From: a phage
Length of the DNA stretch: 52,202 bases
Strand: one strand, 5' to 3'
Assembly: GCA_028524385.1 (NCBI GenBank)
Contig: GCA_028524385.1_3661.2
Shown: in pieces, positions 1 through 52,202 of the stretch
Position numbering within the stretch: position 1 is the stretch's first letter
Layout: each line of letters opens with the position of its first letter
Position numbers and translations under genes: made by a program
Notes under the pieces: model-generated
The model's input: only the letters and a program-made list of their open reading frames with translations
Database searches by the model: none
Told to the model about the DNA's origin: nothing

Positions 1-1
1 A

Positions 2-1006
2 GCTGACACTATAACTTCTGGGAAACCAGTGGCTAATAATAACGATGTGCATTTTGATGGTCTGGGTAATAACTTTTTTGACTACGTGTACATTCGTGGT
101 AATGCCATGAAGGCAGCAACCGAACCGACATTGCAGGTCGATGGGACCACCAGGGTTAAGAACCTTGAGGTGACAGGTACCGTTACAGGGATAACATACT
201 CTGTCGATGGCACCATGATCTACCCTAGCTATATTGAAAGCACGGGTGATGCACTGATAAATGGCGATTTGGAGGTTGGCGGGTCTGTAGTTATTCGAGG
301 TACAGCCTCTATCCAAAATATATCTCTGAATACTCTAAGAGTCAATGAGCGTGCAACTTTTGAAGGAGAAGGGCTTACAGCCAATAAAGGTACAATTACC
401 GAGCTGACCGCCACCACTTTAACTGCAACAACTGCAAACTCTGAAAACTGCAACATTACCAGAAACTTGCAGGTAAATGGAGATGTCAGTTTAAACGCCT
501 CAGGGACTGGCACCACCTACCTTCACAATCTTGAAATATCCGGCACAGTGACCGGGTGGCTGCCAGACTTCTCTAATGTCAACTTTGTCTGTAATGGCAT
601 TAACTCCAGTGGTAAGATAACCACCTCTCAAGAAATTGAGGCTGGTAAAACCATCACTGCCCCTACTTTCCACGCAGGGAAGGTAGATTTCGATTTAGAG
701 GAGGTTGACGCGTCCAGTGGGACATGGACACCTAACGGGCAGGCCAGTATGTATGTTGTCCACGCTAAAGGGGATTTTACAATAGGGCAGTGGCCTGGAA
801 CATCAGCGGAAGATAAACCTTATCCATTCACTGCAGTTATCTATGTAATTCAGGATGCTGTAGGTCACAACGTGACTCTGCACGATAAGTATGCTATCCT
901 GTCGGCAACACCTGTTATTAACAACAAGGCTAACAGTGTTACCTTGCTGCAATTGACGTATTGTGGTGTTGGTGATATCGTAGACGTAGTAATTGCACAA
1001 CGTTAA
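2..1006 (+). CDS. tail fiber protein, C-terminal part (5' end outside window)
   Basis: Frame open from window edge (track start 29 is only an internal GTG) to TAA 1004-1006; Gly/Thr/Asn/Ser-rich beta-repeat composition typical of phage fibers. Confidence 0.5.
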   Translation, partial: ADTITSGKPVANNNDVHFDGLGNNFFDYVYIRGNAMKAATEPTLQVDGTTRVKNLEVTGTVTGITYSVDGTMIYPSYIESTGDALINGDLEVGGSVVIRGTASIQNISLNTLRVNERATFEGEGLTANKGTITELTATTLTATTANSENCNITRNLQVNGDVSLNASGTGTTYLHNLEISGTVTGWLPDFSNVNFVCNGINSSGKITTSQEIEAGKTITAPTFHAGKVDFDLEEVDASSGTWTPNGQASMYVVHAKGDFTIGQWPGTSAEDKPYPFTAVIYVIQDAVGHNVTLHDKYAILSATPVINNKANSVTLLQLTYCGVGDIVDVVIAQR

Positions 1007-1015
1007 TATATCTAA

Positions 1016-1040
1016 CCGCTCCTGACGGGGCGGTTTTCTT
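1016..1040 (+). terminator. intrinsic terminator between fiber genes
   Basis: Hairpin ccgctcc-tgac-ggggcgg followed by ttttctt; SD ggag and ATG 1055 downstream. Confidence 0.55.
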
Positions 1041-1054
1041 ATCTGGAGAACACA

Positions 1055-4000
1055 ATGCTTCCAATCCCTTTGCTAAAACTTGGTCGTCATTTCCTCGATA
1101 AGAGGGGTGGAATTAAGGAACTTGCTGTTCTGTCATACCCAATAGACAACAGTGACGGTACAAGCACTGCAGTATCCTATGTAAACAGCTTAGCTATACT
1201 TTTTGACGATGGTCAACTTAATATTACGGGCTATAACAAGTTCGGGGAGTGTCGCACTGGGGATCGTAACCCTATAAACTACCCGAGCGAAACAGCATGG
1301 AATGTTGATCATGTGTGGAGAGCAGACCGTGCGTTTGTGATCCGGACTTTTGATAATCAGTTTTTCTACATCGGCTGCACTGCAGGTCTTATCGGATCCA
1401 CTGCGGCGGGTGGTAATGATGTTTGTGTCAGAGAGTGGACACCTTTGCCGGAACAGATCGTAACAGGGTTGCATTTGGACACCCATCCTGAGAGACTTGT
1501 TGAAGTAATGGGTGGCATAAACAATACAGTGTGGGTAATTGCTGCACCAGAGGCTGATGGTATGCTTCACCTGTACGGCTCTGGCAATAATACTTACGGC
1601 TCTCTTCATGTTGACAAAAATCAACACGCTACTCCAGTTAAGATTGGTGAATCATCTGAAAGTCCAGAGACAGGTCCTTGGAAAAATCCAAGAATTAATT
1701 GTGAAGTTCATGACAACTCGGTTATTTTTGGTGGTCCTAACGGATTCTGGATTGCAGGTTACGATTTCTTAAGAAATAACAGCAAAAACACACCAGTTTA
1801 TCCAGCCGAGCATGTGACTCTTGACCAGTTTAAAGGCATCCCAGTGGGCGAGACATGGAAAGGGTTCATGTGTGGACCTAATGGTGCAATTATAGCCACA
1901 GAAAGGATGCACAAACCTGATGACCAACAACTTGTTAATGTGTTTTATGGTCAGGATGTTTGGGGTGACGACACGTGGAGAAGCCTTAACATCACCTATA
2001 CCCATGAAGTAATTATGGCTCGCGGGTACGGGACTAGTGGAATTTTCTTCAATAATGGTACAAAACAGTACCGTGGTTTCTCCAGAAACCTGTGTAACGA
2101 TATTGGTGCTCAATCTGCTAATAATAATCCTAGGGCCAATTTTATTCATTACAGAGCGCTGGCAACAGCTAAGTTTGTTGAACAGACAGAGCCAGTAAGC
2201 TGGACAGAAAGCGTTTATTTTCAAGGGATCCACAGGGAAGGTTTCTTAGGCACATTCTGTGTGGTAAATGGAAAGCTTTGGTGGTCAGGTATCCCAAGGG
2301 GCAGTTTTTCAGGCTCTAATAACCTGTTCGGCGGCAGACTTAACAGCCAAGGGTTCACAGAGATTCCTGAGAATTGGTATAAAAATGTTCCGGTAGATAG
2401 CTGGAGTATCGAAGACATCTTTGATGTCAATGGTGTAAGCAGTGTTAGCAATATATACATTGGCGACACTGTCAAAATGAAGTTGAAACCTCAACCGGAG
2501 GGTGCTACGTTCATTATTGACAAGATTGAGCTCGTGAACGCTGCAGGTACTGTTGTTACAGATGCAAACTATCAGTTCTCTACTAACTGGAACCATGGCG
2601 GTGCTAACGAGATTGTGGTTACCCAGCATAACCGTAACATCAACAGACGCGGTCTGTATTCTGTCAAGATCACCTATCATGATAAACATGGCGCTGGAAG
2701 AACCCACACCACACGAAACTTAAACTGGAACATTATAGTTCCTGCATATCCGTCAGACGGCAAATGGCACACTGTTGGCAGGAAGAAACAGTTCCATGTA
2801 AACGATACTGTATACTTTGGGCTTAACGGCTCTCAGCCTGCTCCAGAAAGCGATACAGCATATATGGTTAGGCTTCACAGGCAAGATGCCGGATCTACCA
2901 CGTATGATGTGACCCAGGAGATCTACGACCAGAGACGCAGTATCTATGACAATCTTGTGAAAACACAAGCCTTGTGGGAGTTCAACCCTAACGGCAAAGG
3001 CGGGAAGATGCTGCAGGTTAACGAGCAGAACGGAACATCGTTAACAGTGCACGAGCATGCTGATCCATGGCCTGATCCTGGTAAGCCTCACCCAGGTGCT
3101 CGCACACTGAAAGTTGTTAGCCACAACGCAGGGTATTTCGGGATACGTTGGGAAGCTACAGTAAAATATGTTGATGGAACAACAAACAATATAGGTATTA
3201 CTCTGGGTGGTACCAGTGAAGATAGTTCTCTGAAAATTGCCTACACCCCTAGAGGCATCTCTATTGACAATATGGATATAGTTCGTAACGGTTACGGTGA
3301 TGTAAACATCAAAGTTACCCTCGGTGAACATCTTGGTGGAGAAAGGATCATCATGTATGCCTTTGACCATGATCCTCGCACCAATGGAACCTATGCAAAT
3401 CAGGCGTGGAGTTACCTGATAAATGCACCTGAGCCAAATACTAAAGAGTTTTATTATGGTATGAAGCGCGATGTGTGCAAGAAAACAGGAACACATGACT
3501 GGATCGCTATCTGCGTTAAAGATGAGCGGACAGCTTGGGACGAGCCTGTTAACAGATGGTTCATAGGAATCCCAACCAGAAGTGATAAATATGTCACAGA
3601 ATATATTGTGTGCATGGGCGGCACCAACCTGAACCTGTGTTGGAACGAAGATGCAAACAAATATTCCGATTATGACTATATGAGAGATATCTCTTGTAAT
3701 CAGTGGTTTAACCAGACTACAGGTTACCCTCCGCGTCAGGCGAGAGTAAACCCTGCAATCTTCACAGATACGCAGGTTTTCTTGACAAAACAGGCCAACG
3801 AGGTTCAGACCTTCAAGAACAAATACGACCCTAACAAGTGGTTTTATAACTGTTATGGCGCATTTTTCTGGGGTCCGGGGGAACTACCTAACGGGGGATC
3901 TTGCTTCGAGGCTGCAACCTATGGCAGCGACTATATTATGGGGCAAGTCAAGAAATACAAAATGATCCCTGGTCCTGAAACCCTGGGTAATGCTGTTGAC

Positions 4001-6691
4001 CCGTATATAGTCTTCTCGTCTGTCCATGCAAATATGAACGGAGAGAAGTATCCGTTCGACGTTCCGGTAGCCAATAGATACAGACGTGTCGTGATGATCA
4101 TTAAGTGCGACCTGATAGGTAAGCAAGTTCCTGCTGAAAACGGAACATCAACACACCCGTTTGAAATTGCTCTGCACTACCAATTTGCAGATTCGCCTTT
4201 TGCAGGGGATAAGAGAATATCTGATACAGATGCACAGCGTTGTAAGAAGGTATTGTTAGGTGCTGGATGGTGGTGGTATGAGTTTGACTTGACAGACAAA
4301 CTCACAGACAACACAAAAACTCTTACAGGTATTCGTCTGGACCTTGGTGAAAACATGCACAAAAGTGTCTGCGATGGCACCTATGGTGATCCTACAGTAC
4401 ACTTGAAATATGTTTCTCTTGAGCATCCGGAGGAAACTGTTATTGGCCCCAAACTGAGACTGTTTGGCAGCTGGATTGCTAAAGACAGAGTAGGAATGGG
4501 TAAAAAGGTAAGAGGATTCCTGATGGATGCGGGGACAGAAGACATGCTGGTTAATGCAGTGTGGCCTACTCTAGAGGGAACCGACTACAACAATGCTGCA
4601 AGATCTGTCAACTGGTTTAACATCCACAGAGCCATGTGGACTACCAACTGCTATTTGTGGAGAGAGCTTAACGATAATGCCTTCGGCTTCAGCAATGGCA
4701 GAAGGATGGCTATCATTTGCTGGACAACACTGCAACGTTGCTATGACCACAACTATGAAATAGGTGGTAGAGCGTGGAAAGACACCAGGGATAGAATTGT
4801 GTACAACTTTGCAGACGACAACGGTGGTGGAGCGTATAACTTCGGCACAAGCAGACTTATCCACTTAAACGGATCCTCGGCCTACAAGAAAGAAGGTTAC
4901 TCTGGATCCATGATTGAGTGGGGTCTGGTAAAAGATGCTCGCGTATTGATGGGCCAACAACTTGCTGCTGCAATAGGTCCTAACGCAGTGCAATCTGTTA
5001 AACCAGCGTGGTTCGATATTCCATTGTGGTCATCCGGCACACCAGGGACTGCTGCAATCAATCCTACCACGGGAGATCTGGAAATCTCTTGGGAAGACTT
5101 GAAGCAGGTTGGGGGCTGGGATAAGACAGGGTATCAGGTGCAGTGGTGGAAATCTGACGGATCGTTAGCAGCTGATGAGTTTGTTAAGGACAATTTCTAC
5201 ACCATGTCTTCTGCAAAAGCACAGCAATTGTTTGGTCAGGCCACTCCGTCAACGATCACCATGTCTATGTGTTGTAAAGACAACAGGACTGGAGCTCTGG
5301 GACCAAGGGTTGCTAAAGTTTTCTCAGGTATCAAATGGAATCTACCTGTTCAAAGTGTTTCATGGAAGCAAATAGGTGATAACAGGCTGCTGGTTACTCC
5401 TGCTTGCCAGTTCAACGCAACTCTTAACGTTGTTCCGGTTGTTGCAGCAAACTCAGCCAAAGCTTCTGACTTCTCTGTGTCTAACACTGCCATGGCAGAT
5501 GTGAGAAAGATTGACACACTGAATGCAAGAATCACCTGTAAAAACACTTATGGCACCTTCCAGGTTATCAACAACTTCACAGATGCCGATTCTAAGGTGG
5601 TGAGAACCGCAAGCCAGACCTTGCGTTTAGGGACTTTGGCTTATGCAGCATTGATCACTGAGCAGTCATCTACCCTTCAGGGTGGTGGCGTAGGCAAGTC
5701 TATTACAACACCTGTTTGGAAGCCTAACGAGTGGGTTGTGTTTGATTTGACTGTTGACTTCTCCAGTGATAATAACTGGACGTGGGTAAGGGATTGCTTG
5801 TCTCAGTTAATGGGTGGTCCAAGCTCTATCAGGGATAGCCACGACTCTACCGATCCTGGCGTGTTCCAAGTGGGTAAAACTCACCCAGAGACCGGGGCTA
5901 CATTGCCTGACAGGAAGTATGCTTTGGTTTGCATCTCCCACGGCAAGGCCGATGTCACATTCTCAGGGACACATACTTATAACGGAACCTACAACTTCTC
6001 AAGAAAATACAGCCTCAAGGCTGGGAATATTGTAGATGAGGTTGGGGTGTTGTATAACCCTGGCAATGGCATAGGTATTGTTGGCGGTAAACTGCAGATG
6101 CAGGAACCCTCTATCACCCCTTCCAACGTAACAGGGATCAGAAAGACTTGGGAAAGTAGTAATACTGGCATAGCAACCGTTGATGCTAACACAGGACTGG
6201 TAACATTTAAAGCGCCCGGTAATGTCAACATAACGTTTGTAGTTACGGATGATGCAGGCCGCAAGACGTCTTCAACATCTTTCACTGTCAAACAGATGAC
6301 ACCACAGTGGAGAATGTGGATAGGCAGAGCAACAAACGGGGCATACCCAAATCCGGCAGGGACTTCAGGAATGAAGACTTTCTCTGCAAGCAGACCGATG
6401 GAGTATGGCAGCGGTCCTAAAGTAGGGCAAATGGTGTACTTCGGCGCATATATTCCTGAAATTATAGGGCTTCCGAGAAATCAGATCCAGTTGCTGTTCG
6501 GATCTGGAGTTGACGAGCTTGCTACTTTCGGGTATAGCGATAACATCGAGGCTGCAAGAAGTTCCGGATGGGTAGGGTTCAGACTGCAGTTGGCAGTAGA
6601 AGGCAGGGTCATGGGGTTTGGCTCCATAGGTGCCATGCTTCCTGGTGATCAGCAGTATGATCTTGAAGCTTATGCAACTTTCTCTCGTTAA
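1055..6691 (+). CDS. large tail fiber / receptor-binding protein (1878 aa) with C-terminal Ig-like domain
   Basis: Longest ORF; SD ggag 7 nt upstream; size and composition of phage fibers; Ig-like (BIG2-type) segment ...VTGIRKTWESSNTGIATVDANTGLVTFKAPGNVNITFVVTDDAG... near C-terminus. Confidence 0.65.
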   Translation: MLPIPLLKLGRHFLDKRGGIKELAVLSYPIDNSDGTSTAVSYVNSLAILFDDGQLNITGYNKFGECRTGDRNPINYPSETAWNVDHVWRADRAFVIRTFDNQFFYIGCTAGLIGSTAAGGNDVCVREWTPLPEQIVTGLHLDTHPERLVEVMGGINNTVWVIAAPEADGMLHLYGSGNNTYGSLHVDKNQHATPVKIGESSESPETGPWKNPRINCEVHDNSVIFGGPNGFWIAGYDFLRNNSKNTPVYPAEHVTLDQFKGIPVGETWKGFMCGPNGAIIATERMHKPDDQQLVNVFYGQDVWGDDTWRSLNITYTHEVIMARGYGTSGIFFNNGTKQYRGFSRNLCNDIGAQSANNNPRANFIHYRALATAKFVEQTEPVSWTESVYFQGIHREGFLGTFCVVNGKLWWSGIPRGSFSGSNNLFGGRLNSQGFTEIPENWYKNVPVDSWSIEDIFDVNGVSSVSNIYIGDTVKMKLKPQPEGATFIIDKIELVNAAGTVVTDANYQFSTNWNHGGANEIVVTQHNRNINRRGLYSVKITYHDKHGAGRTHTTRNLNWNIIVPAYPSDGKWHTVGRKKQFHVNDTVYFGLNGSQPAPESDTAYMVRLHRQDAGSTTYDVTQEIYDQRRSIYDNLVKTQALWEFNPNGKGGKMLQVNEQNGTSLTVHEHADPWPDPGKPHPGARTLKVVSHNAGYFGIRWEATVKYVDGTTNNIGITLGGTSEDSSLKIAYTPRGISIDNMDIVRNGYGDVNIKVTLGEHLGGERIIMYAFDHDPRTNGTYANQAWSYLINAPEPNTKEFYYGMKRDVCKKTGTHDWIAICVKDERTAWDEPVNRWFIGIPTRSDKYVTEYIVCMGGTNLNLCWNEDANKYSDYDYMRDISCNQWFNQTTGYPPRQARVNPAIFTDTQVFLTKQANEVQTFKNKYDPNKWFYNCYGAFFWGPGELPNGGSCFEAATYGSDYIMGQVKKYKMIPGPETLGNAVDPYIVFSSVHANMNGEKYPFDVPVANRYRRVVMIIKCDLIGKQVPAENGTSTHPFEIALHYQFADSPFAGDKRISDTDAQRCKKVLLGAGWWWYEFDLTDKLTDNTKTLTGIRLDLGENMHKSVCDGTYGDPTVHLKYVSLEHPEETVIGPKLRLFGSWIAKDRVGMGKKVRGFLMDAGTEDMLVNAVWPTLEGTDYNNAARSVNWFNIHRAMWTTNCYLWRELNDNAFGFSNGRRMAIICWTTLQRCYDHNYEIGGRAWKDTRDRIVYNFADDNGGGAYNFGTSRLIHLNGSSAYKKEGYSGSMIEWGLVKDARVLMGQQLAAAIGPNAVQSVKPAWFDIPLWSSGTPGTAAINPTTGDLEISWEDLKQVGGWDKTGYQVQWWKSDGSLAADEFVKDNFYTMSSAKAQQLFGQATPSTITMSMCCKDNRTGALGPRVAKVFSGIKWNLPVQSVSWKQIGDNRLLVTPACQFNATLNVVPVVAANSAKASDFSVSNTAMADVRKIDTLNARITCKNTYGTFQVINNFTDADSKVVRTASQTLRLGTLAYAALITEQSSTLQGGGVGKSITTPVWKPNEWVVFDLTVDFSSDNNWTWVRDCLSQLMGGPSSIRDSHDSTDPGVFQVGKTHPETGATLPDRKYALVCISHGKADVTFSGTHTYNGTYNFSRKYSLKAGNIVDEVGVLYNPGNGIGIVGGKLQMQEPSITPSNVTGIRKTWESSNTGIATVDANTGLVTFKAPGNVNITFVVTDDAGRKTSSTSFTVKQMTPQWRMWIGRATNGAYPNPAGTSGMKTFSASRPMEYGSGPKVGQMVYFGAYIPEIIGLPRNQIQLLFGSGVDELATFGYSDNIEAARSSGWVGFRLQLAVEGRVMGFGSIGAMLPGDQQYDLEAYATFSR

Positions 6692-6703
6692 CGGGGGGTA
6701 AAT

Positions 6704-6733
6704 AAAAAGGGGCCAAACGGCCCCTTTCTTTTT
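6704..6733. terminator. bidirectional intrinsic terminator
   Basis: Hairpin ggggcc-aaac-ggcccc flanked by A5 upstream and T-rich run downstream; sits between convergent genes 1055..6691 (+) and 6738..6938 (-). Confidence 0.7.
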
Positions 6734-6737
6734 ATAA

Positions 6738-6938
6738 TTAATAATATTCCCAACACGACCCATCTTCAGACGGCTGGACGCGTTTACCTTTGTGGTCAAC
6801 GTAGATATAGCCGCAACCTTCGCAGATAACAGGTGCTGCATAACCTTCCTTCCACTGATCTTCTGTGATTAGTCCTTCCAGATCTCCGCAATCGTGACCA
6901 AACAACTCTTCAGAACAGTCTTTACAAAAATCAGCCAT
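6738..6938 (-). CDS. small zinc-ribbon-like protein
   Basis: 66-aa ORF with CxxC...CxxC pairs (CKDC, CEGC); stop/start packed against next gene. Confidence 0.4.
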   Translation of the reverse strand: MADFCKDCSEELFGHDCGDLEGLITEDQWKEGYAAPVICEGCGYIYVDHKGKRVQPSEDGSCWEYY

Positions 6939-6941
6939 TTA

Positions 6942-7349
6942 TCAGTCCTCGCATTTAATAAATTTTTCTACAGACCCGCCAAGAACAGCTTGTTGCTTGA
7001 GGGCGCTTTCTTCATCGTAGTGAATAGATTTATGTTCCGTGCCTCCAAACTTACCTGTGTGGAAGGTATGCACCCAAATCTCTTTGGGGAGTGAGTTACC
7101 CTCTTCCTTCACCAACTCCCACATTCCCCACAAATGATCCGTAATATCACGGATAAAATATCCCTCACCGAGGTTTGTATTAACACTGTAGGCAGATTTA
7201 TGATCCCCGCAAGTATAACGGACGGCAGTGTATTCCTTGCCTGCTGTAAAATGGGTATCCATGATTATAGCTGTTATAGAGCTGGGGTCTCGAAAGCCTA
7301 AGAATTTTAGCTTAACAATTTCGACTTTTATATTTGTAAGATTATCCAT
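6942..7349 (-). CDS. hypothetical protein
   Basis: 135-aa ORF; SD gaggag upstream of ATG at 7349; promoter immediately upstream. Confidence 0.45.
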   Translation of the reverse strand: MDNLTNIKVEIVKLKFLGFRDPSSITAIIMDTHFTAGKEYTAVRYTCGDHKSAYSVNTNLGEGYFIRDITDHLWGMWELVKEEGNSLPKEIWVHTFHTGKFGGTEHKSIHYDEESALKQQAVLGGSVEKFIKCED

Positions 7350-7379
7350 GACAGTCTCCTCTGCTTGGTTGGTGGGATA

Positions 7380-7408
7380 ATCATATAAAAATTCTGCGTT
7401 GATGTCAA
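7380..7408 (-). promoter_or_regulatory. sigma70-type promoter (leftward)
   Basis: On minus strand TTGACA-17 nt-TATGAT, about 30 nt upstream of start at 7349. Confidence 0.5.
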
Positions 7409-7512
7409 GCTTAATTTTAAGCGATTTAAGAGGGTGTTTGTTTCAGGAAGGCAATCACATAGGGTGGGGCAATTTATGAAGGCACAGGCCTCGTTTGAGG
7501 CCTTAAATTCTA

Positions 7513-7893
7513 TTATGACACTTTGACATAGCGCTCTGACAAAGCTGGGAAGCCAAAAGTAGTGCCTATACTACCATAGGCTATCCACCATTGAAGTTCA
7601 TCGTGACACCATTTTCCGATCAGGAAGGTGCTGGGATAGCGGGTCAGTATTTTGGCATAAGCTTTAGGATCTGCATCTTCTGGGATAATGATGCTTGGAA
7701 CATCTTTGTTATGACCACAGCAGCAGTTTAGAGTTTTCAATCCTGCCGCCCATAGACTCATGATAGGTTTAGCCATGCACTTATCAAGGCACACACGTTT
7801 TTTGCCGTCACGGAGCTTTTTAGGCACATCAACGATAACATTTGGATGCTTGGCACCTTTCACTTTCCAATTATATGATTTACACTTGCACAT
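7513..7893 (-). CDS. Cys-rich hypothetical protein
   Basis: 126-aa ORF with multiple Cys clusters (CKCK, CLDKC, NCCCGH); possible metal-binding, function unknown. Confidence 0.4.
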   Translation of the reverse strand: MCKCKSYNWKVKGAKHPNVIVDVPKKLRDGKKRVCLDKCMAKPIMSLWAAGLKTLNCCCGHNKDVPSIIIPEDADPKAYAKILTRYPSTFLIGKWCHDELQWWIAYGSIGTTFGFPALSERYVKVS

Positions 7894-7944
7894 TTAGTCA
7901 GTCTCCATCTAGAAAGCCATACTATTACGTTTTTGAGGCATACC

Positions 7945-8115
7945 TTACTTAAAGTCTTTGTCACCTATCACGATTGCACGAATCCACTCATTGTGATGTT
8001 TAATGGCGGTAAGGTGTAACATAATGCAGTGATTGTCATTGCTAAACACGGTGCGGTAAGCTTTAGCAGCACCATGATATAACTTCCACATCAGGTAATG
8101 ATATCTTCGTTTCAT
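7945..8115 (-). CDS. small hypothetical protein (56 aa, not in ORF track)
   Basis: ATG overlaps stop of upstream gene (ATGA); SD ggagaaagag 5 nt upstream; translates MKRRYHYLMWKLYHGAAKAYRTVFSNDNHCIMLHLTAIKHHNEWIRAIVIGDKDFK. Confidence 0.3.
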   Translation of the reverse strand: MKRRYHYLMWKLYHGAAKAYRTVFSNDNHCIMLHLTAIKHHNEWIRAIVIGDKDFK

Positions 8116-8591
8116 GGCTCTTTCTCCGGCTCAGGGTCTGGGTAATCTTCAATAATAAAGGGCCATCCGTTCCGCTTAGCATCAGACTTGTACTCAATCT
8201 CCTTCATTGCAAACTCTAACTGATTTTTAGCCGGAATACATGCCGGAGAATCATCAATCCAGATATCTGGGTAGATATCAAACTGCGCCAGGTAGGCTGC
8301 CTTCTGAACACCGCCAGTATAAAACACCCCAACATCAAGCTCCTTGCGCCAATATTCAATGTCCACGTTGTCTTGAGTGATGAACCGAGAAGTCACAAGG
8401 TAGACTGTCCACCTCTCCTTCTTCAGATCCCTGATCAGGCGGGAGAAGATGAAAGGGCTCGCATTAAACGTTCCATCAAAGTCAATGGCAATGATGTGTG
8501 TGCCGTGGCGAGTCTCATATGGATTGCTCGTGGTAAGATTGCTGTAGTTAAAAGGAACTTCTTCCCCGCAGTAGCTGTAGTCCATATTCAC
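8112..8591 (-). CDS. HAD-superfamily phosphatase (putative 5'-deoxynucleotidase)
   Basis: HAD motif I DFDGT near N-terminus (IAIDFDGTF), later ...IWIDDSP... aspartate motif; 159 aa. Confidence 0.5.
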   Translation of the reverse strand: MNMDYSYCGEEVPFNYSNLTTSNPYETRHGTHIIAIDFDGTFNASPFIFSRLIRDLKKERWTVYLVTSRFITQDNVDIEYWRKELDVGVFYTGGVQKAAYLAQFDIYPDIWIDDSPACIPAKNQLEFAMKEIEYKSDAKRNGWPFIIEDYPDPEPEKEP

Positions 8592-8863
8592 ACCTTCTCG
8601 TTGATAAATTTACGGGCGGTTTGGTGAGTTGTTTCTGCTGTCTTCAGAATGATATTAATCTTATTGTCAAGATCATTCATCTCTGCAGTTAATTCAGGAA
8701 TCTCTCCAGCATGCATAGTGAAATCATACATAGACATGCCCAGAATCTCATTGATGCGGCGGTTGCATTCTGCAGCACGCTGGTTCATTTTCCAAGCTAA
8801 CACCAAAGCCTCCTGCGTAGCCTCTAGTGCAAAATCTAATACGTCGGCCTCTTCTTTCGTCAT
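8588..8863 (-). CDS. hypothetical protein
   Basis: 91-aa ORF, start overlaps stop of upstream gene. Confidence 0.4.
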   Translation of the reverse strand: MTKEEADVLDFALEATQEALVLAWKMNQRAAECNRRINEILGMSMYDFTMHAGEIPELTAEMNDLDNKINIILKTAETTHQTARKFINEKV

Positions 8864-8920
8864 CTCAGTCTCTCCTGTTGTATTGTTGGTAGGTGTATGA
8901 ATACCTTATAACTCACCTTT

Positions 8921-9487
8921 TTATTCAAACTGCAATAGTAAGTCCACCACCGCGCTAGGTCTGTCAACAAATTCCCCAGGTCCACATGCCCACAGAGGGT
9001 ATCCGTCCACATACCTCCAAATCCAACCTGCAGTGTGTAGCTCAAGCAGGGCAGTACCGTCCTTACTGTCAACCACTCTTTCCCACAGTGTTGGGCAGCG
9101 AAGCTTGAGAATCGGATCACCTCCCTTATACCCGTCCATGTAGATACCCATTGCAAAGTTCAGCATCATCTTTTTGTGCACTGATCTCTTACTGAGGGTG
9201 CTCATCACTTCCTCTTTGTGAATGTTTGTAAGCTTCTCTTTGGCTACCCGCAGATCGTTGCAACCATTGTTCAGCAGATCTTCCAGACACTTGATCCGGA
9301 GGTCGTGAATGTCTTTGTCGTGTACCGTTGGCACAGGGTCGTAGCGGTATAGCACTGTTGATACAAGGTTGCTCGGGTGTGGGTCTGACAGCAACCCATA
9401 ACCCCAATACTCTTCTGTATCTGAAAGGACAAGACACCCAATGTCTCTGTCAAGCTTTCCTGTGTTGTAAGCCACATTGACCGCCAT
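8921..9487 (-). CDS. hypothetical protein
   Basis: 188-aa ORF in leftward operon. Confidence 0.4.
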   Translation of the reverse strand: MAVNVAYNTGKLDRDIGCLVLSDTEEYWGYGLLSDPHPSNLVSTVLYRYDPVPTVHDKDIHDLRIKCLEDLLNNGCNDLRVAKEKLTNIHKEEVMSTLSKRSVHKKMMLNFAMGIYMDGYKGGDPILKLRCPTLWERVVDSKDGTALLELHTAGWIWRYVDGYPLWACGPGEFVDRPSAVVDLLLQFE

Positions 9488-9489
9488 GA

Positions 9490-9735
9490 CTATAGCTCCA
9501 CTAGCAAAGTGCTTTCAAAGTGCCGTTCATGCAGACCGTTGTAAGGGACCACTTCCACAACACCATCACGGACATACGGGGCCATCATAGTGGTATAATC
9601 TCCAAACGGGTTGGTATTGTCACTAACCACAACCACCTTCTGCCCTTCCTTGGCAGAGTGCCAAATAGATCTGCACTTCATCAGGTGTTCTAGAGCTCCA
9701 GGTAAAATTTTGTTACGTTCTTTACGGGTCTTCAT
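9490..9735 (-). CDS. hypothetical protein
   Basis: 81-aa ORF tightly packed between neighbours. Confidence 0.4.
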   Translation of the reverse strand: MKTRKERNKILPGALEHLMKCRSIWHSAKEGQKVVVVSDNTNPFGDYTTMMAPYVRDGVVEVVPYNGLHERHFESTLLVEL

Positions 9736-10181
9736 AACAGGTATAGCTCCTTATGAAAGTGGTCTTTTAATTTCTCACTGAGAAACTTCTTGATACCTTC
9801 CTCTAAAGTGTTTTCGATGTAGTCCAGCTTAACTGCTTCGATGGACATATCATAGATCGCCAGCTCTAAGCTGTCAAGTCCCATCATAGCATGAACCATA
9901 AGATTTTCATCTTCAGATACATTCAGTGGACTTCCTATAACATCTGTAGGTAGGATAGTTTCCCAATTATTCTGGGGGGTAGTTCTCCCACCATCCACTT
10001 TACGGCGCAGTTCGAAGGTGTTCTTAGTGTAGAACACTTCATAAGAAACGATACGACTATCGCTTTCATAATAAACGAAGTTCAGGTAGGAGCCTAGCCG
10101 CAGTCGGCAAACTTCTACCCCAAACCATTGTTTCTTATAAGAATTCAGGCTAATGCTGTCGCATTCACGTTTGCTCAACAC
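9732..10181 (-). CDS. hypothetical protein
   Basis: 149-aa ORF; overlaps stop of upstream gene. Confidence 0.4.
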   Translation of the reverse strand: MLSKRECDSISLNSYKKQWFGVEVCRLRLGSYLNFVYYESDSRIVSYEVFYTKNTFELRRKVDGGRTTPQNNWETILPTDVIGSPLNVSEDENLMVHAMMGLDSLELAIYDMSIEAVKLDYIENTLEEGIKKFLSEKLKDHFHKELYLL

Positions 10182-10197
10182 GGCTATCTCCTTTTTG

Positions 10198-10431
10198 TTA
10201 ATCTTCGTAAATCAGGATTTCTGCTTTAGGTTTTCGTGCTTTCAGGTCCAGCTCTATCCAGTGCACCATAGCTGTTTCAAGAAAAACAGCTTGGATGCAT
10301 CCGTCCTCAGCGTGCCCCACCAACATAACGAGATCTTCACCTTCGTCATCTGCATCACGAACATAAAGAATCTCTCCAGATTCAAAGTCTTTCACAACCT
10401 GATTGCTAGATAATTTACGAATTTTTGCCAT
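10198..10431 (-). CDS. small protein, member of tandem paralog family
   Basis: 77 aa; shares N-terminal pattern (MA..., S/G-E/T-V/I-V) with the three following ORFs. Confidence 0.45.
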   Translation of the reverse strand: MAKIRKLSSNQVVKDFESGEILYVRDADDEGEDLVMLVGHAEDGCIQAVFLETAMVHWIELDLKARKPKAEILIYED

Positions 10432-10432
10432 A

Positions 10433-10696
10433 TCAGAAACCCTCTAAAAAGCTCTTGTAGAAAACAATCTCAGTATCCACACCAGTCACAATCTTGTCGT
10501 TCCTGATTTCATCGGTAAGATAGGTGTCAAAACGCAGAACCTGTGTGGTGTTGTCACACATCCACTCAGCTGTGACCATTGCGAAAATCTTAGCATCTTC
10601 ATTATCTGGTGTGAATGTTACCACCTCACCGCACTTAAACTTTTCGATAGGCTGAGTGTTAGCTTTCGGTTCTGCGATAGTGATTTTTGTGGTCAT
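10433..10696 (-). CDS. small protein, tandem paralog
   Basis: 87 aa; motif KCGEVVTF aligns with PCGTVVSC / APGTVVMF of neighbours. Confidence 0.45.
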   Translation of the reverse strand: MTTKITIAEPKANTQPIEKFKCGEVVTFTPDNEDAKIFAMVTAEWMCDNTTQVLRFDTYLTDEIRNDKIVTGVDTEIVFYKSFLEGF

Positions 10697-10959
10697 TATT
10701 CTCCTCCTTCTTTTGAATAGCTTGTCTCTCCAAGGATGGTAATTTTGGTGTCAAGCTCTGTAACTTTCATGTTTGGCGGCAGATCGTACAACTCATTATT
10801 TTCTAAATCGAACCCCCACACACAATGTTCTCCTGTTTTGACAATCATAACTATGTTTTGAATACCGTCTCCGTCGCAACTTACCACGGTCCCACACGGA
10901 AAACTGTCTGCACGCTTTTTGTTCTTCACTTTAGAATTGAATACAATGCTAGTAGCCAT
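10696..10959 (-). CDS. small protein, tandem paralog
   Basis: 87 aa; MAT...KK...GTVV...GFDL...LP...E.D..I.ILGE pattern shared with 10959..11222. Confidence 0.45.
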   Translation of the reverse strand: MATSIVFNSKVKNKKRADSFPCGTVVSCDGDGIQNIVMIVKTGEHCVWGFDLENNELYDLPPNMKVTELDTKITILGETSYSKEGGE

Positions 10960-11222
10960 TATTGTTCCTCCACCATAACTTCGCCAAGAATTTCTATGCA
11001 GGCATCCATTTCTGTAACAACCAAACTGTGAGGTAGTTCTACAAACACCTTTCTGAACAGGTCAAATACCCCAACATATATGTTTGCAGGATGTGATTTT
11101 ACAACAAGTGCTGTATTCACATCCCCAAGTTCATCAACAAACATCACCACAGTGCCTGGAGCTACTGAGGACAGATACTTCTTAGTTTTACGGTTTGATG
11201 CAAATTTTAACTCTGTTGCCAT
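10959..11222 (-). CDS. small protein, tandem paralog
   Basis: 87 aa; same length and conserved residues as 10696..10959; ATGA start/stop overlap. Confidence 0.45.
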   Translation of the reverse strand: MATELKFASNRKTKKYLSSVAPGTVVMFVDELGDVNTALVVKSHPANIYVGVFDLFRKVFVELPHSLVVTEMDACIEILGEVMVEEQ

Positions 11223-11237
11223 AAATAACCTCCTCTC

Positions 11238-12719
11238 TTACTTAGCGTACTCGATTAATTCCACAGTTTTCCCAAAGCTCGGGATATAATTTTTATTATA
11301 CCCTTCGGTTAGAACCCATAAAGTATCGTACTTTTTCCACTTGTTGTCAACAGCCTTTTGTTCAAAGTTATGCTCAAAGTATAGGTCGGTCAGGACGATG
11401 ACATCTTTTGCATTCGGTATGTTGGCATCCAGATACTCGAACACGCAAGCAGCTGTTGTGCCCCATGTTGAGTGGACCTCATAGTTAATCATCTCGTCTA
11501 TGTTGCCGCGAGTGTATACTTTAACCTCTCCAACCTCAGTTGACCAACAGAACATTGTAACCTTAAACTCTTTATACAGATTGCACAATCCGGTGATTTC
11601 ATTGAACATTTTCTTTAAAGTTCTTTGAGAGATCGAGCCAGAAACGTCTAAAGCCACCACAATATCTATAGTGTTTTCCGGATTACGACCAGGAACAATA
11701 ACGTGCTGGTTCTTGTTTATAGCCCCAACTTTTCGCATTGTGCTGGTCAAAGACCCAGATCGGCGACCAGGTTTTCTGTAGGTCAGTTCAGCCTTTCGTT
11801 TAGACAACATGCGTTGCTTAATGATGTCTATATAGTTGATTACAGGCTTACCTCTGTTCTTGACAAACTCACGCACCGCCTCGGGGCAACGGCCTCCGGA
11901 CGCTTGCATTGCTGCCTCCAGCATATCACCAGAGTCCTGCATGGCCTGATCTTTATCAGATTGGCTGATTACAGGTTGTGGCTGATCATACCCCATAGCT
12001 TTTCCAAGATCATCACTGGTGCCACCGTTCCCACTCATGTGATCATCTGTTTGTCGCTTATCACCTTGAGAGTTCTCACCTTTACCGTTCTTACTTTTAC
12101 CGTTATTCTGATCTCTTTGCTTATCAAGAACTGCATAAACGTTCTCAGCAATCCATCCATGAAACTTCATATCGCAGTAGCAGCTGGCTAAGAAGCCAAA
12201 AGGCTTACCTTTCACGAACGTAGTGCTTTTCCCCTTCGGGAAGAAAACACAAGGAGGCTTGCTAAAGTCCACCACAAGTCCTGTGTTGATAACGTGATCA
12301 CAAGCAATATTGAACAGTTCCGGCTCAAAGCTTTTACCACGGACCAGGTGATCACAGATAATATGCCCCACCTCATGCGACAGAAGAAAGGCCACCTCTT
12401 TCACAGATTTGGGGGAATAGAAAACCTCAGCCATCTCAAACTGCTCGTCAGTTAGAGAAGCCTTAAGAATAGCCTTACGTTCATCAGCCAACCCCATAAT
12501 GAACTCAGGACTGTAATAGATGCGTTTATGGTCGGTTGCCATGGTGGAGCACCATGTATGGTTTTCTACGAACTGCAATCCTGACAGCAGTGTGCCATAA
12601 AACGGCAGCTTTTCAAGGAGATACATACGTGCAGCCTGCAACATTCTCAGGGCATCATCTTTTTGTGAGGCAATGATTTCTGAACTTCTGATATCCATTA
12701 AAACTCCAGAAGGGGCCAT
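11238..12719 (-). CDS. vWA-domain protein with HExxH metallopeptidase-like motif
   Basis: HEVGHIICDH (HExxH) in N-terminal half; MIDAS-type DxSxS motif VVALDVSGSIS in C-terminal half; 493 aa. Confidence 0.55.
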   Translation of the reverse strand: MAPSGVLMDIRSSEIIASQKDDALRMLQAARMYLLEKLPFYGTLLSGLQFVENHTWCSTMATDHKRIYYSPEFIMGLADERKAILKASLTDEQFEMAEVFYSPKSVKEVAFLLSHEVGHIICDHLVRGKSFEPELFNIACDHVINTGLVVDFSKPPCVFFPKGKSTTFVKGKPFGFLASCYCDMKFHGWIAENVYAVLDKQRDQNNGKSKNGKGENSQGDKRQTDDHMSGNGGTSDDLGKAMGYDQPQPVISQSDKDQAMQDSGDMLEAAMQASGGRCPEAVREFVKNRGKPVINYIDIIKQRMLSKRKAELTYRKPGRRSGSLTSTMRKVGAINKNQHVIVPGRNPENTIDIVVALDVSGSISQRTLKKMFNEITGLCNLYKEFKVTMFCWSTEVGEVKVYTRGNIDEMINYEVHSTWGTTAACVFEYLDANIPNAKDVIVLTDLYFEHNFEQKAVDNKWKKYDTLWVLTEGYNKNYIPSFGKTVELIEYAK

Positions 12720-12731
12720 TGGCCCCTGTCA

Positions 12732-13775
12732 TTATTTAACGTGTTTGAAAATACCTGCCAACTCGGTCATTGTCATGCGGGTGGTCTTCATAAGATCTGT
12801 CATAGCTTTCTCCATAATTGGAGATACTACCATAAAGTTTCCTTTAGTGAAACCTTTATTCCAGTCGGTCACCAACAGTGGTTTAAGTCCAGCTCCAAGA
12901 CGTTCACCAGTTAAAGCACAGCATTTGCGAATATACGAACTCTTAAATTGGCTGAACGACAGATCAACTTTCATACCTACATCGTAGAACGTTTGACAAT
13001 AGAAAGTGTAAGCTTTGGCAATCTCAACATCATCAGGTAGTGCAGGAACCTCTTCTGTAAGCTCCTCTTCGACCTCCTGAGTCTCTTTTTCCTCTTCATG
13101 CACCTGTTGCGTCATTTCTTCAATCTCTTCTGTGATAGGCTCGTTTACAATGTCGGAAATGTGCTTCTTGGGTGCACGATAAGTAACTTTAGACATCGGT
13201 AGCATATCTTCCTCCTCTTCTTCGTCAAAGAGTGCTAGTTTATCCTCTTCCGTTCCATATTGCAAGATGAAATCTTCAAAAGTATAATCACCTTTCAATT
13301 TCTCCATACGCTCTTCGCTCAGGTGGAGCATCATCTGCTGGACAATTTTTCGATCAGTTTCGTCTTTAATCAAGACTGCAGTCTTTTTATCTACCAGACA
13401 GTCCTTTAGAGAGTTGCATCTCAATCCCACCACACAACAGTTATCAACCGCATAAGGACCTTCATCATCTATCCGCTCCAGAGATGGGTAGAAAGGATTT
13501 CCCAGCCCGTTTTCATCTGTGTGCATGTCAAAAGGTATAAGGGTATAGTCGCATACTCCATCTCCTAAAAGTTTTTTACCAAATAGGAGGTATTCTTCCC
13601 ATGACAGGTCGAACTCTATATCTCGTTTCCGTGCATTATTCTGTTTGCGTCTATATTTTTTGAGCAAGCGCTCTAACTCTTCTGGTGTATAATATTTTTC
13701 AAGATTCATGAGTCGTCTCTCGTGCTCTGTAAGTGAAGAAATCGTATCAATTGTCTCAACAGATGTCAACATCAA
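12732..13775 (-). CDS. HNH-endonuclease-like protein fused to an unrelated C-terminal segment
   Basis: N-terminal ...ARKRDIEFDLSWEEY...CDYT...SLERIDDEGPYAVDNCCVVGLRCNSLK resembles HNH-type homing endonucleases; internal MSKVTYRA at residue 194 is encoded by a 29-bp sequence repeated inverted at 15035. Confidence 0.45.
   Translation of the reverse strand: MMLTSVETIDTISSLTEHERRLMNLEKYYTPEELERLLKKYRRKQNNARKRDIEFDLSWEEYLLFGKKLLGDGVCDYTLIPFDMHTDENGLGNPFYPSLERIDDEGPYAVDNCCVVGLRCNSLKDCLVDKKTAVLIKDETDRKIVQQMMLHLSEERMEKLKGDYTFEDFILQYGTEEDKLALFDEEEEEDMLPMSKVTYRAPKKHISDIVNEPITEEIEEMTQQVHEEEKETQEVEEELTEEVPALPDDVEIAKAYTFYCQTFYDVGMKVDLSFSQFKSSYIRKCCALTGERLGAGLKPLLVTDWNKGFTKGNFMVVSPIMEKAMTDLMKTTRMTMTELAGIFKHVK
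13173..13201. repeat. 29-bp perfect inverted repeat, left copy
   Basis: tgcacgataagtaactttagacatcggta is the exact reverse complement of 15035..15063. Confidence 0.8.
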
Positions 13776-13782
13776 AAACGTG

Positions 13783-13811
13783 TTGACTTTACTCTAACTC
13801 CACAATATAGT
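13783..13811 (+). promoter_or_regulatory. sigma70-type promoter at strand-switch region
   Basis: TTGACT-17 nt-TATAGT, about 40 nt upstream of ATG 13852 (SD aggag). Confidence 0.55.
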
Positions 13812-13851
13812 GCACCCATTCGAAAGAAAACTAACATAGGAGCACTTACTT

Positions 13852-14751
13852 ATGGCAAATCTTAACAGTTTTAGTACGCGGTGGAAACAGGACATAACAA
13901 CCAATCTTTCAGCTGGGGACATCCTTTCTGCAATTTACGAGGCTTTAGATGATAAAGCTACTTCAAAAGCGGTTTGTACCAACCCACTAATTCCTGTAGT
14001 GATGAAGGTTATTGAGCGCAGATTGGTATCTGGGTCTGATAAGTGGACATATTTAGATAATGAAGGACACACCTATTCCAATGGGTACGTCGATATAAAA
14101 GTAGAATACGCGGTATCATACCGCCGGAGCGGTTCTGTAACTTTCAACTTCTCTGGAGGTTTTCGATCTCTGGCTACCTCACCTTTTGTTTCCTCAGAGG
14201 AGAAGTATGAGCTACCATTTCTTTGGATGATGGCTAACGCGACAGGAAAAACCCCCGTTAGCATCCGAGTAAAATACAACTACAACGGATCTAGTAAGAT
14301 CTATGCCGAAAGTGTCTCAGCAAGTTTTTATTTTGTGATGGGGGATGGAATCCTCAAACATATAAAGATGTGCGATATGCATGATGTTATAAATGAAGTG
14401 ACTGATAAGAATGTTCTAGTGAAAGACCTCAACAATTTTTATACACCCGGAGACTATTACGTCAGCCGTCCACTGTGCATCTTTAATGCCGCACACCCTC
14501 TAGGTGAGTATTTGATCGCCAATAGCGATATTGCCAATAACCGCTTCGAGGTAGCAAGAGTTCAGAATGAGGTATTGACATCTTGCAAGAGCGGTGATAA
14601 GTTTACCGAAGAAGAGATGGGTGTTTTAGAAATGATGGGATATAAGTGTAGCCTTTGGGTAGATGAGGTGTTTAATGATTGCATCTATGGACAGGATATT
14701 TACCCATTAAAGAAGTATACTGATACAAGTTTAATTTATGCGAGGGTTTGA
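13852..14751 (+). CDS. hypothetical protein
   Basis: 299-aa ORF, first gene of rightward block, SD aggag. Confidence 0.5.
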   Translation: MANLNSFSTRWKQDITTNLSAGDILSAIYEALDDKATSKAVCTNPLIPVVMKVIERRLVSGSDKWTYLDNEGHTYSNGYVDIKVEYAVSYRRSGSVTFNFSGGFRSLATSPFVSSEEKYELPFLWMMANATGKTPVSIRVKYNYNGSSKIYAESVSASFYFVMGDGILKHIKMCDMHDVINEVTDKNVLVKDLNNFYTPGDYYVSRPLCIFNAAHPLGEYLIANSDIANNRFEVARVQNEVLTSCKSGDKFTEEEMGVLEMMGYKCSLWVDEVFNDCIYGQDIYPLKKYTDTSLIYARV

Positions 14752-14753
14752 CT

Positions 14754-15026
14754 ATGATGAAGGCATGTGGTAATGTATATTACGTCGGTGAACATGTTCA
14801 GGCAGACAGTGTGTGGAAATCTATTAAGTCCACCACTGACGATGCCTTTCTGAGTGGACTATGTTTCCCCAATCCGGGAGACATCCTCCCCCATCCTGGA
14901 GATTTTGTTGTCAACAAGATGGACGGTTATACCGTGTGCCTGATGGTTGAAAAAATCTTTTTAGACACTAGACACAATCACCGTCTTGTGTTAAAATTTC
15001 AAGAATGTAAAATGACAATTGCCTAA
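14754..15026 (+). CDS. hypothetical protein
   Basis: Track ORF 14748..15026; first ATG with SD gaggg at 14754. Confidence 0.4.
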   Translation: MMKACGNVYYVGEHVQADSVWKSIKSTTDDAFLSGLCFPNPGDILPHPGDFVVNKMDGYTVCLMVEKIFLDTRHNHRLVLKFQECKMTIA

Positions 15027-15034
15027 GGAGACCT

Positions 15035-15063
15035 TACCGATGTCTAAAGTTACTTATCGTGCA
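15035..15063. repeat. 29-bp perfect inverted repeat, right copy
   Basis: taccgatgtctaaagttacttatcgtgca; covers start codon and first 8 codons (MSKVTYRA) of gene 15040..15396. Confidence 0.8.
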
Positions 15064-15396
15064 GCTATTTACTGCAATGAACACCCAATCAATAATGATG
15101 GTCACTGCCTTTTTAAAGAAAATCAATTGGGCTGTATTGTCCTCCCTGATGAAGGGGAAGGTTATCTGATTGCATTGACAGGGTTTGAACCTGAGGCTCT
15201 GGAAGCCAATCTGGACTACCTGGTAGAAGAGGGTGCTGCAGACCTGGTTGCCAATGGCCTCTCCATAAGCCTTGACGAAGTAGAGCGCTTCATGGGCAAT
15301 TACCGTGTAGTGCGTGAGTTTACTATCGAGGTGGAAACTCCCGAGTGGAGTAGCACTGAAACTAATGCCGAAGAAAAAGAAGAGGAGGTAGAATAA
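15040..15396 (+). CDS. hypothetical acidic protein
   Basis: ATG 15040 with SD aaggag 9 nt upstream (track ORF starts at upstream TTG 15019); begins MSKVTYRA. Confidence 0.45.
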   Translation: MSKVTYRAAIYCNEHPINNDGHCLFKENQLGCIVLPDEGEGYLIALTGFEPEALEANLDYLVEEGAADLVANGLSISLDEVERFMGNYRVVREFTIEVETPEWSSTETNAEEKEEEVE

Positions 15397-15653
15397 TGAA
15401 AATACAGATCTTGACTAATGCCGAGAAGATGTTTATTGAAGATACACCTTTTGAAGCTGGTGAGCTACAGTTCGTTTATTTTGTTGACTTAGATAAGGTG
15501 TTTCCTGCACTGAATCTAGGTTTGGATGAAGTTCCTCATAAGGTTTTGTGCCAAGTTGTTCGTGCCTTAGCGGCAGAGGGGGAGTTCCACACCCTTCAAG
15601 ATGTCCAGACCTACGGGTATCTTGAACTACAACGAGAAGAAGAGGTGGACTGA
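15396..15653 (+). CDS. hypothetical protein
   Basis: 85-aa ORF, start overlaps upstream stop. Confidence 0.4.
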   Translation: MKIQILTNAEKMFIEDTPFEAGELQFVYFVDLDKVFPALNLGLDEVPHKVLCQVVRALAAEGEFHTLQDVQTYGYLELQREEEVD

Positions 15654-15655
15654 TA

Positions 15656-16036
15656 ATGGCTCAGTGGAAGACAACAGTTGACCTTCATGATCAGTGGTTA
15701 GGACGCATCACTGAAGACGGGAAGCTAGTGGAGTGGGACAATAAGCATGTTAGCGAGTTGGCAAGTATTGTGGCTGGCAAGTTACGCTCCAAGTTCCCTG
15801 AACAACTGGATCCTGATAGTTCAAAGTTCGATCCTGAGTTGGAGGATGTTGTATACTACTTCGATACCGTGGATGACTACGATGCGTGGTTTGCAGCACG
15901 GGAGCTTTACCCACAAGGCTCTGCTATGCGCCAGATGGAAGAAGATTATCCTCCGTGTGAGCAATTCAATAGTGCAATGACTTGCCTCTATGATTGGGCA
16001 GATAAGAACCTTGTCTGGATTCGGACTGCATTTTAG
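15656..16036 (+). CDS. hypothetical protein
   Basis: 126-aa ORF. Confidence 0.4.
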   Translation: MAQWKTTVDLHDQWLGRITEDGKLVEWDNKHVSELASIVAGKLRSKFPEQLDPDSSKFDPELEDVVYYFDTVDDYDAWFAARELYPQGSAMRQMEEDYPPCEQFNSAMTCLYDWADKNLVWIRTAF

Positions 16037-16080
16037 TGGGCAGGAATGGCGGCAAGGATGCTGCTTAAGGAGTAGTAGAG

Positions 16081-16350
16081 ATGTTATACCAGCAATATGA
16101 ACTTCGTGCAGAAAAAGAGTTAAATTTTGACAAAGATATTCACAGATATTATTATGGGAAAGTTAGAGGGCAAGCAAGAAAGTGTACTCCAACACTCTTT
16201 TATGCCAGCAGACGACTAGCGCCAGAAGAGGCAACAGCAGAAAGGGTTGCGTACAACTGGAGAGTCACGTATGATATTGACAGATTCGATGTGATATCTG
16301 TTTTGGAAAACTTTGAAAACACTTACACACAAGTAGAGGACTTTTACTAA
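16081..16350 (+). CDS. hypothetical protein
   Basis: 89-aa ORF; stop overlaps next start (TAATG). Confidence 0.4.
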   Translation: MLYQQYELRAEKELNFDKDIHRYYYGKVRGQARKCTPTLFYASRRLAPEEATAERVAYNWRVTYDIDRFDVISVLENFENTYTQVEDFY

Positions 16351-17534
16351 TGTCAAGAAACGTATTCGAAAGTGGTCAAATCACTGTCCGTGAGTTGCCA
16401 GCTATTATTCAGTTTGCCCAACGTCATAGCCGATCTGTCCTAATTTTGGGACCAATGGGTGTGGGTAAAAGCCAGGTGATGAAGCAGATCGCTGATAATA
16501 TGTTCGGTGAGCGAGATGACAACCTTGTTGACGTGCGACTGTCAGATAAAGATCCTGCCGACTTATCTGGGCTACCTATCCCTGTAGAAGCGGATGGAAC
16601 TACACGTACAGTGTTTGCAATTCCAGAATTTTGGCCTGCGGATCCTGACTGGAGCGGAATTATCTTTCTGGATGAGCTCACTCATGCAGATAACTACCTG
16701 CAAAAGGTTGCAATGCAAATTATGCTTGACCACAAGTGCGGCACCTATGCATTCCCTAAGGGTTCTGTTTTTGTGGCTGCGGGTAACCGTTCTACAGATG
16801 GTGCGGTTCTTTCGGCGCTCGAAGCCCCTCTGGCTAACCGTTTTATCATTGTAGAGGTTACAAGCAATGCAGAGGTGTTTATTGAGGACTACGCATTCCT
16901 CAACGGGGTTCACTCCTCTGTAATTGGGTATCTGAAAAGAGTTCCATCAGCTATTGATAATTATGAGGCTATGGCTGAGATTAATTGTCCATCTTTTGCC
17001 ACACCACGATCTTGGGTTGCTGCATCTGACATCTTGCACGATTTTGACAGCGGTATTATTTCTGACGCTATGGCCCGTGTTCTTCTGCAAGGTGCTATTG
17101 GTCACACTGCAGCGGTAGAGATCTGGACATACCACACCAAGAAACGCAATTTACCGGAAATCGGTCGGATTATGGCAGGTGGCTGCAAAGAATACGTAGG
17201 TCCTAAGCAGCCAGACATTTTGTGGATTCTTGGATCTGAAGGTTGTATCGCTATTCGTAATATGATGGAAAATGCAAGTATCTCAGACGAAGATCTTGTC
17301 AGCTGCGTGGCAAACTTCCTCGATTTCCTTTGGGAAAACTTCAAGGACGAGAACCGAGATTTTGTATTCTCAGTCTTTATGGCGATGATGAAACCTAATG
17401 CCTTAGGAAATGCCTTGCTTATAGGTAAAGGGCGTGACAAGATTGTTGCTCAGCTGATCAAAGCATACCCAAACCTGATGAAGATTGTAAAAGAGTTTGG
17501 TGAAGAGTTTAGCGCCATTTTGGCTAAAGCTTAA
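16350..17534 (+). CDS. AAA+ ATPase, MoxR-like
   Basis: Walker A LILGPMGVGKSQV, Walker B IIFLDELTHA, sensor region VFVAAGNRSTDGAVLSALEAPLANRF typical of MoxR/CbbQ-type AAA+. Confidence 0.6.
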   Translation: MSRNVFESGQITVRELPAIIQFAQRHSRSVLILGPMGVGKSQVMKQIADNMFGERDDNLVDVRLSDKDPADLSGLPIPVEADGTTRTVFAIPEFWPADPDWSGIIFLDELTHADNYLQKVAMQIMLDHKCGTYAFPKGSVFVAAGNRSTDGAVLSALEAPLANRFIIVEVTSNAEVFIEDYAFLNGVHSSVIGYLKRVPSAIDNYEAMAEINCPSFATPRSWVAASDILHDFDSGIISDAMARVLLQGAIGHTAAVEIWTYHTKKRNLPEIGRIMAGGCKEYVGPKQPDILWILGSEGCIAIRNMMENASISDEDLVSCVANFLDFLWENFKDENRDFVFSVFMAMMKPNALGNALLIGKGRDKIVAQLIKAYPNLMKIVKEFGEEFSAILAKA

Positions 17535-17544
17535 GGGGGGTTGT

Positions 17545-17925
17545 ATGGCTAAAGTAGGTAAGCGGGGAAACTACCTGGTGGTATTGACCGAGGAGCCGGA
17601 GAAGGAGTACGAATGCAGCTCCACTTGCGTGATCGATATCCGAGAAAAAGATGTAGATGAAATCTGGTTTAAAATATTGGACGCTTGCGATAGCAGTGAT
17701 TATTTCTTCATTTATGTCAACGATAAGGCTGGATTCTTCCATGACGACGGAGAGTTGCCGTATGAAATCTATGAACTTGTAGAGGCTTGCCATCGTGGAG
17801 ATGCGGAGTTGTTTGGCCTACGGCTGAAAAGCGGTAAATTCTTCTATCAAGATGAGTGCATGAATCTTCATAACTTTGTAGAGGGAACTTGCAACGATGG
17901 AGAGATTTTGGCACACTACGATTAA
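17545..17925 (+). CDS. hypothetical protein
   Basis: ATG 17545 with SD aagggggg (track ORF begins at upstream alternative start 17497). Confidence 0.4.
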   Translation: MAKVGKRGNYLVVLTEEPEKEYECSSTCVIDIREKDVDEIWFKILDACDSSDYFFIYVNDKAGFFHDDGELPYEIYELVEACHRGDAELFGLRLKSGKFFYQDECMNLHNFVEGTCNDGEILAHYD

Positions 17926-17936
17926 TTTCTAAGACC

Positions 17937-17965
17937 TCCCCCGCTTCGGCGGGGATTTTCTATTT
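17937..17965 (+). terminator. intrinsic terminator
   Basis: GC stem with ttcg loop (cccccgc-ttcg-gcggggg) followed by ttttctattt. Confidence 0.6.
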
Positions 17966-17974
17966 GGAGTCATT

Positions 17975-18475
17975 GTGAAAATTAAGATCTTTGCTATTAT
18001 TTTGAGCGCACTTTTATCGCTGCCTGTTGTTGCAGCACCAAAACAAAAAGTATATCATACTTGCAAGCCCTCAGATACTAAGGAAAACATTCTGGCATGC
18101 AATATCTACAGGGAGGCTAGAGGGGATGGCACGATGGGTATGCTGGCATCAGGGTTTGCCACACTAAACAGGAAATCTCACCCCAAATACCCAGACACTA
18201 TAAGAAAGATTGTCTACCAACCTAACCAGTTTTCGTGGACAAACCACGGCAAAACTTTTAAGGTGACAGAAAAAGATTCATGGGATCACGCTAAAAGTCT
18301 TGCAAAGATGCTTCTAAAGGTCTATAATAACAACCATGTTGCATACATGGCTATGGACATAACAGGTGGAGCAACACACTACCATACAACCAAAGTACGA
18401 CCGAAATGGGCAAAAAAGATGCAGAGGACAGCTCAATTCGGGAGTCATATCTACTACAAGGAGCGCAATAAATGA
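17975..18475 (+). CDS. secreted cell-wall hydrolase, SleB/CwlJ-like
   Basis: N-terminal signal peptide MKIKIFAIILSALLSLPVVAAP; ...CNIYREARGDG...NQFSWTNHGK... matches SleB-type hydrolase pattern; GTG start with SD ggag. Confidence 0.5.
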   Translation: MKIKIFAIILSALLSLPVVAAPKQKVYHTCKPSDTKENILACNIYREARGDGTMGMLASGFATLNRKSHPKYPDTIRKIVYQPNQFSWTNHGKTFKVTEKDSWDHAKSLAKMLLKVYNNNHVAYMAMDITGGATHYHTTKVRPKWAKKMQRTAQFGSHIYYKERNK

Positions 18476-20454
18476 TTGTAAACAGTAATGAAACTAAAGC
18501 AGTACTAACCGGAAATATGGAGGTCACCAGGGGCTCAATTTCTCTGAACAAAGAGACTTTTGGGCTAATCATTAAAGGGATTTACGAAGATAAGGTGCTG
18601 GCAAGCTGCCGTGAACCAATCTTCAATGCTGTGGACTCCCATGTTGAGTCTGGACGGGGTGATGTACCGATCATCATTCACTCTCCTACAGACCTTGAAC
18701 CATACTTCTTTGTGCAGGACGTTGGATTGGGCATGTCGGAAGAGATGGTCCGCAACACTTTCATGAACCTCGGGGAGTCAACCAAGCGCAACAGCAACGC
18801 TCTGGTAGGTAATAAAGGTGTAGGTTCAAAGGCCCCGTTCAGCATGGTGGACACTTTCGATGTGATCAGTGTGCACAACGGTGTTGAAAGCACATATCTG
18901 TTGTTCTTGGATCAGGGTATCCCAAACGTTACCAAGATCCGCGAGCGAAAGACTGAAGAGCACAACGGGGTAAAAGTTCAGTTCCATGTTAAGAAAGAGC
19001 ATGTTCTGAAATATCGCACTGCTATTGCGTCATGCCTACGCTATGCAAAGTTTCCGTTTACCGTTACCGACCCTATGACCAGTAAGATGCTGGAAGGTGA
19101 CAAGGTTGAGGCGCAGTATCGCTACGAGAAAGATGGTTGGAAAATGACTATCCTGAAAGGTTATACCAGCTCTGATGAGAGCCGTGTGGTGATGGGACAC
19201 CAACCTTACCGCTCTAAGTTTCTGGAAACATTGACAGACTACCCTGCAATCTGTGTAGAGATCCCTATCGGGGATTGCAATATTAACCCTGGGCGCGAAT
19301 GGACCATAGAGGGGCACGACGATGGTGGATTCCAGGATCGCCTGGAGGCCTTTGTCAAAGAAGGTATACGTCTTCGTGGGGCAGAAGTTGTTGCGGAATT
19401 GGAGACAGCAAAAACATCCTCAGAAGCACGTGAGATGATGAAGAACAGTGGAGTGTTCGGACACATCTTCGGCAAAAACTTTATGTGGAACCGTTGGGAA
19501 GAAACAGGGCTTGGCGACTTAGGCGATTGTGAAATTTTCGCTGGCGGCTTAAATAAAGGCCGCATAGGCTATGCTCGTTACGGAAAGTCGGAGTTCTTAC
19601 GAGGTGTATACCTTGTATTTAACGACGGAGACGGCAAATATAACCGAAATAAGTGTAACTACTTAAGCGAGATCACCGGACGCAACGTTTTCTATTGCCG
19701 TAACACGGATCTGATGGAAGAGTTTAAAGAAGCGGCACACCACCCGTTCTTTGCAGATACGGTCAAATTGTTATCAGAGCTCCCTCGCCGTCCTGTAAAG
19801 AAAGGTGAAACAAAAACTCACTATGAGCCAGGGTATTGGGTTAAAAAACTTGAGAAAGATGGTTACTTCCGTCGTGAGCGTATTACTAAGGCAGAGTTCA
19901 AGAAGATTAAGCACTGCATTCCTTATGAGGGTGATATCCAACGTGGAAGTTGTTGGCTGGGACAGCTAAGTAACATCTACCAGCAAAATTATGACCGTGT
20001 GCGTGCGGCACTCCAGATTCCTGAAGGGGAAGATCTGTACCTGGTATCAGAATCTCGTCTGCTTTGGACTGATCCTGATTGCCAGTATGTTACAGAGAAA
20101 AATGTGGAACATTTGTTGAAAGAGGATGCCTGGAAATTCTTACTGACTCGCGCAGCAAATGAAACTTCATATGACAGCCTGTATAGACAATTAGGGAAAA
20201 TTATCCCCATGCAAGATTTTGGAAATTATCGGCCACATTTCCACAAGTGGGAAGGTAACACCGCGTGGAAGCACAGTGAGCTAAATCATCGTGCCAAAAT
20301 CTTAATCGCCAACCGAGTCAAGTGCGGGAAGGCCTATATTGCAAGATTGGAAAAGAAATATCCACTTTTGAAGCATGTGGGCTTGAAATATTGGGACACT
20401 CCTGCTATGATTGAATACCGTGAACTGATCGACGCAAAGAATAACACCAAATAA
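18472..20454 (+). CDS. GHKL-superfamily ATPase (Hsp90/MORC-like ATP-binding fold), function unknown
   Basis: N-box IFNAVDS, G1 box VQDVGLGMS, G2-like GNKGVGSKAPFSMVD in N-terminal 120 aa; 660 aa. Confidence 0.45.
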   Translation: MIVNSNETKAVLTGNMEVTRGSISLNKETFGLIIKGIYEDKVLASCREPIFNAVDSHVESGRGDVPIIIHSPTDLEPYFFVQDVGLGMSEEMVRNTFMNLGESTKRNSNALVGNKGVGSKAPFSMVDTFDVISVHNGVESTYLLFLDQGIPNVTKIRERKTEEHNGVKVQFHVKKEHVLKYRTAIASCLRYAKFPFTVTDPMTSKMLEGDKVEAQYRYEKDGWKMTILKGYTSSDESRVVMGHQPYRSKFLETLTDYPAICVEIPIGDCNINPGREWTIEGHDDGGFQDRLEAFVKEGIRLRGAEVVAELETAKTSSEAREMMKNSGVFGHIFGKNFMWNRWEETGLGDLGDCEIFAGGLNKGRIGYARYGKSEFLRGVYLVFNDGDGKYNRNKCNYLSEITGRNVFYCRNTDLMEEFKEAAHHPFFADTVKLLSELPRRPVKKGETKTHYEPGYWVKKLEKDGYFRRERITKAEFKKIKHCIPYEGDIQRGSCWLGQLSNIYQQNYDRVRAALQIPEGEDLYLVSESRLLWTDPDCQYVTEKNVEHLLKEDAWKFLLTRAANETSYDSLYRQLGKIIPMQDFGNYRPHFHKWEGNTAWKHSELNHRAKILIANRVKCGKAYIARLEKKYPLLKHVGLKYWDTPAMIEYRELIDAKNNTK

Positions 20455-20464
20455 GGAGACAGCT

Positions 20465-21670
20465 ATGATTTTCATCTACGAACATTTCAAAACTCGTAAA
20501 GAAGCACGCGACCGCCGTGCAGAACTTGAGAAGAAGGGTTTCACATGTGCTATTGAGAAAGGTACTACAACATGGACACTGGCAGTAGGTGCCCCAGAGC
20601 TGTTTGATCCTGACCGAGACAGTGTCTGCTATACCCGTGAGGATTTTGAAACCCGCGAAGAGGCACGTTTATTCCGCTACGGACTGGAAGACAACGGTAA
20701 GTACGCCATGATCTTAGATTCAGGTGAAGGTTCCGTTAAACGTTGGGGCGTGGTATACCCACTGTGTGTTGTTCACGGTGTGGGGTTCACTGGGGTAGCA
20801 ATCAAGTCAGAAGAACCTTTAGTAGAAGTCAAAGATCCGGTGCTGGAAGTGGTGAGCAGTGTGTCTCAGCAACAGTCTCGAAGCATCGAGCCTTTGGTAG
20901 TTATTTGCGGGGAACTCCTCCAGATCACCTGCAACGAAGGCATTTTTGAAATTCGCCGCAGCGAAAGTGAGGAAGTTTACCAGAAAGTCTTCGACCATAT
21001 TTCTGTTCAGGAATATGATGAGGCAATTGGTGAAATCCTTGTCTGGCTGGAACGCAAGAATGAGTTCACCACACTTGCAGACAACCTGATCATGAAAGAT
21101 GGTAAGCTCTACTACTACGGTGTAGAGATGCGATCCACCATTGCAAAGAAAATTGAGGAAGATTATGTAGATGGAACACTGGACGACCGATATGTTAAAT
21201 TCCTTGTCCGTCTGCTACGCAACCCGTCTGCAAAATCTGTGAACATGCTCTACGATTTCATGCAGGCTAATGACATCCAGGTTGCAGAAGATGGTCGAAT
21301 CATTTGCTATAAGGGGGTTCAGTTTAACGGGAGCAGGTGGGTGGATTGGCACAGCGGTAAAGTTCCACAATACCAGGGTGCTTTTGTGTCCATGCCTCGT
21401 AACTTTGTAGAAGATGATCCGGAAGCTGCGTGTTCTTATGGCCTGCACTGCGCCAGCAAAGAGTATGCAGCGGGCTATGGCACTGTAATGATGGTTATGG
21501 TTGACCCTGCGGATGTGGTTAGTGTGCCATACCAACACAACAGTGCTAAGTGCCGTGCATGCCGCTACGAAATCGTAGCAGCACCGGAATCACGCAAAGA
21601 TGGCGATCCGATTGAATACGTAGTTGACCGTGATGGTAACATCATCGACATTATCTACGAGGAGGCGTAA
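20465..21670 (+). CDS. hypothetical protein with N-terminal tandem repeats
   Basis: 401 aa; two about 35-aa repeats (TRKEARDRRAELEKKGF... / TREEARLFRYGLEDNGK...) at N-terminus; SD aaggag. Confidence 0.45.
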   Translation: MIFIYEHFKTRKEARDRRAELEKKGFTCAIEKGTTTWTLAVGAPELFDPDRDSVCYTREDFETREEARLFRYGLEDNGKYAMILDSGEGSVKRWGVVYPLCVVHGVGFTGVAIKSEEPLVEVKDPVLEVVSSVSQQQSRSIEPLVVICGELLQITCNEGIFEIRRSESEEVYQKVFDHISVQEYDEAIGEILVWLERKNEFTTLADNLIMKDGKLYYYGVEMRSTIAKKIEEDYVDGTLDDRYVKFLVRLLRNPSAKSVNMLYDFMQANDIQVAEDGRIICYKGVQFNGSRWVDWHSGKVPQYQGAFVSMPRNFVEDDPEAACSYGLHCASKEYAAGYGTVMMVMVDPADVVSVPYQHNSAKCRACRYEIVAAPESRKDGDPIEYVVDRDGNIIDIIYEEA

Positions 21671-23040
21671 TGGAAAAAGGGCAGTATGACGTAGGCACAG
21701 ATGCTGCCCTCATTGCAATCATGAGCGGTGAGAATGTCTTCGTTTCAGGACCTGCAGGTTGTGGGAAGACGTATCTCATCAACATGATCCAGTCAATGTA
21801 TGGAGACTCTTGCATAACGGTTGCCCCGACAGGGGTAGCCGCTTTAAACGTTAATGGAGCAACAGCACACCGAACATTCGATCTTGCAGCAGGTGTGAGC
21901 ATGGAGTCGGACTGGACTGCAATAAGGGCAAAAACAGCAAAGCCTTTGAAAAGCAAGGCATTTACCATCCTAATTATCGATGAAATCTCTATGATCCGTG
22001 CTGATAAGTTTATAGAGATGGATAGGAAACTCCGCTTCCTTCGAAAAAATGACAAACCTTTCGGAGGCATACAGGTCATATTGTTTGGCGATTTTTACCA
22101 AGCACCTCCTGTTGTCTCTTCTATGGAGAAGGAAGCCTACTTCAACTTCTACCATACGGACCTGTGTTGCTATACCGAATCTTGGAAAGAACTTGACCTC
22201 CACAACATAGCCCTAGTAGATCAGTTCCGACAGGAGTCTATTCGATTTGCCACAATGCTCAACTGTGTTCGTGAGGGTCGTCGCATAAAAGAGGTTGTAG
22301 CAGAACTTAATGCTCGTTGTTACAAAGGCGGTGTACCAACAGACGCTCTCACAATTTGCGCCACCAACAAACAAGCGGAGGAAGTGAACAGAAGGTTCTA
22401 TGATGCCATCAACGCCCCAGAAAAGGTATACACTGGTGAAATGAAGGGTAAGTTTCCCTCCACCCTGCCAGTTGAGCAGGAGATGAAGTTGAAAATTGGC
22501 ATGAAAGTTATGATAACCGCCAACGATGTTGACCCGACGCACAAAGTACCTTATTATGTTAACGGAACACGTGCCACAATTGTTAAATTTAAGAACAAGG
22601 CGGTGGTGGTAGAGCTTGAAGATGGAACACAGGTTGACATAGAACAGAGGTTGTGGGAGAATAACGAGTATAAGCCATCTCAAAGATACAACATTGCAGA
22701 AAGGAAGATGGAGAAGTTTATAGAGAGGGTAGTGATTGGATCATACAAGCAACTTCCTCTGAAATCTGGGTATGCCGTAACATCTCATAAAAGTCAAGGA
22801 CTTACGCTAGATTGTTACAACCTGGACCTTGGAAAGAACGGAGCTTTCTCTCCTGGGATGACGTATGTTGCTTTGAGTCGAGTTAAGACAATACAAGGGA
22901 TAAACTTGTTGCGTCCACTAAGAGAAGTTGATATTATTGTTGACCCGAGAGTCGTAGAGTTTTACAATACAACATTCCCTGACTTAGACAAAATTGTCAG
23001 GAAAGATTTTGAAACCAGAGCAGAAGAGGGGGACGTATGA
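21670..23040 (+). CDS. SF1B DNA helicase (Pif1/RecD/Dda-like)
   Basis: Walker A GPAGCGKT, motif II IIDEISM, motif III ILFGDFYQAPPV, motif V GYAVTSHKSQGLTLD, motif VI YVALSRV. Confidence 0.75.
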   Translation: MEKGQYDVGTDAALIAIMSGENVFVSGPAGCGKTYLINMIQSMYGDSCITVAPTGVAALNVNGATAHRTFDLAAGVSMESDWTAIRAKTAKPLKSKAFTILIIDEISMIRADKFIEMDRKLRFLRKNDKPFGGIQVILFGDFYQAPPVVSSMEKEAYFNFYHTDLCCYTESWKELDLHNIALVDQFRQESIRFATMLNCVREGRRIKEVVAELNARCYKGGVPTDALTICATNKQAEEVNRRFYDAINAPEKVYTGEMKGKFPSTLPVEQEMKLKIGMKVMITANDVDPTHKVPYYVNGTRATIVKFKNKAVVVELEDGTQVDIEQRLWENNEYKPSQRYNIAERKMEKFIERVVIGSYKQLPLKSGYAVTSHKSQGLTLDCYNLDLGKNGAFSPGMTYVALSRVKTIQGINLLRPLREVDIIVDPRVVEFYNTTFPDLDKIVRKDFETRAEEGDV

Positions 23041-23378
23041 GTTTGTGGAGAAATATAGTTAACTACGTGTGTGGCAATCCAACTCCTGAAGAGAAGGATG
23101 TTGTGATTCACGATTTTACTAAAAGATCTCGTGAAAAAGACCTACTGCTAACAAAGGTGACTGATAAAGATCCTGCAGTAGGGGACTGGGCAGGTTTTGC
23201 GTTTACATCGGACAAATACACCTTTAACAAAGGTGACTATCTTGTTGTAGATTTTAACGAAGACATTGATGGTGCTGAACCTTACTATCAGACCCTTATT
23301 ATTGCAGGGTGCGTTGATCTCTCTGCAGGCATGCACAGTTTGATTCTTTTTGAGCTTGACTCTGAAGACCTTCAGTAG
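23037..23378 (+). CDS. hypothetical protein
   Basis: 113-aa ORF, start overlaps helicase stop. Confidence 0.4.
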   Translation: MSLWRNIVNYVCGNPTPEEKDVVIHDFTKRSREKDLLLTKVTDKDPAVGDWAGFAFTSDKYTFNKGDYLVVDFNEDIDGAEPYYQTLIIAGCVDLSAGMHSLILFELDSEDLQ

Positions 23379-23438
23379 TAAGATGTTAGTCTAAAGGGGA
23401 GGCACTCCTCCCCACAAAAACTAAGGAAGCACTAAACG

Positions 23439-23741
23439 ATGAAACGTTATAAACCGTACACTTTTGAAATCGATTTCGAACTTGACGATATGTTTACTGT
23501 GGAAGCTCAAGCAGTTGTCCAGTTGCCAGACTCGGAGTGCCGTGACTCTGATGTTGACTATTACGGATTTAGACAAATTACCGATGTGCGTGTTTACCAC
23601 AACGGTGAAGAGGTGGACTTCCACCAACTGCCAAACGATATGCGCCACTCAATTTACAAACGTGCAGCCCGTGAACTAGAGTCCTATCTGGATGCAGCGA
23701 CGACAGCAGCTGCATTTGCTGAAGAAGTTGGAGGTTTCTGA
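23439..23741 (+). CDS. hypothetical protein
   Basis: 100-aa ORF preceded by GC hairpin, CA-rich leader and SD aaggaag. Confidence 0.45.
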   Translation: MKRYKPYTFEIDFELDDMFTVEAQAVVQLPDSECRDSDVDYYGFRQITDVRVYHNGEEVDFHQLPNDMRHSIYKRAARELESYLDAATTAAAFAEEVGGF

Positions 23742-24136
23742 TGATTACAGGTGTGAAGATTATCCAATACCACTTAACCAAATTAGAAGATGCTGAAAAA
23801 GAGCTTGCAGAAGTTCTGAATAGTGGATATACTTTGCTATCATGCGCCTGCTCAGATACCTACGCTGTGTGGACACTTATCCGGAAGGAAGAGCCTGCAT
23901 GGACCTTGGTGCCAAACCCTAAGATTATTAGTGAGGTGGATGACTACCCTCAGGACGGCCTACCAGAAGACTGGGAAGTATGGGAAGGTGGTGAAAACCC
24001 TGCACCAGGTAAGTGGGTAAAATATAAACTACGTGGTGGTGCACAGTACGCTGACTACTCTGATAACCTAGACTGGAGTCATTCTTCACTAGGATCGTCT
24101 GCAAGTTCATATGATATCGTTGCTTTTCAGGAATAA
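23741..24136 (+). CDS. hypothetical protein
   Basis: 131-aa ORF, overlapping stop/start. Confidence 0.4.
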   Translation: MITGVKIIQYHLTKLEDAEKELAEVLNSGYTLLSCACSDTYAVWTLIRKEEPAWTLVPNPKIISEVDDYPQDGLPEDWEVWEGGENPAPGKWVKYKLRGGAQYADYSDNLDWSHSSLGSSASSYDIVAFQE

Positions 24137-24148
24137 GGAGAAGGTGGT

Positions 24149-24631
24149 ATGTCAGATTTTATGTGGAAAGTTGGTTATTCCTCCCCTGAAATGTGTAAGG
24201 CCTGTTTTGTGAAAATAGGTCGCGAAGATATCGACAAAGTGATCCTTAAGTTTCGTGATGTGGCTGTGATCGGCAACCGAGTGCTTAAGCACTTAAAGAA
24301 TCTGAAGCTCACCAAAAAGAAATTCTTCGGACTTTTCGAAGAGAAAGTTGATGCTTGGACCCATTGCATTCAGGAAGCTAAATCTCACTACAGTGCTATC
24401 GTTACCCCAGAACGGGTAGCCAAGATGGAAGGACTCATCAACAGCACAGAGTTTGAGTGTCTGAAAGCTGCGCTCGATAGTTATCCGAAATGCCTCAAGC
24501 ACTTGGACAAGTATGTAGAAAAGGATGGGGAAATGTATCTCACCCTGGACGCATACTATGAGATGCAAGAAATTTTAAATTTAGATTTGACATTGGTATC
24601 CACCGAGTATACAATAGGTATCCGGGTTTAA
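24149..24631 (+). CDS. hypothetical protein
   Basis: 160-aa ORF with SD aaggag. Confidence 0.4.
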   Translation: MSDFMWKVGYSSPEMCKACFVKIGREDIDKVILKFRDVAVIGNRVLKHLKNLKLTKKKFFGLFEEKVDAWTHCIQEAKSHYSAIVTPERVAKMEGLINSTEFECLKAALDSYPKCLKHLDKYVEKDGEMYLTLDAYYEMQEILNLDLTLVSTEYTIGIRV

Positions 24632-24637
24632 CACTAG

Positions 24638-24665
24638 GCCCTGCCCGAAAGGGTGGGGCTTTTTG
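24638..24665 (+). terminator. intrinsic terminator
   Basis: gccctgccc-gaaa-gggtggggc followed by ttttt; same hairpin sequence reused at 36029. Confidence 0.7.
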
Positions 24666-24682
24666 CATTAGGAGACAGCAAA

Positions 24683-25447
24683 TTGAAATTTATCTACAAA
24701 GAACACTACCACAAAGGTGTTGTGTGGAGTCTATTTGACGGGTCTGGTGGTGCAGTCATTGACTGGGCAAAAGCTGGGTACCTGTGCCTGTGCTTTAATG
24801 CAGAAGGTGCTGATCACGGCAGTTATGCAGAGGTGATAACCGATCATCCCAACATTTACTATGTGGATTATTGGATTGACCCATGGTTCCCTCAGGAAAC
24901 TTTTTGCATGTACCCAGCTCCAGACTTTATTCTTGCATTTCCTCCGTGCACGCATTTAGCGGTATCAGGTGCTGCACATTTTAAGAAAAAGCTGGCTAAG
25001 GACCCTATGATCCAAATTAATGCTGTAAAGGATGCTCGGGTTGCGGAAGAGCTGGGAGAGATTTACGATTGCCCGTGGCATGTAGAGAATCCTGTAGGTG
25101 TTATGTCCACACTGTGGCGCAAACCTGATTACCGTTTTCATCCTTCTGACTATGGCGGGTATTTACCGGAGGATGATGTAAACCCTTGGTTTCCTGAATT
25201 TATAGCTCCACGCGATGCCTATCCAAAAATAACTTGCGGCTGGATAGGTAATGGATTTATAATCCCGGCCACAAAACCTGTCCCGCAAATAGTTGACGCG
25301 GTTAGCGGGTATTCCATGCAACACGCTAAGCTAGGTGGAAAAAGTGCAAGGACGAAGATGATTCGAAGCCTCACACCCCGTGGCTGGGCAAAAGCCGTAT
25401 TCTTAGCAAACGAGCCTGTAGTAAGGAGCAGAATTAATGGGAAGTAA
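24683..25447 (+). CDS. DNA C5-cytosine-methyltransferase-like protein (short, no obvious target-recognition domain)
   Basis: Motif I SLFDGSGG, motif IV FPPC with catalytic Cys, motif VI VENPVG in canonical order; likely TTG start at 24683 with SD aggaga (track start 24653 lies inside the terminator hairpin). Confidence 0.4.
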   Translation: MKFIYKEHYHKGVVWSLFDGSGGAVIDWAKAGYLCLCFNAEGADHGSYAEVITDHPNIYYVDYWIDPWFPQETFCMYPAPDFILAFPPCTHLAVSGAAHFKKKLAKDPMIQINAVKDARVAEELGEIYDCPWHVENPVGVMSTLWRKPDYRFHPSDYGGYLPEDDVNPWFPEFIAPRDAYPKITCGWIGNGFIIPATKPVPQIVDAVSGYSMQHAKLGGKSARTKMIRSLTPRGWAKAVFLANEPVVRSRINGK

Positions 25448-27515
25448 ATTTATGGCATCTGCATATAACCGTTTCGGTGAGCCAAACCCGAAAGCAACTA
25501 AGTATAAAAGTGGGGGAAGTGTGAAACGAGACTATCGTGATGAAAAAGAGGTTGAAACTGTAGAGACTGTTTTAGAAAATACTAAAATCGTCCCTGTCCC
25601 ACAACAAAATATCGGTCTGATGGCTGCACAATATTTTGGTGTGCGATCAGCATTGTCCCAAGAAGACGGTGTGACAGTTACTGCAACATATTTCCCATAT
25701 TACGACCGCTACGGGAATCTGTCCGGTTTCAAAAAGCGTGACTGGACGATCCCCAAAGAGCAACGTGGGCACTTTACGACGGTTGGGATCGTAAAGGCTA
25801 ACTCCCAAATGTTTGGGCAAAAGCTGTGTGCATCTTCTAACAACCGTAAGCAGATTAACGTTTGTGAGGGGGAAGGCGATGTTATTGCAGCATGGCAGGC
25901 TGCATATCAGATACAAGTAAAAGGGATTCTCACCAACGCTAAAGCCCCGGCAAAGGTGAAACAGTGGGCTAAAGAGGTCCAGGACGGGATCGATGCAGTT
26001 ATCAACGGGGGTGATCTGGCAGGAAAACCCTGCCTACCTTTTGTTGGAATTAACTGTGGATGTGCAAACGCAGTAGATACTTTTGCAAACAATGAGAAAT
26101 TTATCCGTAGCTACGGAACAGTGGTCCTTGCAATGGACAACGATGCAGCTAACGAGGTAGAGAAGCAAAAACACGTTATCAAAGGTGTTGAAGCCACACA
26201 TAATATCGCGGCATTTTTGATGGCTGATAACGTTTACCACGTGGAATACCCCAGCGAGGTAAACGACCCTGACGGTGTAAAAGATATCCGTGACATGCTG
26301 AAGGCTAAAAAGCTGGAAGATATTGTCAACATGTTCCGTCACCCAGTCAAATATGTGCCCGATGCTGTATCTGATTTAGAAGACTTCTCCATTGAATCTC
26401 TTCGTAAGAAGACTTCTAATGGCGTAGATATCAGCGCGGAGTTCCCTAAATTGCAGAAGATGCTGAAAGGACTCCACAAAGGCACCTTGATGATGCTGAC
26501 AGGCCCATCTGGCGGTGGTAAAACAACTGTAGCCAAGAAACTAGAGCACTGCATTGCAAAATACTTGATGGATCCGACATGCCCTAAAGCCGATGATTAT
26601 GAAGAGGATGATCGCCTGTGTCTGATTCACCTTGAAGAGGACCCTGAGGAAGCAATTAACTCTCTATACGCCAACCAGTTGGGGTTTGATGTTAAAGAGT
26701 TTGTTGAAGACCCTAGTCAGTTCCTGACTGATCAGGAGCATGCTGAGATTCACCAATCTTGGGCCAAGGCTGGAAAAATCAAAGTGTTCAAGCATTTTGG
26801 GTCTATTCCTGTAGATGAGTTGATCACTAAGCTTAAACAAATGGTGTGTCTGTATCACTGCCGTTATATTGTGCTGGATCACCTGTCCATGGTAATTTCA
26901 GGGCTTAATGTTAAGGATGAGCGCAAAGAACTTGACATGGCTATGACGCAACTAGCCGCGTTCTGTAAGCAGTTTAATGTATTTATCTTGGTGATCGCTC
27001 ACCTGAAACGCACAGAGATTGTGCCTCCAAAGGACAAGGATGGGAATCCGTTACCTTTTTGGTATCCTGTACGAAAAGAGAACCTTCGGGGTAGTGCCGG
27101 ATTGGAGCAACTTAGCTGGGTAGTTGTTGGGGTGGAGGCAGAAGAGATGGTGGATCGTTCCCGTGGACGTGTCCGACTGGTAGGTCTTAAAAACCGCCCA
27201 GCAAAAACGTTAGGCATTGCGGATACCTTAGTTATGGATCCCCACACAGGTAAGTTCCATGATGCCAGCAACTGGTACTGGGACAAAGAAATGCAGATGT
27301 TCACAGACGGCGAAGGTGGGGAGGTTGTTTGGAGACCTCAAGCTATGTTTGAGGATCAAGAGCACGCAGTTGTAGAAACACCTGTAGGTAGGGTTGTGGC
27401 TGATAAGGTTGTAACTCCTACTGTTAACCCTGTTGACACACAAGAAGACCTTCCGTATGATGATCCGTCCTCTGACCCTGTTCCAGGTTTTGAAGACGAT
27501 GAAACACCTTTTTAA
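25437..27515 (+). CDS. primase-helicase (TOPRIM primase + DnaB-like helicase, T7 gp4-like architecture)
   Basis: TOPRIM EGEGD and MDND motifs in N-terminal half; Walker A GPSGGGKTT and RecA-like helicase core in C-terminal half; acidic C-terminal tail ending DDETPF. Confidence 0.65.
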   Translation: MGSKFMASAYNRFGEPNPKATKYKSGGSVKRDYRDEKEVETVETVLENTKIVPVPQQNIGLMAAQYFGVRSALSQEDGVTVTATYFPYYDRYGNLSGFKKRDWTIPKEQRGHFTTVGIVKANSQMFGQKLCASSNNRKQINVCEGEGDVIAAWQAAYQIQVKGILTNAKAPAKVKQWAKEVQDGIDAVINGGDLAGKPCLPFVGINCGCANAVDTFANNEKFIRSYGTVVLAMDNDAANEVEKQKHVIKGVEATHNIAAFLMADNVYHVEYPSEVNDPDGVKDIRDMLKAKKLEDIVNMFRHPVKYVPDAVSDLEDFSIESLRKKTSNGVDISAEFPKLQKMLKGLHKGTLMMLTGPSGGGKTTVAKKLEHCIAKYLMDPTCPKADDYEEDDRLCLIHLEEDPEEAINSLYANQLGFDVKEFVEDPSQFLTDQEHAEIHQSWAKAGKIKVFKHFGSIPVDELITKLKQMVCLYHCRYIVLDHLSMVISGLNVKDERKELDMAMTQLAAFCKQFNVFILVIAHLKRTEIVPPKDKDGNPLPFWYPVRKENLRGSAGLEQLSWVVVGVEAEEMVDRSRGRVRLVGLKNRPAKTLGIADTLVMDPHTGKFHDASNWYWDKEMQMFTDGEGGEVVWRPQAMFEDQEHAVVETPVGRVVADKVVTPTVNPVDTQEDLPYDDPSSDPVPGFEDDETPF

Positions 27516-27573
27516 TGTTTAACCAAGAGTGGGAGGGGTAGTACAACCGCCTCCCCTTTAAGGAGAACTGTAT

Positions 27574-30500
27574 ATGAGCATGTGGTCTTTCGATTTTGAG
27601 TCATCCGGTTTGCTGGAAGACCCAGATCTTTATTATCACTGCGGCCTGTTTAAAGAGCTGAATAAGAACCGTTTTATGCTGTTCCTTCCTCTAAATGACC
27701 GCACACACTACTCTGAAGAGGATATAGAGAAGGCTAAGAACTTTATTCTGGCAAAGAAAACTCTTTATAAAGATTTTGAAGTTCGCATAGCAGATTTTTC
27801 AGAGTTGGAAGGTTGGCTTACAGGAAATTCTGACTGGTCACCCACAGCTTTGAACTGCCACAACTGCTACAGCTACGACTTTATGCTGATGGAGAGATTG
27901 TCCGGTATTCATTTTGATATGTTCCGTGACCCTAAGTGTATGGGGACTATCAACGACCACCAGGTTAATCTGTTTGATACGTTGGCGATGAGCCGAATCT
28001 TGTGGCCTGATCGCCCTTTACCAAAAGGTTGTCCGGACTCTGTATTCAACCCGGTTACTAAGAAAATGCAGCCTGTTGGTCCTCACGGCCTTATGGCATG
28101 GGGCTACGCCCTTGGTAACCAGAAAGTTCAAATTGATGACTGGCGCGATCTTCCGTTGTGGAAGTATGTGGATCGTGTATTCGAGGACGTTATCATCCAG
28201 GAGCTGCTCTGGAAAGAGCTGGTAGCGGAATCAAAAGGTGTATTCTACGGCAAATCTGACATGCAGAACTTTATGTACGATCCAGCCAAAGAGAAGCCGA
28301 AAGGGTTCAAGAAGATCACCTGGAAGAACGCACTACGTCGAGGCATGCTGCAGCACTTCCTGATGGAGCTGCAGGCCCGTCAGGGTGTATACTTCGACAT
28401 AGATGGAGCTATTGCTTTACGTGACCGTTGCGATGCGTGGATGAAAGAAATCGCTGATCGTGTTGAACCACAACTACCTTTAAAAGAGCTGTCAATGTCT
28501 CAGCGGCCCAAGTTCCCTGAAAAGCCGTTTAACCAAGACGGGACAATCTCTAATAATGGTTGGAAATGGTTAAAAGATAAGCTTGGCTATCCTGTAGACA
28601 TGAGCGCTTTAGATTTCAAAGCCCCGCCTAAGCGAGCATTTACCTCTACAGGAGATGTCAGCAAGATGGGGATAAAATGGTGTGAAGAGATGGGCTGCAA
28701 AGACCCCGATAAGATGGCTGATTTCTTGAGAGGCTATATTAAGGGCACTTCCACACCTCACCCTTTGCCTAAAGAGCTGATGGATCAGGCAATAAGTGAT
28801 CTACAGCAGAAGCGAATGCCGGACTGCAAGATACCTATGAAAATCAGCAATCAGGACGACATTAAGCGGTATCTGATCAGTGCTGGCTGGCTACCGACAA
28901 TGTGGAGAACTAAGGATGTAACTAAAGATAGCAAGAAGAAAGCTCTACCTGATGCGGATGTTGATGCACGAGTATATGCATATATGGACGAGCTTTTAGA
29001 GTCAGAGTATTGTGACCTGATTATCAACTTCTGGAACAAAACTGATGCCAAGTTCCAGACAACTGTGCACAAGTTCCGAAGCTTTCCTAACTCTGAAAGG
29101 ATTAAAAAGGAAGTATTCGGGAAAATACGTAGAAAAGCCAGAGCACTTATTACTTCTCCGCAACTGAAAGATACGTTTGGACACCTGTGTCCGAATCTTG
29201 AAAAATTGAACGGAGAGATGGCTAAAGATATCGTCTTGTGGTTATCATTGCGAAACCGCAGATCAGTCCTTGATCCAATCAAGGAGGATAAGGTTGATAC
29301 TGGTCTTCTTAATCACCCACGTTTGAAGATTGACCATAAGCTTCCTGCTAAAAGCTCTGGATTAACAAACACTTCCAGACAGAAACACAGTATTTGTGCA
29401 AACATGCCTAAACCATCCCCTAAAGTGGTTATGGGTAAAGAGATGCGCAGTCTGTGGGGTGTTCCTCCTGGATACTTTCAGATCGGTATTGACGGGTCCA
29501 ACTTAGAGCAGCTTATCGGGGCTTGGGGTGCCTTTGAGTTCGACAACGGCCTGTATTACGATGTTGTAAGTAACGGCGATGCACATTGTTATTCAGGAGA
29601 TACACAAATTCTCACGGAGAAAGGGTGGGTGAGGTTTGAAGATCTTGATCCGGGAACACAAGTGTTCCAGTACGATCACAACACCTCGTCAATGAACCTT
29701 GTTACTCCATTAAATTACGTTAAGCGTAGTTATTATGGAGATATGTATCATTTCCACAACAGTAGTGTGGATTTTATGGTTACAGATCAACACAGGATGC
29801 TGACTGTGGATCACAGAAGCAATAAATTGTTTGAAGATTTGGCAAAAGACCTGAAAGCAGGTAAAGGGTCTAATTCAGGAAGAAGGTTTATCCATGCGGC
29901 AGAGTTTTATGGGAATACAGCCTTATCTCCTGCCCAGGTTAATTTGCTTATTGCTATTCACGATGATGGGCACTTGCATACAAATAAGGACGGCAGCATC
30001 GTGTGCAGGATTCAGGTCGGAAAGGGAAGAAAAGTTGCAACGCTTTTAGATACTTTTTCTGCTCTAAGCCTTAGTTATGTAGAGCAGAGCGGGAAAACCA
30101 CAAAAGGAGGCTTACTGGCGAGAAGGTTCCAATTCCACGTTCCGTCTTGGGTATTTGAGTTTTTGGACAGCAATAAGGATTTCACCTACAACCTGATGAA
30201 CCTTGATAAAGAATCTAAAAACCTGTTTATAGCTTCTTTATCTAACTGGGACGGGTGGGTATCTTCAGAAGGTGGAAAGGTTGCTTACTACTCCCAGGCC
30301 GAGTGTAGGAAGAAATCTGTAGAGGTGGTGTCTGCGCTGGCTACTCAGTGTGGTTTACGGAATAATACGGTGGCGATTCACAAAAAAGGTCGTGCCGTGC
30401 AGCACAGAATCACAATTGGTAGCAAACAGAGAGCAGGGTTGCTGACACTATCTAAAGAGTCTGTCGAGGTGAGCGGTTCTTTGGTTTATTGCGTTACCGT

Positions 30501-30966
30501 CCCTTCTGGAGCAATCATTGTGAGAAGGAATGGTAAAGTGGCAGTGTGCGGTAACTGTAATAACGCCAAAGCTTACTCTTCTGTAGCAGGCAAGGAGATT
30601 TCCCGTAACGATGGTAAGCCTATCACGTATGGGGTTATGTACGGGGCACAAAAAGATAAAGTTGCAGATATGCTGGACATCTCTCCAGAGTTGGGACAAA
30701 GGGTAATCGATGCACTCTGGGATGCCAACCCTGGTCTCAAGGGGCGCAAAGAGGATCTGGAGAAATTCTGGGAAGCAACTGGTAAGAAGTTTATCTACTC
30801 TTTTGATGGTCATGCTATCTGGACCAGATCTAAACACTCTTTACTTAATGCATACCAACAGAATGGTGGTGCATCGCTGTGTGACTTAGTTGGGATACTT
30901 ATGCACCACCAAATGGTGAAGCGTGGGTGGTACGATGAAGGTGTTCGTCGTATTATTTATTACCAT
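27574..30966 (+). CDS. family A DNA polymerase (T7 gp5-like), exon 1, containing an intein
   Basis: Exo I FDFE, HCG and HGLMAWGYALG as in T7 gp5 exonuclease domain; motif A IDGSNLEQL...NGDAH; motif B-like GKPITYGVMYG after intein; track ORF continues 2 codons into the intron to stop at 30972. Confidence 0.75.
29587..30555 (+). mobile_element. intein (323 aa) with LAGLIDADG-type homing endonuclease domain
   Basis: Inserted after extein ...SNGDAH; starts CYSGDTQILTEKGWVRFEDL; two LAGLIDADG-like motifs (LLIAIHDDGH, LFIASLSNWDGW); ends VYCVTV...VAVCGN followed by +1 Cys; flanks align to T7 gp5 NGDIH|TKNQ...RDNAKTFIYGFLYG. Confidence 0.65.
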
Positions 30967-31242
30967 AAATAACATTGTGGCTTCATAGAGTAATCTATGT
31001 CGAATAACCTCTTTAACTGCGGGAAGCCTAAACCTTATGGCAAGGTAATCCGCAACGAAGCGCTCAAAAGAGCGAACGCTCAGAGGCCATTCCGAAAGGA
31101 AGTAGACCAGCAAGTGCGGTCGAAATGGGAGGATTCCTGTGGTTGCTTATCATAGGAATATGAGATGGTCCGATCCTACGTGAAAACGTATGGCTATGCA
31201 CGTAATGGTGCGGGGTAGCTTAACGACCTACCTGAACTATTG
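30967..31242 (+). ncRNA. group I self-splicing intron (ORF-less) in DNA polymerase gene
   Basis: 276 nt between exon U30966 and terminal intron G31242; P/Q/R/S core elements aactgcgggaag, aatccgcaacg, cagaggcca, gagatggtcc; IGS gugg can pair with exon end ccau. Confidence 0.65.
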
Positions 31243-31596
31243 GATGAGTACCAACTTCAGGTCCCTGACACGCCTAAGTATAAGACTGTGTACACCTTCG
31301 ACACAATTGAAGAATTGGAAGCATTTAAGGCAGAGCAGGAGGCCAAACTTCATGTGTTTGACGGTCATAAGTACAAAAAGGCACGCAAGGATGAAAACGG
31401 AAACGAAGTGGTTGACAGAGACGGAAACACGGTGTACGATCCTATCCTGAACGATGACGGAAAGCTTGAACTTATCTGGAGCCCTGTGGGTGAAATGGTG
31501 GTGCATTGCTTCTGGCAAGCTTCTAAAATGATGGGCGTTCCATTCCAGATCACAGGTGAATACTTGTGTGGTCGGAACTGGGGTGATTGTCACTAA
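31243..31596 (+). CDS. family A DNA polymerase, exon 2 (motif C to C-terminus)
   Basis: Begins DEYQLQV, completing YYH|DEYQLQV (Pol A motif C HDE); ends ...GRNWGDCH like T7 gp5 ...GPNWAICH; no SD or promoter of its own. Confidence 0.65.
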   Translation, partial: DEYQLQVPDTPKYKTVYTFDTIEELEAFKAEQEAKLHVFDGHKYKKARKDENGNEVVDRDGNTVYDPILNDDGKLELIWSPVGEMVVHCFWQASKMMGVPFQITGEYLCGRNWGDCH

Positions 31597-31645
31597 TGTA
31601 AACTATCAGCATAGGGAGGTGCTGTTGAGCAAAGAGGGGATTTTT

Positions 31646-31930
31646 ATGGTAGTAGAACCAACAAAAACATTTACATCTATGACTATCCCTGTTATTATGC
31701 AGGTGGAGTGTGTTCAGGTATCTCAAGTGTGGCCTGGCACCAAAATCCCAACAGGGCCTGATTTCTTTCAGGTTGGGAAAGTGTACAATGTCTGGAAGGC
31801 ACCAGATTGTTACCCTTTCATTAAAGATGACCGTGGAATGTTGTGGTATCTTGGAAATGATTTGACACTGCACCTTGGGAATGCTATTATTGCAGTATTC
31901 AGACTTAACAAGAAGGAGACCGATCAATGA
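31646..31930 (+). CDS. small protein, KDD-G-WY paralog family
   Basis: ATG 31646 with SD agagggga; contains ...FIKDDRGMLWYLGNDLTLHLGNAIIAVF... shared with the next two genes. Confidence 0.4.
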   Translation: MVVEPTKTFTSMTIPVIMQVECVQVSQVWPGTKIPTGPDFFQVGKVYNVWKAPDCYPFIKDDRGMLWYLGNDLTLHLGNAIIAVFRLNKKETDQ

Positions 31931-32154
31931 CAACTTTGGTTAAAGCTACTTTTGTAGAAGAAAAGATGACAGACCTGTCCTTCTTTAAAGAAGGAAAGAC
32001 CTACGAGGTTTATTACGATAAAGCTCGTGCAAACAAAATGATTAAAGACGAGGAAGGGGTTGCCTGGTATATCTCTCACCTGGCAAACGGTGAGTATCAT
32101 ATCTACGGAACCACTTTGCTTGCCAAGTTTGTAGTTGTTGAAGAGGACCTATGA
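31927..32154 (+). CDS. small protein, KDD-G-WY paralog family
   Basis: 75 aa; ...MIKDEEGVAWYISHLANGEYHIYG... Confidence 0.4.
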   Translation: MTTLVKATFVEEKMTDLSFFKEGKTYEVYYDKARANKMIKDEEGVAWYISHLANGEYHIYGTTLLAKFVVVEEDL

Positions 32155-32345
32155 AAGTAAAGTATCTTGCTGAAGGTATGAATAGGTATTTTACCCTTGG
32201 TGAAGAATATTGGCCCTTTACAAACAACGGCGATGTCTACGTGAAAGATAATTTCGGCACGCCGTGGTTTCTGCACTCTAATGGGCTGGGATACTCTATT
32301 TACTGCGGTGCAGTGAACAACACAACTCTTGCAGAGTTCGTTTAG
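32151..32345 (+). CDS. small protein, KDD-G-WY paralog family
   Basis: 64 aa; ...YVKDNFGTPWFLHSNGLGYSIYCG... Confidence 0.4.
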   Translation: MKVKYLAEGMNRYFTLGEEYWPFTNNGDVYVKDNFGTPWFLHSNGLGYSIYCGAVNNTTLAEFV

Positions 32346-32355
32346 AGGAGGTAGG

Positions 32356-32727
32356 ATGCTAGTAAAAGGTACCCACACAGTCAAACAACGTATTGAAGTT
32401 GAGATTGATGATTGTGAGCTGAAGCATATTTTACGGTCATGCTCCAACGTTTTGCTCCTTAGTATTCTTCAGGAGCGAGCGGAGAACGAGTTCTTAAATG
32501 CATTGGCAGGCCGTCCAGGTGACTTTTGTGTGCGTAAGCGTGGTGACAACAAGTCATGGTTGTGGGAAATCGATGCCGACTGGGATTACCACAAAAATGA
32601 GGGCATAGATGAGCCTATTCGTGAACTGACGGACAAAGAGATTCAGATGTACAATGAAGTTTGTCATTGGGCAACACGCCAACAAATTTACCTAGACCCT
32701 GTGTGGCTGATTGAAAATAGCCATTGA
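32356..32727 (+). CDS. hypothetical protein
   Basis: ATG 32356 with SD ggagg (track ORF starts earlier at 32329). Confidence 0.4.
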   Translation: MLVKGTHTVKQRIEVEIDDCELKHILRSCSNVLLLSILQERAENEFLNALAGRPGDFCVRKRGDNKSWLWEIDADWDYHKNEGIDEPIRELTDKEIQMYNEVCHWATRQQIYLDPVWLIENSH

Positions 32728-32752
32728 CAAGAAGTAAGATTAGATATAAGAT
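32724..32752 (+). promoter_or_regulatory. sigma70-type promoter
   Basis: TTGACA-17 nt-TAAGAT, upstream of gene 32804. Confidence 0.5.
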
Positions 32753-32803
32753 GCTTCACACAAACAAAGCGTTGATTTTTAAATAACTAAGGAGACTGCC
32801 AAG

Positions 32804-33058
32804 ATGAAAATTACTTTGAAGCCGGAATGCGTTGCAAATGACCGAGCTTTTAAAGATTGCACAGTCGGTGCAATCTATGAAGCAGAGTTTTGTGAGAACC
32901 CTCTGGTAAAAGCCCTTCTGGAAGAAGGGGCCCCTTTATCACAAGAAGAGATTGATGAGCTGGAAAACTCAGCACAGTGCCTTACCTTTAAAGATGATGA
33001 AGGAGACTCTGTCTGGTGCACTGTTAATGAAGTAGTTTTTGTAAAACCTGAACATTAA
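32804..33058 (+). CDS. small protein, paralog of 33122..33394
   Basis: KPECVANDRAFKDCT...LTFKDDEGDSVWCTV aligns with KPDYLEKDSAFRDCT...ATIKDDQGDYVCCTT of next gene. Confidence 0.45.
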   Translation: MKITLKPECVANDRAFKDCTVGAIYEAEFCENPLVKALLEEGAPLSQEEIDELENSAQCLTFKDDEGDSVWCTVNEVVFVKPEH

Positions 33059-33061
33059 TAC

Positions 33062-33090
33062 TTGACAACAGTGATAGGGCCTAATATAAT
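33062..33090 (+). promoter_or_regulatory. sigma70-type promoter with palindrome around the -10 element
   Basis: TTGACA-17 nt-TATAAT; 9-bp arms gatagggcc / ggccctatc (33073-33081, 33091-33099) embrace the -10 hexamer. Confidence 0.55.
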
Positions 33091-33121
33091 GGCCCTATCA
33101 AAACGAAAGGGGACCACAGCA

Positions 33122-33394
33122 ATGACCAAACAATATCAACGAATTAAAGCCAAGGTTAAGCCAGACTATCTGGAGAAAGACTCTGCTTTTCGGGACTGCA
33201 CAGCCGACAAAGTTTACACAGGGGCCGTCCTGTTGAACGATGAACTTGAAGTAGATATTCTGGGTAAAGAGGCCACTATTAAGGACGACCAAGGCGATTA
33301 TGTTTGCTGCACCACACGTGAGCTAGAAATCTTAGAATACTTCGGTGAAATCTTCACCTCTCTTGATGATTACTTAGATGATGAGGAAGCGTGA
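33122..33394 (+). CDS. small protein, paralog of 32804..33058
   Basis: ATG 33122 with SD aagggg downstream of promoter 33062 (track ORF starts at the TTG of the -35 box). Confidence 0.45.
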   Translation: MTKQYQRIKAKVKPDYLEKDSAFRDCTADKVYTGAVLLNDELEVDILGKEATIKDDQGDYVCCTTRELEILEYFGEIFTSLDDYLDDEEA

Positions 33395-33783
33395 TGAAAA
33401 ATATTTGGGATATTGATATCTTTGAAGCCTCTAAGCTTGATGGTGCTGATGGAGTGATTATGGTATCTGATGGCAAGGCAACACTAACTTCCGGAGATAT
33501 CATCTATGCCTTGGACGAGCTGGCGCTTCTGAAATCTACCGGTAACACTCTAGAGGAGCGTCTTCAAGGCTTCGCCTTCAAAGAAGGTACAAATACAGCC
33601 ATGATGTGCACCACACGGACAGTTCAGATGGGTAACGGTGTCTATATGATTATTGCTGTGTGTCCTAAATTCAGCAACGTCAACAAAGATGATGCTGACG
33701 CGGTAAACGATGTGGTTGTTCTCTTCGTGGGTGACGCTATGGCAGATCTGATGAATGCGGGAGAAGCAGCAAATGAAGACTGA
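33391..33783 (+). CDS. hypothetical protein
   Basis: 130-aa ORF, ATGA overlap with upstream stop. Confidence 0.4.
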   Translation: MMKNIWDIDIFEASKLDGADGVIMVSDGKATLTSGDIIYALDELALLKSTGNTLEERLQGFAFKEGTNTAMMCTTRTVQMGNGVYMIIAVCPKFSNVNKDDADAVNDVVVLFVGDAMADLMNAGEAANED

Positions 33784-34075
33784 AAACATCACCCCAGCAG
33801 GGTTCTTAAAAGTATACCGTGAACTGCTGTATACTACAGAGGACAGTGTTCTAGAGTATCCAGAATATCTCTTGCTGTATAAGTATCTGCAGGAGGCTGG
33901 TGAAAATCTGCCAGTTAGTGCAGAAGGCGGTCCGAACTGGGTATACAGCGCATGGAGAAAGGTTGACATTCTCCCAGACCCAGGCAAAGATATGGTAGTT
34001 TGGCAGCTTATCAACAACATCGGGATTCCAATCTTTGATGAAGCTGTTAAAATCTATTTTGAACTTGACGATTAA
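33773..34075 (+). CDS. hypothetical protein
   Basis: Second in-frame ATG (33773) has SD gggagaag; overlaps upstream stop. Confidence 0.4.
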   Translation: MKTENITPAGFLKVYRELLYTTEDSVLEYPEYLLLYKYLQEAGENLPVSAEGGPNWVYSAWRKVDILPDPGKDMVVWQLINNIGIPIFDEAVKIYFELDD

Positions 34076-34092
34076 TATCAGGAGACCTTAAG

Positions 34093-34338
34093 ATGACTGA
34101 AGTAGTTGCTCGCGCAGGACAGAAAGTACGTTGTGTTGAAGTAGGTTTTGGTGGCAAAGGGTGTCAAAACTTGACTCAAGGTAAGGAATACGCTGTTATC
34201 TCTGGTGGTGGCGACGAAAGTATTGTGTTCGAGGGCCACATCCTGGATGCTGAAAACTTTGAAATCTTTGACGACGATGGGGATCCGATCACCTGCCTGC
34301 TGGACGGGAATTGGGGAACTTTCGAAGTGATTGGCTAA
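34093..34338 (+). CDS. small Gly-rich hypothetical protein
   Basis: 81-aa ORF with SD aggag. Confidence 0.45.
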   Translation: MTEVVARAGQKVRCVEVGFGGKGCQNLTQGKEYAVISGGGDESIVFEGHILDAENFEIFDDDGDPITCLLDGNWGTFEVIG

Positions 34339-34421
34339 CAAATACCTATTGTAATTTACAGAAGGGGATGCTAAAATAGTGTCTCCTTCTATGTTGTTCA
34401 AATAAAATCGGAGATTCCATA

Positions 34422-34787
34422 ATGGAACAAATGAACGATCAAGCGTCGGTTGCGATGAACGAGCAAGAACAACCTCAAGAATTTTTCTTAGGGTTAAGTA
34501 AAGATCAAGTGTCTCTTTTGCTAGTGCTTTCTTCTTTCATGGGAAGACTTCAGGAGCTCACACAACAACCGGAGGCTGAACAATTATTTCAGGCCCTGCG
34601 CGAAGAAGAAAAATATCGTCGTTTGGACTATGCCTTAGGTTGGGTAGCTCAACAACGAGATATGTTGATGGCCCTCTCTGGGACCACAAGTTTTGCAATG
34701 GGCCTGTTGGCTCAAGTTCAGGACAAATTAATTCAAGCAGGGTTTGCACACACGGCAAACACTAACGAAGAACAAGGAGACAAATAA
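34422..34787 (+). CDS. hypothetical protein
   Basis: 121-aa ORF, Q/E-rich. Confidence 0.4.
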   Translation: MEQMNDQASVAMNEQEQPQEFFLGLSKDQVSLLLVLSSFMGRLQELTQQPEAEQLFQALREEEKYRRLDYALGWVAQQRDMLMALSGTTSFAMGLLAQVQDKLIQAGFAHTANTNEEQGDK

Positions 34788-36013
34788 TGAGCGTTATTCA
34801 ACAATTCGCTAACCCGATGAATCCGCGTGAAACTGTTTTACTGGCTCACGGTATGATCAAGCGTGTTAGCATCAAACCTATTAAAGGGGCTGATCCTGCA
34901 ACAGGTATTAAAACCACCGTGTGGCAAGGTAAGAAAATTGAATCCAGCCACACCATCTCTTTACTGATTTCTGAACTGGATTCCTCTGATAACCTGCTTC
35001 AAGGTGGCGAAGAAGTCTGGATCAGCATGGGTGATAAGCTGCTTAAACCGGGTCATCAAGACTCTGTCTCTGTTAAGATTGATGACAAGTGGGAAACCGT
35101 AACACCAGGATGGATCGTAAATATCCCTTTGAAGGCAAACGAGCATAACGGTAAGACCTATTACAAAGGCTCACTGGCTAAGATGGTCAAGCTGGGTGCA
35201 GGAGAGGCTCCAGCAGCGACTCAGCAGCAAAAACAGCAACAAGGTGCACAATCACAAGGTCAGAAGCAGAAACCTCAGCAGAATGCCAATCAGGACGTTT
35301 TACGCATCTATGGCGATGTGACTCAGATTGTTGGCAACGTGGTTACTGTTAATGACCACAAGATCGGCGAAGGTGCTATGGTTGTCACGGATGAGCAGCT
35401 TAAAGACCTGGTGGTAGGTGGTCGTGTTGCAGCCATTGTTGACAAAGCCACCGGAAACATTATCAGTGGTTTCAAAGCCTATCCACCTAAGGCAGAGAAC
35501 GGCACCCAAGGTTCTGGTGGCAAGCGTAAATCCTCTTACGACCCTATCGGTGTGGAGACGGGGCATAGCATCAATGCGTTGCAGATCATCCTGGATCGCG
35601 GGTTTAAGGTAGACGACCCACTAGGCGTGGCTAAAACACTGCACGTAGTCACCATTGAGCTTAAGAAAGAGTATGCTCAAGCCACCAACCGAACTGAAGA
35701 TGAAGTAGGTGCCAGTGTCGGTAATGCGGTGTTGAACGCTTGTCGCCGTATTAACAAGAAAACGAAAGTTGATGATTTTGCAGCGGCAATTACTGCAGAA
35801 GCAAAAGATGTCTTGACTAATCTGGCTGAGCCGTTGTACGATTGGATCAAGAACGGTTCTGGGTCCACTGACCATCAAGAACCCCAAGCTGCCAAACAGG
35901 AAGCAGCTCCACAGCAAAACACTGTAGACGCTCCTCCTGTAAATGATGAGGAAGATGACCCAATGGATCAGAATCCAGCACAGTACTCCTTTGATGATGA
36001 CATCCCTTTTTAA
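34787..36013 (+). CDS. single-stranded-DNA-binding-like protein with SSB-type acidic C-terminal tip
   Basis: C-terminus ...SFDDDIPF matches the bacterial SSB C-terminal tip (DDDIPF); internal Q-rich low-complexity linker; placed in replication region. OB fold not verified. Confidence 0.45.
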   Translation: MSVIQQFANPMNPRETVLLAHGMIKRVSIKPIKGADPATGIKTTVWQGKKIESSHTISLLISELDSSDNLLQGGEEVWISMGDKLLKPGHQDSVSVKIDDKWETVTPGWIVNIPLKANEHNGKTYYKGSLAKMVKLGAGEAPAATQQQKQQQGAQSQGQKQKPQQNANQDVLRIYGDVTQIVGNVVTVNDHKIGEGAMVVTDEQLKDLVVGGRVAAIVDKATGNIISGFKAYPPKAENGTQGSGGKRKSSYDPIGVETGHSINALQIILDRGFKVDDPLGVAKTLHVVTIELKKEYAQATNRTEDEVGASVGNAVLNACRRINKKTKVDDFAAAITAEAKDVLTNLAEPLYDWIKNGSGSTDHQEPQAAKQEAAPQQNTVDAPPVNDEEDDPMDQNPAQYSFDDDIPF

Positions 36014-36028
36014 CAATTAGTTAACATA

Positions 36029-36056
36029 GCCCTGCCCGAAAGGGTGGGGCATTTTT
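36029..36056 (+). terminator. intrinsic terminator
   Basis: gccctgccc-gaaa-gggtggggc followed by attttt; hairpin identical to that at 24638. Confidence 0.65.
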
Positions 36057-36074
36057 GTATAAGGAGATCTGAAA

Positions 36075-36491
36075 ATGACATTAGAAGATATCATTGTTAA
36101 ACCTGAGAACTATGACCAATACAACCTGTCAACTCAATCTGTAGACCTTGGATGCGCCACGGTCAGTGCGTGGCTGGTTAACGGAAAAGAGCTAGATAAA
36201 TGCTTAGAAGCTCACATGTCTATTAACAAGTTTCTGGATGAAAATACTCACTGGCTTGAGGGTGCAGGAGTATATGCTTCATGGTTGGAGAGTATGGGAT
36301 TCGACTACCAATCTGAAGAAGGGTGGTGGAGCTATTTAGCTATCTGCCCAGAGACGCTGCAATGCTTCATGAAATATTCTGAAGATTTGGAGTACCGGGC
36401 GGTGGTTGATAGTGCTATTGCCCGTTATAGCCGTAAACCTTTTTCCCACGACATTAAAACTGTGGAAGAGTTTGTTGAAGTTTTCTGTTGA
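36075..36491 (+). CDS. hypothetical protein
   Basis: 138-aa ORF with SD aaggag. Confidence 0.45.
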   Translation: MTLEDIIVKPENYDQYNLSTQSVDLGCATVSAWLVNGKELDKCLEAHMSINKFLDENTHWLEGAGVYASWLESMGFDYQSEEGWWSYLAICPETLQCFMKYSEDLEYRAVVDSAIARYSRKPFSHDIKTVEEFVEVFC

Positions 36492-36587
36492 CACAGGCTG
36501 AAAGGTGTGCAATTATAACTTCATAGAACGGGAGGACGTGATGAACGAAGAAAACTGGGATGTATAACTAACAGGAGGCCACTGCCC

Positions 36588-36785
36588 ATGATTTATCGAA
36601 TCCGTGTAAGAGAAGATGCACCAGGCTGTTACTTTGACTGGCGTGGGTGGTGGTTTCTACACCCAATGGATGGACTCACAGATAGAATGCTGGATGCTGC
36701 CCTTTATACAGATACCGACATAGAATATAATCTCTATCTGAAGGACGGTATAGATAACGGCCTGTTTGAAGCAATTCCTGTGTAA
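36588..36785 (+). CDS. hypothetical protein
   Basis: 65-aa ORF with SD aggagg. Confidence 0.4.
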   Translation: MIYRIRVREDAPGCYFDWRGWWFLHPMDGLTDRMLDAALYTDTDIEYNLYLKDGIDNGLFEAIPV

Positions 36786-36853
36786 GAGACTGTGATAGCT
36801 ATGTTTTATGATCTTCCTGTAGCACCACCACCTGTTGAACCCGGAGAACTAAG

Positions 36854-37279
36854 ATGATCTATGAAATGCCAAAACTGATTCGTGACGATGCCCAAAACGC
36901 CCACACCTTTATCATGGGCAAGCGCATGGATATTATTTGTCATAAAGATTTCTGGGAAGGGAGTTACTTCACGGAATATTTTGGTAAACTGGATAATGGT
37001 CTGCTGATCCAGTTCTACACCGATGCGGAAAACAATATCTGCTGGGAGTTCGAAACTGAAGATATCCATAAACTTTTCACCTTCCTAGGTATTAAGGTTG
37101 AGGCCAAGTTCGAAGAAGGTGAGTGCGACGATTGTGGATTCTACGAGGTAACAGATTTCTATCTCCCAAGTGGTGAGAACCTTTACTATGAAAGCCACTT
37201 CGGCAACTCAAATATGCCACAAGGTTGGGATGAGTTTTTTGAAATTGTGGAAGAGGAGCTGGCATACCGTGATTATTGA
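36854..37279 (+). CDS. hypothetical protein
   Basis: 141-aa ORF with SD ggag. Confidence 0.4.
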   Translation: MIYEMPKLIRDDAQNAHTFIMGKRMDIICHKDFWEGSYFTEYFGKLDNGLLIQFYTDAENNICWEFETEDIHKLFTFLGIKVEAKFEEGECDDCGFYEVTDFYLPSGENLYYESHFGNSNMPQGWDEFFEIVEEELAYRDY

Positions 37280-37727
37280 TACTGTAGAGGGAGATTTAAT
37301 CTCCCTTTTTAAGAGCGGCGCTGGTCACCTGATCCACGGTTGTAACTGCTTCCACACAATGGGCAAGGGGATAGCAAAACAGATTGCCCGTGAGTTCCCT
37401 CAAGCATTGGCAGCTGACAAAGAGACCAGACATGGTTGCCTAAGTAAACTGGGTGCGTTCTCCCGATGGGAGCACTTATCTCCGAGAGGTATTGTCTACG
37501 GAATCAATCTGTATACTCAGTTCTACCCAGGACCTAATGCTGAATATTTCTCAATCCTGAAAGGCTTTGAGCTAGTCAATGAGGTATTCAGTGGATCGAC
37601 TTTACCATTCTACATCCCTAAGATCGGGTGCGGCATAGGCGGTTTGAAGTGGGAGCACGTAGAGGACGTTATTAACCTTGCCACTTTTGATATGGATATT
37701 ATCGTGGTGGAGTACAAAAAGTGTTGA
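37269..37727 (+). CDS. macrodomain protein (ADP-ribose binding / hydrolase fold)
   Basis: ...EGDLISLF...GHLIHGCNCFHTMGKGIAKQIA... aligns with macro motif GDIT...IVNAAN...GGGGVDGAI; C-terminal ...FYIPKIGCGIGGL... aligns with FPAISTGVYGYP; likely GTG start 37269 with SD gaggag (track ORF has long overlapping N-extension). Confidence 0.5.
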   Translation: MIIDTVEGDLISLFKSGAGHLIHGCNCFHTMGKGIAKQIAREFPQALAADKETRHGCLSKLGAFSRWEHLSPRGIVYGINLYTQFYPGPNAEYFSILKGFELVNEVFSGSTLPFYIPKIGCGIGGLKWEHVEDVINLATFDMDIIVVEYKKC

Positions 37728-37752
37728 CAGCTGGTTTTTGAGACGGTATAGT
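37724..37752 (+). promoter_or_regulatory. sigma70-type promoter
   Basis: TTGACA-17 nt-TATAGT overlapping stop of macrodomain gene. Confidence 0.5.
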
Positions 37753-37780
37753 CACCACAACGATTGAGAGAGGGAGCACT

Positions 37781-37951
37781 ATGGAGACTAAAATCTTAAT
37801 TCTGGCTGTGATAGATACAACCGAAGGGGCTGTGTTCGAATCTGCAGGAGGGTATTTCTACCTACCTTACGGAAAAAGAACTGCTGAACCAGGTAAAGAT
37901 TCAATCATCAAAGTGTTCCCGTGTGCTTTCTGGCTGGAGATTTTGGTATAA
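37781..37951 (+). CDS. small hypothetical protein (56 aa, not in ORF track)
   Basis: ATG with SD gagagaggga, downstream of promoter 37724. Confidence 0.3.
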   Translation: METKILILAVIDTTEGAVFESAGGYFYLPYGKRTAEPGKDSIIKVFPCAFWLEILV

Positions 37952-37977
37952 GATTGCAGAGGATTTGGGAGAGAATT

Positions 37978-38172
37978 ATGAGAAACAAGAGAGAGCTTTA
38001 CTCTGGCGAGTGGATCAACGATCAACAAGTCGGAGAGGTAACCTGCTTCCGGTGTTTTACTCGGTACAATCTTAAAACTGCACCAAAAAGTGTTCCAAAG
38101 ACTGATGGTTATTACATAAAAGAACCTCATTGCCCAAAATGTAAATGCCGATTGTGCTGGAGCAATCTATAA
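37978..38172 (+). CDS. small zinc-ribbon protein
   Basis: CFRCF...CPKCKC four-Cys pattern; ATG 37978 with SD gggagag (track ORF starts at upstream GTG 37921). Confidence 0.4.
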   Translation: MRNKRELYSGEWINDQQVGEVTCFRCFTRYNLKTAPKSVPKTDGYYIKEPHCPKCKCRLCWSNL

Positions 38173-38176
38173 GAGG

Positions 38177-38204
38177 TTGACATCTGAAAACTGCAGTGTA
38201 TAGT
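38177..38204 (+). promoter_or_regulatory. sigma70-type promoter
   Basis: TTGACA-16 nt-TATAGT. Confidence 0.45.
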
Positions 38205-38235
38205 ATACGCATAAACTAAAAGAGAGCGATGTATT

Positions 38236-38427
38236 ATGGTAATTTTTAACCGGGATGGTATCATAGTTAGACAGCACCCGTTCCTTGAATACTATCAAAT
38301 TGAGCAATGGTGCTACGGAGATTGCAGTCACTCCTATGGGCAAAGTTGGGGATATCGCACAGTTTTTGAATCAACAGACCTTGACAAAGTAAGACAGAAA
38401 GTTTTAGAACTTATTAACAACAAGTGA
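38236..38427 (+). CDS. hypothetical protein
   Basis: 63-aa ORF. Confidence 0.4.
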   Translation: MVIFNRDGIIVRQHPFLEYYQIEQWCYGDCSHSYGQSWGYRTVFESTDLDKVRQKVLELINNK

Positions 38428-38436
38428 GTATGATAT

Positions 38437-38769
38437 ATGGTAACATTAGAAAGACGTAAAGCTATCGCCGCCACACTGGCAGACATCTTTTGGGATTGCA
38501 ACTTAAAAGATACCAGAAATTGTGGCGCATCTGTAGATGTATTATTCCCACGGCCCACCATTGTTGCAATGGGAAACCTGTTAAACGTAGTGTACGGAGC
38601 ATGGGACAAAGAAGGTGGATTCTATATCTGGCAACCTGACTACGGAGCCTGGAAAGAGGTAAGGGGTACGGTTGACTTTGGGCCTACAAGTGCTAAGATG
38701 GATGGCTGGGAAATTTATGTTGGAAACGACATGAAGCTGAAAGGCGAGATTGTTTACTGGTTGCCTTAA
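38437..38769 (+). CDS. hypothetical protein
   Basis: 110-aa ORF. Confidence 0.4.
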   Translation: MVTLERRKAIAATLADIFWDCNLKDTRNCGASVDVLFPRPTIVAMGNLLNVVYGAWDKEGGFYIWQPDYGAWKEVRGTVDFGPTSAKMDGWEIYVGNDMKLKGEIVYWLP

Positions 38770-38828
38770 GAACGTGCAGGAGATAAAGTATAAACAAAGG
38801 GTGGACATTCGTAGACGGCGTTAAAAAC

Positions 38829-39035
38829 ATGCCTCTTGGAAAGTATATTGTAGCCATGGCAGATGAGAATGGCAAGGTGGATTTCGGAGTTTGCGAGGTT
38901 GTTCTTGCAGGATCTGGCGACTATGTGCACAAAACTGGGATAATTAACGGTCATTTCTACTTTGATTACAACCCTGTTGTGGCGTATATGGCTATGCCAG
39001 AGTTTAAGTTCCCAAAGGATGGTGCTGATGTTTAA
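38829..39035 (+). CDS. hypothetical protein
   Basis: 68-aa ORF; weak SD. Confidence 0.35.
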   Translation: MPLGKYIVAMADENGKVDFGVCEVVLAGSGDYVHKTGIINGHFYFDYNPVVAYMAMPEFKFPKDGADV

Positions 39036-39225
39036 GCTTAAATCCGCATGGAACATTGCTGTAGGTGACGAGATCCGTATTCCAGGTGGAGAAACTATTA
39101 TGAAGATATCTCGTATCGAGTATGAAGGTGACCGTGTATTCCACATCTTTGCAGAAGATGGTCGAGAAATTTATATACAGGCAGGCTCTCACATCTATAT
39201 TTGTAAGAAAGGGGACGACAAATGA
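39028..39225 (+). CDS. hypothetical protein
   Basis: ATG 39028 (SD aaggatgg) overlapping upstream stop; track ORF 38962..39225 has an N-extension overlapping the previous gene. Confidence 0.35.
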   Translation: MFKLKSAWNIAVGDEIRIPGGETIMKISRIEYEGDRVFHIFAEDGREIYIQAGSHIYICKKGDDK

Positions 39226-39554
39226 CAGAGATCATCGTTTCAACTGCAGGGTATGTATTCCTGACAATCATTGCGCTGGCTATTCTGGTGGCGGTGTATG
39301 GATTTGTTATCCTGCCTATTCTTGAGACATTTAGTTTGTGTCGGTGTTGGAGAAAAGCTTACGGACCACAACCGTGGAAAGACTGGTTCCATTTGGTGCG
39401 TATAGCGTTCTCTTATGCCTATGACCACTCTAGCAGTGCATGCGTAACCGGGTACCATGCCTACAACTGGAACTGGGAAGGGTTAGGGAGATGGACTGTT
39501 ACAAAAACTATACCCTTACGGTTGTACAAAGGAAAGAACACACTGGGAGCCTGA
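39222..39554 (+). CDS. predicted membrane protein
   Basis: 110 aa with hydrophobic N-terminal segment (YVFLTIIALAILVAVYGFVILPIL); SD aaagggga. Confidence 0.45.
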   Translation: MTEIIVSTAGYVFLTIIALAILVAVYGFVILPILETFSLCRCWRKAYGPQPWKDWFHLVRIAFSYAYDHSSSACVTGYHAYNWNWEGLGRWTVTKTIPLRLYKGKNTLGA

Positions 39555-39865
39555 TATTTTAAGTTATCAGGTTGCCAGAGATCAGGAGGATTTCTAAAAT
39601 GGATTTCCTCCTTTTGATATTTTACCTGCCATGATATTTTAAAATCCTTAGAAAATCAGAAAATGGATCGAAAACTAAAATGGATTTTTCAGAGTAGGCG
39701 CGACAAGCTGAATCACTCATCCTATCGTTTGCACCATATTCCAGACCACCATTACAGATTTCCCGCACATGCTTACATCTCGCTACTAGAACTTCCTCCA
39801 CTCACCCTTGACCTTTTATAGCAATAATCCAACCACTATCTTGAAGTTGCGGTGCAGCTTTCCAG

Positions 39866-39887
39866 GTACTCGATCTGTTTTTCGTTT
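39866..39887. repeat. 22-bp direct repeat, copy 1
   Basis: gtactcgatctgtttttcgttt repeated exactly at 39931..39952. Confidence 0.75.
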
Positions 39888-39930
39888 CAAATATTGAATT
39901 TTCTGAAAATTTTTCTCGATAAATTTCTCA

Positions 39931-39952
39931 GTACTCGATCTGTTTTTCGTTT
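39931..39952. repeat. 22-bp direct repeat, copy 2
   Basis: Exact copy of 39866..39887; surrounded by recurring aaaatggat and ttttctgRaaat words. Confidence 0.75.
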
Positions 39953-40188
39953 TCTGAATCGGATTTTCTGGAAATCGTTCCGGATCTCGACCTGAAATTT
40001 TTGGGGACGAAATCGATTTTTCGTTTTCAGAAATGGATTTTTAAAATTTGTATATGGAAATATTTTAGGAGGTATTATTTTATATAGAATTGTCACGGTA
40101 GGTAATTAGCATGCTAACTAAATTTATGAAATGCGAAAAGTTCTCATTTAGAACTTTGAATGATAATCATTCTCGTTTGCAGAATAAC

Positions 40189-40230
40189 GGGCAGGCCCGG
40201 TGATTGTCTCCCGGCCCCTGTTGCCCCGGC
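40189..40230. repeat. GC-rich structured element E1
   Basis: gggcaggcccggtgattgtctccc... ; core ccggtgRttgtctccc shared with E2 and E3. Confidence 0.5.
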
Positions 40231-40328
40231 TTGTTATTATAGTATCACGCAGGACAAAGAAGGCAAGGATTTTTTGCATAAATTTTTAAATGATAATGAT
40301 AACCGTTCTCATTTTATGCATCGCCCAT

Positions 40329-40365
40329 CCCCGGTGGTTGTCTCCCCCGTCACCGGTGCCTGCCG
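40329..40365. repeat. GC-rich structured element E2
   Basis: ccccggtggttgtctcccccgtcaccggtgcctgccg; near-identical to reverse complement of E3 (49271..49322). Confidence 0.55.
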
Positions 40366-40443
40366 TCCTTTCGATAGGTATATTGTGCCACCTGGCGGGG
40401 TCGCTGTCAACACCTTTTCGAAAAAAAAAAATTATAACCAGGT

Positions 40444-40492
40444 GCGCCCACCGCCAGGACCTGGCGGCGGGGCCAACCTGGCAGGTCCGCGC
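40444..40492. repeat. GC-rich element E4 with 17-bp palindrome
   Basis: ccgccagg-a-cctggcgg perfect palindrome; CCTGGCGG word recurs at about 40391, 40653 and 49282. Confidence 0.45.
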
Positions 40493-40707
40493 TATAAAGT
40501 GAACAGCTGAAGAAGAGGTACATAAATGAAAGGTAATATTATCCACCTGGGGAAATATAGTAATTAATGGCACGTGAGCTATCCTCCCTGGTTGAGAGGG
40601 CTAAAACTGAAGCGTTGGAACATAAAGAAGAATACGAAAAAATGATGGTTAACCTGGCAGGGGCGGCGGCTGGAGAATTCTACCCAAAAAATAATTTTAC
40701 ATAATGG

Positions 40708-40736
40708 TTGACAGCTCGGATAGTTCTTGTTATTCT
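40708..40736 (+). promoter_or_regulatory. sigma70-type promoter
   Basis: TTGACA-17 nt-TATTCT upstream of gene 40790. Confidence 0.45.
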
Positions 40737-40789
40737 TATTCTCGCAAGGTGAACAACACCACACTAATTAACAGAGAGGATAAGAAATC

Positions 40790-40987
40790 ATGAACGCATA
40801 CGGAATCAAATCACGTCGCAACGCTCGCCAGGTGGTCACCAATCAAGTGATTTGCCGGGTGGATGTAACCATCAACAACGGGCAAGGCCTTTATAAATTT
40901 CGTCGCGGTCATAGCTATACCCTGCAACAGCTTAACCGTTGCGCCCTGACAAAAGGTCAGATCAACCACTGGTTTAATAAAAAATAA
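40790..40987 (+). CDS. small basic hypothetical protein
   Basis: 65-aa ORF with SD agagagga. Confidence 0.45.
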   Translation: MNAYGIKSRRNARQVVTNQVICRVDVTINNGQGLYKFRRGHSYTLQQLNRCALTKGQINHWFNKK

Positions 40988-40990
40988 ATA

Positions 40991-41019
40991 TTGACATGTA
41001 GTCTGACACAAAATATACT
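40991..41019 (+). promoter_or_regulatory. sigma70-type promoter
   Basis: TTGACA-17 nt-TATACT. Confidence 0.55.
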
Positions 41020-41051
41020 GAAATCACAAAAGACACTAAGAGGATAAAATC

Positions 41052-41450
41052 ATGAAAACTACAACCTTTAATTTTGATAATGCTGACTTCTCTTTTTCTG
41101 ATGTTAAGAACTGCCGCCGTGAGCGTGGATTCTACAAGGCTTATAATCTGGTTGGCCTAGACGATGATAATAATTTACACGAAGTAGCCGAGATCCGGTA
41201 TTATGCCGCCTCCAGCGGTAACACTCATTATTGCGTCTTTTGGATGCACGACAGCAAGAACAATAAGTACGGTTATACTGGTGGCAAGGCGAGCGGTCAC
41301 GGTTATGATAAGGCCAATGCAGCGCTTGAAAGCGCGTTAAATGCTATGGGGATCACTGCCAACGGCTGGATCTATGAAGATGAATTTTTGTCAGCACTTG
41401 CTGCCCACCTGGGGTATAAAAAGCACATTGTGACATGCGCCCACGAATAA
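41052..41450 (+). CDS. hypothetical protein
   Basis: 132-aa ORF with SD aagagga. Confidence 0.45.
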   Translation: MKTTTFNFDNADFSFSDVKNCRRERGFYKAYNLVGLDDDNNLHEVAEIRYYAASSGNTHYCVFWMHDSKNNKYGYTGGKASGHGYDKANAALESALNAMGITANGWIYEDEFLSALAAHLGYKKHIVTCAHE

Positions 41451-41461
41451 AAAAAAAATTA

Positions 41462-41489
41462 TTGACACGCTGCAAAATTAAAGTAAACT
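41462..41489 (+). promoter_or_regulatory. sigma70-type promoter preceded by A10 tract
   Basis: A10 (41449-41458) then TTGACA-16 nt-TAAACT; 5'-proximal hairpin ggcgggaa-tgt-ttcccgcc at 41500-41518. Confidence 0.5.
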
Positions 41490-41537
41490 AGGCACAAAAG
41501 GCGGGAATGTTTCCCGCCAACACAAAGGAAAAAGATC

Positions 41538-41933
41538 ATGAATAAGAACGTACGCCGCATCATGAACGAACTGGCAAACGATGAAAAAATTATTGATATG
41601 CATTTGGTCAACATTTGCCGCCGTTGTGTAACATATAACAACCGCGCCGCAAAAGCGCGTGAGATGAACGCAAAAGGCACCTTAAAGCCCTTTCAGGTGG
41701 TTGTAAAATCTATAACTAATGCAGCAGGCCAGGCGCATGACCACAACAACGAGAGCACTAATATTGATCCGTCTTACGTAATGAAACGGATCCGGACTTG
41801 CAAGAATAAAGAGCAGGTGTATAACGTCATAGATTGGCTGGACTCCATGGGCGATGTGGTTTATAATAGGTTTTCTGCAGCTATCGAGATCCAGCTTGAC
41901 AGACTGGACGGGAAAGTACTGAAAACTTACTAA
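41538..41933 (+). CDS. hypothetical protein
   Basis: 131-aa ORF with SD aaaggaaaaag. Confidence 0.45.
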   Translation: MNKNVRRIMNELANDEKIIDMHLVNICRRCVTYNNRAAKAREMNAKGTLKPFQVVVKSITNAAGQAHDHNNESTNIDPSYVMKRIRTCKNKEQVYNVIDWLDSMGDVVYNRFSAAIEIQLDRLDGKVLKTY

Positions 41934-41980
41934 ATTTATTTTTAGATGGCCTTGACTCCAGGGCCATCAATAAAGTAAAC
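41934..41980. repeat. conserved 48-nt intergenic hairpin element, copy 1
   Basis: atttatttttaGATGGCCTTGactcCAGGGCCATCaataaagtaaac directly after stop codon; 10-bp stem, 4-nt loop, embedded TTGACT. Confidence 0.7.
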
Positions 41981-42013
41981 TAATCCTAGTTAAGCTAAAA
42001 AGGAGGCTTGAAG

Positions 42014-42133
42014 ATGAGCACTACACGCCAGCACACAAAGGTGACCATCATCGTTTGCATCATTGGGTACATCCTGGCGCAAATGTTGATGAGTAGCGCT
42101 AACAGTTTTGCAAAATTTTTCTTAAATTTTTAA
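42014..42133 (+). CDS. small hydrophobic peptide (39 aa, not in ORF track)
   Basis: ATG with strong SD aaaggagg; MSTTRQHTKVTIIVCIIGYILAQMLMSSANSFAKFFLNF has one predicted TM segment. Confidence 0.35.
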   Translation: MSTTRQHTKVTIIVCIIGYILAQMLMSSANSFAKFFLNF

Positions 42134-42161
42134 TTGACAAGCTGACTTAGATCGATATACT
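42134..42161 (+). promoter_or_regulatory. sigma70-type promoter
   Basis: TTGACA-16 nt-TATACT; 5'-proximal hairpin gggaa-aac-ttccc at 42174-42186. Confidence 0.55.
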
Positions 42162-42211
42162 AAGCACATCAACGGGAAAACTTCCCAGAACACACAAAAG
42201 GAGAAAACACC

Positions 42212-42553
42212 ATGACTACTATGACCGCCGCAGAAAAAGCCATGCAGATCGCCGCGCTGAAAAAACAGATCGCAGACCTTGAGAATAAGATCGATAACTT
42301 TGAAATCGACGAGGACAAGTACGACGAAAACTATGATGAATGGTTAGACGAGATCTACGGCGAAATTATGATCGGAAACATTTCTTTTCTTCCATCGCGT
42401 ATCCTCAAGGAGCTAGATCCTATCGCTTACCGCTGCGGATTTAGCGACTACATCGACAGCCTGGATATTGAGGACGATGAAGAATACCAGGAATTGCAGA
42501 CAGAGCTTGAGGAAGTGAAAGAAGAGCTTTCAGAACTGGAAGAAAACGAATAA
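42212..42553 (+). CDS. acidic hypothetical protein
   Basis: 113-aa ORF with SD aaaggag; very acidic C-terminal half. Confidence 0.45.
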   Translation: MTTMTAAEKAMQIAALKKQIADLENKIDNFEIDEDKYDENYDEWLDEIYGEIMIGNISFLPSRILKELDPIAYRCGFSDYIDSLDIEDDEEYQELQTELEEVKEELSELEENE

Positions 42554-42600
42554 ATTTATTTTTAGATGGCCTTGACTCCAGGGCCATCAATAAAGTAAAC
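42554..42600. repeat. conserved 48-nt intergenic hairpin element, copy 2
   Basis: Identical to copy 1, again starting right after a stop codon. Confidence 0.7.
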
Positions 42601-42639
42601 TTTACACTGTTAACACTGAACTAATGAGGAGTTAAAACC

Positions 42640-42885
42640 ATGGCAGCACTAATTACCAAATACTATGCGCCCACCAACACCAAAAGCGCCCGGATCATGG
42701 TAAAAGGCTTCGGACGTAAAAAGGTTTACACCTGGGATTATTCCCTAGACATGGAAGACAACTACACCAACGCGATGACCGATTTTATTAACGAGCTGAA
42801 TACGCGGATCTTAACAAATTATAAAATTACCGACATTGCTTATATAGGTGAAGGCGGGATCTGTTTTGTAGGCATTGTGAAATAG
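42640..42885 (+). CDS. hypothetical protein
   Basis: 81-aa ORF with SD gaggag. Confidence 0.45.
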   Translation: MAALITKYYAPTNTKSARIMVKGFGRKKVYTWDYSLDMEDNYTNAMTDFINELNTRILTNYKITDIAYIGEGGICFVGIVK

Positions 42886-42886
42886 T

Positions 42887-42936
42887 TATTTTTTCGGTGG
42901 TCCTGGCTGCAGGGCCATCTATAAAGATAATTTACT
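42887..42936. repeat. variant copy of intergenic hairpin element
   Basis: ttattttttcGGTGGTCCTGgctgCAGGGCCATCtataaag; 5' arm differs from canonical copies but still pairs with the identical 3' arm (G-U wobbles); -35-like TTGACT lost. Confidence 0.55.
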
Positions 42937-42960
42937 AACACCATGAAAGGAGAAAGTAAC

Positions 42961-43314
42961 ATGATCAGCGGGGCTAGTTTTATTATTGGCGCTATTGCTA
43001 CGGCTTTAATTGTAAACAAGATCCAGGATAAAAAGGAAAGAGGAAGTACCACCCTTGCAGAATATCCATTTTGGACATTTAACGATAACGAAGACTATAT
43101 TGTAAAGTATAAAAATAAAGAAGGTGACCAAGTAACACCTCGACCGATCCCAGCTTACAAGATGCAGGAAACACTATACCGCCTGGAGGCGGGAGGCGCA
43201 AAAATTGTAGACTTTTGGGGATACGATCACACAGATCAGGAAGCTATAAAGCGGCGTATCAGGGCTATTCAGGCCAATATTGAAGTTAGCAAGGGGGGAA
43301 TATATGAAGATTAA
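42961..43314 (+). CDS. membrane-anchored hypothetical protein
   Basis: ATG 42961 with SD aaaggag 8 nt upstream (track ORF starts at 42943 without SD); N-terminal TM segment ISGASFIIGAIATALIV. Confidence 0.45.
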   Translation: MISGASFIIGAIATALIVNKIQDKKERGSTTLAEYPFWTFNDNEDYIVKYKNKEGDQVTPRPIPAYKMQETLYRLEAGGAKIVDFWGYDHTDQEAIKRRIRAIQANIEVSKGGIYED

Positions 43315-43501
43315 TTTTGAGAAGATTGTAAAGCGGTCTCATGATTCCGAAGAGCTGCCGGAACGCCGCCAGCGTAACAATAAACTGAATAAGCCAAAAA
43401 GATTTGGGAAGATCTGGCGGAATCATTATGATCGTAAATTGCCGGGCCTCCTTTTGGAACGTGAACGGCAGGCGGAACGATACCGCCACAAAGGCAACTA
43501 A
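43304..43501 (+). CDS. small basic hypothetical protein
   Basis: ATG 43304 with SD aagggggg, overlapping upstream stop; Arg/Lys-rich. Confidence 0.35.
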   Translation: MKINFEKIVKRSHDSEELPERRQRNNKLNKPKRFGKIWRNHYDRKLPGLLLERERQAERYRHKGN

Positions 43502-43508
43502 CAACCAA

Positions 43509-43540
43509 CGCCCCGCCATCGTGCGGGGCTTTTTATTTCT
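43509..43540 (+). terminator. intrinsic terminator
   Basis: ccccgc-catcgt-gcgggg followed by ctttttatttct. Confidence 0.65.
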
Positions 43541-43659
43541 ATCCTACGAATAGCGCCCCTGGTTGGCCCCACAACGCCCTAAAGGCCCCCTACTCATGCA
43601 ATCCCCTTTCTTAACCTGAAAACATCGTCAAAGGCTGTTTTAAAGCGTTAAAAATGTTG

Positions 43660-43688
43660 TTGACATCTAAAAATGCTCTAGATATACT
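43660..43688 (+). promoter_or_regulatory. sigma70-type promoter
   Basis: TTGACA-17 nt-TATACT. Confidence 0.55.
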
Positions 43689-43724
43689 AATCACATCAAA
43701 GCGAGAAGTAAGGGGGTAAACGCC

Positions 43725-43985
43725 ATGCGTAAATTGAAAAATTTTGATAAAGTCGATGTTGTCCTAAATAATTTTTACTACTGCAATAATAAAGCCGTTT
43801 GGTGGCGTGATAGTTCCACCGATAAGGTTAAGGCGCGCTTTCTCCAGGGGCACTGGCAAGGCCGCCCAGTGATTAAAATCCTGGGGCAATTGGTAGCGTT
43901 TAAAAATTGCCGCCGTGTTGATGACGTTGAAGAGATTCTAAACATTTTACGCCACAATAATTTAAAAAATAGTGTTGACAAGTAA
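43725..43985 (+). CDS. hypothetical protein
   Basis: 86-aa ORF with SD aaggggg. Confidence 0.45.
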   Translation: MRKLKNFDKVDVVLNNFYYCNNKAVWWRDSSTDKVKARFLQGHWQGRPVIKILGQLVAFKNCRRVDDVEEILNILRHNNLKNSVDK

Positions 43986-44002
43986 GTCTCAATAAGTATA
44001 CT
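43975..44002 (+). promoter_or_regulatory. sigma70-type promoter
   Basis: TTGACA-16 nt-TATACT overlapping end of upstream gene; 5' hairpin cgggaa..ttcccg downstream. Confidence 0.5.
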
Positions 44003-44058
44003 TAAACACACAGACGGGAAACTTCCCGCCACTAACAAAGAAAATAGGAGAAAATATC

Positions 44059-44682
44059 ATGACCACCGTTAACATTACTACAGGTTACAATTTATCTTTC
44101 GACGTGCTGACCGACGAACAAAAAGAAAAAGCCGTTGAAATGGTCCGCGAAAGAGAAGAACACAGCGGGGATAACTTTTTTGCAGAAAGTGTAATTGAAT
44201 ACTATAAAGAATATGTTTTTCCAGAGTACGGGCTTGAAGATACAGATGTACATTGGTCCGGCTTTTGGTGCCAGGGTGACGGCGCGTCAATCAGTGCTGA
44301 AAACGTGGATTTAGAAAAATTCTTGCGTAAAGTCAAGTCTCTGACTAAATTCCGCTCAATTCGTCACTTGTTCGGCACAATGCACGATGGCGAGCTATCC
44401 GCAAGTGTTGAACGTGACACATACAGCCGATATAGTCACGAAAACACTGTAAACGGATACATCGATACTACATGGCTGGACCTGACCACCAAGCAAGAAA
44501 ACAAAGTGGAAGATCTGGAAGAGCTGATCACCGAGACTGTACGTGAACTATCTCGCAAGGTTTACGTAGACTTGGAAGCGGCCTATTTGGAGCAATTCAC
44601 ATCTGAAAACTTGATCGGCCTTATCGAGGCCAATGATTGGCGGTTTGATGTCGATGAATATGGTGAGATGACTTTTTCATAA
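44059..44682 (+). CDS. acidic hypothetical protein
   Basis: 207-aa ORF with SD aggag. Confidence 0.45.
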   Translation: MTTVNITTGYNLSFDVLTDEQKEKAVEMVREREEHSGDNFFAESVIEYYKEYVFPEYGLEDTDVHWSGFWCQGDGASISAENVDLEKFLRKVKSLTKFRSIRHLFGTMHDGELSASVERDTYSRYSHENTVNGYIDTTWLDLTTKQENKVEDLEELITETVRELSRKVYVDLEAAYLEQFTSENLIGLIEANDWRFDVDEYGEMTFS

Positions 44683-44690
44683 ATAAAGTG

Positions 44691-44718
44691 TTGCAATAAC
44701 CTAAAAACCTGCTATATT
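44691..44718 (+). promoter_or_regulatory. sigma70-type promoter
   Basis: TTGCAA-16 nt-TATATT; 5' hairpin ggggcaa-gacg-tttgcccc at 44728-44746. Confidence 0.45.
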
Positions 44719-44769
44719 AAAACTCAAGGGGCAAGACGTTTGCCCCACACAAAATAAAGAGGAAAAATC

Positions 44770-45150
44770 ATGAAAAACACTACCAAAGCTATTGACACCG
44801 TTATGTTTAACCTGGTTACCTTTCGCGAGGATATGAAAGATCTTCCACGTGAAACAGTGAGTGATCACATTGAAAACTATCGCAAACTAATCAAAGAGTT
44901 GCCTTTAAAACGTGACCAGTATGCGGCTAACGCTATGCTCAACGCCATGATCAAAAAGATGATCCAGTGTGATTTAACTCTGGCCTATGATTATGCAGGT
45001 GGTCGTTTTGCAGTATACAATCAGCCCGTGCCTGGTATGAGCACCACCGAAGAATTGCACGCGTTAAATCTAAAACAAGATGTATGGGATAACATGCCCC
45101 GCGTGGTGGTGTGGGCAGAAAGCGGAAAGATTTACGGCGATAATTTTTAA
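44770..45150 (+). CDS. hypothetical protein
   Basis: 126-aa ORF with SD agagga. Confidence 0.45.
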   Translation: MKNTTKAIDTVMFNLVTFREDMKDLPRETVSDHIENYRKLIKELPLKRDQYAANAMLNAMIKKMIQCDLTLAYDYAGGRFAVYNQPVPGMSTTEELHALNLKQDVWDNMPRVVVWAESGKIYGDNF

Positions 45151-45160
45151 TCAGGTAACA

Positions 45161-45186
45161 GGCGGCATATTTGCCGCCTTATTGTT
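45161..45186 (+). terminator. intrinsic terminator
   Basis: ggcggca-tatt-tgccgcc followed by ttattgtt. Confidence 0.6.
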
Positions 45187-45214
45187 AAACAGAACTGCAA
45201 AAGAGGTACATAGA

Positions 45215-45586
45215 ATGGAATTTATTATTTTGGCCGTATTAGTTGCCTTGTTTAACGCCTGGATCGCTGGCAAGATGGGTAGATCCGCCTTTTTATGGTT
45301 TATTATATCTATTTTCCTGGGGGTGGTTGCAACTATTGTACTTGTTATCCTTGCAATTGTTGACAAAGGCGATAATAGAAAGGGTAAAGTATTTTCCGAC
45401 CTGTATGACGCTCAAACTTTTGTTAACGCCTATTATAGTGATCTTCCGGTCTCCTTGCGCTGCAGCCTGGCGCAACAAGTTTTTGATGAAGCTAAAACCA
45501 GAGATCAAGCCCATGAGATATGTTTAACTGAGGCGGATCGCCTATTTGAGAGGAATAGAAAATATGTGGGCCAACCGTTTAAATAA
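45215..45586 (+). CDS. predicted membrane protein
   Basis: ATG 45215 with SD aagagg (track ORF 45080 start runs through the terminator); two hydrophobic segments (MEFIILAVLVALFNAWIAG..., FLWFIISIFLGVVATIVLVILAIV). Confidence 0.45.
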   Translation: MEFIILAVLVALFNAWIAGKMGRSAFLWFIISIFLGVVATIVLVILAIVDKGDNRKGKVFSDLYDAQTFVNAYYSDLPVSLRCSLAQQVFDEAKTRDQAHEICLTEADRLFERNRKYVGQPFK

Positions 45587-45809
45587 TGCCACGTTAATTA
45601 ATCCCTTTAGTGAAGATTTGAAGCCAGCCGCCTGGCGTGACGGATTCAATAACGAACGCTTTATTTTCAGGCCTGATCTTGAGGAATTTTATAACAATGG
45701 ATCGAACAACGACAGAGATAATTTTTCTTGTGATGTGCGTGGTGATGGTACTCCTGGGGGCCATTGTAAACCACGTCACTACTACCAGAAGGAAAGGGGG
45801 AGACGATGA
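45564..45809 (+). CDS. hypothetical protein
   Basis: ATG 45564 with SD gagagg (track start 45546 is TTG); overlaps upstream gene end. Confidence 0.35.
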   Translation: MWANRLNNATLINPFSEDLKPAAWRDGFNNERFIFRPDLEEFYNNGSNNDRDNFSCDVRGDGTPGGHCKPRHYYQKERGRR

Positions 45810-45925
45810 CAACCAAGGATAAGCCCAGCACCGATAAGGTGCGCCGGGTTATGGTATGGCTGGAGATCATCGCCCTTGAAATATTGTTAGGCGTAGGGAT
45901 GTACTTTATCGCTGTAAGTAACTAA
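45806..45925 (+). CDS. small hydrophobic peptide (39 aa, not in ORF track)
   Basis: ATG overlaps upstream stop (ATGA); SD aagggggag; MTTKDKPSTDKVRRVMVWLEIIALEILLGVGMYFIAVSN. Confidence 0.35.
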   Translation: MTTKDKPSTDKVRRVMVWLEIIALEILLGVGMYFIAVSN

Positions 45926-45930
45926 GAACG

Positions 45931-45958
45931 GCCCCCGATCATGGGGGCTTATCTTTTT
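45931..45958 (+). terminator. intrinsic terminator
   Basis: gccccc-gatcat-gggggc followed by ttatcttttt. Confidence 0.6.
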
Positions 45959-46068
45959 CAAAAAATTTTTCTTCCGGGGTGTTGCAATCTGGTCCGCAAT
46001 ATGGATAATAACAATCAACGGGGAAACATCCCCACCACACAAACAAAAGCCTGAAGAGGAGAAAGAAA

Positions 46069-46269
46069 ATGAGCAAGAATATTCGCGTTATCAATTTTAA
46101 AAAAGATGAAAAACTGGCTGTTCTGGTCGATGGTCAAGAAATCTTCAAGGGCGATTATGAAGATCATCAAACGGCGATTAGTATCACTCGCGTGATTGGT
46201 TACCATAATTTTTACCCCCAAGGCGCTGAGGCAGCGGTTAAACGAATCAAAGAGATTGTAGGCCTGTAA
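46069..46269 (+). CDS. hypothetical protein
   Basis: 66-aa ORF with SD gaggag, preceded by TATGGATAAT promoter-like box and 5' hairpin. Confidence 0.45.
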   Translation: MSKNIRVINFKKDEKLAVLVDGQEIFKGDYEDHQTAISITRVIGYHNFYPQGAEAAVKRIKEIVGL

Positions 46270-46317
46270 AATTTATTTTTAGATGGCCTTGACTCCAGGG
46301 CCATCAATAAAGTAAAT
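46270..46317. repeat. conserved 48-nt intergenic hairpin element, copy 3
   Basis: Identical core to copies at 41934 and 42554, again directly after a stop codon. Confidence 0.7.
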
Positions 46318-46362
46318 TTAAACCCTGTTAAAATACCACGCAGTTAACAAGGAGTGATAGAC

Positions 46363-46662
46363 ATGTTTATCCAGGCTAATAATCTTTATTTCTTTGATGG
46401 TCAGATCGTAGATGGTGTGGAAGTGGAGATCACCGGGTGCCCTGGCGGTCAGGCTATGACTTTTCGGAATAATGCCTTTGATGATTCTCATATCGTTATG
46501 AGAATGGAAGTTACGAAGCTGGACGATAAGAAAACACTCATTGACTATTCCGTGAAAGATCATCCAGACTACCACATGATTTATGGTGATTTGTGCATTG
46601 TTGACCGTGACAAGGTGGGCGGCATTGTGATCGCTATTGTGAACGATGTTTTCTCTGAATAA
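46363..46662 (+). CDS. hypothetical protein
   Basis: ATG 46363 with SD aaggag 8 nt upstream (track starts at GTG 46354). Confidence 0.45.
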   Translation: MFIQANNLYFFDGQIVDGVEVEITGCPGGQAMTFRNNAFDDSHIVMRMEVTKLDDKKTLIDYSVKDHPDYHMIYGDLCIVDRDKVGGIVIAIVNDVFSE

Positions 46663-46723
46663 TTCCGGCAAATGGTGCAAAATAAGGCCCCTAGCAGGGC
46701 CTGCAGCAATATAATCACATAAA

Positions 46724-46755
46724 GGCCATGCGGTTGCATGGCCTTTATTATTTTG
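46724..46755 (+). terminator. intrinsic terminator
   Basis: ggccatgc-ggtt-gcatggcc followed by tttattatttt. Confidence 0.65.
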
Positions 46756-46886
46756 GCGTTACAACGGCATACGGGGCGCTTAAAAAATTTTTAAAGAAGT
46801 ACTTGCATCATTCCCGACAATATGGATAATAAGAGTTGTCGAGGGGGAGGCCCCAATCATTAACCAGATAGATAGGAGTTAAAATC

Positions 46887-47171
46887 ATGGCTATTGTTAC
46901 CGCTGGCGATGTAGTAAAAATGGAAGCGAAGTATTTAAAAGCTGGTATGCATATCATCCGCAATGATCTTGAACTGGTCCTCACTATGGTTGATTATAAC
47001 TCCGGTCAAGATTATCCAAGTGTTGACTACTTTTTTGAGTATGTTGATGACGAATTGAAAGAAGAAGAAGCCTACCAGGGTGAATTCTGCAACTACTTTT
47101 GCCCGGATGAGGTTGTAAAAGTTATTTATCAACCTGGCGTACCTTTCCCGCTGCACGCTATCAATAAATAA
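46887..47171 (+). CDS. hypothetical protein
   Basis: 94-aa ORF with SD taggag. Confidence 0.45.
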   Translation: MAIVTAGDVVKMEAKYLKAGMHIIRNDLELVLTMVDYNSGQDYPSVDYFFEYVDDELKEEEAYQGEFCNYFCPDEVVKVIYQPGVPFPLHAINK

Positions 47172-47229
47172 ATAAACCTGGCGGGGCCGAAAAGGCCCCA
47201 ATTATGAAAATAAAGAGAGGTAAATCATC

Positions 47230-47463
47230 ATGATGGAACAAATTAAACGAGCCGAGGCTATTAATGGCAATGTGATCTATTTTGTTAGCAATAACGAGAA
47301 AGGCGTACCATATGCGGCGGTAATAGTACAGCCTGACGGTGATTATTGGTTTACTGTATACGGATCTTATTCTTTCGGGCGTCCGGTGCATGATAGAATT
47401 TTGAAAGTAGCGAACCCTACCGGGAAGAATATCACGGCAGAAAAATTTTTTGAAAATAGTTGA
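47230..47463 (+). CDS. hypothetical protein
   Basis: 77-aa ORF with SD agagagg, preceded by hairpin ggggcc-gaaaa-ggcccc. Confidence 0.45.
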   Translation: MMEQIKRAEAINGNVIYFVSNNEKGVPYAAVIVQPDGDYWFTVYGSYSFGRPVHDRILKVANPTGKNITAEKFFENS

Positions 47464-47487
47464 CATGACCATATAAGACTGTAATAT
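47460..47487 (+). promoter_or_regulatory. sigma70-type promoter
   Basis: TTGACA-16 nt-TAATAT; 5' hairpin ggggc-aacaa-gcccc at 47499-47513. Confidence 0.5.
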
Positions 47488-47535
47488 ATAAATCAAAGGG
47501 GGCAACAAGCCCCAACCACAAAGAGGATAAAAATC

Positions 47536-47724
47536 ATGGCTATTATTGCAAAGACTGAGATCGTGGGGTTAGATTCTATTCTCCTAGCATATGAGGAAGC
47601 TATAAAGATGTACGTGGTTTCCTATGGTGAATATATCCGTGAATATGAATCTATTGATCTGGCTTTTGAATGTTATATTCGCCAGGTAAATAAAGCATAT
47701 GATGATTATCGTTAAAATAGTTTG
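47536..47724 (+). CDS. small hypothetical protein (62 aa by my reading; absent from ORF track)
   Basis: ATG with SD aagagga downstream of promoter 47460. Not listed in the supplied track although above its apparent length cutoff, so my reading frame may contain an error. Confidence 0.3.
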
Positions 47725-47748
47725 ACAACATTTTCAAATAGTGTAAGA
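47721..47748 (+). promoter_or_regulatory. sigma70-type promoter
   Basis: TTGACA-16 nt-TAAGAT. Confidence 0.5.
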
Positions 47749-47786
47749 TGTATCACGTAGGGCGGCCTGGATTAGAGGATAATATA

Positions 47787-47933
47787 ATGAAAACTTTCAA
47801 CGCAACAGCCTCGACAATTGGTTATATTATTACAGTGCAAGCCGTGGATCTGGTAGCGGCAGCAAACAAGATTAAAAGAATGCTCCCGATAGGTAGTGAA
47901 TTTTCCGTTTGGGAAGTAAAAAATAAATCTTAA
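47787..47933 (+). CDS. small hypothetical protein
   Basis: ATG 47787 with SD gaggat (track starts at 47748). Confidence 0.4.
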   Translation: MKTFNATASTIGYIITVQAVDLVAAANKIKRMLPIGSEFSVWEVKNKS

Positions 47934-48013
47934 CGATAATTTGTTATCTGATAGAATGTATTTCGTAGGGCGGGGCAATAAGGCAACGCCCCCACATCGG
48001 AAAGGAAAAGATT

Positions 48014-48250
48014 ATGAGTATTGCAACAGTATTAACCGCCGTTAAAACCGCTGAATCATCCGGCTTGCATGTTGAGATTATAGATCAACCAGGTGGCGAT
48101 CTCCTTGTCCAGGTTTACCCGCCGAAAGTAGGGGATGATTATTATTGGTGCTATTCTGATACGTTCGAACAAGTAGACACGAAAGCGATCACGGCTTTTA
48201 TTTTAAAAGCTACTGAAGAAAATAACTTTCATTATAACATCAATCAATAA
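48014..48250 (+). CDS. hypothetical protein
   Basis: 78-aa ORF with SD aaaggaaaag, preceded by GC hairpin. Confidence 0.45.
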   Translation: MSIATVLTAVKTAESSGLHVEIIDQPGGDLLVQVYPPKVGDDYYWCYSDTFEQVDTKAITAFILKATEENNFHYNINQ

Positions 48251-48292
48251 ACCATAAGCGGGGCAGTAACGCCCATCAATGAGGGTAGAATC

Positions 48293-48397
48293 ATGTTAGA
48301 GAAAATTTTCACGGTTGTAATAGTGGGCCTGGTGTTATCGGTTGGAGTGGTTGCGACTCTGGCTAACATGATCCTATCTTCCAACGGTATCGGTTAA
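48293..48397 (+). CDS. small hydrophobic peptide (34 aa, not in ORF track)
   Basis: ATG with SD gagggtag; MLEKIFTVVIVGLVLSVGVVATLANMILSSNGIG. Confidence 0.3.
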   Translation: MLEKIFTVVIVGLVLSVGVVATLANMILSSNGIG

Positions 48398-48407
48398 GGT
48401 GTAACAA

Positions 48408-48623
48408 ATGATCACTAACAAAACAGGCAAAACAGAATTTTTACGCGGCTTGCAAATAGGTAAGCCTGAGATCTGGCATTGCACTAAAACACCACGTGAC
48501 GAAATGAAAGACTTCACCGCCACACTGCAACGGGTAAAGATATCCATCACGCAGAAAAAAGCCTTGATAGTGGTGGAAGGTGAGATCCCCCAAACCGTTG
48601 TTATAGTTGAGCGTACAGCATAG
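48408..48623 (+). CDS. hypothetical protein
   Basis: 71-aa ORF with SD aaggtg. Confidence 0.4.
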   Translation: MITNKTGKTEFLRGLQIGKPEIWHCTKTPRDEMKDFTATLQRVKISITQKKALIVVEGEIPQTVVIVERTA

Positions 48624-48714
48624 TTTAATTTATAGCGATACCTGAAAATTAACCAACAAAGCATAAACAGGCGGTTACCGCCGCCTTAAACGTAGCGGAA
48701 AGAGGCTAGACACA

Positions 48715-49005
48715 ATGAAAAAGATGATCGCAGTAGTTGCCCTGGTTGTTGGACTTAACGCACCTGTAATGGCTAAAGAGCTGGCAAAAGAGGTTGATCT
48801 AACGGATATCCATGCCGTCAATCAAATCGGGGTTACTTATCGCTTATGCCTTGCCGCTAAAACTTTTAATGACGGTACAACAGAGTACTACGGATTCGAG
48901 GGTATCCGGTGCGGTGAGCTTGCACGCGACCTTAAGGAAGATCCAGACCTGGAAGATCTGCCGATGACGGTAAACGGTAAAGCTTATGTAAACCGCCAAC
49001 AATAA
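48715..49005 (+). CDS. secreted / periplasmic hypothetical protein
   Basis: N-terminal signal peptide MKKMIAVVALVVGLNAPVMA; SD agaggc. Confidence 0.45.
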   Translation: MKKMIAVVALVVGLNAPVMAKELAKEVDLTDIHAVNQIGVTYRLCLAAKTFNDGTTEYYGFEGIRCGELARDLKEDPDLEDLPMTVNGKAYVNRQQ

Positions 49006-49021
49006 GTAAGGGCGATGTAAA

Positions 49022-49213
49022 ATGAATACTGAACAAGTCAGAAAGGTATTAGCAGTACTGCGTTATCATAATCATAGAAAGGTGATAGACGATCCTGATT
49101 ATGTAGATTCAAGCCTAGAAGAGGATACACTACAAGCCATAAGTAACATGCAAGAATTGCTAAAGCGCATGACAGAGAAAAACCGACCTGACTACATAGG
49201 CGAAAAAATATAA
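49022..49213 (+). CDS. hypothetical protein
   Basis: 63-aa ORF. Confidence 0.4.
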   Translation: MNTEQVRKVLAVLRYHNHRKVIDDPDYVDSSLEEDTLQAISNMQELLKRMTEKNRPDYIGEKI

Positions 49214-49227
49214 GATTTATAAACTAC

Positions 49228-49258
49228 AAAACAGGGCTTGCAATGGTCCTGTTTTTTG
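49228..49258 (+). terminator. intrinsic terminator
   Basis: acagggc-ttgcaatg-gtcctgt followed by tttttt. Confidence 0.65.
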
Positions 49259-49270
49259 TTATACTTGTTT

Positions 49271-49322
49271 CACGGCAGGCACCTGGCGACGGGGGGGGGG
49301 AGACAACCACCGGGCCTGCCTG
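49271..49322. repeat. GC-rich structured element E3 with G10 homopolymer
   Basis: cacggcaggcacctggcgac-G10-agacaaccaccgggcctgcctg; reverse complement matches E1/E2 cores; G10 at 49291-49300. Confidence 0.55.
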
Positions 49323-49345
49323 TCATATAAGAACTATAAAAACCG

Positions 49346-49374
49346 TTGACATCTGCCATGGGGTGGGGTAACAT
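49346..49374 (+). promoter_or_regulatory. sigma70-type promoter
   Basis: TTGACA-17 nt-TAACAT. Confidence 0.45.
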
Positions 49375-49428
49375 TTATCTTGAAGGGGCAAAAGTGCTCA
49401 CACAACAACCAGAAGAGAGGAAAACACC

Positions 49429-49701
49429 ATGTCAAGCTGGATTAATCAAGAAGTCGAATCACGTTTCAATGCTATTTGGGATCTCATCGAAAAAGAAGAC
49501 GGCACATCAAGCCCTTACCTCAATAATCTGGAATTTCATTTCGTGGAAGCAATGAACGCAGAATACAACCACAAAGGCGGTGCTGATGAGTTCGCCAGGG
49601 GATACGGATTCGATAACGCCAACCAAATGATCGAGGCGGTTGTTCTCCAGGCTGAAGAAGATTATCAATTAAAAACACTTGAGTTTTGCCGCCGGAAGTA
49701 A
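49429..49701 (+). CDS. hypothetical protein
   Basis: 90-aa ORF with SD agagagga. Confidence 0.45.
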   Translation: MSSWINQEVESRFNAIWDLIEKEDGTSSPYLNNLEFHFVEAMNAEYNHKGGADEFARGYGFDNANQMIEAVVLQAEEDYQLKTLEFCRRK

Positions 49702-49761
49702 TAAGATAATGACACGGGCCGAAAGGCCCACTAATCAAGACCACAAAGAGAGGAAAACATT

Positions 49762-50025
49762 ATGAAACGCATCGACCAACTTAAAGTAGTTCAACATATG
49801 GCTTACCGTATCCTTGAAGTTCAAAAAGGCAGCAAAAAAGAAGTTTGTGAAAAAGCTTATAAAATTTTCACCCGCAAAAAGGACGACTGGATGTTACGCC
49901 AGACTAAAAAGGACGATATCTTGGGATACCTGGAAGAAGAGATCCGCCTTGCCGAGCAAGAAGAGATCCGCCGTGATGAAGCAGAATATCAGGCAAGTTG
50001 GGAATACTGGATGAATAACAAGTAA
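49762..50025 (+). CDS. hypothetical protein
   Basis: 87-aa ORF with SD agagagga, preceded by GNRA-loop hairpin gggcc-gaaa-ggccc. Confidence 0.45.
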   Translation: MKRIDQLKVVQHMAYRILEVQKGSKKEVCEKAYKIFTRKKDDWMLRQTKKDDILGYLEEEIRLAEQEEIRRDEAEYQASWEYWMNNK

Positions 50026-50088
50026 TACAGCAAGCCATACAACCAGGGGCGAACGCCCCTTGATCCTGCAAAAATAATGCTATCCTTA

Positions 50089-50117
50089 TTGACAAGGATC
50101 GGCAGTTTTGCTATATT
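50089..50117 (+). promoter_or_regulatory. sigma70-type promoter with palindrome around -35
   Basis: TTGACA-17 nt-TATATT; arms atcctt / aaggat flank the -35 hexamer. Confidence 0.5.
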
Positions 50118-50164
50118 CTTTTTCAGAAGGAAGTTGTAAGAAAATTATCTAAGAGGTAAACACC

Positions 50165-50584
50165 ATGAATATTAAATCTAACAATCCCGCATACAGCTTT
50201 GATAACGCTTTTTGTCACGGCCCAGCCGCAAAAGGTTTTGAAATTGATGGTAAACTGGTTATTGTGAATGTTGACGGGGAAGAGGTTGCAGTATATCCGG
50301 TGGCAGACGTTAAAAGCCGTTTACAATGCCGCATTGATGTTACCGCATATCAGCTTGATCCGGTCCGCGTAGTTGCCCTGGTCCTGGAGGAAGAGATCAA
50401 AGCCATGCATCATAGCAACAAGTTTATCGGTGACGCGCAAGATAATATGAAGGTATGCCGCCATAAAGTTAACGAAGTTCTTAAAGAATACGGCTTCAAA
50501 GATCTGATGATCAAGCGTGATGAAAAATTCCGCTATCGTAATGACCTGGCAAATCGAATCTATCAAATATACGAATCATTATAA
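50165..50584 (+). CDS. hypothetical protein
   Basis: 139-aa ORF with SD agaggtaaa. Confidence 0.45.
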   Translation: MNIKSNNPAYSFDNAFCHGPAAKGFEIDGKLVIVNVDGEEVAVYPVADVKSRLQCRIDVTAYQLDPVRVVALVLEEEIKAMHHSNKFIGDAQDNMKVCRHKVNEVLKEYGFKDLMIKRDEKFRYRNDLANRIYQIYESL

Positions 50585-50602
50585 TTTCTTAACTAAACTA
50601 TC

Positions 50603-50630
50603 AGGGGCTTTAAAAGGCCCCTTTCTTTTT
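50603..50630 (+). terminator. intrinsic terminator
   Basis: aggggc-loop-gcccct followed by ttcttttt; last terminator before non-coding terminal region. Confidence 0.65.
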
Positions 50631-51238
50631 GTCTGTATTTCTCCTACCACAAACGGCCCCACCTGGCAAGTGGAATAATTGACTAGCCATCAATCCCACA
50701 CACTGTACAAACATACATATAAAATAGCTATTGCATAATCTTTCATTGTGTGGTAGCAGGGCCATTTTTACACGTTTTTCCTTCCAAAACTACATGTAAT
50801 TCCACTATTGCACAAAATTTAACCTTATGCACAATATCTCTTTCTTGTCAACAACTAAAAATCTTTATAAGTCATACACTTACATAACCACAAAAGCGTG
50901 TTCTACGTGAAAAATCGGGTATAACTATAGCCACTAAATTACAGAATTCACGTAGCGTCACCATTCTATAGTCTGCTAAGTATTTATTCCGACCATAGAA
51001 TAACGGAATAGTCAATACCTGCATAAAATAATTATTCGTGTAAACTGCATAACATAAATCGGCTCAGGTGTCAACATTTTTCGTAAACAGCCTGAAATTG
51101 TCACGGTAAGTTATTATAAGCATATAAATCTTTAGTCGTCTAATGTTTACTGTACATTACTATACTGACTGGAATCATTAGATGACTAAGAGAAAGATAA
51201 GAAATAATTAACAATACAATTATTTTATATGTAACAAT

Positions 51239-51415
51239 AAGGCAACTATGCAAACGAATGGCATGGCGCGACGGAGTCGCGACATAATATAAAAGCAGTA
51301 ACCATCACCCCCGTGATAGTTTGTCTGCAATCTATTATTCAGATCATAGTTGCCTTGTATTTAGTTAATCATGACATAACAAGCAAGGCAACTATAGATC
51401 TTATAATAGTTGCCC
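51239..51415. repeat. iteron cluster: AAGGCAACTAT in alternating orientation (4 copies)
   Basis: Copies at 51239-51249 (+), 51346-51356 (-), 51385-51395 (+), 51406-51415 (-); last two form ggcaactat-N12-atagttgcc inverted pair. Confidence 0.6.
51248..51267. repeat. 20-bp direct repeat, copy 1
   Basis: atgcaaacgaatggcatggc, repeated exactly at 51509..51528. Confidence 0.7.
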
Positions 51416-51508
51416 TGCTTTCATATTATGTCATAGAAACACCCGAAGGGGTGACCAAAGGTCACCTGGCATAGCCAGCGAAAGATTATTAACTTGTTAA
51501 TTATTGTC

Positions 51509-51528
51509 ATGCAAACGAATGGCATGGC
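51509..51528. repeat. 20-bp direct repeat, copy 2
   Basis: Exact copy of 51248..51267. Confidence 0.7.
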
Positions 51529-51569
51529 TTATCATATCTGTATAAATAGTTAGCTATGTAAACAGTCAG

Positions 51570-51626
51570 GCATGTCAATTATGTTCAGTGTGTCACCATT
51601 ATGTCATATTGTGTCAGTTATGTCAG
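51570..51626. repeat. helically phased TGTCA repeats
   Basis: T(A/G)TGTCA occurs 5-6 times at 9-11 bp spacing (about 51573, 51583, 51591, 51602, 51612, 51621). Confidence 0.55.
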
Positions 51627-52202
51627 ACAAGTTTTTCTCCTCTTTGTCAAGTGCTGCATGAAAAATTTACAATCTGGTATGGTAGCATTTTTGCGGCCCC
51701 GTTTACATTCAGTGATGTATGTATAAGCCTTGTTGTGTGGGCGTTTAGACGTCTAGACGGTTGGAAGTCCACAGGTCAATATCTAATCTATCGGCTGCTA
51801 ACTATATCCCACACAAATAGTAAGAAATATAATTGTTATGCGTGTAAACAGTAACTCATGTTATCAATCCCTGTATGTGTCGCCAGTGGTGCGCATAATG
51901 GGTATTATGTTAAATTGCCCGTAATGATAATGGTTCTCACAATGATATGTATTCTCATTCCCCCACACAAAATAGATTGCAAATGTTGTGCCACTATGTG
52001 AACGGCCTCACCTATTAATTTGCCTCACTGCCTCGATATTTGAGAATTGTTATAAGAATGAGAAGTATTCCCATTTCGTCCGCCTGGCAGCACTCCAGTC
52101 GCTACGGCTCATAACAGGGCAGAACCAGTCCTATTCAGATATTTCTGGCTGGCTATTCAGGTCTGTGTGGGAAAAGCCAACCCCTCCGGCGGCGGGGAGG
52201 GG

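Follow-up and report, generated by a model that had tools for sequence, protein, structure and literature searches.

A gene-free control hub of approximately 1 kb (roughly 39555-40526) lies within the DNA analysed here, a 52,202-nucleotide stretch (the window) of an rV5-like E. coli phage (Vequintavirus), and it carries an undescribed non-coding sequence of approximately 35-50 nt, the E element, that is conserved across two phage subfamilies. Read leftward, the hub presents a promoter, an E element, Fur boxes, an AT-rich stretch, and three iterons; both the hub and this layout are kept in the Vequintavirinae and in the phAPEC8-like Stephanstirmvirinae. The identity of the hub elements within Vequintavirus (0.93-0.95) equals or exceeds that of the neighboring genes, and the genes that flank the hub are all encoded on the plus strand. 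The cluster of GC-rich elements to which the initial annotation drew attention (40189-40492) forms the right half of the hub, and the whole points to a control or replication-start region, linked to iron, that has not been described before. Literature searches recovered no description of the hub, nor of Fur boxes in virulent coliphages. A host origin for this DNA was rejected, as no similarity to the hub was found in 5,426 E. coli genomes.

The 15-mer GGAGACAAYCACCGG occurs in the window in exactly three copies without mismatch, whereas 1.5 matches at three or fewer mismatches are found in shuffled sequence. E1 lies on the minus strand at 40177-40234, with an exact match to the core (GGAGACAATCACCGG) at 40197-40211 and a score of 57 bits against the family sequence model; E2, also on the minus strand (40319-40367), has the core GGAGACAACCACCGG at 40331-40345 and scores 30.7 bits; E3 is the plus-strand version of the element (49283-49329), with the core GGAGACAACCACCGG at 49299-49313 and a score of 41.2 bits. 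The longer word ccggtgRttgtctccc, previously noted for E1 and E2, is indeed present at 40197-40212 and 40331-40346, and the tandem duplication proposed for the E1/E2 unit was borne out with a period of 134-136 bp. A further copy had been placed near 49271; this is E3, to be corrected only in that it is the reverse complement of E1 and E2. The 5' half of E2 is almost identical to E3, and the whole rV5 genome likewise holds three copies of the family in the same arrangement. A GC-rich palindromic element, E4, had also been counted as a member, but the family model finds E1-E3 only and detects nothing in 40430-40500 even at E<=10.

That E1-E3 constitute a real family is indicated by their conservation in related phages of the two subfamilies. 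Identity within Vequintavirus is 0.93-0.94 for E1 and E2, and the core, which is non-palindromic, is invariant within the genus. E1 is kept in Certrevirus, Seunavirus, and Mydovirus-like, Hena1-like, and phAPEC8-like phages, while E3 is conserved in Vequintavirus and Phapecoctavirus, approximately 9-10 kb from the hub in both. The Mydovirus-like and GAP31 lineages have a core with a 2-nt insertion, GAGTACAAAACACC versus GAGACAAWCACC, and phage AlexBoehm has lost one E copy by recombination between cores, leaving a 134-bp deletion. A scan of IMG/VR with the 15-mer core gave matches that were nearly all due to chance, and use of the upstream protein as query yielded only two loci.

The earlier view that the region is non-coding was upheld. 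An open reading frame at 40160-40510 is not preceded by a Shine-Dalgarno sequence; its frame is closed by a stop in a Mydovirus-like relative, reduced to 25-26 codons in Seunavirus, and shifted in AlexBoehm by the 134-bp deletion, and a protein-coding reading was rejected because the frame is not conserved. Several GenBank records do annotate open reading frames across the region, and this, together with the evident tandem duplication and the loss of a copy from AlexBoehm by core recombination, could be taken to mean that the E elements are duplicated promoter cassettes devoid of a function of their own, or that the region encodes a protein (from 40160-40510 or 40286-40573). Such a reading is barely credible: the E1 module has been kept across two subfamilies whose other intergenic DNA is unalignable, the reading frame is interrupted or shortened in other genera, frameshifted by deletion, and without a Shine-Dalgarno sequence, and the annotators disagree on which frames to annotate. 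A tRNA or its remnant was also considered, a distant BLAST match having overlapped an annotated tRNA-Met, and was rejected: ARAGORN finds no tRNA, and the tRNA-Met annotated in OY978796.1 is misplaced. Likewise, the pseudo-ToxI locus of phiTE was dismissed, being located at 106.7 kb in that phage and outside this hub.

Each E element of the window has a candidate promoter beside it. P(E1), of the sigma-70 type, is predicted on the minus strand at 40239-40266, with a -35 hexamer TTGCCT (40266-40261), a 16-nt spacer, and a -10 hexamer TACTAT (40244-40239). P(E2), also of the sigma-70 type and on the minus strand (40382-40410), reads TTGACA-17-CACAAT, matches the consensus at 10 of 12 positions, and is invariant in Vequintavirus at 29 of 39 columns. 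The plus-strand P(E3) (TTGCAA-16-TATACT) is situated within a terminator hairpin at 49228-49265, its -35 hexamer (49238-49243) in the hairpin loop and its -10 hexamer at 49260-49265. All three have sigma-70 hexamers, a spacer of 16-18 nt, an A at -11, and a T at -7. When the E1-E3 copies of the window were pooled with approximately 40 distinct sequences from about nine lineages, the pattern TTGnnn-16/18-nAnnnT was found 15-37 nt upstream of every true E element and in the same orientation, whereas loose chance matches to the core were mostly without such a promoter. TTGnnn and TAnnnT hexamers are retained in other genera among the nine lineages compared, with spacers that are unalignable. Judged by their agreement with the consensus, therefore, E1 and E2 would represent the first 50 nt or so 3' of leftward sigma-70-type promoters, and E3 would be the plus-strand counterpart of this promoter-plus-element cassette at a distance of 9 kb. 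This bears on the words previously reported to flank E1 and E2: 'aatgataat..ttctc' does precede both copies, and TATAGT (40238-40243) and TATATT (40379-40384) do follow them, but TATAGT would be the -10 hexamer of P(E1) on the other strand, TATATT overlaps that of P(E2), and the aatgataat words are of the Fur type.

Transcripts from these promoters would begin with the E sequence, and the notion of a family of small structured RNAs accordingly found agreement with respect to a transcribed position behind conserved sigma-70 promoters, albeit on the strand opposite to that originally read. The associated expectation of a conserved RNA fold fared poorly. All three copies in the window fold more stably on the promoter-sense strand than on the complementary one: E1, -21.6 kcal/mol (z -1.7) on the minus strand versus -18.1 (z -0.4) on the plus; E2, -16.6 kcal/mol (z -1.6) versus -12.0 (z 0.0); and E3, -27.6 kcal/mol with a z of -2.8. 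Among 22 elements compared across lineages, only 14 are more stable on the promoter-sense strand, with modest z values ranging from -3.9 to +0.6. Analysis of the elements with RNAalifold gave a consensus of three pairs with essentially no covariation, and flanks exchanged between elements pair as well as cognate flanks (means of -12.2 and -11.7 kcal/mol, respectively; 3825 of 5000 permutations as good or better). As the RNAalifold results, strand-specific fold energies, and flank comparisons were all negative or weak, a conserved RNA structure was rejected; the evidence for one is weak, and it is the sequence that is conserved. A number of likenesses noted by eye were also dropped, namely those to the P22 boxB loop (GACAA), the RfaH ops element, the T7 phi10 leader (GGGAGAC), E. 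coli type I-E/I-F CRISPR repeats, CsrA GGA motifs, T7 primase sites (TTGTC), and a 10-mer common to RNase P RNA.

Known leader and small RNAs offer partial parallels. HK022 put and lambda nut are promoter-proximal leader RNAs that modify RNA polymerase, and E similarly stands directly after a promoter in fixed orientation with a conserved sequence in its putative loop; unlike put and nut, with which it was compared by Rfam only (no match), E is without a covariation-supported stem-loop pair, boxA, boxB, or terminators downstream in the hub. In T4-type phages, promoter-early stem-loop (PeSL) cassettes are small repeated modules in which an early sigma-70 promoter is joined to a GC-rich hairpin. 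The modules of the present phages likewise duplicate and recombine, as seen in the E1/E2 tandem, the AlexBoehm deletion, and the location of P(E3) inside a terminator loop, but E comes after its promoter, keeps its sequence from one subfamily to another, is limited to three copies per genome, and is tied to Fur boxes. Lambda oop RNA ends at a defined terminator and is antisense to a known target, cII; the hub unit resembles it in being non-coding, in having a host-type promoter directed against the flanking genes, and in adjoining origin-like repeats, and differs from it in that neither a terminator nor a target was found for the hub RNAs. The oop parallel, with leftward transcription opposing the genes, is one of the points in favor of E1, E2, and E3 RNAs acting as small regulators or antisense RNAs, with those transcribed leftward from E1 and E2 being antisense to rightward read-through and the seed GAGACAAWCACC perhaps targeting host or phage mRNAs. 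The position of the elements after promoters, the conservation of the putative loop, the inversion of E3, and a 15-nt perfect complementarity of the E3 leader to plus-strand RNA at E2 are consistent with that role. It is nonetheless distinctly improbable, given that no terminator was found after E1, E2, or E3, that searches of Rfam with the hubs of the window and four relatives returned no match at the gathering threshold or at E<=1-5, that covariation is lacking, and that the complementary sites in the window are the E copies alone.

What is conserved in E is the non-palindromic sequence GAGACAAWCACC...CTGCCCGYYATTC, and a protein-binding site, a possibility also raised in the initial annotation, would hence fit equally well. 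The core might then serve not as RNA but as a double-stranded DNA operator for a phage protein, either a replication initiator or a regulator of three early promoters, an alternative considered unlikely. Conservation at the level of sequence rather than structure, the genus-invariant and non-palindromic core, the presence of just three copies per genome, and a 40-bp spacing to a Fur box in seven lineages, as expected of a composite nucleoprotein site, all argue for it. Conversely, the 2-nt insertion in the core would be better tolerated by a hairpin loop than by a rigid protein site, the core always faces the same way with respect to its promoter, a constraint that a DNA operator would not need, and no candidate binding protein was identified. 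Elsewhere in the hub, an 18-bp palindrome, TAATTAGCATGCTAAYTA, at 40103-40120 is invariant or nearly so in 14 Vequintavirus sequences and looks like an operator.

E4 stands outside the E family as an unrelated hairpin, lineage-specific and accompanied by a T-run. The palindrome reported for it is present, with arms at 40447-40458 and 40460-40471, as is the A11 tract at 40421-40431 that separates it from E2. On the minus strand, E4 forms a GC-rich hairpin (40437-40482; -36.8 kcal/mol, z -3.5) directly before a U-run, UUAUAAU(11), and it thus looks like a leftward intrinsic terminator; the tract, T11 on this strand, would provide the U-tail and also an A/T-rich UP-like segment just upstream of the -35 hexamer of P(E2). 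With an identity of 0.73, E4 is the least conserved part of the hub: only 4 of 14 relatives have the hairpin, the length of this hypervariable region ranges from 105 to 171 nt, and the A11/T11 tract varies among relatives in both length and sequence. All that E4 shares are CCTGGCRGG words, and these with the spacer of the E2 promoter. The CCWGG sites previously remarked upon do occur, five times in 40189-40492 (0.85 expected; 4 of 2000 dinucleotide shuffles reach five), but none falls within the core of E1 or E2, all five being confined to E4 and the spacer of the E2 promoter. This local excess arises because the hairpin arms are built on CCAGG/CCTGG. Restriction avoidance or a Dcm-related logic was rejected, the word being not depleted in the window (117 versus about 67 expected), and beyond the local enrichment nothing came of the Dcm idea.

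The 'aatgataat..ttctc' words were identified, on the basis of consensus matching, as predicted operators for the host iron repressor Fur, for which the operator consensus is GATAATGATAATCATTATC or, in 9-1-9 form, AATGATAATnATTATCATT. Box 1 (AATGCGAAAAGTTCTCATT, 40130-40148) is only Fur-like, with three mismatches to the 9-1-9 consensus. Box 2 (AATGATAATCATTCTCGTT, 40159-40177) has one mismatch to AATGAnAATnATTnTCATT and agrees with GATAATGATAATCATTATC at 15 of 19 positions, and box 3 comprises two overlapping registers within 40289-40313 (three mismatches at 40289 and two at 40295), its 16/19 agreement with GATAATGATAATCATTATC being the best in the window. The two best matches to this consensus in the 52 kb are thus at 40156 (15/19) and 40292 (16/19), where 0.3 sites scoring at least 15 are expected; the 9-1-9 matches at 40159 and 40295 have one and two mismatches out of 16 specified positions, and sites with no more than two mismatches number four against an expectation of 0.075. 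In the whole rV5 genome, 9-1-9 matches of this quality (two or fewer mismatches) are confined to the hub and a 2.6-kb non-coding gap. The spacing of the boxes is equally regular. Box 1 starts 29 bp before box 2, with the same phasing in five other lineages, and arrays of one to five boxes with 29-bp phasing are seen across genera, SSE121 having a single box. The distance from the last Fur box to the E core is exactly 40 bp in seven lineages (box 2 to the E1 core in the window), and across these seven the block from box to core is free of insertions and deletions.

Independent support for the Fur assignment was sought in bacterial genomes, where AATGAGAATCATTCTCATT, an exact palindrome from the hubs of relatives, has at least 120 matches versus roughly 4 expected by our own estimate, standing directly upstream of genes for TonB-dependent receptors, FTR1, FeoB, iron ABC transporter components, and Fur-family proteins. 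Ten adjacent open reading frames, picked by eye from 42, were checked against Pfam; two proved to be TonB-dependent receptors, one FTR1, one FeoB, and two Fur-family proteins, and the rest were an ABC ATPase, a solute-binding protein, ZnuA, and one without a Pfam match. The phage sites resemble enterobacterial Fur operators (the aerobactin iucA, fhuA, and fepA-fes arrays) in being clustered 19-bp palindromes, in agreeing with the consensus at 15-16 of 19 positions (14-16 of 16 for the 9-1-9 version), and in that the identical palindrome found in phage hubs stands upstream of bacterial iron-uptake and Fur-family genes. Unlike those operators, they are found in a virulent phage, in gene-free DNA with no iron gene nearby, and the predicted sites keep a strict 29-bp phasing and follow the conserved promoters instead of covering them. 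Fur boxes usually overlap promoters, rather than lying 55-75 nt downstream; in the hub, only a weak TTGAAT-18-CAGAAT overlaps a Fur box, and the well-conserved promoters are located 55-75 nt upstream on the other strand. The sole phage precedent in the literature searched is a Fur box upstream of sitABCD in temperate lambda-like phages (PMC6969025). As a separate observation, similar pairs of Fur boxes occur in unrelated viral contigs next to DnaA boxes and primase genes.

The weak TTGAAT-18-CAGAAT (40156-40185, plus strand), which Fur box 2 overlaps, is a possible but unproven rightward promoter. If genuine, E1 would be the 5' leader of a plus-strand transcript induced by iron starvation, which would converge with P(E1) and may enter the early genes from 40527, creating an iron-dependent convergent switch. 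The succession of a -35 hexamer, a Fur box as spacer, and a -10-like hexamer is as this would predict, and the indel-free block from Fur box to E core in seven lineages fits a single unit of promoter and initially transcribed region. Still, we regard it as quite unlikely. The critical A at -11 is present in only about 7 of 12 lineages (the other five or so having CTGAAT, CGGAAT, CCAAAT, and others), E2 and E3 show no evident counterpart of this promoter, the plus-strand folds of E1 and E2 are no better than those of shuffled sequence, and neither a terminator nor a ribosome-binding site is nearby.

Another use for the arrays would be mainly as a decoy, whereby the replicating genome titrates Fur and so derepresses host iron uptake, with the E elements being unrelated promoter leaders. 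Multicopy Fur boxes relieve repression of the Fur regulon, the effect on which the Fur titration assay is based, and the clustering of strong boxes in only two gene-free regions of the genome, the phased arrays of up to five boxes across genera, and the iron-dependent ribonucleotide reductase encoded by the phage are compatible with this notion. A decoy would have no need of the exact 40-bp coupling to the E core, however, and the number of boxes varies from five down to the one of SSE121, leaving this a very improbable principal function.

To the left of the Fur boxes, a stretch of 31-37% GC contains three iteron-like direct repeats of about 65-74 bp (39856-40041), each with TACTCGATCTGTTTTTCGTTT. 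Their identity within Vequintavirus is 0.945, and CTCGATC..TTTTCG..CGTATT units recur three to four times in the hubs of CR8, phiTE, SSE121, and Mydovirus-like phages. The hub therefore has the layout of an origin, with at least three direct repeats, an AT-rich stretch, an absence of genes, and promoters nearby, and the earlier suggestion of an origin component was sustained insofar as the E elements adjoin these repeats and the AT-rich stretch. No DnaA box or IHF site was matched in the non-coding hub. The sole near match to a host initiator site, TTATCCACC at 40539 with one mismatch, is inside the first gene to the right of the hub. E3 has no adjoining Fur boxes or iterons, which means that the E element itself cannot be origin-specific. 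According to the rV5 genome paper, the origin could not be located, and this hub was not singled out by the published skew analysis of rV5. The second gene-free region, of 2.6 kb, also has Fur boxes along with many repeats, and could be the real origin.

At the primary origin of T7, an AT-rich region comes after two tandem promoters, phi1.1A and phi1.1B, and oriF, oriG, and oriE of T4 are transcript-primed origins. Like the T7 origin, the hub has two tandem promoters facing an AT-rich, repeat-bearing, gene-free stretch; the T7-like DNA polymerase and gp4-like primase-helicase of rV5 extend the likeness to T7, and the presence of iterons recalls oriE. Unlike these origins, the hub has promoters for the host sigma-70 polymerase and a conserved GC-rich leader of approximately 50 nt with predicted Fur operators between the promoters and the AT-rich part, and the genome holds a second candidate region.

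The explanation we favor, with a confidence somewhat short of even, is that the E elements are leader modules of non-coding leftward transcripts in a Fur-gated, origin-like region; the layout is directly observed, whereas the mechanism is proposed from it. Host RNA polymerase would start leftward at P(E2) and P(E1), producing a G-rich leader, E, and about 20 nt beyond the E core it would meet the Fur operators (spacing of 38-40 bp, boxes phased at 29 bp), after which come the AT-rich stretch and the three iterons. Occupancy by Fe-Fur would gate the extent of the leftward non-coding transcripts, and these may activate or prime replication, as at the primary origin of T7. More broadly, the Fur arrays of virulent rV5-like and phAPEC8-like phages might let the phage read host iron, gating early non-coding transcription or replication initiation, or might titrate Fur to reprogram the iron uptake of the host, and, as the box pairs in unrelated viral contigs suggest, Fur might be a general, unrecognized host factor at the origins of mobile elements; jointly, these two propositions are speculative and rather doubtful.

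With their broad host range, the rV5-like phages are candidates for use in therapy and biocontrol, and the hub, with its three components of leftward promoters, E core, and Fur boxes, provides a concrete and conserved candidate for their origin or early regulation. Should Fur bind the predicted operators, lytic development would be tied to the iron status of the host and, as iron is in short supply in the gut and in the course of infection, such a link could affect phage efficacy. A host metal sensor would then join the short list of host factors that act in phage control regions.

All the sequence words listed in the initial annotation were present at their positions, and the 15-mer GGAGACAAYCACCGG was found exactly three times in the window, on the minus strand at 40197-40211 (core of the GC-rich element E1) and 40331-40345 (core of E2) and on the plus strand at 49299-49313 (core of E3). 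The three are related copies, as first proposed, but the strand on which they had been read was wrong: E1 and E2 belong to the minus strand, and E3 is consequently inverted relative to both. With a covariance model built on sequence only, E1, E2 and E3 were the sole family matches in the window, and the complete rV5 genome likewise gave exactly three copies, arranged as in the window. The suggested tandem duplication was borne out by phage AlexBoehm (MZ501048.1), in which a clean 134-bp deletion, aligned to window 40206-40339, fuses the E1 and E2 cores; the unit is thus a recombining tandem duplicate, and AlexBoehm is a natural variant with a single E unit and one Fur box fewer.

The window phage is rV5-like, judging from a megablast search with 39800-40800 that returned 122 phage records of 80-95% identity, nearly all Vequintavirus. 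Flanking genes are all on the plus strand in annotated relatives, and the hub is an ORF-poor gap of approximately 1 kb, bounded on the left by the end of ORF 39222-39554 and on the right by an ATG at 40527 with a strong ribosome-binding site; the elements at issue lie in its right half. Annotators differ on which tiny ORFs to call within it. ORF 40160-40510, which starts inside a Fur box without a Shine-Dalgarno sequence, was rejected as a gene; it stops after 7 codons in the Mydovirus-like phage and after 25-26 codons in Seunavirus, and the AlexBoehm deletion shifts its frame. The region is, on these grounds, non-coding, and the reading of the elements as a coding region or as neutral duplicated cassettes, for which the recombining duplicate might be cited, is given very little credence. 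The first gene to the right (40527-40704; ribosome-binding site GAGGAGG, ATG 40527) is split here into a 13-codon ORF and a 45-codon ORF (40567-40704) and is a single continuous ORF in relatives (MKGNMIPLENVAINDAEAIALVEKA...); the split is a frameshift or sequencing error. A leftward 61-codon ORF (MENAKVITSETMVTLSTWETES...) lies inside the hub of Mydovirus-like and Seunavirus phages only (L003, approximately 1810-2005, minus strand; L008, 1500-1676; L009, 1523-1708); the window, CR8, phiTE and phAPEC8 lack it. In L003 (Klebsiella phage vB_Kpn_K45PH128C2, OY978796.1), tRNA-Met, tRNA-Ile and tRNA-Lys are annotated over the non-coding hub at 1504-2199; ARAGORN gave them no support, so their coordinates appear misplaced, and it found no tRNA in the window. 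The sole Rfam match in the window was a group I catalytic intron at 30957-31192 on the plus strand (RF00028, 64.7 bits, full-length model match), 9 kb away, and no family matched the elements of this hub or of four relatives' hubs.

The TATAGT and TATATT boxes, previously assigned to the strand as given, were recognized to be the -10 regions of predicted sigma-70-type promoters on the opposite strand: P(E1), TTGCCT-16-TACTAT (40266..40239), and P(E2), TTGACA-17-CACAAT (40410..40382), both minus, the latter being one of a small number of strong promoter matches on the minus strand of this early region. P(E3), TTGCAA-16-TATACT (49238-49265, plus), forms part of a compact terminator-promoter cassette (49228-49265) in which its -35 hexamer occupies the loop of the upstream gene's terminator and its -10 hexamer directly follows the U-run; Phapecoctavirus also keeps E3 and this cassette, about equally far from the hub. 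Such a promoter precedes every true E element collected, by 15-37 nt and in matching orientation; the set comprises window E1-E3 and approximately 40 distinct sequences spanning some nine lineages. Of the loose chance matches to the core, most have no such promoter.

The GC-rich element E4 (40437-40482) had been grouped with the others and proved unrelated, as the covariance model gave no match even at E<=10 and only CCTGGCRGG words are common to E4 and the spacer of P(E2). Its minus strand forms a hairpin (-36.8 kcal/mol, z -3.5) followed immediately by UUAUAAU(11), and hence E4 is predicted to be a textbook intrinsic terminator acting leftward. The T-tract that follows, the A11 tract (40421-40431) of the initial annotation, also lies just upstream of the -35 hexamer of P(E2), like an UP element. 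With the hairpin found in only 4 of 14 relatives, and the region rich in insertions and deletions (105 to 171 nt among relatives), the comparison indicates that it is lineage-specific and outside the conserved machinery. Locally, CCWGG occurs five times (0.85 expected), each time outside the E cores, and there is no avoidance of it in the window overall.

The words 'aatgataat...ttctc', initially taken as flanks of the E unit, are better assigned to Fur operators. Across the 52-kb window, the Fur consensus GATAATGATAATCATTATC is matched best by aatgataatcattctc, which precedes E1 (15/19), and gataatgataaccgttctc, which precedes E2 (16/19); 0.3 sites of >=15/19 are expected. In the 9-1-9 form AATGAnAATnATTnTCATT, four window sites carry at most two mismatches (0.075 expected), at 40159 and 40295 in the hub and at 51941 and 52057 in the gene-free window end, and in the complete rV5 genome such sites are confined to the hub and a 2.6-kb gene-free gap. 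Related genera's hubs carry the perfect palindrome AATGAGAATCATTCTCATT, of which a one-genome-per-species collection holds at least 120 exact occurrences against approximately 4 by chance on our own estimate. In bacteria, it stands from a few to approximately 250 bp upstream of genes for TonB-dependent receptors, FTR1 iron permease, FeoB, ABC transporter components, ZnuA and Fur-family regulators (10 proteins scanned, chosen by eye among 42 neighbours). Given the consensus matches and this usage, the words are treated as predicted Fur-family operators in the sequence-level sense; compared with known Fur operators, they differ in lying in gene-free DNA of a virulent phage, downstream of promoters and with 29-bp phasing. 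Fur-box starts are 29 bp apart in six lineages, and the last of them precedes the E core by exactly 40 bp in seven lineages (38 bp for E2). That the boxes are a decoy for Fur would account for the array, leaves this fixed spacing aside, and is thought improbable. Phage Fur boxes in the literature searched occur only upstream of the sitABCD operon of temperate lambda-like phages (PMC6969025).

Further Fur-like boxes (51923, 51941 and 52057) form a second cluster in the gene-free window end (51500-52202), the start of the rV5 2.6-kb non-coding gap (DQ832317.1, 104013-106618; L298, 4013-6618). The gap sits between converging transcription units and is rich in short direct repeats (ACTGTTTAC and ATGTCA types), with several promoter matches on the minus strand, and constitutes a second control region and possible origin.

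Beyond close relatives, distant BLAST matches (72-89% identity) were limited to the Fur boxes through E1 (40130-40237), and came from the Vequintavirinae genera Certrevirus, Seunavirus and Mydovirus and from phAPEC8-like Stephanstirmvirinae. Compared side by side, the related hubs have one architecture of six parts in order: 3-4 iteron-like units (CTCGATC..TTTTCG..CGTATT), 1-5 Fur boxes, an E1-type element, a minus-strand promoter (TTGnnn and TAnnnT hexamers retained, spacer unalignable), a second leftward promoter and element, and the first rightward early promoter. Among Vequintavirus sequences, the iterons, Fur boxes, E1, E2 and P(E2) have an identity to the window of 0.93-0.95, adjacent genes 0.80-0.95, the A-tract 0.66 and E4 0.73. 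The original observation is real, non-random and conserved well beyond the window phage. An 18-bp palindrome, TAATTAGCATGCTAAYTA (40103-40120), between the iterons and Fur boxes is invariant or nearly so in 14 Vequintavirus sequences and looks like an operator. At the E2 position, other genera have a nearly invariant leftward element of approximately 100 nt (GGAGACGCCACCCCACGGCGAAAAGGCGGGGCUAACGUACC...GGUCGGAAGGUGGAUCGCCGGUAG; L007, 1380-1500, also L003, L005, L006, L008 and L009) after the second leftward promoter; it includes a variable-length hairpin, shows one cleanly compensatory base pair (G-C in 6 sequences, A-U in 5) and has no Rfam match.

The initial suggestion of structured RNAs was not upheld as regards conserved structure. 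In the window, the promoter-sense strand folds better than its complement for E1 (-21.6 kcal/mol, z -1.7, vs -18.1), E2 (-16.6, z -1.6, vs -12.0) and E3 (-27.6, z -2.8, vs -22.2), a modest excess over shuffled sequence. Across lineages, z-scores range from -3.9 to +0.6, only 14 of 22 elements fold more stably on the promoter-sense strand, RNAalifold found no shared structure, and in an alignment-free test the pairing of 5' flanks with their own 3' flanks was not superior to pairing with those of other lineages. Antisense or trans-acting small RNAs, to which the promoters would lend themselves and these comparisons do not, are regarded as unlikely. What is conserved is sequence, GAGACAAWCACC and then CTGCCCGYYATTC running into the Fur box. 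The core may also be an operator for a phage protein, a somewhat better though still doubtful candidate; the Mydovirus-like and GAP31 lineages have a 2-nt insertion in the core with the flanking CCGG/CCGG stem kept, a change that would disturb a rigid protein site more than a hairpin loop.

The layout read from the DNA is of two tandem, predicted host-type promoters pointing away from every neighbouring gene, each leading to a conserved G-rich leader and putative Fur operators at fixed spacing, beyond which lie an AT-rich stretch (31-37% GC), the conserved palindrome and three iterons. In the proposed mechanism, leftward non-coding transcripts would be started by host RNA polymerase at P(E2) and P(E1), Fe-Fur bound approximately 20 nt past the E core would gate how far they extend, and those entering the AT-rich iteron region would activate or prime replication. 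This working model, Fur-gated leftward transcription into an origin-like region, is tentative, though rated above the other readings. rV5 encodes a T7-like DNA polymerase and a gp4-like primase-helicase. Against the model, E3 has no Fur boxes or iterons alongside, no DnaA or IHF sites were found in the hub, and the actual origin could instead be the 2.6-kb rV5 gap, where Fur boxes and numerous repeats also occur. Fur boxes typically overlap promoters, which also counts against it; a rightward Fur-repressed promoter (TTGAAT-18-CAGAAT), convergent with P(E1) and having E1 as its leader, would sit with that habit, and seems rather unlikely.

The model is patterned on the primary origin of T7, in which tandem promoters are followed by an AT-rich region. 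The hub may be likened most to such transcription-activated phage origins (the T7 primary origin and T4 oriE, oriF and oriG); it also recalls lambda oop, a leftward non-coding RNA near an origin, and the promoter-plus-hairpin cassettes of the window phage recall T4 PeSL modules. The rV5 genome paper showed only a 'non-coding' box and reported that an origin could not be located. Unrelated IMG/VR viral contigs (L141, L142, L153, L155 and L169) carry the identical Fur-box palindrome, as a pair 29 bp apart in L141, flanked by DnaA-box-like sequences (TTATCCACA / TGTGGATAA), and, judged solely by N-terminal sequence, nearby ORFs resemble a T7-type primase-helicase in L141 and a P4-type primase in L142. 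Origin regions of mobile elements may recurrently include Fur boxes. Shared by two subfamilies of virulent phages, the combination seen here, in which a Fur-operator array goes with leftward promoters, a conserved leader element and iterons, appears not to have been described before.

Follow-up and report, generated by a model that had tools for sequence, protein, structure and literature searches.

Early-gene cassettes of promoter, hairpin and leader in an rV5-like phage are of the PeSL type

Why should so many small early genes of a phage carry a short GC-rich hairpin just behind the promoter? The question arises at positions 40991-50164 of a 52,202-nucleotide stretch of DNA (the window) from an rV5-like phage (Vequintavirus) with about 91% identity to MiataMamis, EdH4 and rV5. 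A preliminary description held that nearly every small gene there has its own near-consensus promoter, followed by a hairpin at the predicted 5' end of the transcript, a CA-rich stretch and a long Shine-Dalgarno (SD) sequence. We find this pattern to be real yet overstated. Cassettes of promoter, hairpin and leader do precede about 10 small early genes and are common to related phages, and they are of the PeSL (promoter-early stem-loop) type already described in T4-like phages. All five hairpins first quoted are present (41500-41518, 42174-42186, 44728-44746, 47499-47513 and 49716-49729). The array occupies the region originally given and also runs past it: promoters lie at 38177 and 40708, and a cassette at 23356.

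A consensus scan of 38.0-52.2 kb identified 61 promoter-like sites, compared with 35.8 +/- 5.1 in shuffled sequences, and the strong sites lie almost exclusively on the + strand. Curation assigned a sigma70-type promoter of its own to 18-19 of the 29 genes in the interval 40.5-50.6 kb, which is most of them; "nearly every" is too strong. The promoter of the 49716 hairpin matches the consensus at only 8/12 positions. A stem-loop begins 8-12 nt past the -10 hexamer in 9-11 promoters of this region; in 6 further promoters, about one third of the total, it surrounds the -35 instead, and 3 promoters have none. The post-promoter arrangement (class A) is seen at promoters 41462, 42134, 43975, 44691, 45982, 46803, 47460, 47930 and 49346, with a degenerate hairpin at 47722, a weak one at 49679 and another at 23356, outside the region under study. 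An A-rich tract lies upstream of each cassette promoter, and the genes behind the cassettes are small ORFans.

23356..23438, + strand: class A, outside the region; TTGACT-17-TAAGAT, stem-loop GGGGAGGCACTCCTCCCC 23396-23413 (gap 11), leader acaaaaactaagg
41462..41537, + strand: class A; -35 TTGACA 41462, -10 TAAACT 41484-41489, stem-loop GGCGGGAATGTTTCCCGCC 41500-41518 (gap 10), leader aacacaaaggaaaaagatc, ATG 41538; kept in 13 relatives, with loop flip and inner-stem replacement (the latter in L012)
42134..42211, + strand: class A; TTGACA-16-TATACT, stem-loop GGGAAAACTTCCC 42174-42186 (gap 12), leader agaacacacaaaaggag, ATG 42212; matches rV5 promoter P192
43975..44058, + strand: class A; TTGACA-16-TATACT, stem-loop CGGGAAACTTCCCG 44015-44028, leader ccactaacaaagaaaataggag, ATG 44059; stem in most relatives is the 8-bp GGCGGGAA/TTCCCGCC
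44691..44769, + strand: class A; TTGCAA-16-(TGc)TATATT, extended -10, stem-loop GGGGCAAGACGTTTGCCCC 44728-44746 (gap 9), leader acacaaaataaagagg, ATG 44770; loop flips and G.U variants in relatives
45982..46068, + strand: class A; TTGCAA-16-GATAAT, stem-loop GGGGAAACATCCCC 46020-46033 (gap 10), leader accacacaaacaaaagcctgaagaggag, ATG 46069; one pair added to the stem in orthologues
46803..46886, + strand: class A; TTGCAT-16-GATAAT, stem-loop GGGGGAGGCCCC 46843-46854 (gap 12), ATG 46887; one stem pair runs G-C to G.T to A-T across relatives (GGGGG/CCCCC, GGGGGC../..GCCTCC, GGAGG/CCTCC)
47460..47535, + strand: class A; TTGACA-16-TAATAT, stem-loop GGGGCAACAAGCCCC 47499-47513 (gap 11), leader aaccacaaagagg, ATG 47536
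47722..47787, + strand: degenerate class A; TTGACA-16-TAAGAT, then truncated hairpin gtatcacgtaGGGCGGCCTGG; full hairpin in EdH4 and C12
47930..48013, + strand: class A; TTAACG-16-(TGa)TAGAAT, stem-loop GGGCGGGGCAATAAGGCAACGCCCCC 47968-47993 (gap 10), ATG 48014; sequence type shared with Phapecoctavirus and Justusliebigvirus cassettes
49346..49428, + strand: class A; TTGACA-17-TAACAT (rV5 promoter P168), stem-loop GGGCAAAAGTGCTC 49386-49399 (one G.U; gap 11), leader acacaacaaccagaagagagg, ATG 49429
49679..49761, + strand: weak-promoter cassette; TTGAGT-17-TAAGAT (8/12), stem-loop GGGCCGAAAGGCCC 49716-49729 (gap 8), leader actaatcaagaccacaaagagagg, ATG 49762

In 11 window cassettes the stem starts 8-12 nt after the -10; in both Phapecoctavirus B15 and Justusliebigvirus alia the commonest gap is 10 nt. 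Hairpins placed in this way after the -10 hexamer exceed their base rate in a binomial test, with p = 1.7e-4 in the window, 1.7e-16 in B15 and 5.5e-10 in alia. Part of this constancy may be inherited from a single founder cassette; the case is clearest in the Stephanstirmvirinae, where the copies have similar sequences. Thirty-seven of 40 cassettes fold better than shuffles (z < -2; mean z -3.9), and stem sequences vary between window cassettes (GGCGGGAA, GGGAA, GGGGCAA, GGGGA, GGGGC, GGGCA).

The CA-rich strings first noted behind the hairpins are present. A+C makes up 85% of the first 10 nt behind the stems against 50% in the window (p < 5e-6), and the enrichment is specific to early genes, whose -30 to -14 region is 79% A+C against 52% in other genes (p = 2e-4). 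TT dinucleotides number 4 in the leaders versus 16.7 expected; RNase E sites (RNWUU) are only weakly depleted (2 versus 5.6, p = 0.12). A strong SD proved not to be specific to the cassettes, the mean SD-antiSD energy being -7.5 kcal/mol in early genes and identical in the other genes of the window.

The same region holds promoters with the stem-loop around the -35 (class B), promoters without a stem-loop, hairpins without a promoter, and terminators:

41931..41981, + strand: class B; 51-nt repeat, palindrome GATGGCC/GGCCATC with the -35 (TTGACT) in its loop, -10 TAAACT; copies at 42551-42601 (100% identical), 46268-46318 (96%) and 42882-42932 (71%), the last with two G.T pairs that preserve the stem in + sense
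49228..49265, + strand: class B, true terminator-promoter composite; AAAACAGGGC..GTCCTGTTTT then a T run, -35 TTGCAA in the terminator loop, -10 TATACT 49260-49265
50082..50117, + strand: class B; TTGACA-17-(TGc)TATATT (rV5 promoter P164), ATCCTT/AAGGAT (50082-50087 / 50094-50099) around the -35; stem CCCT/AGGG in relatives, a compensatory change
40991..41051, + strand: promoter without stem-loop; TTGACA-17-TATACT, CA-rich leader gaaatcacaaaagacactaagagg
40708-40736 and 43660-43688: similar promoters without stem-loop; rV5 promoters P195A and P186 correspond to this group
47183..47229, + strand: promoter-less intergenic hairpin GGGGCCGAAAAGGCCCC plus leader, ATG 47230/47233
48259..48292, + strand: half-cassette; promoter-less hairpin GCGGGGCAGTAACGCCC plus leader, ATG 48293
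48669-48686: similar promoter-less hairpin, ATG 48715
43510..43537, + strand: genuine intrinsic terminator; GC stem plus TTTTTATTT
45160-45179, 45930-45949, 46719-46748 and 50603-50622: further genuine terminators

The cassette layout is found in three genera: Phapecoctavirus and Justusliebigvirus share it, with 12-17 copies each. It is occasional in Seunavirus, where PVP-SE1 mostly lacks the hairpin. Among orthologous stems structure rather than sequence is preserved, through inner-stem replacement, G-C to G.T to A-T changes, an added pair and loop flips. The variants favor the transcribed sense: 26 are more stable as + sense RNA and 7 as - sense, although in-stem wobbles within Vequintavirus number only about 10 in + sense versus 4 in - sense. 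The commonest form in the Stephanstirmvirinae, GGGCGG..CCGCTC, contains a G.U that becomes A.C on the other strand (dG -14.4 versus -10.2).

The hairpins are also, as in PeSLs, the points at which relatives differ by an inserted or deleted gene. Gene 48014-48250 (47992-48267) is absent from EdH4, C12, B15 and alia, and the junction, 47991|48268, falls inside two similar hairpins. Homology is lost at 47730, just past the -35, in 8 relatives. Of 38 breakpoint clusters, 12 lie inside the elements, which make up 13.9% of the region, and in one locus (L020) the hairpin of the 49346 cassette has been swapped for one of the 44728 type.

The post-promoter hairpin looks like a 5'-end RNA structure and not a terminator. 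Host RNA polymerase would start a few bases before the stem, so that the stem begins near +2 to +6 of the predicted RNA; the hairpin would then be the 5'-proximal part of the message of its own gene and may act as a stabilizer that hinders 5'-end decay of this message. 5'-terminal base pairing hinders RppH- and RNase E-dependent 5'-end decay in ompA, papA and T7 gene 10 mRNAs. If transcription starts 6-8 nt past the -10, the predicted unpaired 5' tail is 0-6 nt, of which the longer cases are borderline for protection. Emory et al. reportedly concluded in 1992 that stabilizing hairpins tolerate few unpaired 5' nucleotides, and the predicted tails are only partly within this ompA/papA-type tolerance. 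The stem is followed by a U-poor A/C spacer of 8-25 nt and then an ordinary SD and ATG. Because it is free of U, the spacer may stop the hairpin from working as an intrinsic terminator; since it can base-pair with neither the G-rich stem nor the purine SD, it would also leave the ribosome site open. On read-through transcripts the same hairpin may insulate neighboring cistrons.

Unstructured CA-rich or standby leaders enhance translation. The A/C tract directly 5' of the SD, beside a stable hairpin, resembles these, a resemblance only; the missing U also fits avoidance of termination, so that a role as translation enhancer is not required. The ompA and papA 5' UTRs and the T7 gene 10 leader likewise have a simple hairpin at or near the 5' end, depend on its structure and not on its sequence, and continue with an unstructured leader and a good SD; T7 gene 10 is another phage instance of promoter, 5' stem-loop, leader and SD in that order (PMC6146998 for the stem-loop). 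Further precedents for 5'-terminal stem-loop stabilizers are those that PMC3997798 cites as its references 92-95. Unlike these systems, the window also contains promoter-less and -35-embedded copies. Against a 5'-cap reading speak the 3-4 hairpins without a promoter (47183, 48259, 48669), together with the 6 promoters of the same region and most RB49 PeSLs, in which the stem-loop encloses the -35, sits within the spacer or overlaps the -10. A hairpin so placed cannot cap its own transcript, and its core role may therefore differ. The 5'-proximal placement first proposed is consistent with the fixed gap, the missing U-tract, the maintained stems and the A/C leader, and does not extend to the third of the promoters with a hairpin around the -35.

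PeSL cassettes are known from RB49/phi1, PST/T4 and nt-1/KVP40 (Arbiol et al. 2010, PMC2839356; Comeau et al. 2014, PMC4122927). Like the window cassettes, they combine an AT-rich tract with a near-consensus sigma70 promoter, a G(n)-loop-C(n) stem-loop that may contain G-T pairs, and a small ORFan with its SD and ATG; in both, many copies occur within a hyperplastic early region and lie at indel/replacement junctions. Upstream of RB49 rIIB the order is TATAAT, 10 nt, GGGCGGCGATAGTCGCCC-aactaatagagg, the same layout with a similar hairpin, and RB49 PeSL leaders resemble that at 49730 in the 49679 cassette. The lineages differ, being rV5-like or phi92-like here and T4-like for the PeSL phages. 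A stem-loop downstream of the -10 defines one of five published PeSL subclasses (PMC2839356), whereas here it is the dominant class, at a fixed distance of 8-12 nt; RB49 mostly has the stem-loop within the promoter, and T4 and KVP40 have it upstream of the promoter.

We think it unlikely that the GC palindromes matter chiefly as DNA, either as recombination hot spots or as targets bound by a phage protein, which could be a recombinase or a repressor shutting off early promoters, with the RNA hairpin a by-product. Such a role was proposed, and mini-circles were shown, in PMC2839356. It would account for the indel and replacement junctions inside hairpins and promoters, for loop flips that are exact reverse complements of hairpins, for the hairpin swapped between cassettes, for the near identity of copies in B15 and alia, and for stem-loops that overlap the -35 or -10 in class B and RB49. 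However, the heterogeneous window stems argue against a single sequence-specific protein; the tolerated G.T pairs, with their + sense bias, pair only in RNA, and the A/C 3' flank and the fixed distance from the -10 are left unexplained. DNA-level and RNA roles can coexist, and the former is part of the best explanation.

We consider it quite improbable that the hairpins terminate or attenuate upstream transcription, with their placement after the next promoter incidental. This is how the PeSL authors read them, the RB49 PeSL211/210 stem-loop before lacZ having lowered expression like rrnB T1 (PMC2839356). Rho-independent terminators are likewise short GC-rich intergenic hairpins, and annotation pipelines call some window hairpins terminators: the EdH4 record labels those of the 41500 and 47499 types "putative transcriptional terminator", and ASO2A labels its own likewise. 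The window hairpins differ in lacking a U-tract, the first 10 nt behind the stem containing 0-3 T versus 5-8 at the window's T-tract terminators, and in lying downstream of a promoter rather than upstream; because the T-tract is missing, the published reading does not suit them. A terminator 10 nt past the -10 would moreover abort that promoter's own transcripts, and the hairpin keeps a fixed distance from the -10 but not from the stop codon upstream. Separate canonical terminators sit behind gene ends, upstream of the next promoter, and the alternative is accordingly not favored.

Intrinsic termination of antisense transcription, as a shield of the early region against convergent or spurious RNAs, is very unlikely: six hairpins are flagged terminator-like on the - strand (41518-41500, 44030-44013, 44746-44728, 46037-46016, 47513-47499, 48686-48669), where the A-rich 5' flank becomes a T-rich tail, but G.U pairs turn into A.C mismatches there, the B15 and alia flank (tatgtgatac) is no T-tract, and the region has no genes on that strand, where the promoter-like sites are only weak. 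Equally unlikely is an operator, formed by hairpin and leader, through which a phage RNA-binding regulator (translational repressor or endoribonuclease guide) would silence the early genes jointly; the element is common to many early genes and loops are similar in the Stephanstirmvirinae (AATGG/AATAG), yet window stems and loops vary freely, and no candidate regulator was found among the early proteins, since these gave no informative family hits.

On balance, we regard these elements as probably PeSL-type early-expression cassettes in which a non-terminating 5'-proximal RNA hairpin and an unstructured leader would serve the gene behind them, and which double as recombination joints. As DNA, the repeated cassettes would then be the joints at which early genes are gained, lost and exchanged.

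The 9-kb early stretch is ~91% identical to many Vequintavirus coliphages, including MiataMamis, EdH4 and rV5; 248 records match it, and in all matching relatives it consists of small hypothetical genes arrayed on one strand. The window has 29 small genes between 40.5 and 50.6 kb, every one hypothetical in relatives, and a scan of seven of the early proteins against Pfam and PHROG gave no functional clue, the PHROG matches all being to families of unknown function. Near-consensus sigma70-type promoters (TTGACA/TTGCAA-16/17-TAnnnT), with an A/T-rich tract upstream (AAAAATAGTG, AAATTTTTAA and similar ones), stand before 18 to 19 of the 29 genes in this interval. The preliminary description had assigned a promoter to nearly every gene, which is thus an overstatement, although many genes do have their own. 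The promoter array as such was already known, since the rV5 GenBank record annotates sigma70-type promoters P195A, P192, P186, P168 and P164 in the same stretch and the rV5 genome paper lists 33 promoters of this type together with 20 terminators; hairpins behind the promoters are not mentioned there (PMC3606486). We sorted the promoters by the position of a GC stem-loop, which in class A begins shortly after the -10 and in class B encloses the -35.

Promoters and terminators of the window, by class.
41462, 42134, 43975, 44691, 45982, 46803, 47460, 47930, 49346: class A (9-11 promoters), stem-loop 8-12 nt after the -10
47722: class A, degenerate
49679: class A, weak promoter (8/12)
23356: class A, far outside the array first noted
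41931, 42551, 42882, 46268: class B, four copies of a 51-nt repeat, stem-loop enclosing the -35
49228: class B, terminator with TTGCAA in its loop
50089: class B promoter (class B total, 6 promoters)
40708, 40991, 43660: promoters without a stem-loop (n = 3)
43510, 45160, 45930, 46719, 49228, 50603: T-tract terminators, between a gene end and the following promoter

A long GC hairpin, GGCAGGC...(run of 8-9 G)...GCCTGCC, occupies 49275-49322 between promoters 49238 and 49346. The 90-aa early protein encoded at 49429-49701 has homologues at 37-43% identity in the T1-like siphoviruses phSE-2, U136B and Sazh and in a Pseudomonas phage, and RB49 homologues of neighbouring ORFs are listed in the rV5 record. 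Three tandem-like repeats of ~65-74 nt (TACTCGATCTGTTTTTCGTTT...GGATTTT) lie at 39856-40041, where no gene is convincing. Past the early genes, 50600-52202 is an AT-rich segment of ~1.6 kb (GC 0.38) without convincing ORFs; within it are a 20-nt repeat with two exact copies (ATGCAAACGAATGGCATGGC, at 51248 and 51509), the inverted repeats GGCAACTAT/ATAGTTGCC and three copies of CCCACACAAA(A)TAG. The GenBank records of several relatives begin within this segment, which may therefore be a genome end or origin region.

All hairpins and CA-rich strings quoted in the preliminary description were found in the sequence, and the cassette pattern that it proposed is real, statistically solid and common to the family, if in part overstated. 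We measured the distance from the -10 to the stem with a strict stem finder and set aside the helix start of the MFE fold, which weak outer pairs make imprecise. Relative to the background frequency of comparable hairpins, the observed spacing has a binomial probability of 1.7e-4 in the window, 1.7e-16 in the Phapecoctavirus B15 and 5.5e-10 in the Justusliebigvirus alia. Most cassettes (37 of 40) fold better than their shuffles, with a mean z of -3.9. The CA-rich leader holds up too: A and C make up 85% of the 10 nt behind the stems, compared with 50% of the window (p < 5e-6), the excess is confined to the early genes (79% vs 52% in other genes, p 2e-4), and TT dinucleotides number 4 where 16.7 are expected. 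The long, strong SD that had been counted as part of the cassette was rejected as such, the mean anti-SD pairing energy being -7.5 kcal/mol in early and other genes alike. ACA triplets in the class A leaders (41519-49761) number 21 against 5.2 expected; ACA is the cleavage site of E. coli MazF (PMC3997798), and the early mRNAs should therefore be unusually MazF-sensitive.

RNAalifold predicted no structure from a MAFFT alignment of the 40 paralogous cassettes, because stems of unequal length fall out of register in it; each sequence was folded on its own, and orthologues were aligned, in place of a paralogue consensus. An Rfam scan of the window placed no family over the hairpins, its sole match being a group I catalytic intron at 30957-31192 on the + strand (RF00028, 64.7 bits, E 3e-14), inside a + strand gene block.

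Stems vary between cassettes, and among orthologues the stem persists while its sequence changes. The inner stem of the 41462 hairpin is replaced in one relative (locus L012), the 46803 hairpin passes through a G-C to G.T to A-T series across relatives, the 45982 hairpin gains one pair, and in one genome the 49386 hairpin has been swapped for one of the 44728 type. Several loops are flipped, so that the hairpin becomes its own exact reverse complement, which suggests template switching or inversion at palindromes; some orthologous hairpins of three relatives (L004, L014 and L018) are exact reverse complements of those in the window at 41500, 44728 and 48669. Among stem variants, 26 fold more stably as + sense RNA, against 7 that do so as - sense RNA. 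Within Vequintavirus, in-stem wobble events favour the + sense by ~10 to 4, two + sense G.T pairs preserve the stem in the 71% copy of the class B repeat, and the G.U pair of the commonest hairpin in Stephanstirmvirinae would be an A.C mismatch on the opposite strand. Together, these data lean, only moderately, towards selection on + strand RNA.

The cassettes are kept in 14 Vequintavirus loci. Phapecoctavirus and Justusliebigvirus, which belong to another subfamily, Stephanstirmvirinae, have 12-17 copies each, in a more stereotyped version: TTGACA-16/17-TAnnnT, gtaYCACRTA, GGGCGG..CCGCYC, acaacagaagagaga, ATG. The Seunavirus PVP-SE1 has CA-rich leaders, yet only two class A hairpins; on its - strand at 21.4-35.7 kb, early promoters are mostly followed by a CA-rich leader (e.g. 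ctccacacattgacaagcgaaacaaatcaaccacacaaacgagg) without a hairpin, and leader and hairpin can therefore be uncoupled. A search of IMG/VR with a 207-aa early protein returned only 2 close and 6 distant loci, and GenBank phage records were compared instead; the distant environmental phages, which share just that one early protein, have no such cassettes. We found no usable transcriptome or start-site map in the literature for rV5-, phAPEC8- or phi92-like phages. Five UNVERIFIED GenBank records named "Campylobacter phage" (C12, D#, A140, C5 and B15; loci L016-L018, L020 and L021) are rV5-/phAPEC8-like coliphages by sequence. A 1.2-kb block of the window, 47765-49011, is 86-90% identical to Phapecoctavirus/Justusliebigvirus, with homology ending at cassettes or gene ends, which indicates recent exchange between the subfamilies.

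Database annotators have taken some of these hairpins for terminators: the EdH4 record labels two of them as putative terminators and the ASO2A record one. We disfavour the view that class A hairpins are purely Rho-independent terminators. They lack a U-tract, the 10 nt behind the stem holding 0-3 T and those at the T-tract terminators of the window 5-8, and each is found 8-12 nt past the -10 of the next gene's promoter, where a terminator, some 10 nt behind the -10, would abort that promoter's own transcripts. Termination of - strand transcription has a low probability. Six hairpins do look terminator-like on that strand, on which their A-rich 5' flank gives a tail rich in T, but this tail fails in the flanks of Stephanstirmvirinae and the wobble pairs conflict with such a role. 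RNase III sites of the T7 early-region type (a ~20-bp duplex between cistrons) are ruled out by stems of 4-10 bp, N4-type hairpin promoters by the clear sigma70 hexamers, and antiterminator RNAs like HK022 put were set aside, a single short hairpin standing here against two long stem-loops.

The window cassettes are best filed as promoter-early stem-loop (PeSL) cassettes, with rV5-like and phi92-like phages as new carriers. In the T4-like phages RB49 and phi1, each PeSL was described as combining an AT-rich tract with a consensus sigma70 promoter, a stem-loop of the form G(n)-loop-C(n), and an SD with the ATG of an ORFan; the cassettes recur, cluster in hyperplastic regions and are divided into five subclasses according to where the stem-loop lies, "downstream of the -10" being one (PMC2839356). 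Comeau et al. reported PeSLs in T4/PST and KVP40/nt-1 with the stem-loop upstream of the promoter (PMC4122927). None of the five papers found to mention PeSLs deals with rV5-like phages. The window shares with PeSLs the near-consensus sigma70 early promoter and its A/T-rich upstream tract, G/C stem-loops downstream of the -10 (class A) or around the -35 (class B), the SD and start of a small ORFan at the cassette's end, the clustering in a hyperplastic region, and the coincidence with insertion, deletion and replacement junctions between related phages. It differs in that the post-promoter subclass is dominant, whereas most RB49 cassettes place the stem-loop elsewhere, over the -10 or in the spacer in the stretch examined. 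The RB49 cassette upstream of rIIB is nevertheless laid out as class A (TGgTATAAT, 10 nt, GGGCGGCGATAGTCGCCC, aactaatagagg), and, compared by eye, the "atcaagacaa" leaders of RB49 (catcaagacaaaacaatgagg) resemble the window leader at 49730.

Arbiol et al. read the PeSL stem-loop as a terminator or attenuator (PMC2839356). In the present phages the class A cassettes have a defined geometry, are conserved and lack a U-tract, and we lean slightly towards regarding the cassettes as PeSL-type mobile early-expression modules in which the class A stem-loop would be a 5'-proximal structure of its own gene's mRNA. The stem-loop would be transcribed at the 5'-proximal end of that message, with a predicted unpaired 5' tail of 0-6 nt if transcription starts 6-8 nt after the -10. 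By analogy with ompA and papA, for which 5'-terminal base pairing is cited as slowing RppH-/RNase E-dependent 5'-end decay (refs 92-95 in PMC3997798), such pairing would hinder decay from the 5' end; the T7 g10 stem-loop raises expression (PMC6146998). The A/C-only, U-free spacer would prevent intrinsic termination, and the ribosome site would stay open because the spacer could pair with neither the SD nor the stem. Like 5'-terminal stabilisers, the hairpins conserve structure and not sequence, in the + sense, through compensatory, G.U and loop changes. Counting against capping, class B and most RB49 stem-loops are positioned where the cassette's own transcript cannot be capped, and promoter-less hairpins exist; the constant spacing may also be partly inherited from a founder cassette. 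The 5'-hairpin function put forward in the preliminary description is a plausible hypothesis, better supported than the terminator label. Post-promoter stem-loops that databases label as terminators do not look like terminators, and a testable alternative role can be offered; should the 5' hairpin and A/C leader indeed stabilise and insulate transcripts, they would be a compact natural module for synthetic biology.

A possible link to RNase E comes from an Srd-like protein of rV5-like phages, encoded in the window by the ORF at 12732-13775 (- strand, 347 aa), a homologue of rV5 gp11. Its PHROG matches include the Srd anti-sigma factor (2.9e-10) and a decoy of host sigma70 (3e-15), the best-matching family carries the label HNH endonuclease, and a Pfam search gave no match. 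In T4, Srd stimulates the action of RNase E on host mRNA, according to Qi et al. (2015; cited in PMC4980113). Hairpin and U-free leader might then form an "RNase E-proof" 5' UTR that spares phage early messages from Srd-stimulated decay, a proposal that we consider doubtful. Some 10-20 early transcripts would be capped by a 5' stem-loop and their leaders stripped of U-rich entry sites, and the phage would speed up host mRNA decay while its own early messages were spared. RNase E-type RNWUU motifs in the leaders number 2 against 5.6 expected (p 0.12), a weak depletion that amounts to a trend, and the link accordingly stays hypothetical. If true, it would give the mobile cassette a built-in self/non-self mark for mRNA turnover, inherited by each newly acquired gene.

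A role of the cassettes in recombination at the DNA level is supported and is compatible with the 5'-hairpin RNA model. To Arbiol et al. the PeSL cassette was a linker for recombination, able even to give rise to mini-circles (PMC2839356). The gene at 48014-48250 is absent from EdH4, C12, B15 and alia, and the junction at 47991|48268 falls within a pair of similar hairpins, so that the promoter-less hairpin at 48259 can be recognised as a half-cassette. In 8 genomes homology is lost at 47730, right after a -35, and 12 of the 38 breakpoint clusters fall in elements that make up 13.9% of the region. Genes gained and lost are joined inside the hairpins, and the cassettes therefore help to explain the shuffling of early host-takeover genes in therapy-relevant phages. 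PeSL-type mobile cassettes are thereby extended from T4-like phages to the Vequintavirinae and Stephanstirmvirinae, two more subfamilies of large coliphages.

Follow-up and report, generated by a model that had tools for sequence, protein, structure and literature searches.

What is the function of a short hairpin that recurs, almost letter for letter, directly behind the stop codons of small genes in a coliphage genome? We addressed this question in a window of 52,202 nt, the whole stretch of DNA analysed here, which comes from an rV5-like coliphage (Vequintavirus). A preliminary description had reported three identical 48-nt copies plus one variant, and the coordinates and a count within this single window bear it out. 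The identical 48-mers lie at 41932-41979, 42552-42599 and 46269-46316, start within the stop codons of genes ending at 41933, 42553 and 46269, and contain a 24-nt hairpin, GATGGCCTTGACTCCAGGGCCATC, found in three exact copies, all on the + strand (41945-41968, 42565-42588 and 46282-46305), where 0 are expected by chance (100 shuffles). The fourth, variant copy (42884-42932) stands behind the gene that ends at 42885; its identity is 71% over 51 nt, and its upper stem (42896-42919) reads GGTGGTCCTG gctg CAGGGCCATC. A covariance model of the element returned these four matches and no fifth copy in the 52-kb window.

All four copies lie on the coding strand, have a stop codon at their start, and end 30-50 nt before a Shine-Dalgarno (SD) sequence and ATG. 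The genes that flank them are ORFans, encoding proteins without known function. About 120 related genomes carry three to four copies each, at the same four syntenic intergenic sites and in a single orientation. We refer to the copies by site, with the variant as site 4.

Fold, covariation and promoter-like hexamers

The + strand RNA is predicted to fold into two stems of 10 bp each, a lower and an upper one, with a small internal loop between them and a tetraloop on top. The 10-bp stem, the 4-nt loop and the U-rich and A-rich flanks had been described correctly before; what had been missed is that the flanks pair with each other into a second helix of 8-10 bp, giving about 21-22 stacked pairs in total around a conserved 2x3 internal loop. 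Copy 1 (41933..41981, + strand; 79.3 bits with the covariance model) has a lower stem in which 41933-41942 pairs with 41972-41981, an internal loop of 41943-41944 and 41969-41971, and an upper stem in which 41945-41954 pairs with 41959-41968 around the loop 41955-41958. Copy 2 (42553..42601, + strand; 80.1 bits) shares this anatomy, with its upper stem at 42565-42588, and copy 3 (46270..46318, + strand; 81.1 bits; upper stem 46282-46305) has A-U as its ninth lower-stem pair, whereas many relatives have G-C there at their sites 1 and 2. Copy 4 (42884..42932, + strand; 68.3 bits) has a 10-bp lower stem and an unchanged 3' arm, and its three 5'-arm changes (A-U to G.U, C-G to U.G and U.G to C-G) keep the + strand pairing and leave two G.U pairs in the upper stem, so that the proposal of a wobble-paired variant lacking the TTGACT word was right. 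Both element types adopt this fold on the + strand, with energies of -20 to -24 kcal/mol and z-scores of about -4.5 to -6, and fold weakly on the - strand.

Covariation analysis had been suggested together with a search of related genomes, and pairing across those genomes proved to be constrained. Among 49 distinct element copies, drawn from about 20 genomes, 98.1% of paired cells were complementary, whereas shuffles reached 93.6% (0/500) and slid controls 34-56%; since the sequences are closely related, the shuffle statistics overstate independence. Compensatory changes occur at four lower-stem pairs (A-U/G.U/G-C, U-A/C-G, A-U/U-A and G-C/A-U), and upper-stem changes are one-sided, of wobble type and pairing-neutral, apart from two cases in which the loop-closing pair is broken. 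The + strand folds more stably than its complement in every copy (49/49; mean -23.4 vs -14.5 kcal/mol for the - strand), indels map to the loop or internal loop (site 1 of genome L005, site 4 of L069 and site 4 of ime), and the 3' arm CAGGGCCATC is near-invariant across all copies. In phage Gotham, a 5-nt deletion has destroyed both the hairpin and the promoter spacing at site 1, and that copy is thus dispensable. Rfam gave chance-level matches only (rhtB, with 23 bits where the family's gathering threshold is 55; E = 2.3). Taken together, the comparative data support a hairpin that is conserved as a strand-specific unit and probably acts as RNA.

Sites 1-3 also resemble promoters, with a T-tract and TTGACN-18-TAAAYT matching the sigma-70 consensus at 9/12 positions. 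TTGACT spans the stem-loop junction (41952-41957, 42572-42577 and 46289-46294, + strand), 18 nt upstream of a -10-like TAAACT in copies 1 (41976-41981) and 2 (42596-42601) and TAAATT in copy 3 (46313-46318). The match is modest, its spacer is 18 nt long, and by the shuffle rate a 9/12 match arises in a 50-nt element with a chance of ~0.06. Site 4 has lost the -35 (CTGGYN; CTGGCT in the window), and its -10 (GATAAT in the window) drifts through GATAAT, GATAGT, GACAGT and GATAAC, the hairpin covarying while the promoter-like hexamers decay. Site 1 of L005 has TTGATA and a 20-nt spacer, with the fold kept and the promoter geometry lost. Moreover, the invariant loop 'AC' of TTGAC is no more conserved than the matching positions of site 4 and is therefore not creditable to a -35.

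The element's 3' segment, AAAGTAAAYT, is found as the -10 context of ordinary promoters (window 41462-41489; phage muut), and TAAACT within AAAGTAAACT forms the -10 of ordinary promoters at window position 41462, in muut and at L008 9197. The first of these, a sigma-70-like promoter at 41462..41489 (+ strand; TTGACA-16-TAAACT), precedes the gene ending at element 1, has the -10 context AAAGTAAACTA in common with the element, and is followed by a 5'-UTR hairpin at 41500-41518. A strong sigma-70-like promoter at 42134..42161 (+ strand; TTGACA-16-TATACT) serves the 113-aa ORFan 42212-42553, and a promoter-like site at 45982..46009 (+ strand; TTGCAA-16-GATAAT) precedes the gene 46069-46269, which ends at element 3. 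On these sequence matches, a promoter role of the element at sites 1-3 cannot be dismissed. The earlier verdict of 'hairpin, not promoter' accordingly survives in its first half, through the pairing and the strand bias, and finds no support in its second, given the shared -10 context and the natural recombinant described below.

Recombination between copies and a transferred cassette

The segment between elements 1 and 2 (41982..42554, + strand) comprises a 39-aa ORF (42014-42133), the promoter at 42134 and the 113-aa ORF. Four genomes (ime, phiWec189, ECP32 and an IMG/VR contig) have lost the two genes by a deletion between sites 1 and 2, which left one hybrid element with the junction inside it; these deletions occur on different site-4 haplotypes. 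From genome to genome, each of the loop variants ACTC, ACGC, ACTT and ACAC turns up at site 1, site 2 and site 3, and chimeric copies occupy site 4 in L071 and L087. The copies are, as these genome comparisons show, recombination hot spots where phage genomes lose or swap genes.

A 467-bp cassette (42133-42599) is present at 95% identity in the Justusliebigvirus KKE7M, which belongs to a different phage subfamily and holds the sole copy outside the genus, one that arrived within this gene cassette. The cassette has its 5' end at the promoter at 42134 and its 3' end at element 2, extending from the -10 of the former to the spacer of the latter, so that both ends lie in promoter sequences. It sits inside a resident promoter, and the element's TAAATT consequently occupies the exact place of the resident TAAACT, in register, 10 nt before a resident 5'-UTR hairpin. 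The junction represents a single event, with 6-7-nt microhomology.

Proposed role and alternatives

We propose, with a probability of roughly 0.55, that the element is a composite of promoter and RNA hairpin that bounds early-gene cassettes, in the manner of the promoter-early stem-loops (PeSLs) of the T4-like phages RB49/phi1, PST/T4 and nt-1/KVP40 (Arbiol et al. 2010, PMC2839356; Comeau et al. 2014, PMC4122927); by analogy, a further case of these known cassettes is the best reading. Transcripts from upstream promoters would run through the element and fold, from the ORFan stop codon onwards, into an interrupted hairpin with a lower stem of 10 A-U pairs and a G+C-rich upper stem of 10 bp. 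This hairpin may mark or insulate the 3' end of the upstream unit, could slow 3'-to-5' exonucleases and/or attenuate read-through, and would be long enough for an RNase III substrate. At sites 1-3 the same bases would serve the downstream ORFan as an early promoter of sigma-70 type, as the sequence and one natural recombinant suggest. This promoter would consist of the T-tract, a -35 (TTGACN) where stem and loop meet, 18 bp of spacer and a -10 (TAAAYT) on the 3' side of the lower stem; its transcripts would start downstream of the hairpin and therefore lack it. Site 4 would retain the hairpin alone. As near-identical direct repeats, the copies undergo homologous recombination and gene conversion, by which the flanked ORFan cassettes are deleted or exchanged.

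A real but clearly smaller chance attaches to the hairpin being the sole function, as an RNase III site like those of T7 or an exonuclease barrier, with the promoter likeness incidental. Covariation and strand specificity argue for this, as do the loss of promoter geometry under a retained fold at site 4 and at L005 site 1, the ~21-22 layers with a small conserved internal loop that place the helix in the RNase III size class, and the location of three of the four copies after the first gene following a strong promoter. It fits poorly with the in-register -10 replacement in KKE7M, with a -10 context common to ordinary promoters, and with the location of each site 30-50 nt ahead of an SD and start codon, a place taken by promoters in neighbouring intergenic regions.

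The composite reading also has a stronger form, speculative and on balance unlikely, in which promoter and hairpin would be mechanistically coupled: read-through RNA would fold into a 22-bp helix over the next promoter and act as a dedicated retroregulation and insulation signal for a nuclease (RNase III or other). If true, every ORFan cassette would come with a 'start here, cut there' module that goes on working after transfer into the promoter of another phage, as in KKE7M, and the phage subfamilies would have a portable, self-insulating expression cassette in common.

That the element is a non-canonical intrinsic terminator or attenuator and nothing else, its extended hairpin and short UUU stopping part of the read-through, is improbable. 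A consensus terminator scan listed no copy in either orientation, in line with the earlier statement that it is not a canonical terminator in either direction. The tail after the upper stem, AAUAAAGU, has no U-tract, so efficient intrinsic termination is not expected, and the tails after the extended stem read CUAAUC, CUUUAC, UUUAAA or UUUACU, none of them the U-tract (at least 5 U in 8, starting 0-2 nt behind a G+C-rich hairpin) that marks a rho-independent terminator. UUU does lie within 0-2 nt of the extended stem at sites 2-4, 45-nt terminators are annotated at sites 3 and 4 in the Murica record, and PeSL stem-loops without classic tails lowered read-through in a reporter (PMC2839356). Yet the base of the helix next to the tail is pure A-U, the U-run is 3 U long, site 1 has CUAAUC in its place, and the EdH4 terminator annotation, like the scan, skips the element sites. 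The Gotham record calls the element a promoter (PhagePromoter), and the rV5 authors list it neither as promoter nor as terminator; a composite element would explain these conflicting GenBank labels of terminator (Murica), promoter (Gotham) and nothing (rV5).

Very improbable is the operator for a dimeric regulator raised in the preliminary description, in which a phage or host protein would bind the inverted repeat over the -35 and switch the early promoters. The 10-bp inverted repeat overlaps the -35 and the spacer, and its 3' arm is almost invariant, but the dyad is imperfect in DNA (T opposite G) and site 4 breaks one half-site at three positions. The operator is disfavoured because the tolerated changes are one-sided and all of wobble type, meaningful only in a folded single strand; furthermore, the A-U lower helix covaries, and no candidate regulator was identified. 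A REP-like selfish palindrome spreading by transposition, also suggested at first, is hardly credible: the element is indeed a short palindromic repeat with several intergenic copies and one in another subfamily (KKE7M), but there are three to four copies per genome at syntenic sites in one orientation, the KKE7M copy came within its cassette and not alone, no target duplications or transposase were seen, and no match to the element was found in 5,426 E. coli genomes or in other phage groups.

Comparison with known systems

Between the early genes of T7 lie RNase III sites (R0.3 to R1.3), where cleavage parts the cistrons and the 3' hairpin left behind stabilises the upstream mRNA. Substrates of E. 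coli RNase III have a coaxial helix of ~20 bp or more, in many cases interrupted by an internal loop where the cut is made. The element's helix (~21-22 layers) and 2x3 internal loop would fit this class, and T7 R1.1 and R1.3 form hairpins about as large, a comparison of size only. Both systems have ~20-bp intercistronic hairpins with an internal loop among small early genes read by host RNA polymerase, whereas the T7 sites show no sequence or Rfam relationship to the element, lie outside sigma-70 promoters and do not recur as near-identical copies. REP/BIME stem-loops between cistrons, e.g., malE-malF, are barriers to 3' decay, and the element resembles them as a stable hairpin between cistrons without a U-tract, from which protection of the upstream segment and differential operon expression would be expected. 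It differs from them in being phage-specific, not host-derived, low in copy number and endowed with promoter-like hexamers, and it lacks the many dispersed, non-syntenic copies and the host or RAYT association of that class. With rho-independent terminators it shares a G+C-rich hairpin right after the stop codon, but its T-tract lies on the 5' side and none follows the G+C stem.

The closest likeness is to the PeSLs, which have been proposed as promoter-plus-hairpin cassettes that regulate orphan early genes and act as crossover points (PMC2839356, PMC4122927). Common to both are a stop codon in an AT-rich stretch, a sigma-70-like -35/-10 with an overlapping stem-loop containing G.T pairs, then an SD and start; repetition of the conserved intergenic motif in ORFan-rich early regions; and recombination between copies that deletes or swaps ORFan cassettes. 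At the sequence level, the element thus has the promoter hexamers (sites 1-3, not site 4), stem-loop, intergenic position, multiple copies and indel break points of a PeSL, and site 4 resembles the 'degraded' PeSLs, in which the stem-loop is kept and the promoter has decayed (Comeau 2014, PMC4122927). The hexamers of PeSLs stand about 17 nt apart, next to 18 nt in the element, and further hallmarks of the class are demonstrated activity as promoter and as terminator or attenuator, and the formation of mini-circles. The systems differ in lineage (Vequintavirinae plus one Justusliebigvirus here) with no sequence similarity, in copy number (three to four per genome versus dozens, far fewer than in RB49), and in architecture, since here the -35 is enclosed by the stem, and another helix, made of A-U pairs, joins the upstream T-tract to the -10 region. 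RNA-level covariation is documented for the element. Relative to the PeSL work, what is new is this covariation, which points to a hairpin selected as RNA on the transcribed strand, and a natural recombinant that has brought a complete promoter-to-promoter unit from one phage subfamily into another. The elements also flag predictable deletion points in phages under development for therapy and biocontrol. The PeSL idea would thereby extend beyond the T4-like phages, with rV5-like and phi92-like phages showing the same pattern.

The intergenic element and its distribution

The intergenic element is a real, conserved feature. In line with the preliminary description, its 24-nt hairpin occurs exactly three times in the window, where none is expected by chance, each time within an identical 48-nt stretch (41932-41979, 42552-42599 and 46269-46316), and a variant copy, 71% identical, lies at 42882-42932. 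Each copy starts at, or no more than one base from, the stop codon of the preceding gene, and 30-50 nt separate its end from the following SD and ATG. A covariance model of the element family matched only these four copies, at 79-81 bits and 68 bits for the variant (31-44 bits for their minus-strand images), and found no additional diverged copies across the 52-kb window. One weak match, at 51345-51397, was rejected as an unrelated inverted repeat. It brought to notice the 9-mer ATAGTTGCC, present at 51241-51249, 51346-51354, 51387-51395 and 51406-51414, twice direct and twice inverted, a set that contains a 12-bp inverted repeat with arms about 25 nt apart in an iteron- or operator-like pattern.

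More than 100 rV5-like coliphages (genus Vequintavirus) match the surrounding 41-47 kb at 92-95% identity; this region carries small plus-strand ORFs in series, with a known function for almost none. One of them is T7 gp1.1-like: a 65-aa protein at 43304-43501 matching Pfam PF08200 (Bacteriophage 1.1 protein, E = 9.5e-11), whose homologue bears the same label in the Murica record. The majority of these ORFs have a sigma-70-like promoter upstream, usually with a short G+C-rich hairpin after it in the 5' UTR. Intergenic G+C-rich hairpins without U-tracts lie at 41500-41518, 42172-42188, 44013-44030, 44728-44746, 46019-46035, 47183-47199 and 49716-49729, a second intergenic hairpin class of the early region that outnumbers the element. 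Most follow a sigma-70-like -10 at a distance of about 10 nt and precede an A/C-rich 'ACACAAAG' leader and an SD, and they look like 5'-UTR stabilising hairpins; phi92-like phages (L008, which is phage KKE7M, and L076) have the same promoter-hairpin-leader design. Two further non-coding features were seen. At 39856-40041, where there are no convincing ORFs, a diverged sequence of about 65-74 nt (AAATTTCTCAGTACTCGATCTGTTTTTCGTTTT...) is repeated three times in tandem, possibly as an origin or a further regulatory array; a 'non-coding' box is mentioned in the rV5 paper. The 215-nt intergenic region 49214-49428 contains a run of ten Gs (49291-49300), a terminator-like hairpin and two promoter-like sites.

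BLAST with a 51-mer of the element, a search of related phages of the kind proposed earlier, returned 121 phage records, mostly with three places per record and Vequintavirus throughout save KKE7M. None of 5,426 E. coli genomes gave an element match, and the sole match in a plasmid collection, a 137.5-kb E. coli 'plasmid' with three copies (CP057073.1), was set aside as really an rV5-like phage. A degenerate-pattern scan of IMG/VR gave 55 loci, genuine in two contigs only, both Vequintavirus, the others being single chance palindromes; a protein-anchored IMG/VR search gave two loci, and a metagenome scan the same genus only. Across 40-48 kb, Rfam yielded chance matches only and no family for the element. 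Seventeen 'UNVERIFIED Campylobacter phage' records (MG0656xx) share about 92% identity with this E. coli phage group; they and CP057073.1 are probably mislabelled rV5-like phages.

RNA fold across the syntenic sites

Both copy types fold alike on the plus strand, into a lower stem of 8-10 A-U and G.U pairs, a 2x3 internal loop that could hold one more U-A pair, a 10-bp upper stem and a tetraloop, about 21-22 stacked layers in all (-20 to -24 kcal/mol; z -4.5 to -6). The U-rich 5' flank and A-rich 3' flank of the preliminary description are present, but they pair with each other, unlike in the stem-only hairpin it proposed.

To compare copies, we sampled the four syntenic sites (window copies at 41933, 42553, 46270 and, for the variant site 4, 42884) in about 20 genomes of Vequintavirus plus some contigs from metagenomes, obtaining 76 copies and 51 distinct 56-57-mers. 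The two-helix structure was scored on 49 distinct ungapped copies, which are closely related and from which the structure itself was derived. Among these closely related copies 98.1% of cells were paired, against 93.6% in shuffles (0 of 500 reached the observed value) and only 34-56% when the 3' partners were slid by 1-3 columns; the covariation score was 0.186, against 0.108 shuffled. The covariation check suggested earlier thus found pairing kept, with compensatory changes in the lower stem, four pairs of which change on both sides (A-U/G.U/G-C; U-A/C-G; A-U/U-A; G-C/A-U). The upper stem has one-sided, pairing-preserving changes only (A-U to G.U, C-G to U.G, U.G to C-G or U-A, G-C to G.U); the metagenome scan reached only the same genus and so supplied no more divergent homologues, and hence there is no double compensatory change there. 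Its pairing is broken just twice, both times at the loop-closing pair, and indels are confined to the loop or internal loop (site 1 of L005, and site 4 of L069 and of phage ime).

The two strands differ: paired cells fall from 98.1% on the plus strand to 86.5% on the minus strand, and mean MFE is -23.4 versus -14.5 kcal/mol, the plus strand folding better in 49 of 49 copies. The reverse strand folds weakly because G.U pairs turn into A.C mismatches. Wobble pathways and strand asymmetry match what is predicted for an RNA structure of the transcribed strand; a duplex-DNA operator for a dimeric regulator, one of the roles first considered, predicts neither. Comparison of the copies shows this fold for the sense-strand RNA.

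Promoter signals and the KKE7M recombinant

It had also been argued that the hairpin, not a promoter, is the conserved unit. The hairpin is indeed the universally conserved part: at site 4 the stem covaries while CTGGYN stands where the -35 is expected and the -10 drifts through GATAAT, GATAGT, GACAGT and GATAAC, and site 1 of L005 has TTGATA and a 20-nt spacer with the fold intact. The dismissal of the promoter was not supported. In sites 1-3 a T-tract precedes TTGACN, and TAAAYT follows after 18 nt, a 9/12 match; a promoter there is probable on sequence grounds. An ordinary promoter 470 nt upstream (41462-41489: A-tract, TTGACA, 16-nt spacer, with a 5'-UTR hairpin 10 nt downstream) has its -10, TAAACT, in the element's same context (AAAGTAAACT), phi92-like phage promoters have the same TAAACT, and the Gotham record carries PhagePromoter calls at these sites. 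For a promoter reading the 18-nt spacer is suboptimal, and a 9/12 match in such an element has a chance of about 0.06, estimated from the shuffle rate, which is not rare. Table S4 of the rV5 authors' paper has the element among neither promoters nor terminators, the Certrevirus CB7 paper describes ordinary sigma-70-like promoters only, and a literature search for a Vequintavirus transcriptome found none. An alternative promoter located upstream, with the hairpin then in the 5' UTR as neighbouring hairpins are, was rejected: candidate hexamers are poor, and covariation in the lower stem's 5' strand means that this strand must be in the RNA.

The strongest argument for the promoter comes from a natural recombinant: KKE7M, a Justusliebigvirus of a different subfamily, which has window 42133-42599 at 95% identity (L008 6582-7049). 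Relative to muut, a relative without the insert, the left junction falls inside the spacer of a resident promoter (directly after TTGACAAGATAACTAAAATC) and the right junction inside the -10 of the same promoter (after AGTAAA). These positions put the element's TAAATT in the exact place of muut's TAAACT, with the resident 5'-UTR hairpin 10 nt further on, and the transferred unit spans one -10 to the next spacer, in register. Such sharing suggests that a one-gene expression cassette recently passed between subfamilies. The unit comprises a 113-aa ORFan, its promoter and the hairpin element, and among Justusliebigvirus KKE7M is the single phage with it.

Similar designs were seen elsewhere. At 50089-50117 is a strong promoter (TTGACA-17-TATATT with TG) whose -35 lies in a hairpin loop; the hairpin has 6 bp (ATCCTT/AAGGAT, 50082-50099) and is nested within a GCAAAA/TTTTGC outer stem, and in phage ime pairing survives an A-to-G change as plus-strand G.U. 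This is the element's design in unrelated sequence. In KKE7M (L008 5467-5561) a 12-bp hairpin, CTTGTGCTATTG...CGATAGCACAAG, surrounds TTGACA, closely followed by CATAAT; BLAST alignments with other phages end on both sides of this intergenic region, whose upstream gene is common to rV5-like phages and whose downstream gene to other phi92-like phages, marking another module junction. That the -35 lies in a hairpin loop in these two promoters as well suggests a recurrent design in these phages.

Recombination, proposed role and relation to known systems

Genome comparison also shows recombination at element copies. In ime, phiWec189, ECP32 and IMG/VR contig 2051223002_000007 a single hybrid element joins the upstream flank of site 1 to the downstream flank of site 2, and window 41982-42554, with the 39-aa and 113-aa ORFs, is missing from each of them. 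Their site-4 haplotypes differ, which suggests recurrence or spread by recombination. Each of the loop variants ACTC, ACGC, ACTT and ACAC was seen at site 1, at site 2 and at site 3, in different genomes, and one variant often occupies two sites of the same genome, a signature of gene conversion. Site-4 copies are chimeric in L071 and L087. Site 1 of Gotham (L003 1440-1460) has lost 5 nt, GGGCC of the 3' arm, and with them both stem and spacing, implying that a copy can decay; the alternative to decay is an assembly error at the hairpin.

Existing annotations conflict: Murica labels sites 3 and 4 as terminators, Gotham has a promoter, and EdH4 and rV5 give no label. In three of four cases the cistron ending at the element is the first one downstream of a strong promoter, and the element has no U-tract, so the fold would, most economically, define or protect the upstream unit's 3' end and let less transcription run on into the following unit. 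RNase III processing is a serious sub-hypothesis, given the element's length and conserved internal loop. The RNase III sites R1.1 and R1.3 of T7, which the T7 RefSeq record leaves unannotated and which we folded for size comparison only, are of similar folded size, a resemblance only.

The most fitting reading of the element is a promoter and RNA-hairpin composite that is also a recombination joint, resembling the promoter-early stem-loop cassettes (PeSLs) of T4-like phages, the closest described class. PeSLs combine an AT-rich stop-codon region, a sigma-70 promoter and an overlapping stem-loop with G.T pairs, are repeated in ORFan-rich regions, mediate the excision and exchange of cassettes, and have degraded half-copies among them (PMC2839356, PMC4122927). 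Compared by sequence alone, the element has every sequence-level defining feature of this class. It differs in its phage lineage, its low copy number, a stem placed around the -35, and a second helix that joins the T-tract to the -10 region.

Follow-up and report, generated by a model that had tools for sequence, protein, structure and literature searches.

A Vequintavirus, an rV5-like E. coli myophage, is the source of the 52,202-nt stretch of DNA analysed here (the window), which carries three small genes, ORF1 to ORF3, whose products are predicted to be single-pass inner-membrane peptides of 34-39 aa. All three are almost certainly genuine coding sequences under selection, well above what chance would yield. 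We propose that they are accessory inner-membrane peptides, expressed from host-type promoters, that modulate membrane proteins, a statement that we hold as a whole with a probability of about 0.55.

Three small genes under purifying selection

The ORFs and their ribosome-binding sites are as follows.

42000..42006, + strand: Shine-Dalgarno site of ORF1, AAGGAGG, 7 nt 5' of the ATG
42014..42133, + strand: ORF1, 39 aa, MSTTRQHTKVTIIVCIIGYILAQMLMSSANSFAKFFLNF, with a single transmembrane segment at residues ~10-28 (hydropathy)
45794..45802, + strand: Shine-Dalgarno site of ORF2, AAGGGGGAG, invariant in all relatives
45806..45925, + strand: ORF2, 39 aa, MTTKDKPSTDKVRRVMVWLEIIALEILLGVGMYFIAVSN, with a basic N-terminus and then a predicted transmembrane segment
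48281..48285, + strand: Shine-Dalgarno site of ORF3, GAGGG, 7 nt 5' of the ATG, conserved among genomes with allele A (see below)
48293..48397, + strand: ORF3, 34 aa, MLEKIFTVVIVGLVLSVGVVATLANMILSSNGIG, with a single predicted transmembrane segment

The coordinates and lengths agree with the first-pass annotation, which had also described a Shine-Dalgarno site before each ORF and one hydrophobic segment per product; both were recovered, the segments being predicted as transmembrane from hydropathy alone. The best 19-residue Kyte-Doolittle scores are 2.06 (ORF1), 2.15 (ORF2) and 2.71 (ORF3), and only 10 of the 232 ATG-ORFs of 25-60 aa in the whole window reach 1.9 or more. The ORFs are presumably translated; a search for ribosome profiling or proteomics of infected cells found none.

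Conservation in related phages, the check proposed when the ORFs were first described, was borne out. Among the sequences that hold the respective locus, counting the window itself, ORF1 is intact in 20 of 20, ORF2 in 22 of 22 and ORF3 in 23 of 23, with nucleotide divergence across these relatives of ~10%. Indels within the ORFs are in-frame only and divergent alleles keep their length; for example, the ORF1 allele in L004 has 38 aa. The Shine-Dalgarno site of ORF1 is AAGGAGG or AAGGGGG in every relative. Pooled pairwise in-frame pN/pS is 0.15 for ORF1, 0.19 for ORF2 and 0.29 for ORF3 (0.42 if both ORF3 alleles are pooled), and the neighbouring genes have values of 0.07-0.12. Small control ORFs from the same stretch are often broken or altered in length, and for most of them pN/pS is around 1 or higher (1.2-3.5). 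Lower values (0.36 and 0.56) were obtained for two antisense controls, yet these are mostly broken. Variation is biased towards the third codon position in ORF1 (22 of 41 variable sites; binomial p=0.006) and ORF2 (p=0.019). Both the hydrophobicity and the purifying selection at the amino-acid level extend over the whole ORFs.

In ORF2, residues 17-36 (VWLEIIALEILLGVGMYFIA), with glutamates E20 and E26 among them, are the same in the window as in all 20 relatives, and the N-terminus is variable, with an in-frame 3-nt indel in two relatives. ORF3 occurs as two alleles of 34 aa, A (MLEKIF..) and B (MKQKLID..), in which the N-terminal half is swapped and the motif in the conserved C-terminal half is kept (consensus ATMANMILSSNGIG; window ATLANMILSSNGIG). 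Such position-specific constraint, in the ORF2 core and in the C-terminal motif of ORF3, argues for specific contacts. ORF3 is also found in the Stephanstirmvirinae (phi92, phAPEC8, TSP7_1 and PD06). Certrevirus and Seunavirus, whose hosts are mostly not E. coli, lack it at the corresponding position. That Vequintavirinae and Stephanstirmvirinae, both of them subfamilies of E. coli phages, share ORF3, and that those two other groups lack it there, fits a role tied to E. coli.

Annotation and transposon data in relatives

The first-pass annotation called the ORFs unannotated, which holds only for the gene track that it was given. In public data they carry CDS features, as hypothetical or putative membrane proteins, in A51.2, MiataMamis, phita32, FFH2, EdH4, Murica, MaxBurger and other genomes. 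Each product matches a PHROG profile over its full length (ORF1, 16391, E = 1.1e-31; ORF2, 13629, E = 7.6e-32; ORF3, 14631, E = 2.2e-19, with allele B matching 14631 at E = 4.7e-23), and all three PHROGs are listed as of unknown function. The same proteins are found in syntenic positions as bas54_0107, bas54_0117 and bas54_0125 in MaxBurger (Bas54), the respective orthologues of ORF1, ORF2 and ORF3 at 85-92% identity, as A512_78, A512_88 and A512_96 in A51.2, and as ORF174 and ORF164 in FFH2. The three ORFs are ordinary allelic variants of proteins already listed, with nothing substantive to set them apart.

Published transposon sequencing of Bas54, a close relative, on E. coli K-12 (HIDEN-SEQ) classes bas54_0107 and bas54_0117 as non-essential, with insertions at 6 of 6 and 11 of 11 TA sites, and neither has a phenotype on K-12 or on UPEC CFE311. 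For bas54_0125, 7 of 9 TA sites were hit and the gene is classed as 'reduced fitness', a mild cost. The block 0123-0129 shifts together (log2FC -2.1 to -2.9), and the ORF3 orthologue taken singly is not significant (adjusted p 0.24); its fitness effect may reflect polarity on genes further downstream. In clinical isolates the genes flanking the ORF1 orthologue, 0106 and 0108, have conditional importance, and this marks the region as accessory and host-interacting. Together these results fit an accessory role, without identifying which one.

Transcription context and a candidate overlapping gene

The sites and genes that surround the ORFs are listed here.

41945..41981, + strand: promoter-like hairpin site before ORF1, with a perfect 24-nt hairpin, GATGGCCTTGACTCCAGGGCCATC
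42134..42161, + strand: strong promoter-like site, TTGACA-16-TATACT, 11/12 consensus matches, conserved in relatives
45215..45586, + strand: first gene of the ORF2 unit, 123 aa, with two N-terminal hydrophobic segments
45564..45809, + strand: ORF upstream of ORF2, 81 aa, PHROG 12060, orthologue of bas54_0116
45697..45822, + strand: candidate fourth gene, 41 aa, MDRTTTEIIFLVMCVVMVLLGAIVNHVTTTRRKGGDDDNQG, hydropathy 2.75, in the +1 frame inside the 81-aa gene
45930..45959, + strand: intrinsic-terminator-like hairpin, GGCCCCCGATCATGGGGGCT followed by a T-run, conserved, closing the ORF2 unit
48408..48623, + strand: conserved gene downstream of ORF3, 71 aa, PHROG 5988, starting 10 nt after ORF3

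The same-strand block of small genes contains 35 sigma-70-type promoter matches, against 20.5 expected. The corresponding block of rV5 is described as comprising 88 ORFs, mainly small ones, with promoters like those of E. coli (PMC3606486). Promoter-like and terminator-like sites that flank the ORFs are conserved in relatives. The early timing with which the ORFs were first described is suggested by the promoter consensus and by a T7 gp1.1-like neighbour.

Before ORF1, the -35 hexamer TTGACT lies in the loop of the hairpin and TAAACT follows 18 nt downstream; hairpin and -10 are kept in 10 genomes. The 24-nt hairpin has three exact copies in the window (41945, 42565 and 46282), all intergenic and at gene boundaries, and none would be expected by chance; in each, the loop carries TTGACT, and TAAACT or TAAATT follows after 18 nt. 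In T4-type phages, PeSL cassettes likewise have early promoters embedded in stem-loops (PMC2839356, PMC4122927). The element before ORF1 is a promoter stem-loop of this type: conserved, repeated at gene boundaries, and built as a perfect hairpin whose loop holds a sigma-70 -35 box. It differs from PeSL in phage family and in sequence, and the likeness is one of regulatory context, not of peptides. The strong promoter-like site at 42134..42161, which serves the gene that comes next (42212..42553), begins directly behind the stop codon of ORF1 (42131-42133).

ORF2 is the final cistron of its unit, which has a terminator behind it and in which a two-transmembrane protein is encoded as well. The two-transmembrane protein (45215..45586; pN/pS 0.08) is the orthologue of bas54_0115, which is annotated as 'putative holin' and is non-essential in Bas54 by transposon sequencing. 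The hairpin at 45930..45959 carries a terminator annotation in EdH4 and Murica. Between these lies the 81-aa gene, whose ATGA overlap with ORF2, reported in the first-pass annotation, is real in the window but is not a conserved feature: in roughly half of the relatives the upstream frame meets a premature stop within its tail, 24 nt sooner.

A fourth gene, of the same type as ORF1-3, probably overlaps the 81-aa gene in another frame. The candidate covers the tail of that gene and runs 17 nt into ORF2. Its frame is open in 21 of 21 sequences compared, with a 1-nt insertion that shortens its tail in pangalan, and 118 of 119 phage records match it over its full length by tblastn. Purifying selection on the 81-aa frame is limited to its first ~44 codons (pN/pS 0.30 before 45697, 1.51 after) and changes to the candidate's frame at the ATG at 45697; over 45697-45760, pN/pS is 0.31 in the candidate's frame versus 1.51 in the 81-aa frame. 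The candidate has a third-position excess (p=0.017), and its ATG is spanned by an invariant block of 18 nt (45684-45701). It has no PHROG match, falls into only 4 protein clusters in a set of 5.8 billion proteins, and is almost never annotated. We consider the chances even that the unit 45215-45925 holds a dual-coding stretch, with a 41-aa predicted transmembrane peptide inside an 81-aa gene. If so, three consecutive membrane proteins would come from this unit, possibly forming one small phage membrane complex, and almost every published annotation for this group of phages would lack one of them.

The candidate peptide could start at its own ATG or, less likely, could be a +1 frameshift product, that is, a membrane-anchored isoform of the 81-aa gene. 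A prfB-like +1 frameshift takes three things: a P-site codon on which the ribosome can slip, an A-site codon that is slow or a stop, and a Shine-Dalgarno-like stimulator a few nt 5' of these. Here a TTT_T (45687-45690), preceded by GAGGAA (45681-45686), falls inside or beside the invariant block, and the 0-frame A-site codon that follows is TAT, neither stop nor rare. The in-frame ATG at 45697 is the simpler route.

Proposed role and alternatives

The peptides would be expressed from host-type sigma-70 promoters in the same-strand small-gene block, ORF1 from its own hairpin-embedded promoter. They would then insert into the host inner membrane and act there on specific membrane proteins of the host or the phage, by binding and modulating them. 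This could plausibly serve takeover of the envelope, exclusion of superinfecting phages, or countering of membrane-associated host defences. Since the ORFs have no similarity to any characterised protein (Pfam and NCBIfam, E<=10), the mechanism is drawn by analogy only, and modulation of specific partners is a tentative proposal, which we hold at somewhat under even odds. Non-specific membrane damage is less likely than specific modulation.

Bacterial type I toxins (Hok, TisB, Ldr, Ibs) and small inner-membrane regulators (AcrZ, MgrB, KdpF) are proteins of 20-50 aa with one transmembrane helix, in which polar residues often mediate partner binding. The peptides described here resemble them in length, in a single predicted helix and in polar residues within it; they differ in that no family match and, in a consensus scan, no antisense RNA signal was found, and in that the genes are phage-encoded and lie in operons with other phage genes. 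Small early phage membrane proteins that target host envelope functions reportedly include Gp11 of Staphylococcus phage PhiNM1, and T4 Imm is a superinfection-exclusion protein. T4 Sp (Spackle) is another (PMC7677548). Shared with these are small size, a membrane or periplasmic location (here predicted), expression before replication (here inferred) and dispensability on laboratory hosts. The proteins of this study are shorter (34-41 aa) and have no sequence similarity to Gp11, Imm or Sp; the Imm and Sp families gave no match, nor did any Pfam family of any kind match the ORFs.

Small, hydrophobic, single-segment peptides behind host-type promoters could also be membrane-depolarising toxins of the type I or Hok/TisB kind, made for rapid host shut-off, and 34-39 aa with one segment is within the range of type I toxins. 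A depolarising toxin was among the functions suggested in the first-pass annotation, next to superinfection exclusion and inhibition of host membrane proteins. We regard a toxin as unlikely. No Pfam or NCBIfam toxin family matched even at E<=10, and a consensus scan, which a weak promoter may escape, showed no minus-strand promoter-like site overlapping the ORFs or next to them, the nearest being at 45363; Rfam found nothing over 39000-49500. The invariant positions (the glutamates of the ORF2 core and the fixed polar C-terminal motif of ORF3) also count against a toxin because they would not be required of a simple hydrophobic or amphipathic helix, and in Bas54 disruption costs the phage little or nothing. 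Less probable again is a part in lysis timing, as holin, antiholin or lysis regulator, chiefly for ORF2 and the overlapping candidate. They share their unit with the orthologue of a 'putative holin', and 45215-45925 would encode three successive membrane proteins; but bas54_0115, 0116 and 0117 tolerate insertions at 93-100% of TA sites, and the unit is distant from the Bas54 spanins (bas54_0001 and 0002) and wall hydrolases (0030 and 0065). The peptides also lack the charged C-terminus typical of holins, with 1, 0 and 0 basic residues in the C-terminal flanks ANSFAKFFLNF, SN and ANMILSSNGIG. Further, a holin is needed for plaque formation, whereas the Bas54 orthologues 0107 and 0117 are non-essential and 0125 has reduced fitness.

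About as improbable as a lysis role is a reading in which the act of translation matters and not the peptide, with ORF3 as a leader or coupling ORF for the 71-aa gene and ORF1 for 42212..42553. The next ATG comes 10 nt after the ORF3 stop codon, which the downstream Shine-Dalgarno site (AAGGTG) overlaps, and nucleotide-level conservation of the 3' half of ORF3 extends across both alleles. Against this reading stand the amino-acid selection and preserved hydrophobicity along entire ORFs, and the separate strong promoter (42134-42161) between ORF1 and the next gene. The 71-aa gene is, moreover, the usual and not the obligate partner of ORF3: ORF3 is intact in phi92, where no such gene follows it, and in PD06 and VB-EcoM-WM, where the gene is truncated, and homologues of the 71-aa gene function in Certrevirus and Seunavirus with no ORF3 in front. 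Finally, the ORFs are very short and are three among many frames of similar size, so that they could be chance ORFs without function; their intactness in every relative despite the divergence, the third-position bias, the mostly broken controls and the conserved Shine-Dalgarno sites leave this reading with very little probability.

Conservation and coding status of three predicted membrane-peptide ORFs

The first-pass annotation proposed three unannotated genes for small membrane peptides among the early genes. The ORFs are present in the window at the coordinates and lengths it claimed: 42014..42133 (ORF1, 39 aa), 45806..45925 (ORF2, 39 aa) and 48293..48397 (ORF3, 34 aa). As also claimed, each follows a Shine-Dalgarno (SD) sequence, namely AAGGAGG 7 nt 5' of the ATG for ORF1, AAGGGGGAG at 45794-45802 for ORF2 and GAGGG 7 nt 5' of the ATG for ORF3. 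Each encodes a single hydrophobic segment (Kyte-Doolittle means over the best 19 residues are 2.06, 2.15 and 2.71, respectively); across the whole window, only 10 of 232 ATG-ORFs of 25-60 aa score at least 1.9. The positive-inside rule predicts an N-in orientation for the peptides of ORF1 (2 basic residues N-terminal of the segment) and ORF2 (5), and is ambiguous for ORF3.

The region 41500-49000 has matches in 246 phage records (~92% nucleotide identity), almost all from Vequintavirus (rV5-like) E. coli myophages. In rV5 it is a long same-strand block of small genes ("88 mainly small ORFs"), and E. coli-type promoters and 15 predicted transmembrane proteins were reported genome-wide (PMC3606486). 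Because an IMG/VR scan with a 207-aa neighbour as the query yielded only two close loci, relatives were collected one by one from GenBank phages, giving 21 Vequintavirus and 4 Stephanstirmvirinae loci.

The reading frame is intact in 20/20 sequences for ORF1, 22/22 for ORF2 and 23/23 for ORF3, counting the window and, for ORF3, only sequences that hold it; the ORF3 module is absent from a metagenomic contig and from JEP1, a Vequintavirus genome. Pooled over sequence pairs, pN/pS in the proposed frames is 0.15 (ORF1), 0.19 (ORF2) and 0.29 (ORF3; 0.42 with both of its alleles pooled), and the remaining two frames give 0.7-2.8 and contain many stops. Third codon positions account for 22 of the 41 variable sites in ORF1 (p=0.006) and 13 of the 23 in ORF2 (p=0.019). 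Indels keep the frame, as in a 3-nt insertion in the ORF2 N-terminus of two relatives, and in a metagenomic relative ORF1 is represented by a divergent allele of 38 aa, preceded by an SD of its own. Five annotated neighbour genes have pN/pS of 0.07-0.12. In many genomes the eight small ORFs chosen as controls from this stretch are disrupted or differ in length; their pN/pS is mostly 1.2-3.5 (two of the eight had insufficient data), and two antisense controls have 0.36 and 0.56, yet are mostly broken. Intact frames, low pN/pS and third-position excess bear out the proposal that these are real genes: ORF1-3 are coding sequences under purifying selection. That they are chance ORFs, as short frames of this size can be, is very improbable.

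They are not, however, unannotated, a description that fits only the gene track used in the first pass. All three have CDS features in many relatives: A51.2 labels them "putative membrane protein", and they are entered as hypothetical proteins in MiataMamis, phita32, FFH2, EdH4, Murica and MaxBurger. Over their full lengths the peptides align with PHROGs 16391, 13629 and 14631, families without assigned function, and tblastn locates them in 113, 119 and 138 phage records, respectively. Neither Pfam nor NCBIfam gave a meaningful match for the peptides or for 10 neighbours, and PHROG matches for peptides and neighbours were to function-unknown families only. A padded ORF3 query in a large protein search recovered only close relatives, some with longer called N-termini. 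The genes are thus already in databases, in existing PHROG families and of a kind already known, and no concept is changed by them.

Gene surroundings and transposon data in Bas54

The following features surround ORF1 and ORF2.

41945-41968 (+): perfect 24-nt hairpin upstream of ORF1, TTGACT in the loop, TAAACT 18 nt downstream
Beginning directly after the ORF1 stop codon: strong TTGACA-16-TATACT promoter-like site, serving the next gene
45215..45586: 123-aa two-transmembrane protein, member of the ORF2 unit
45564..45809: 81-aa ORF, between the 123-aa protein and ORF2 in one unit
45930-45949: intrinsic-terminator-like hairpin downstream of ORF2

The hairpin before ORF1, GATGGCCTTGACTCCAGGGCCATC, has three exact copies in the window (0 expected), at 41945-41968, 42565-42588 and 46282-46305 (+), all at gene boundaries. 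In every copy the loop carries a -35 box, with TAAACT or TAAATT following after 18 nt, an arrangement similar to that of the PeSL cassettes of T4-type phages (PMC2839356, PMC4122927). In Murica, two equivalent hairpin sites are annotated as terminators. The repeat gives rise to spurious ORFs, but these lie on the minus strand and start MMALESRPSKNKF; we therefore rejected the idea that ORF1-3 are artefacts of it.

ORF2 is the final cistron of its unit. Its SD and start region are invariant among relatives. The N-terminus of the peptide is variable, but the window and all 20 relatives have the same residues at 17-36 (VWLEIIALEILLGVGMYFIA), two of them glutamates. The ATGA overlap with the stop of the 81-aa ORF, noted in the first pass, is real in the window but not conserved, because that ORF terminates 24 nt earlier in about half of relatives.

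Upstream of ORF3 there is a variable hairpin, in a place where genes differ widely between genomes. ORF3 itself occurs as two alleles, A (MLEKIF...) and B (MKQKLID...), whose 5' halves are no longer alignable as DNA (loci listed for this observation: the window, L011, L013-L016, L023, L025 and L027). Each is exactly 34 aa, hydrophobic, and ends in ..ILSSNGIG or ..ILSSHGIG. The unalignable 5' halves joined to a common 3' half suggest a recombination junction in the middle of this 105-nt gene (48293-48397). A conserved 71-aa gene begins 10 nt downstream. ORF3 is kept in phi92, which has no such gene there, and in PD06 and VB-EcoM-WM, which have a truncated copy, and ahead of 71-aa-gene homologues in Certrevirus and Seunavirus we found no ORF3, just a hairpin and SD. 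ORF3 is therefore a separate accessory gene common to two subfamilies of E. coli phages, and a role as mere coupling device for the next gene was rejected.

The close relative Bas54 (phage MaxBurger) has orthologues of all three ORFs at 85-92% identity and has been mapped for essentiality by transposon insertion (HIDEN-SEQ). Our literature search for transcriptomics, ribosome profiling or functional studies of these genes found this map only.

HIDEN-SEQ calls in Bas54, from Extended Data Table 8 (bioRxiv 10.1101/2025.11.20.689424)
Gene; window counterpart; TA sites hit; call
bas54_0107; ORF1; 6/6; non-essential
bas54_0115; 123-aa two-transmembrane protein; 27/28; non-essential
bas54_0116; 81-aa ORF; 14/15; non-essential
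bas54_0117; ORF2; 11/11; non-essential
bas54_0125; ORF3; 7/9; reduced fitness

Between K-12 and UPEC, 0107 (log2FC -0.59) and 0117 (+0.25) are unchanged, and 0125 falls by -2.25 (p=0.036, adjusted 0.24); the whole contiguous block 0123-0129 is down 2.1-2.9 log2 units, so the 0125 effect may reflect polarity (bioRxiv 10.1101/2025.11.20.689424). ORF1 is flanked by 41538..41933 and 42212..42553, orthologues of bas54_0106 and bas54_0108. The former, directly upstream, is strongly depleted (log2FC -3.18, adjusted p about 0), and the latter, directly downstream, is depleted in strain CFE303 according to the paper (bioRxiv 10.1101/2025.11.20.689424). Both flanking genes are conditionally important in clinical E. 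coli isolates and are candidate host-range or anti-defence genes. We took the UPEC figures as CFE311, because the sheets headed CFE303 and CFE311 share a "311" command line. In Extended Data Table 8, Data S6/S7, the K-12_vs_CFE303 sheet has the command line (sample '311') and closing rows of the CFE311 sheet, and the CFE303 resampling table appears to be absent from the supplement of bioRxiv 10.1101/2025.11.20.689424.

A candidate second reading frame within the 81-aa ORF

The hydropathy scan also picked out a 41-aa ORF at 45697..45822 (MDRTTTEIIFLVMCVVMVLLGAIVNHVTTTRRKGGDDDNQG, score 2.75), nested in the 81-aa ORF and read in its +1 frame. Before 45697, pN/pS is 0.30 in the annotated frame versus 0.67 in the +1 frame; over 45697-45760 it is 1.51 versus 0.31. 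Selection thus changes frame at the ATG of the hidden ORF, and the C-terminal ~37 codons of the annotated gene (45697-45809) are without purifying selection (pN/pS 1.5). By parsimony, 26 of 54 changes fall on +1-frame third positions (p=0.017), and the 18 nt spanning the ATG (45684-45701) show no variation, against 31% variable sites in the region, a conservation equalled only by the ORF2 start region.

Three results carry the case for the hidden ORF, namely the switch of frame, the excess at third positions and the invariant start region; other tests are weaker. All 21 sequences compared keep the ORF open (a 1-nt insertion in pangalan shortens only the tail), and it aligns at full length in 118/119 phage records, but its stop-free state alone is not significant (P=0.37) and whole-length tests are marginal (P=0.04-0.09). 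An SD-like GAGGAA stands 12 nt from the ATG. Translation could conceivably shift to the +1 frame at TTT_T (45687-45690), after GAGGAA, although the site has no slow A-site codon. A PHROG search gave no match, and only four clusters among 5.8 billion proteins contain the sequence, including a 41-aa CDS from phage Gotham. We put the odds that this is a real gene at about even. Annotated in almost no genome, it is the only part of this analysis that contributes something absent from most records.

Possible roles and nearby elements

The data establish conserved, selected ORFs with ribosome-binding sites, promoter/terminator context and dispensability in Bas54. We further propose that the ORF1-3 peptides would insert in the inner membrane soon after infection and act there on specific membrane partners, because constraint is position-specific: the charged residues in the ORF2 helix are invariant and the polar C-terminal motif of ORF3 is fixed. 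Their roles would be accessory, such as envelope takeover, exclusion or counter-defence, which fits their non-essentiality, the conditional requirement for neighbouring genes and the distribution of ORF3 across E. coli phages. Functionally, they resemble known small early phage membrane proteins.

The first-pass annotation, correct in its observation and right in part in its interpretation, had suggested depolarising toxins as well as exclusion factors or inhibitors of host membrane proteins. Small size and a single hydrophobic segment would suit a toxin, but by the features testable here ORF1-3 belong to no characterised toxin, holin or exclusion family, and we regard a depolarising-toxin role as unlikely. 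A part in lysis timing is somewhat less probable again. To the same slight degree we credit leader ORFs of which translation alone is relevant; the close spacing of ORF3 to the 71-aa gene is compatible with this, and purifying selection at the amino-acid level speaks against it.

Small membrane proteins are often missed in phage annotation and are a repeated source of host-takeover, exclusion and anti-defence functions. Here three genes, probably a fourth, are under selection in the therapeutically used rV5-like group; with neighbours conditionally required in clinical E. coli isolates, they therefore form a short candidate list for functional study.

Elsewhere in the window, iteron-like direct repeats lie at about 39856-40041 and 40120-40430 (three 47-62-nt copies with 65-74 nt spacing), and the same 39856-40430 area has a second repeat pair about 130 nt apart. 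It corresponds to bas54_0100-0102, ORFs with VTG or TTG starts and implausible translations, which HIDEN-SEQ calls unclassified, essential (0/11 TA sites hit) and strong-fitness-defect (bioRxiv 10.1101/2025.11.20.689424). The area is probably an essential non-coding element, for example an origin or RNA, instead of protein genes. A GC-rich motif, CCCGGTG(A/G)TTGTCTCCC, has three copies versus 0.09 expected, at 40196-40212 (+), 40330-40346 (+) and 49298-49314 (-); an Rfam scan of 39000-49500 returned no match, at this motif or elsewhere. At least two copies are flanked by GGCAGGC, and the minus-strand copy could form a GGCAGGC...GCCTGCC hairpin.
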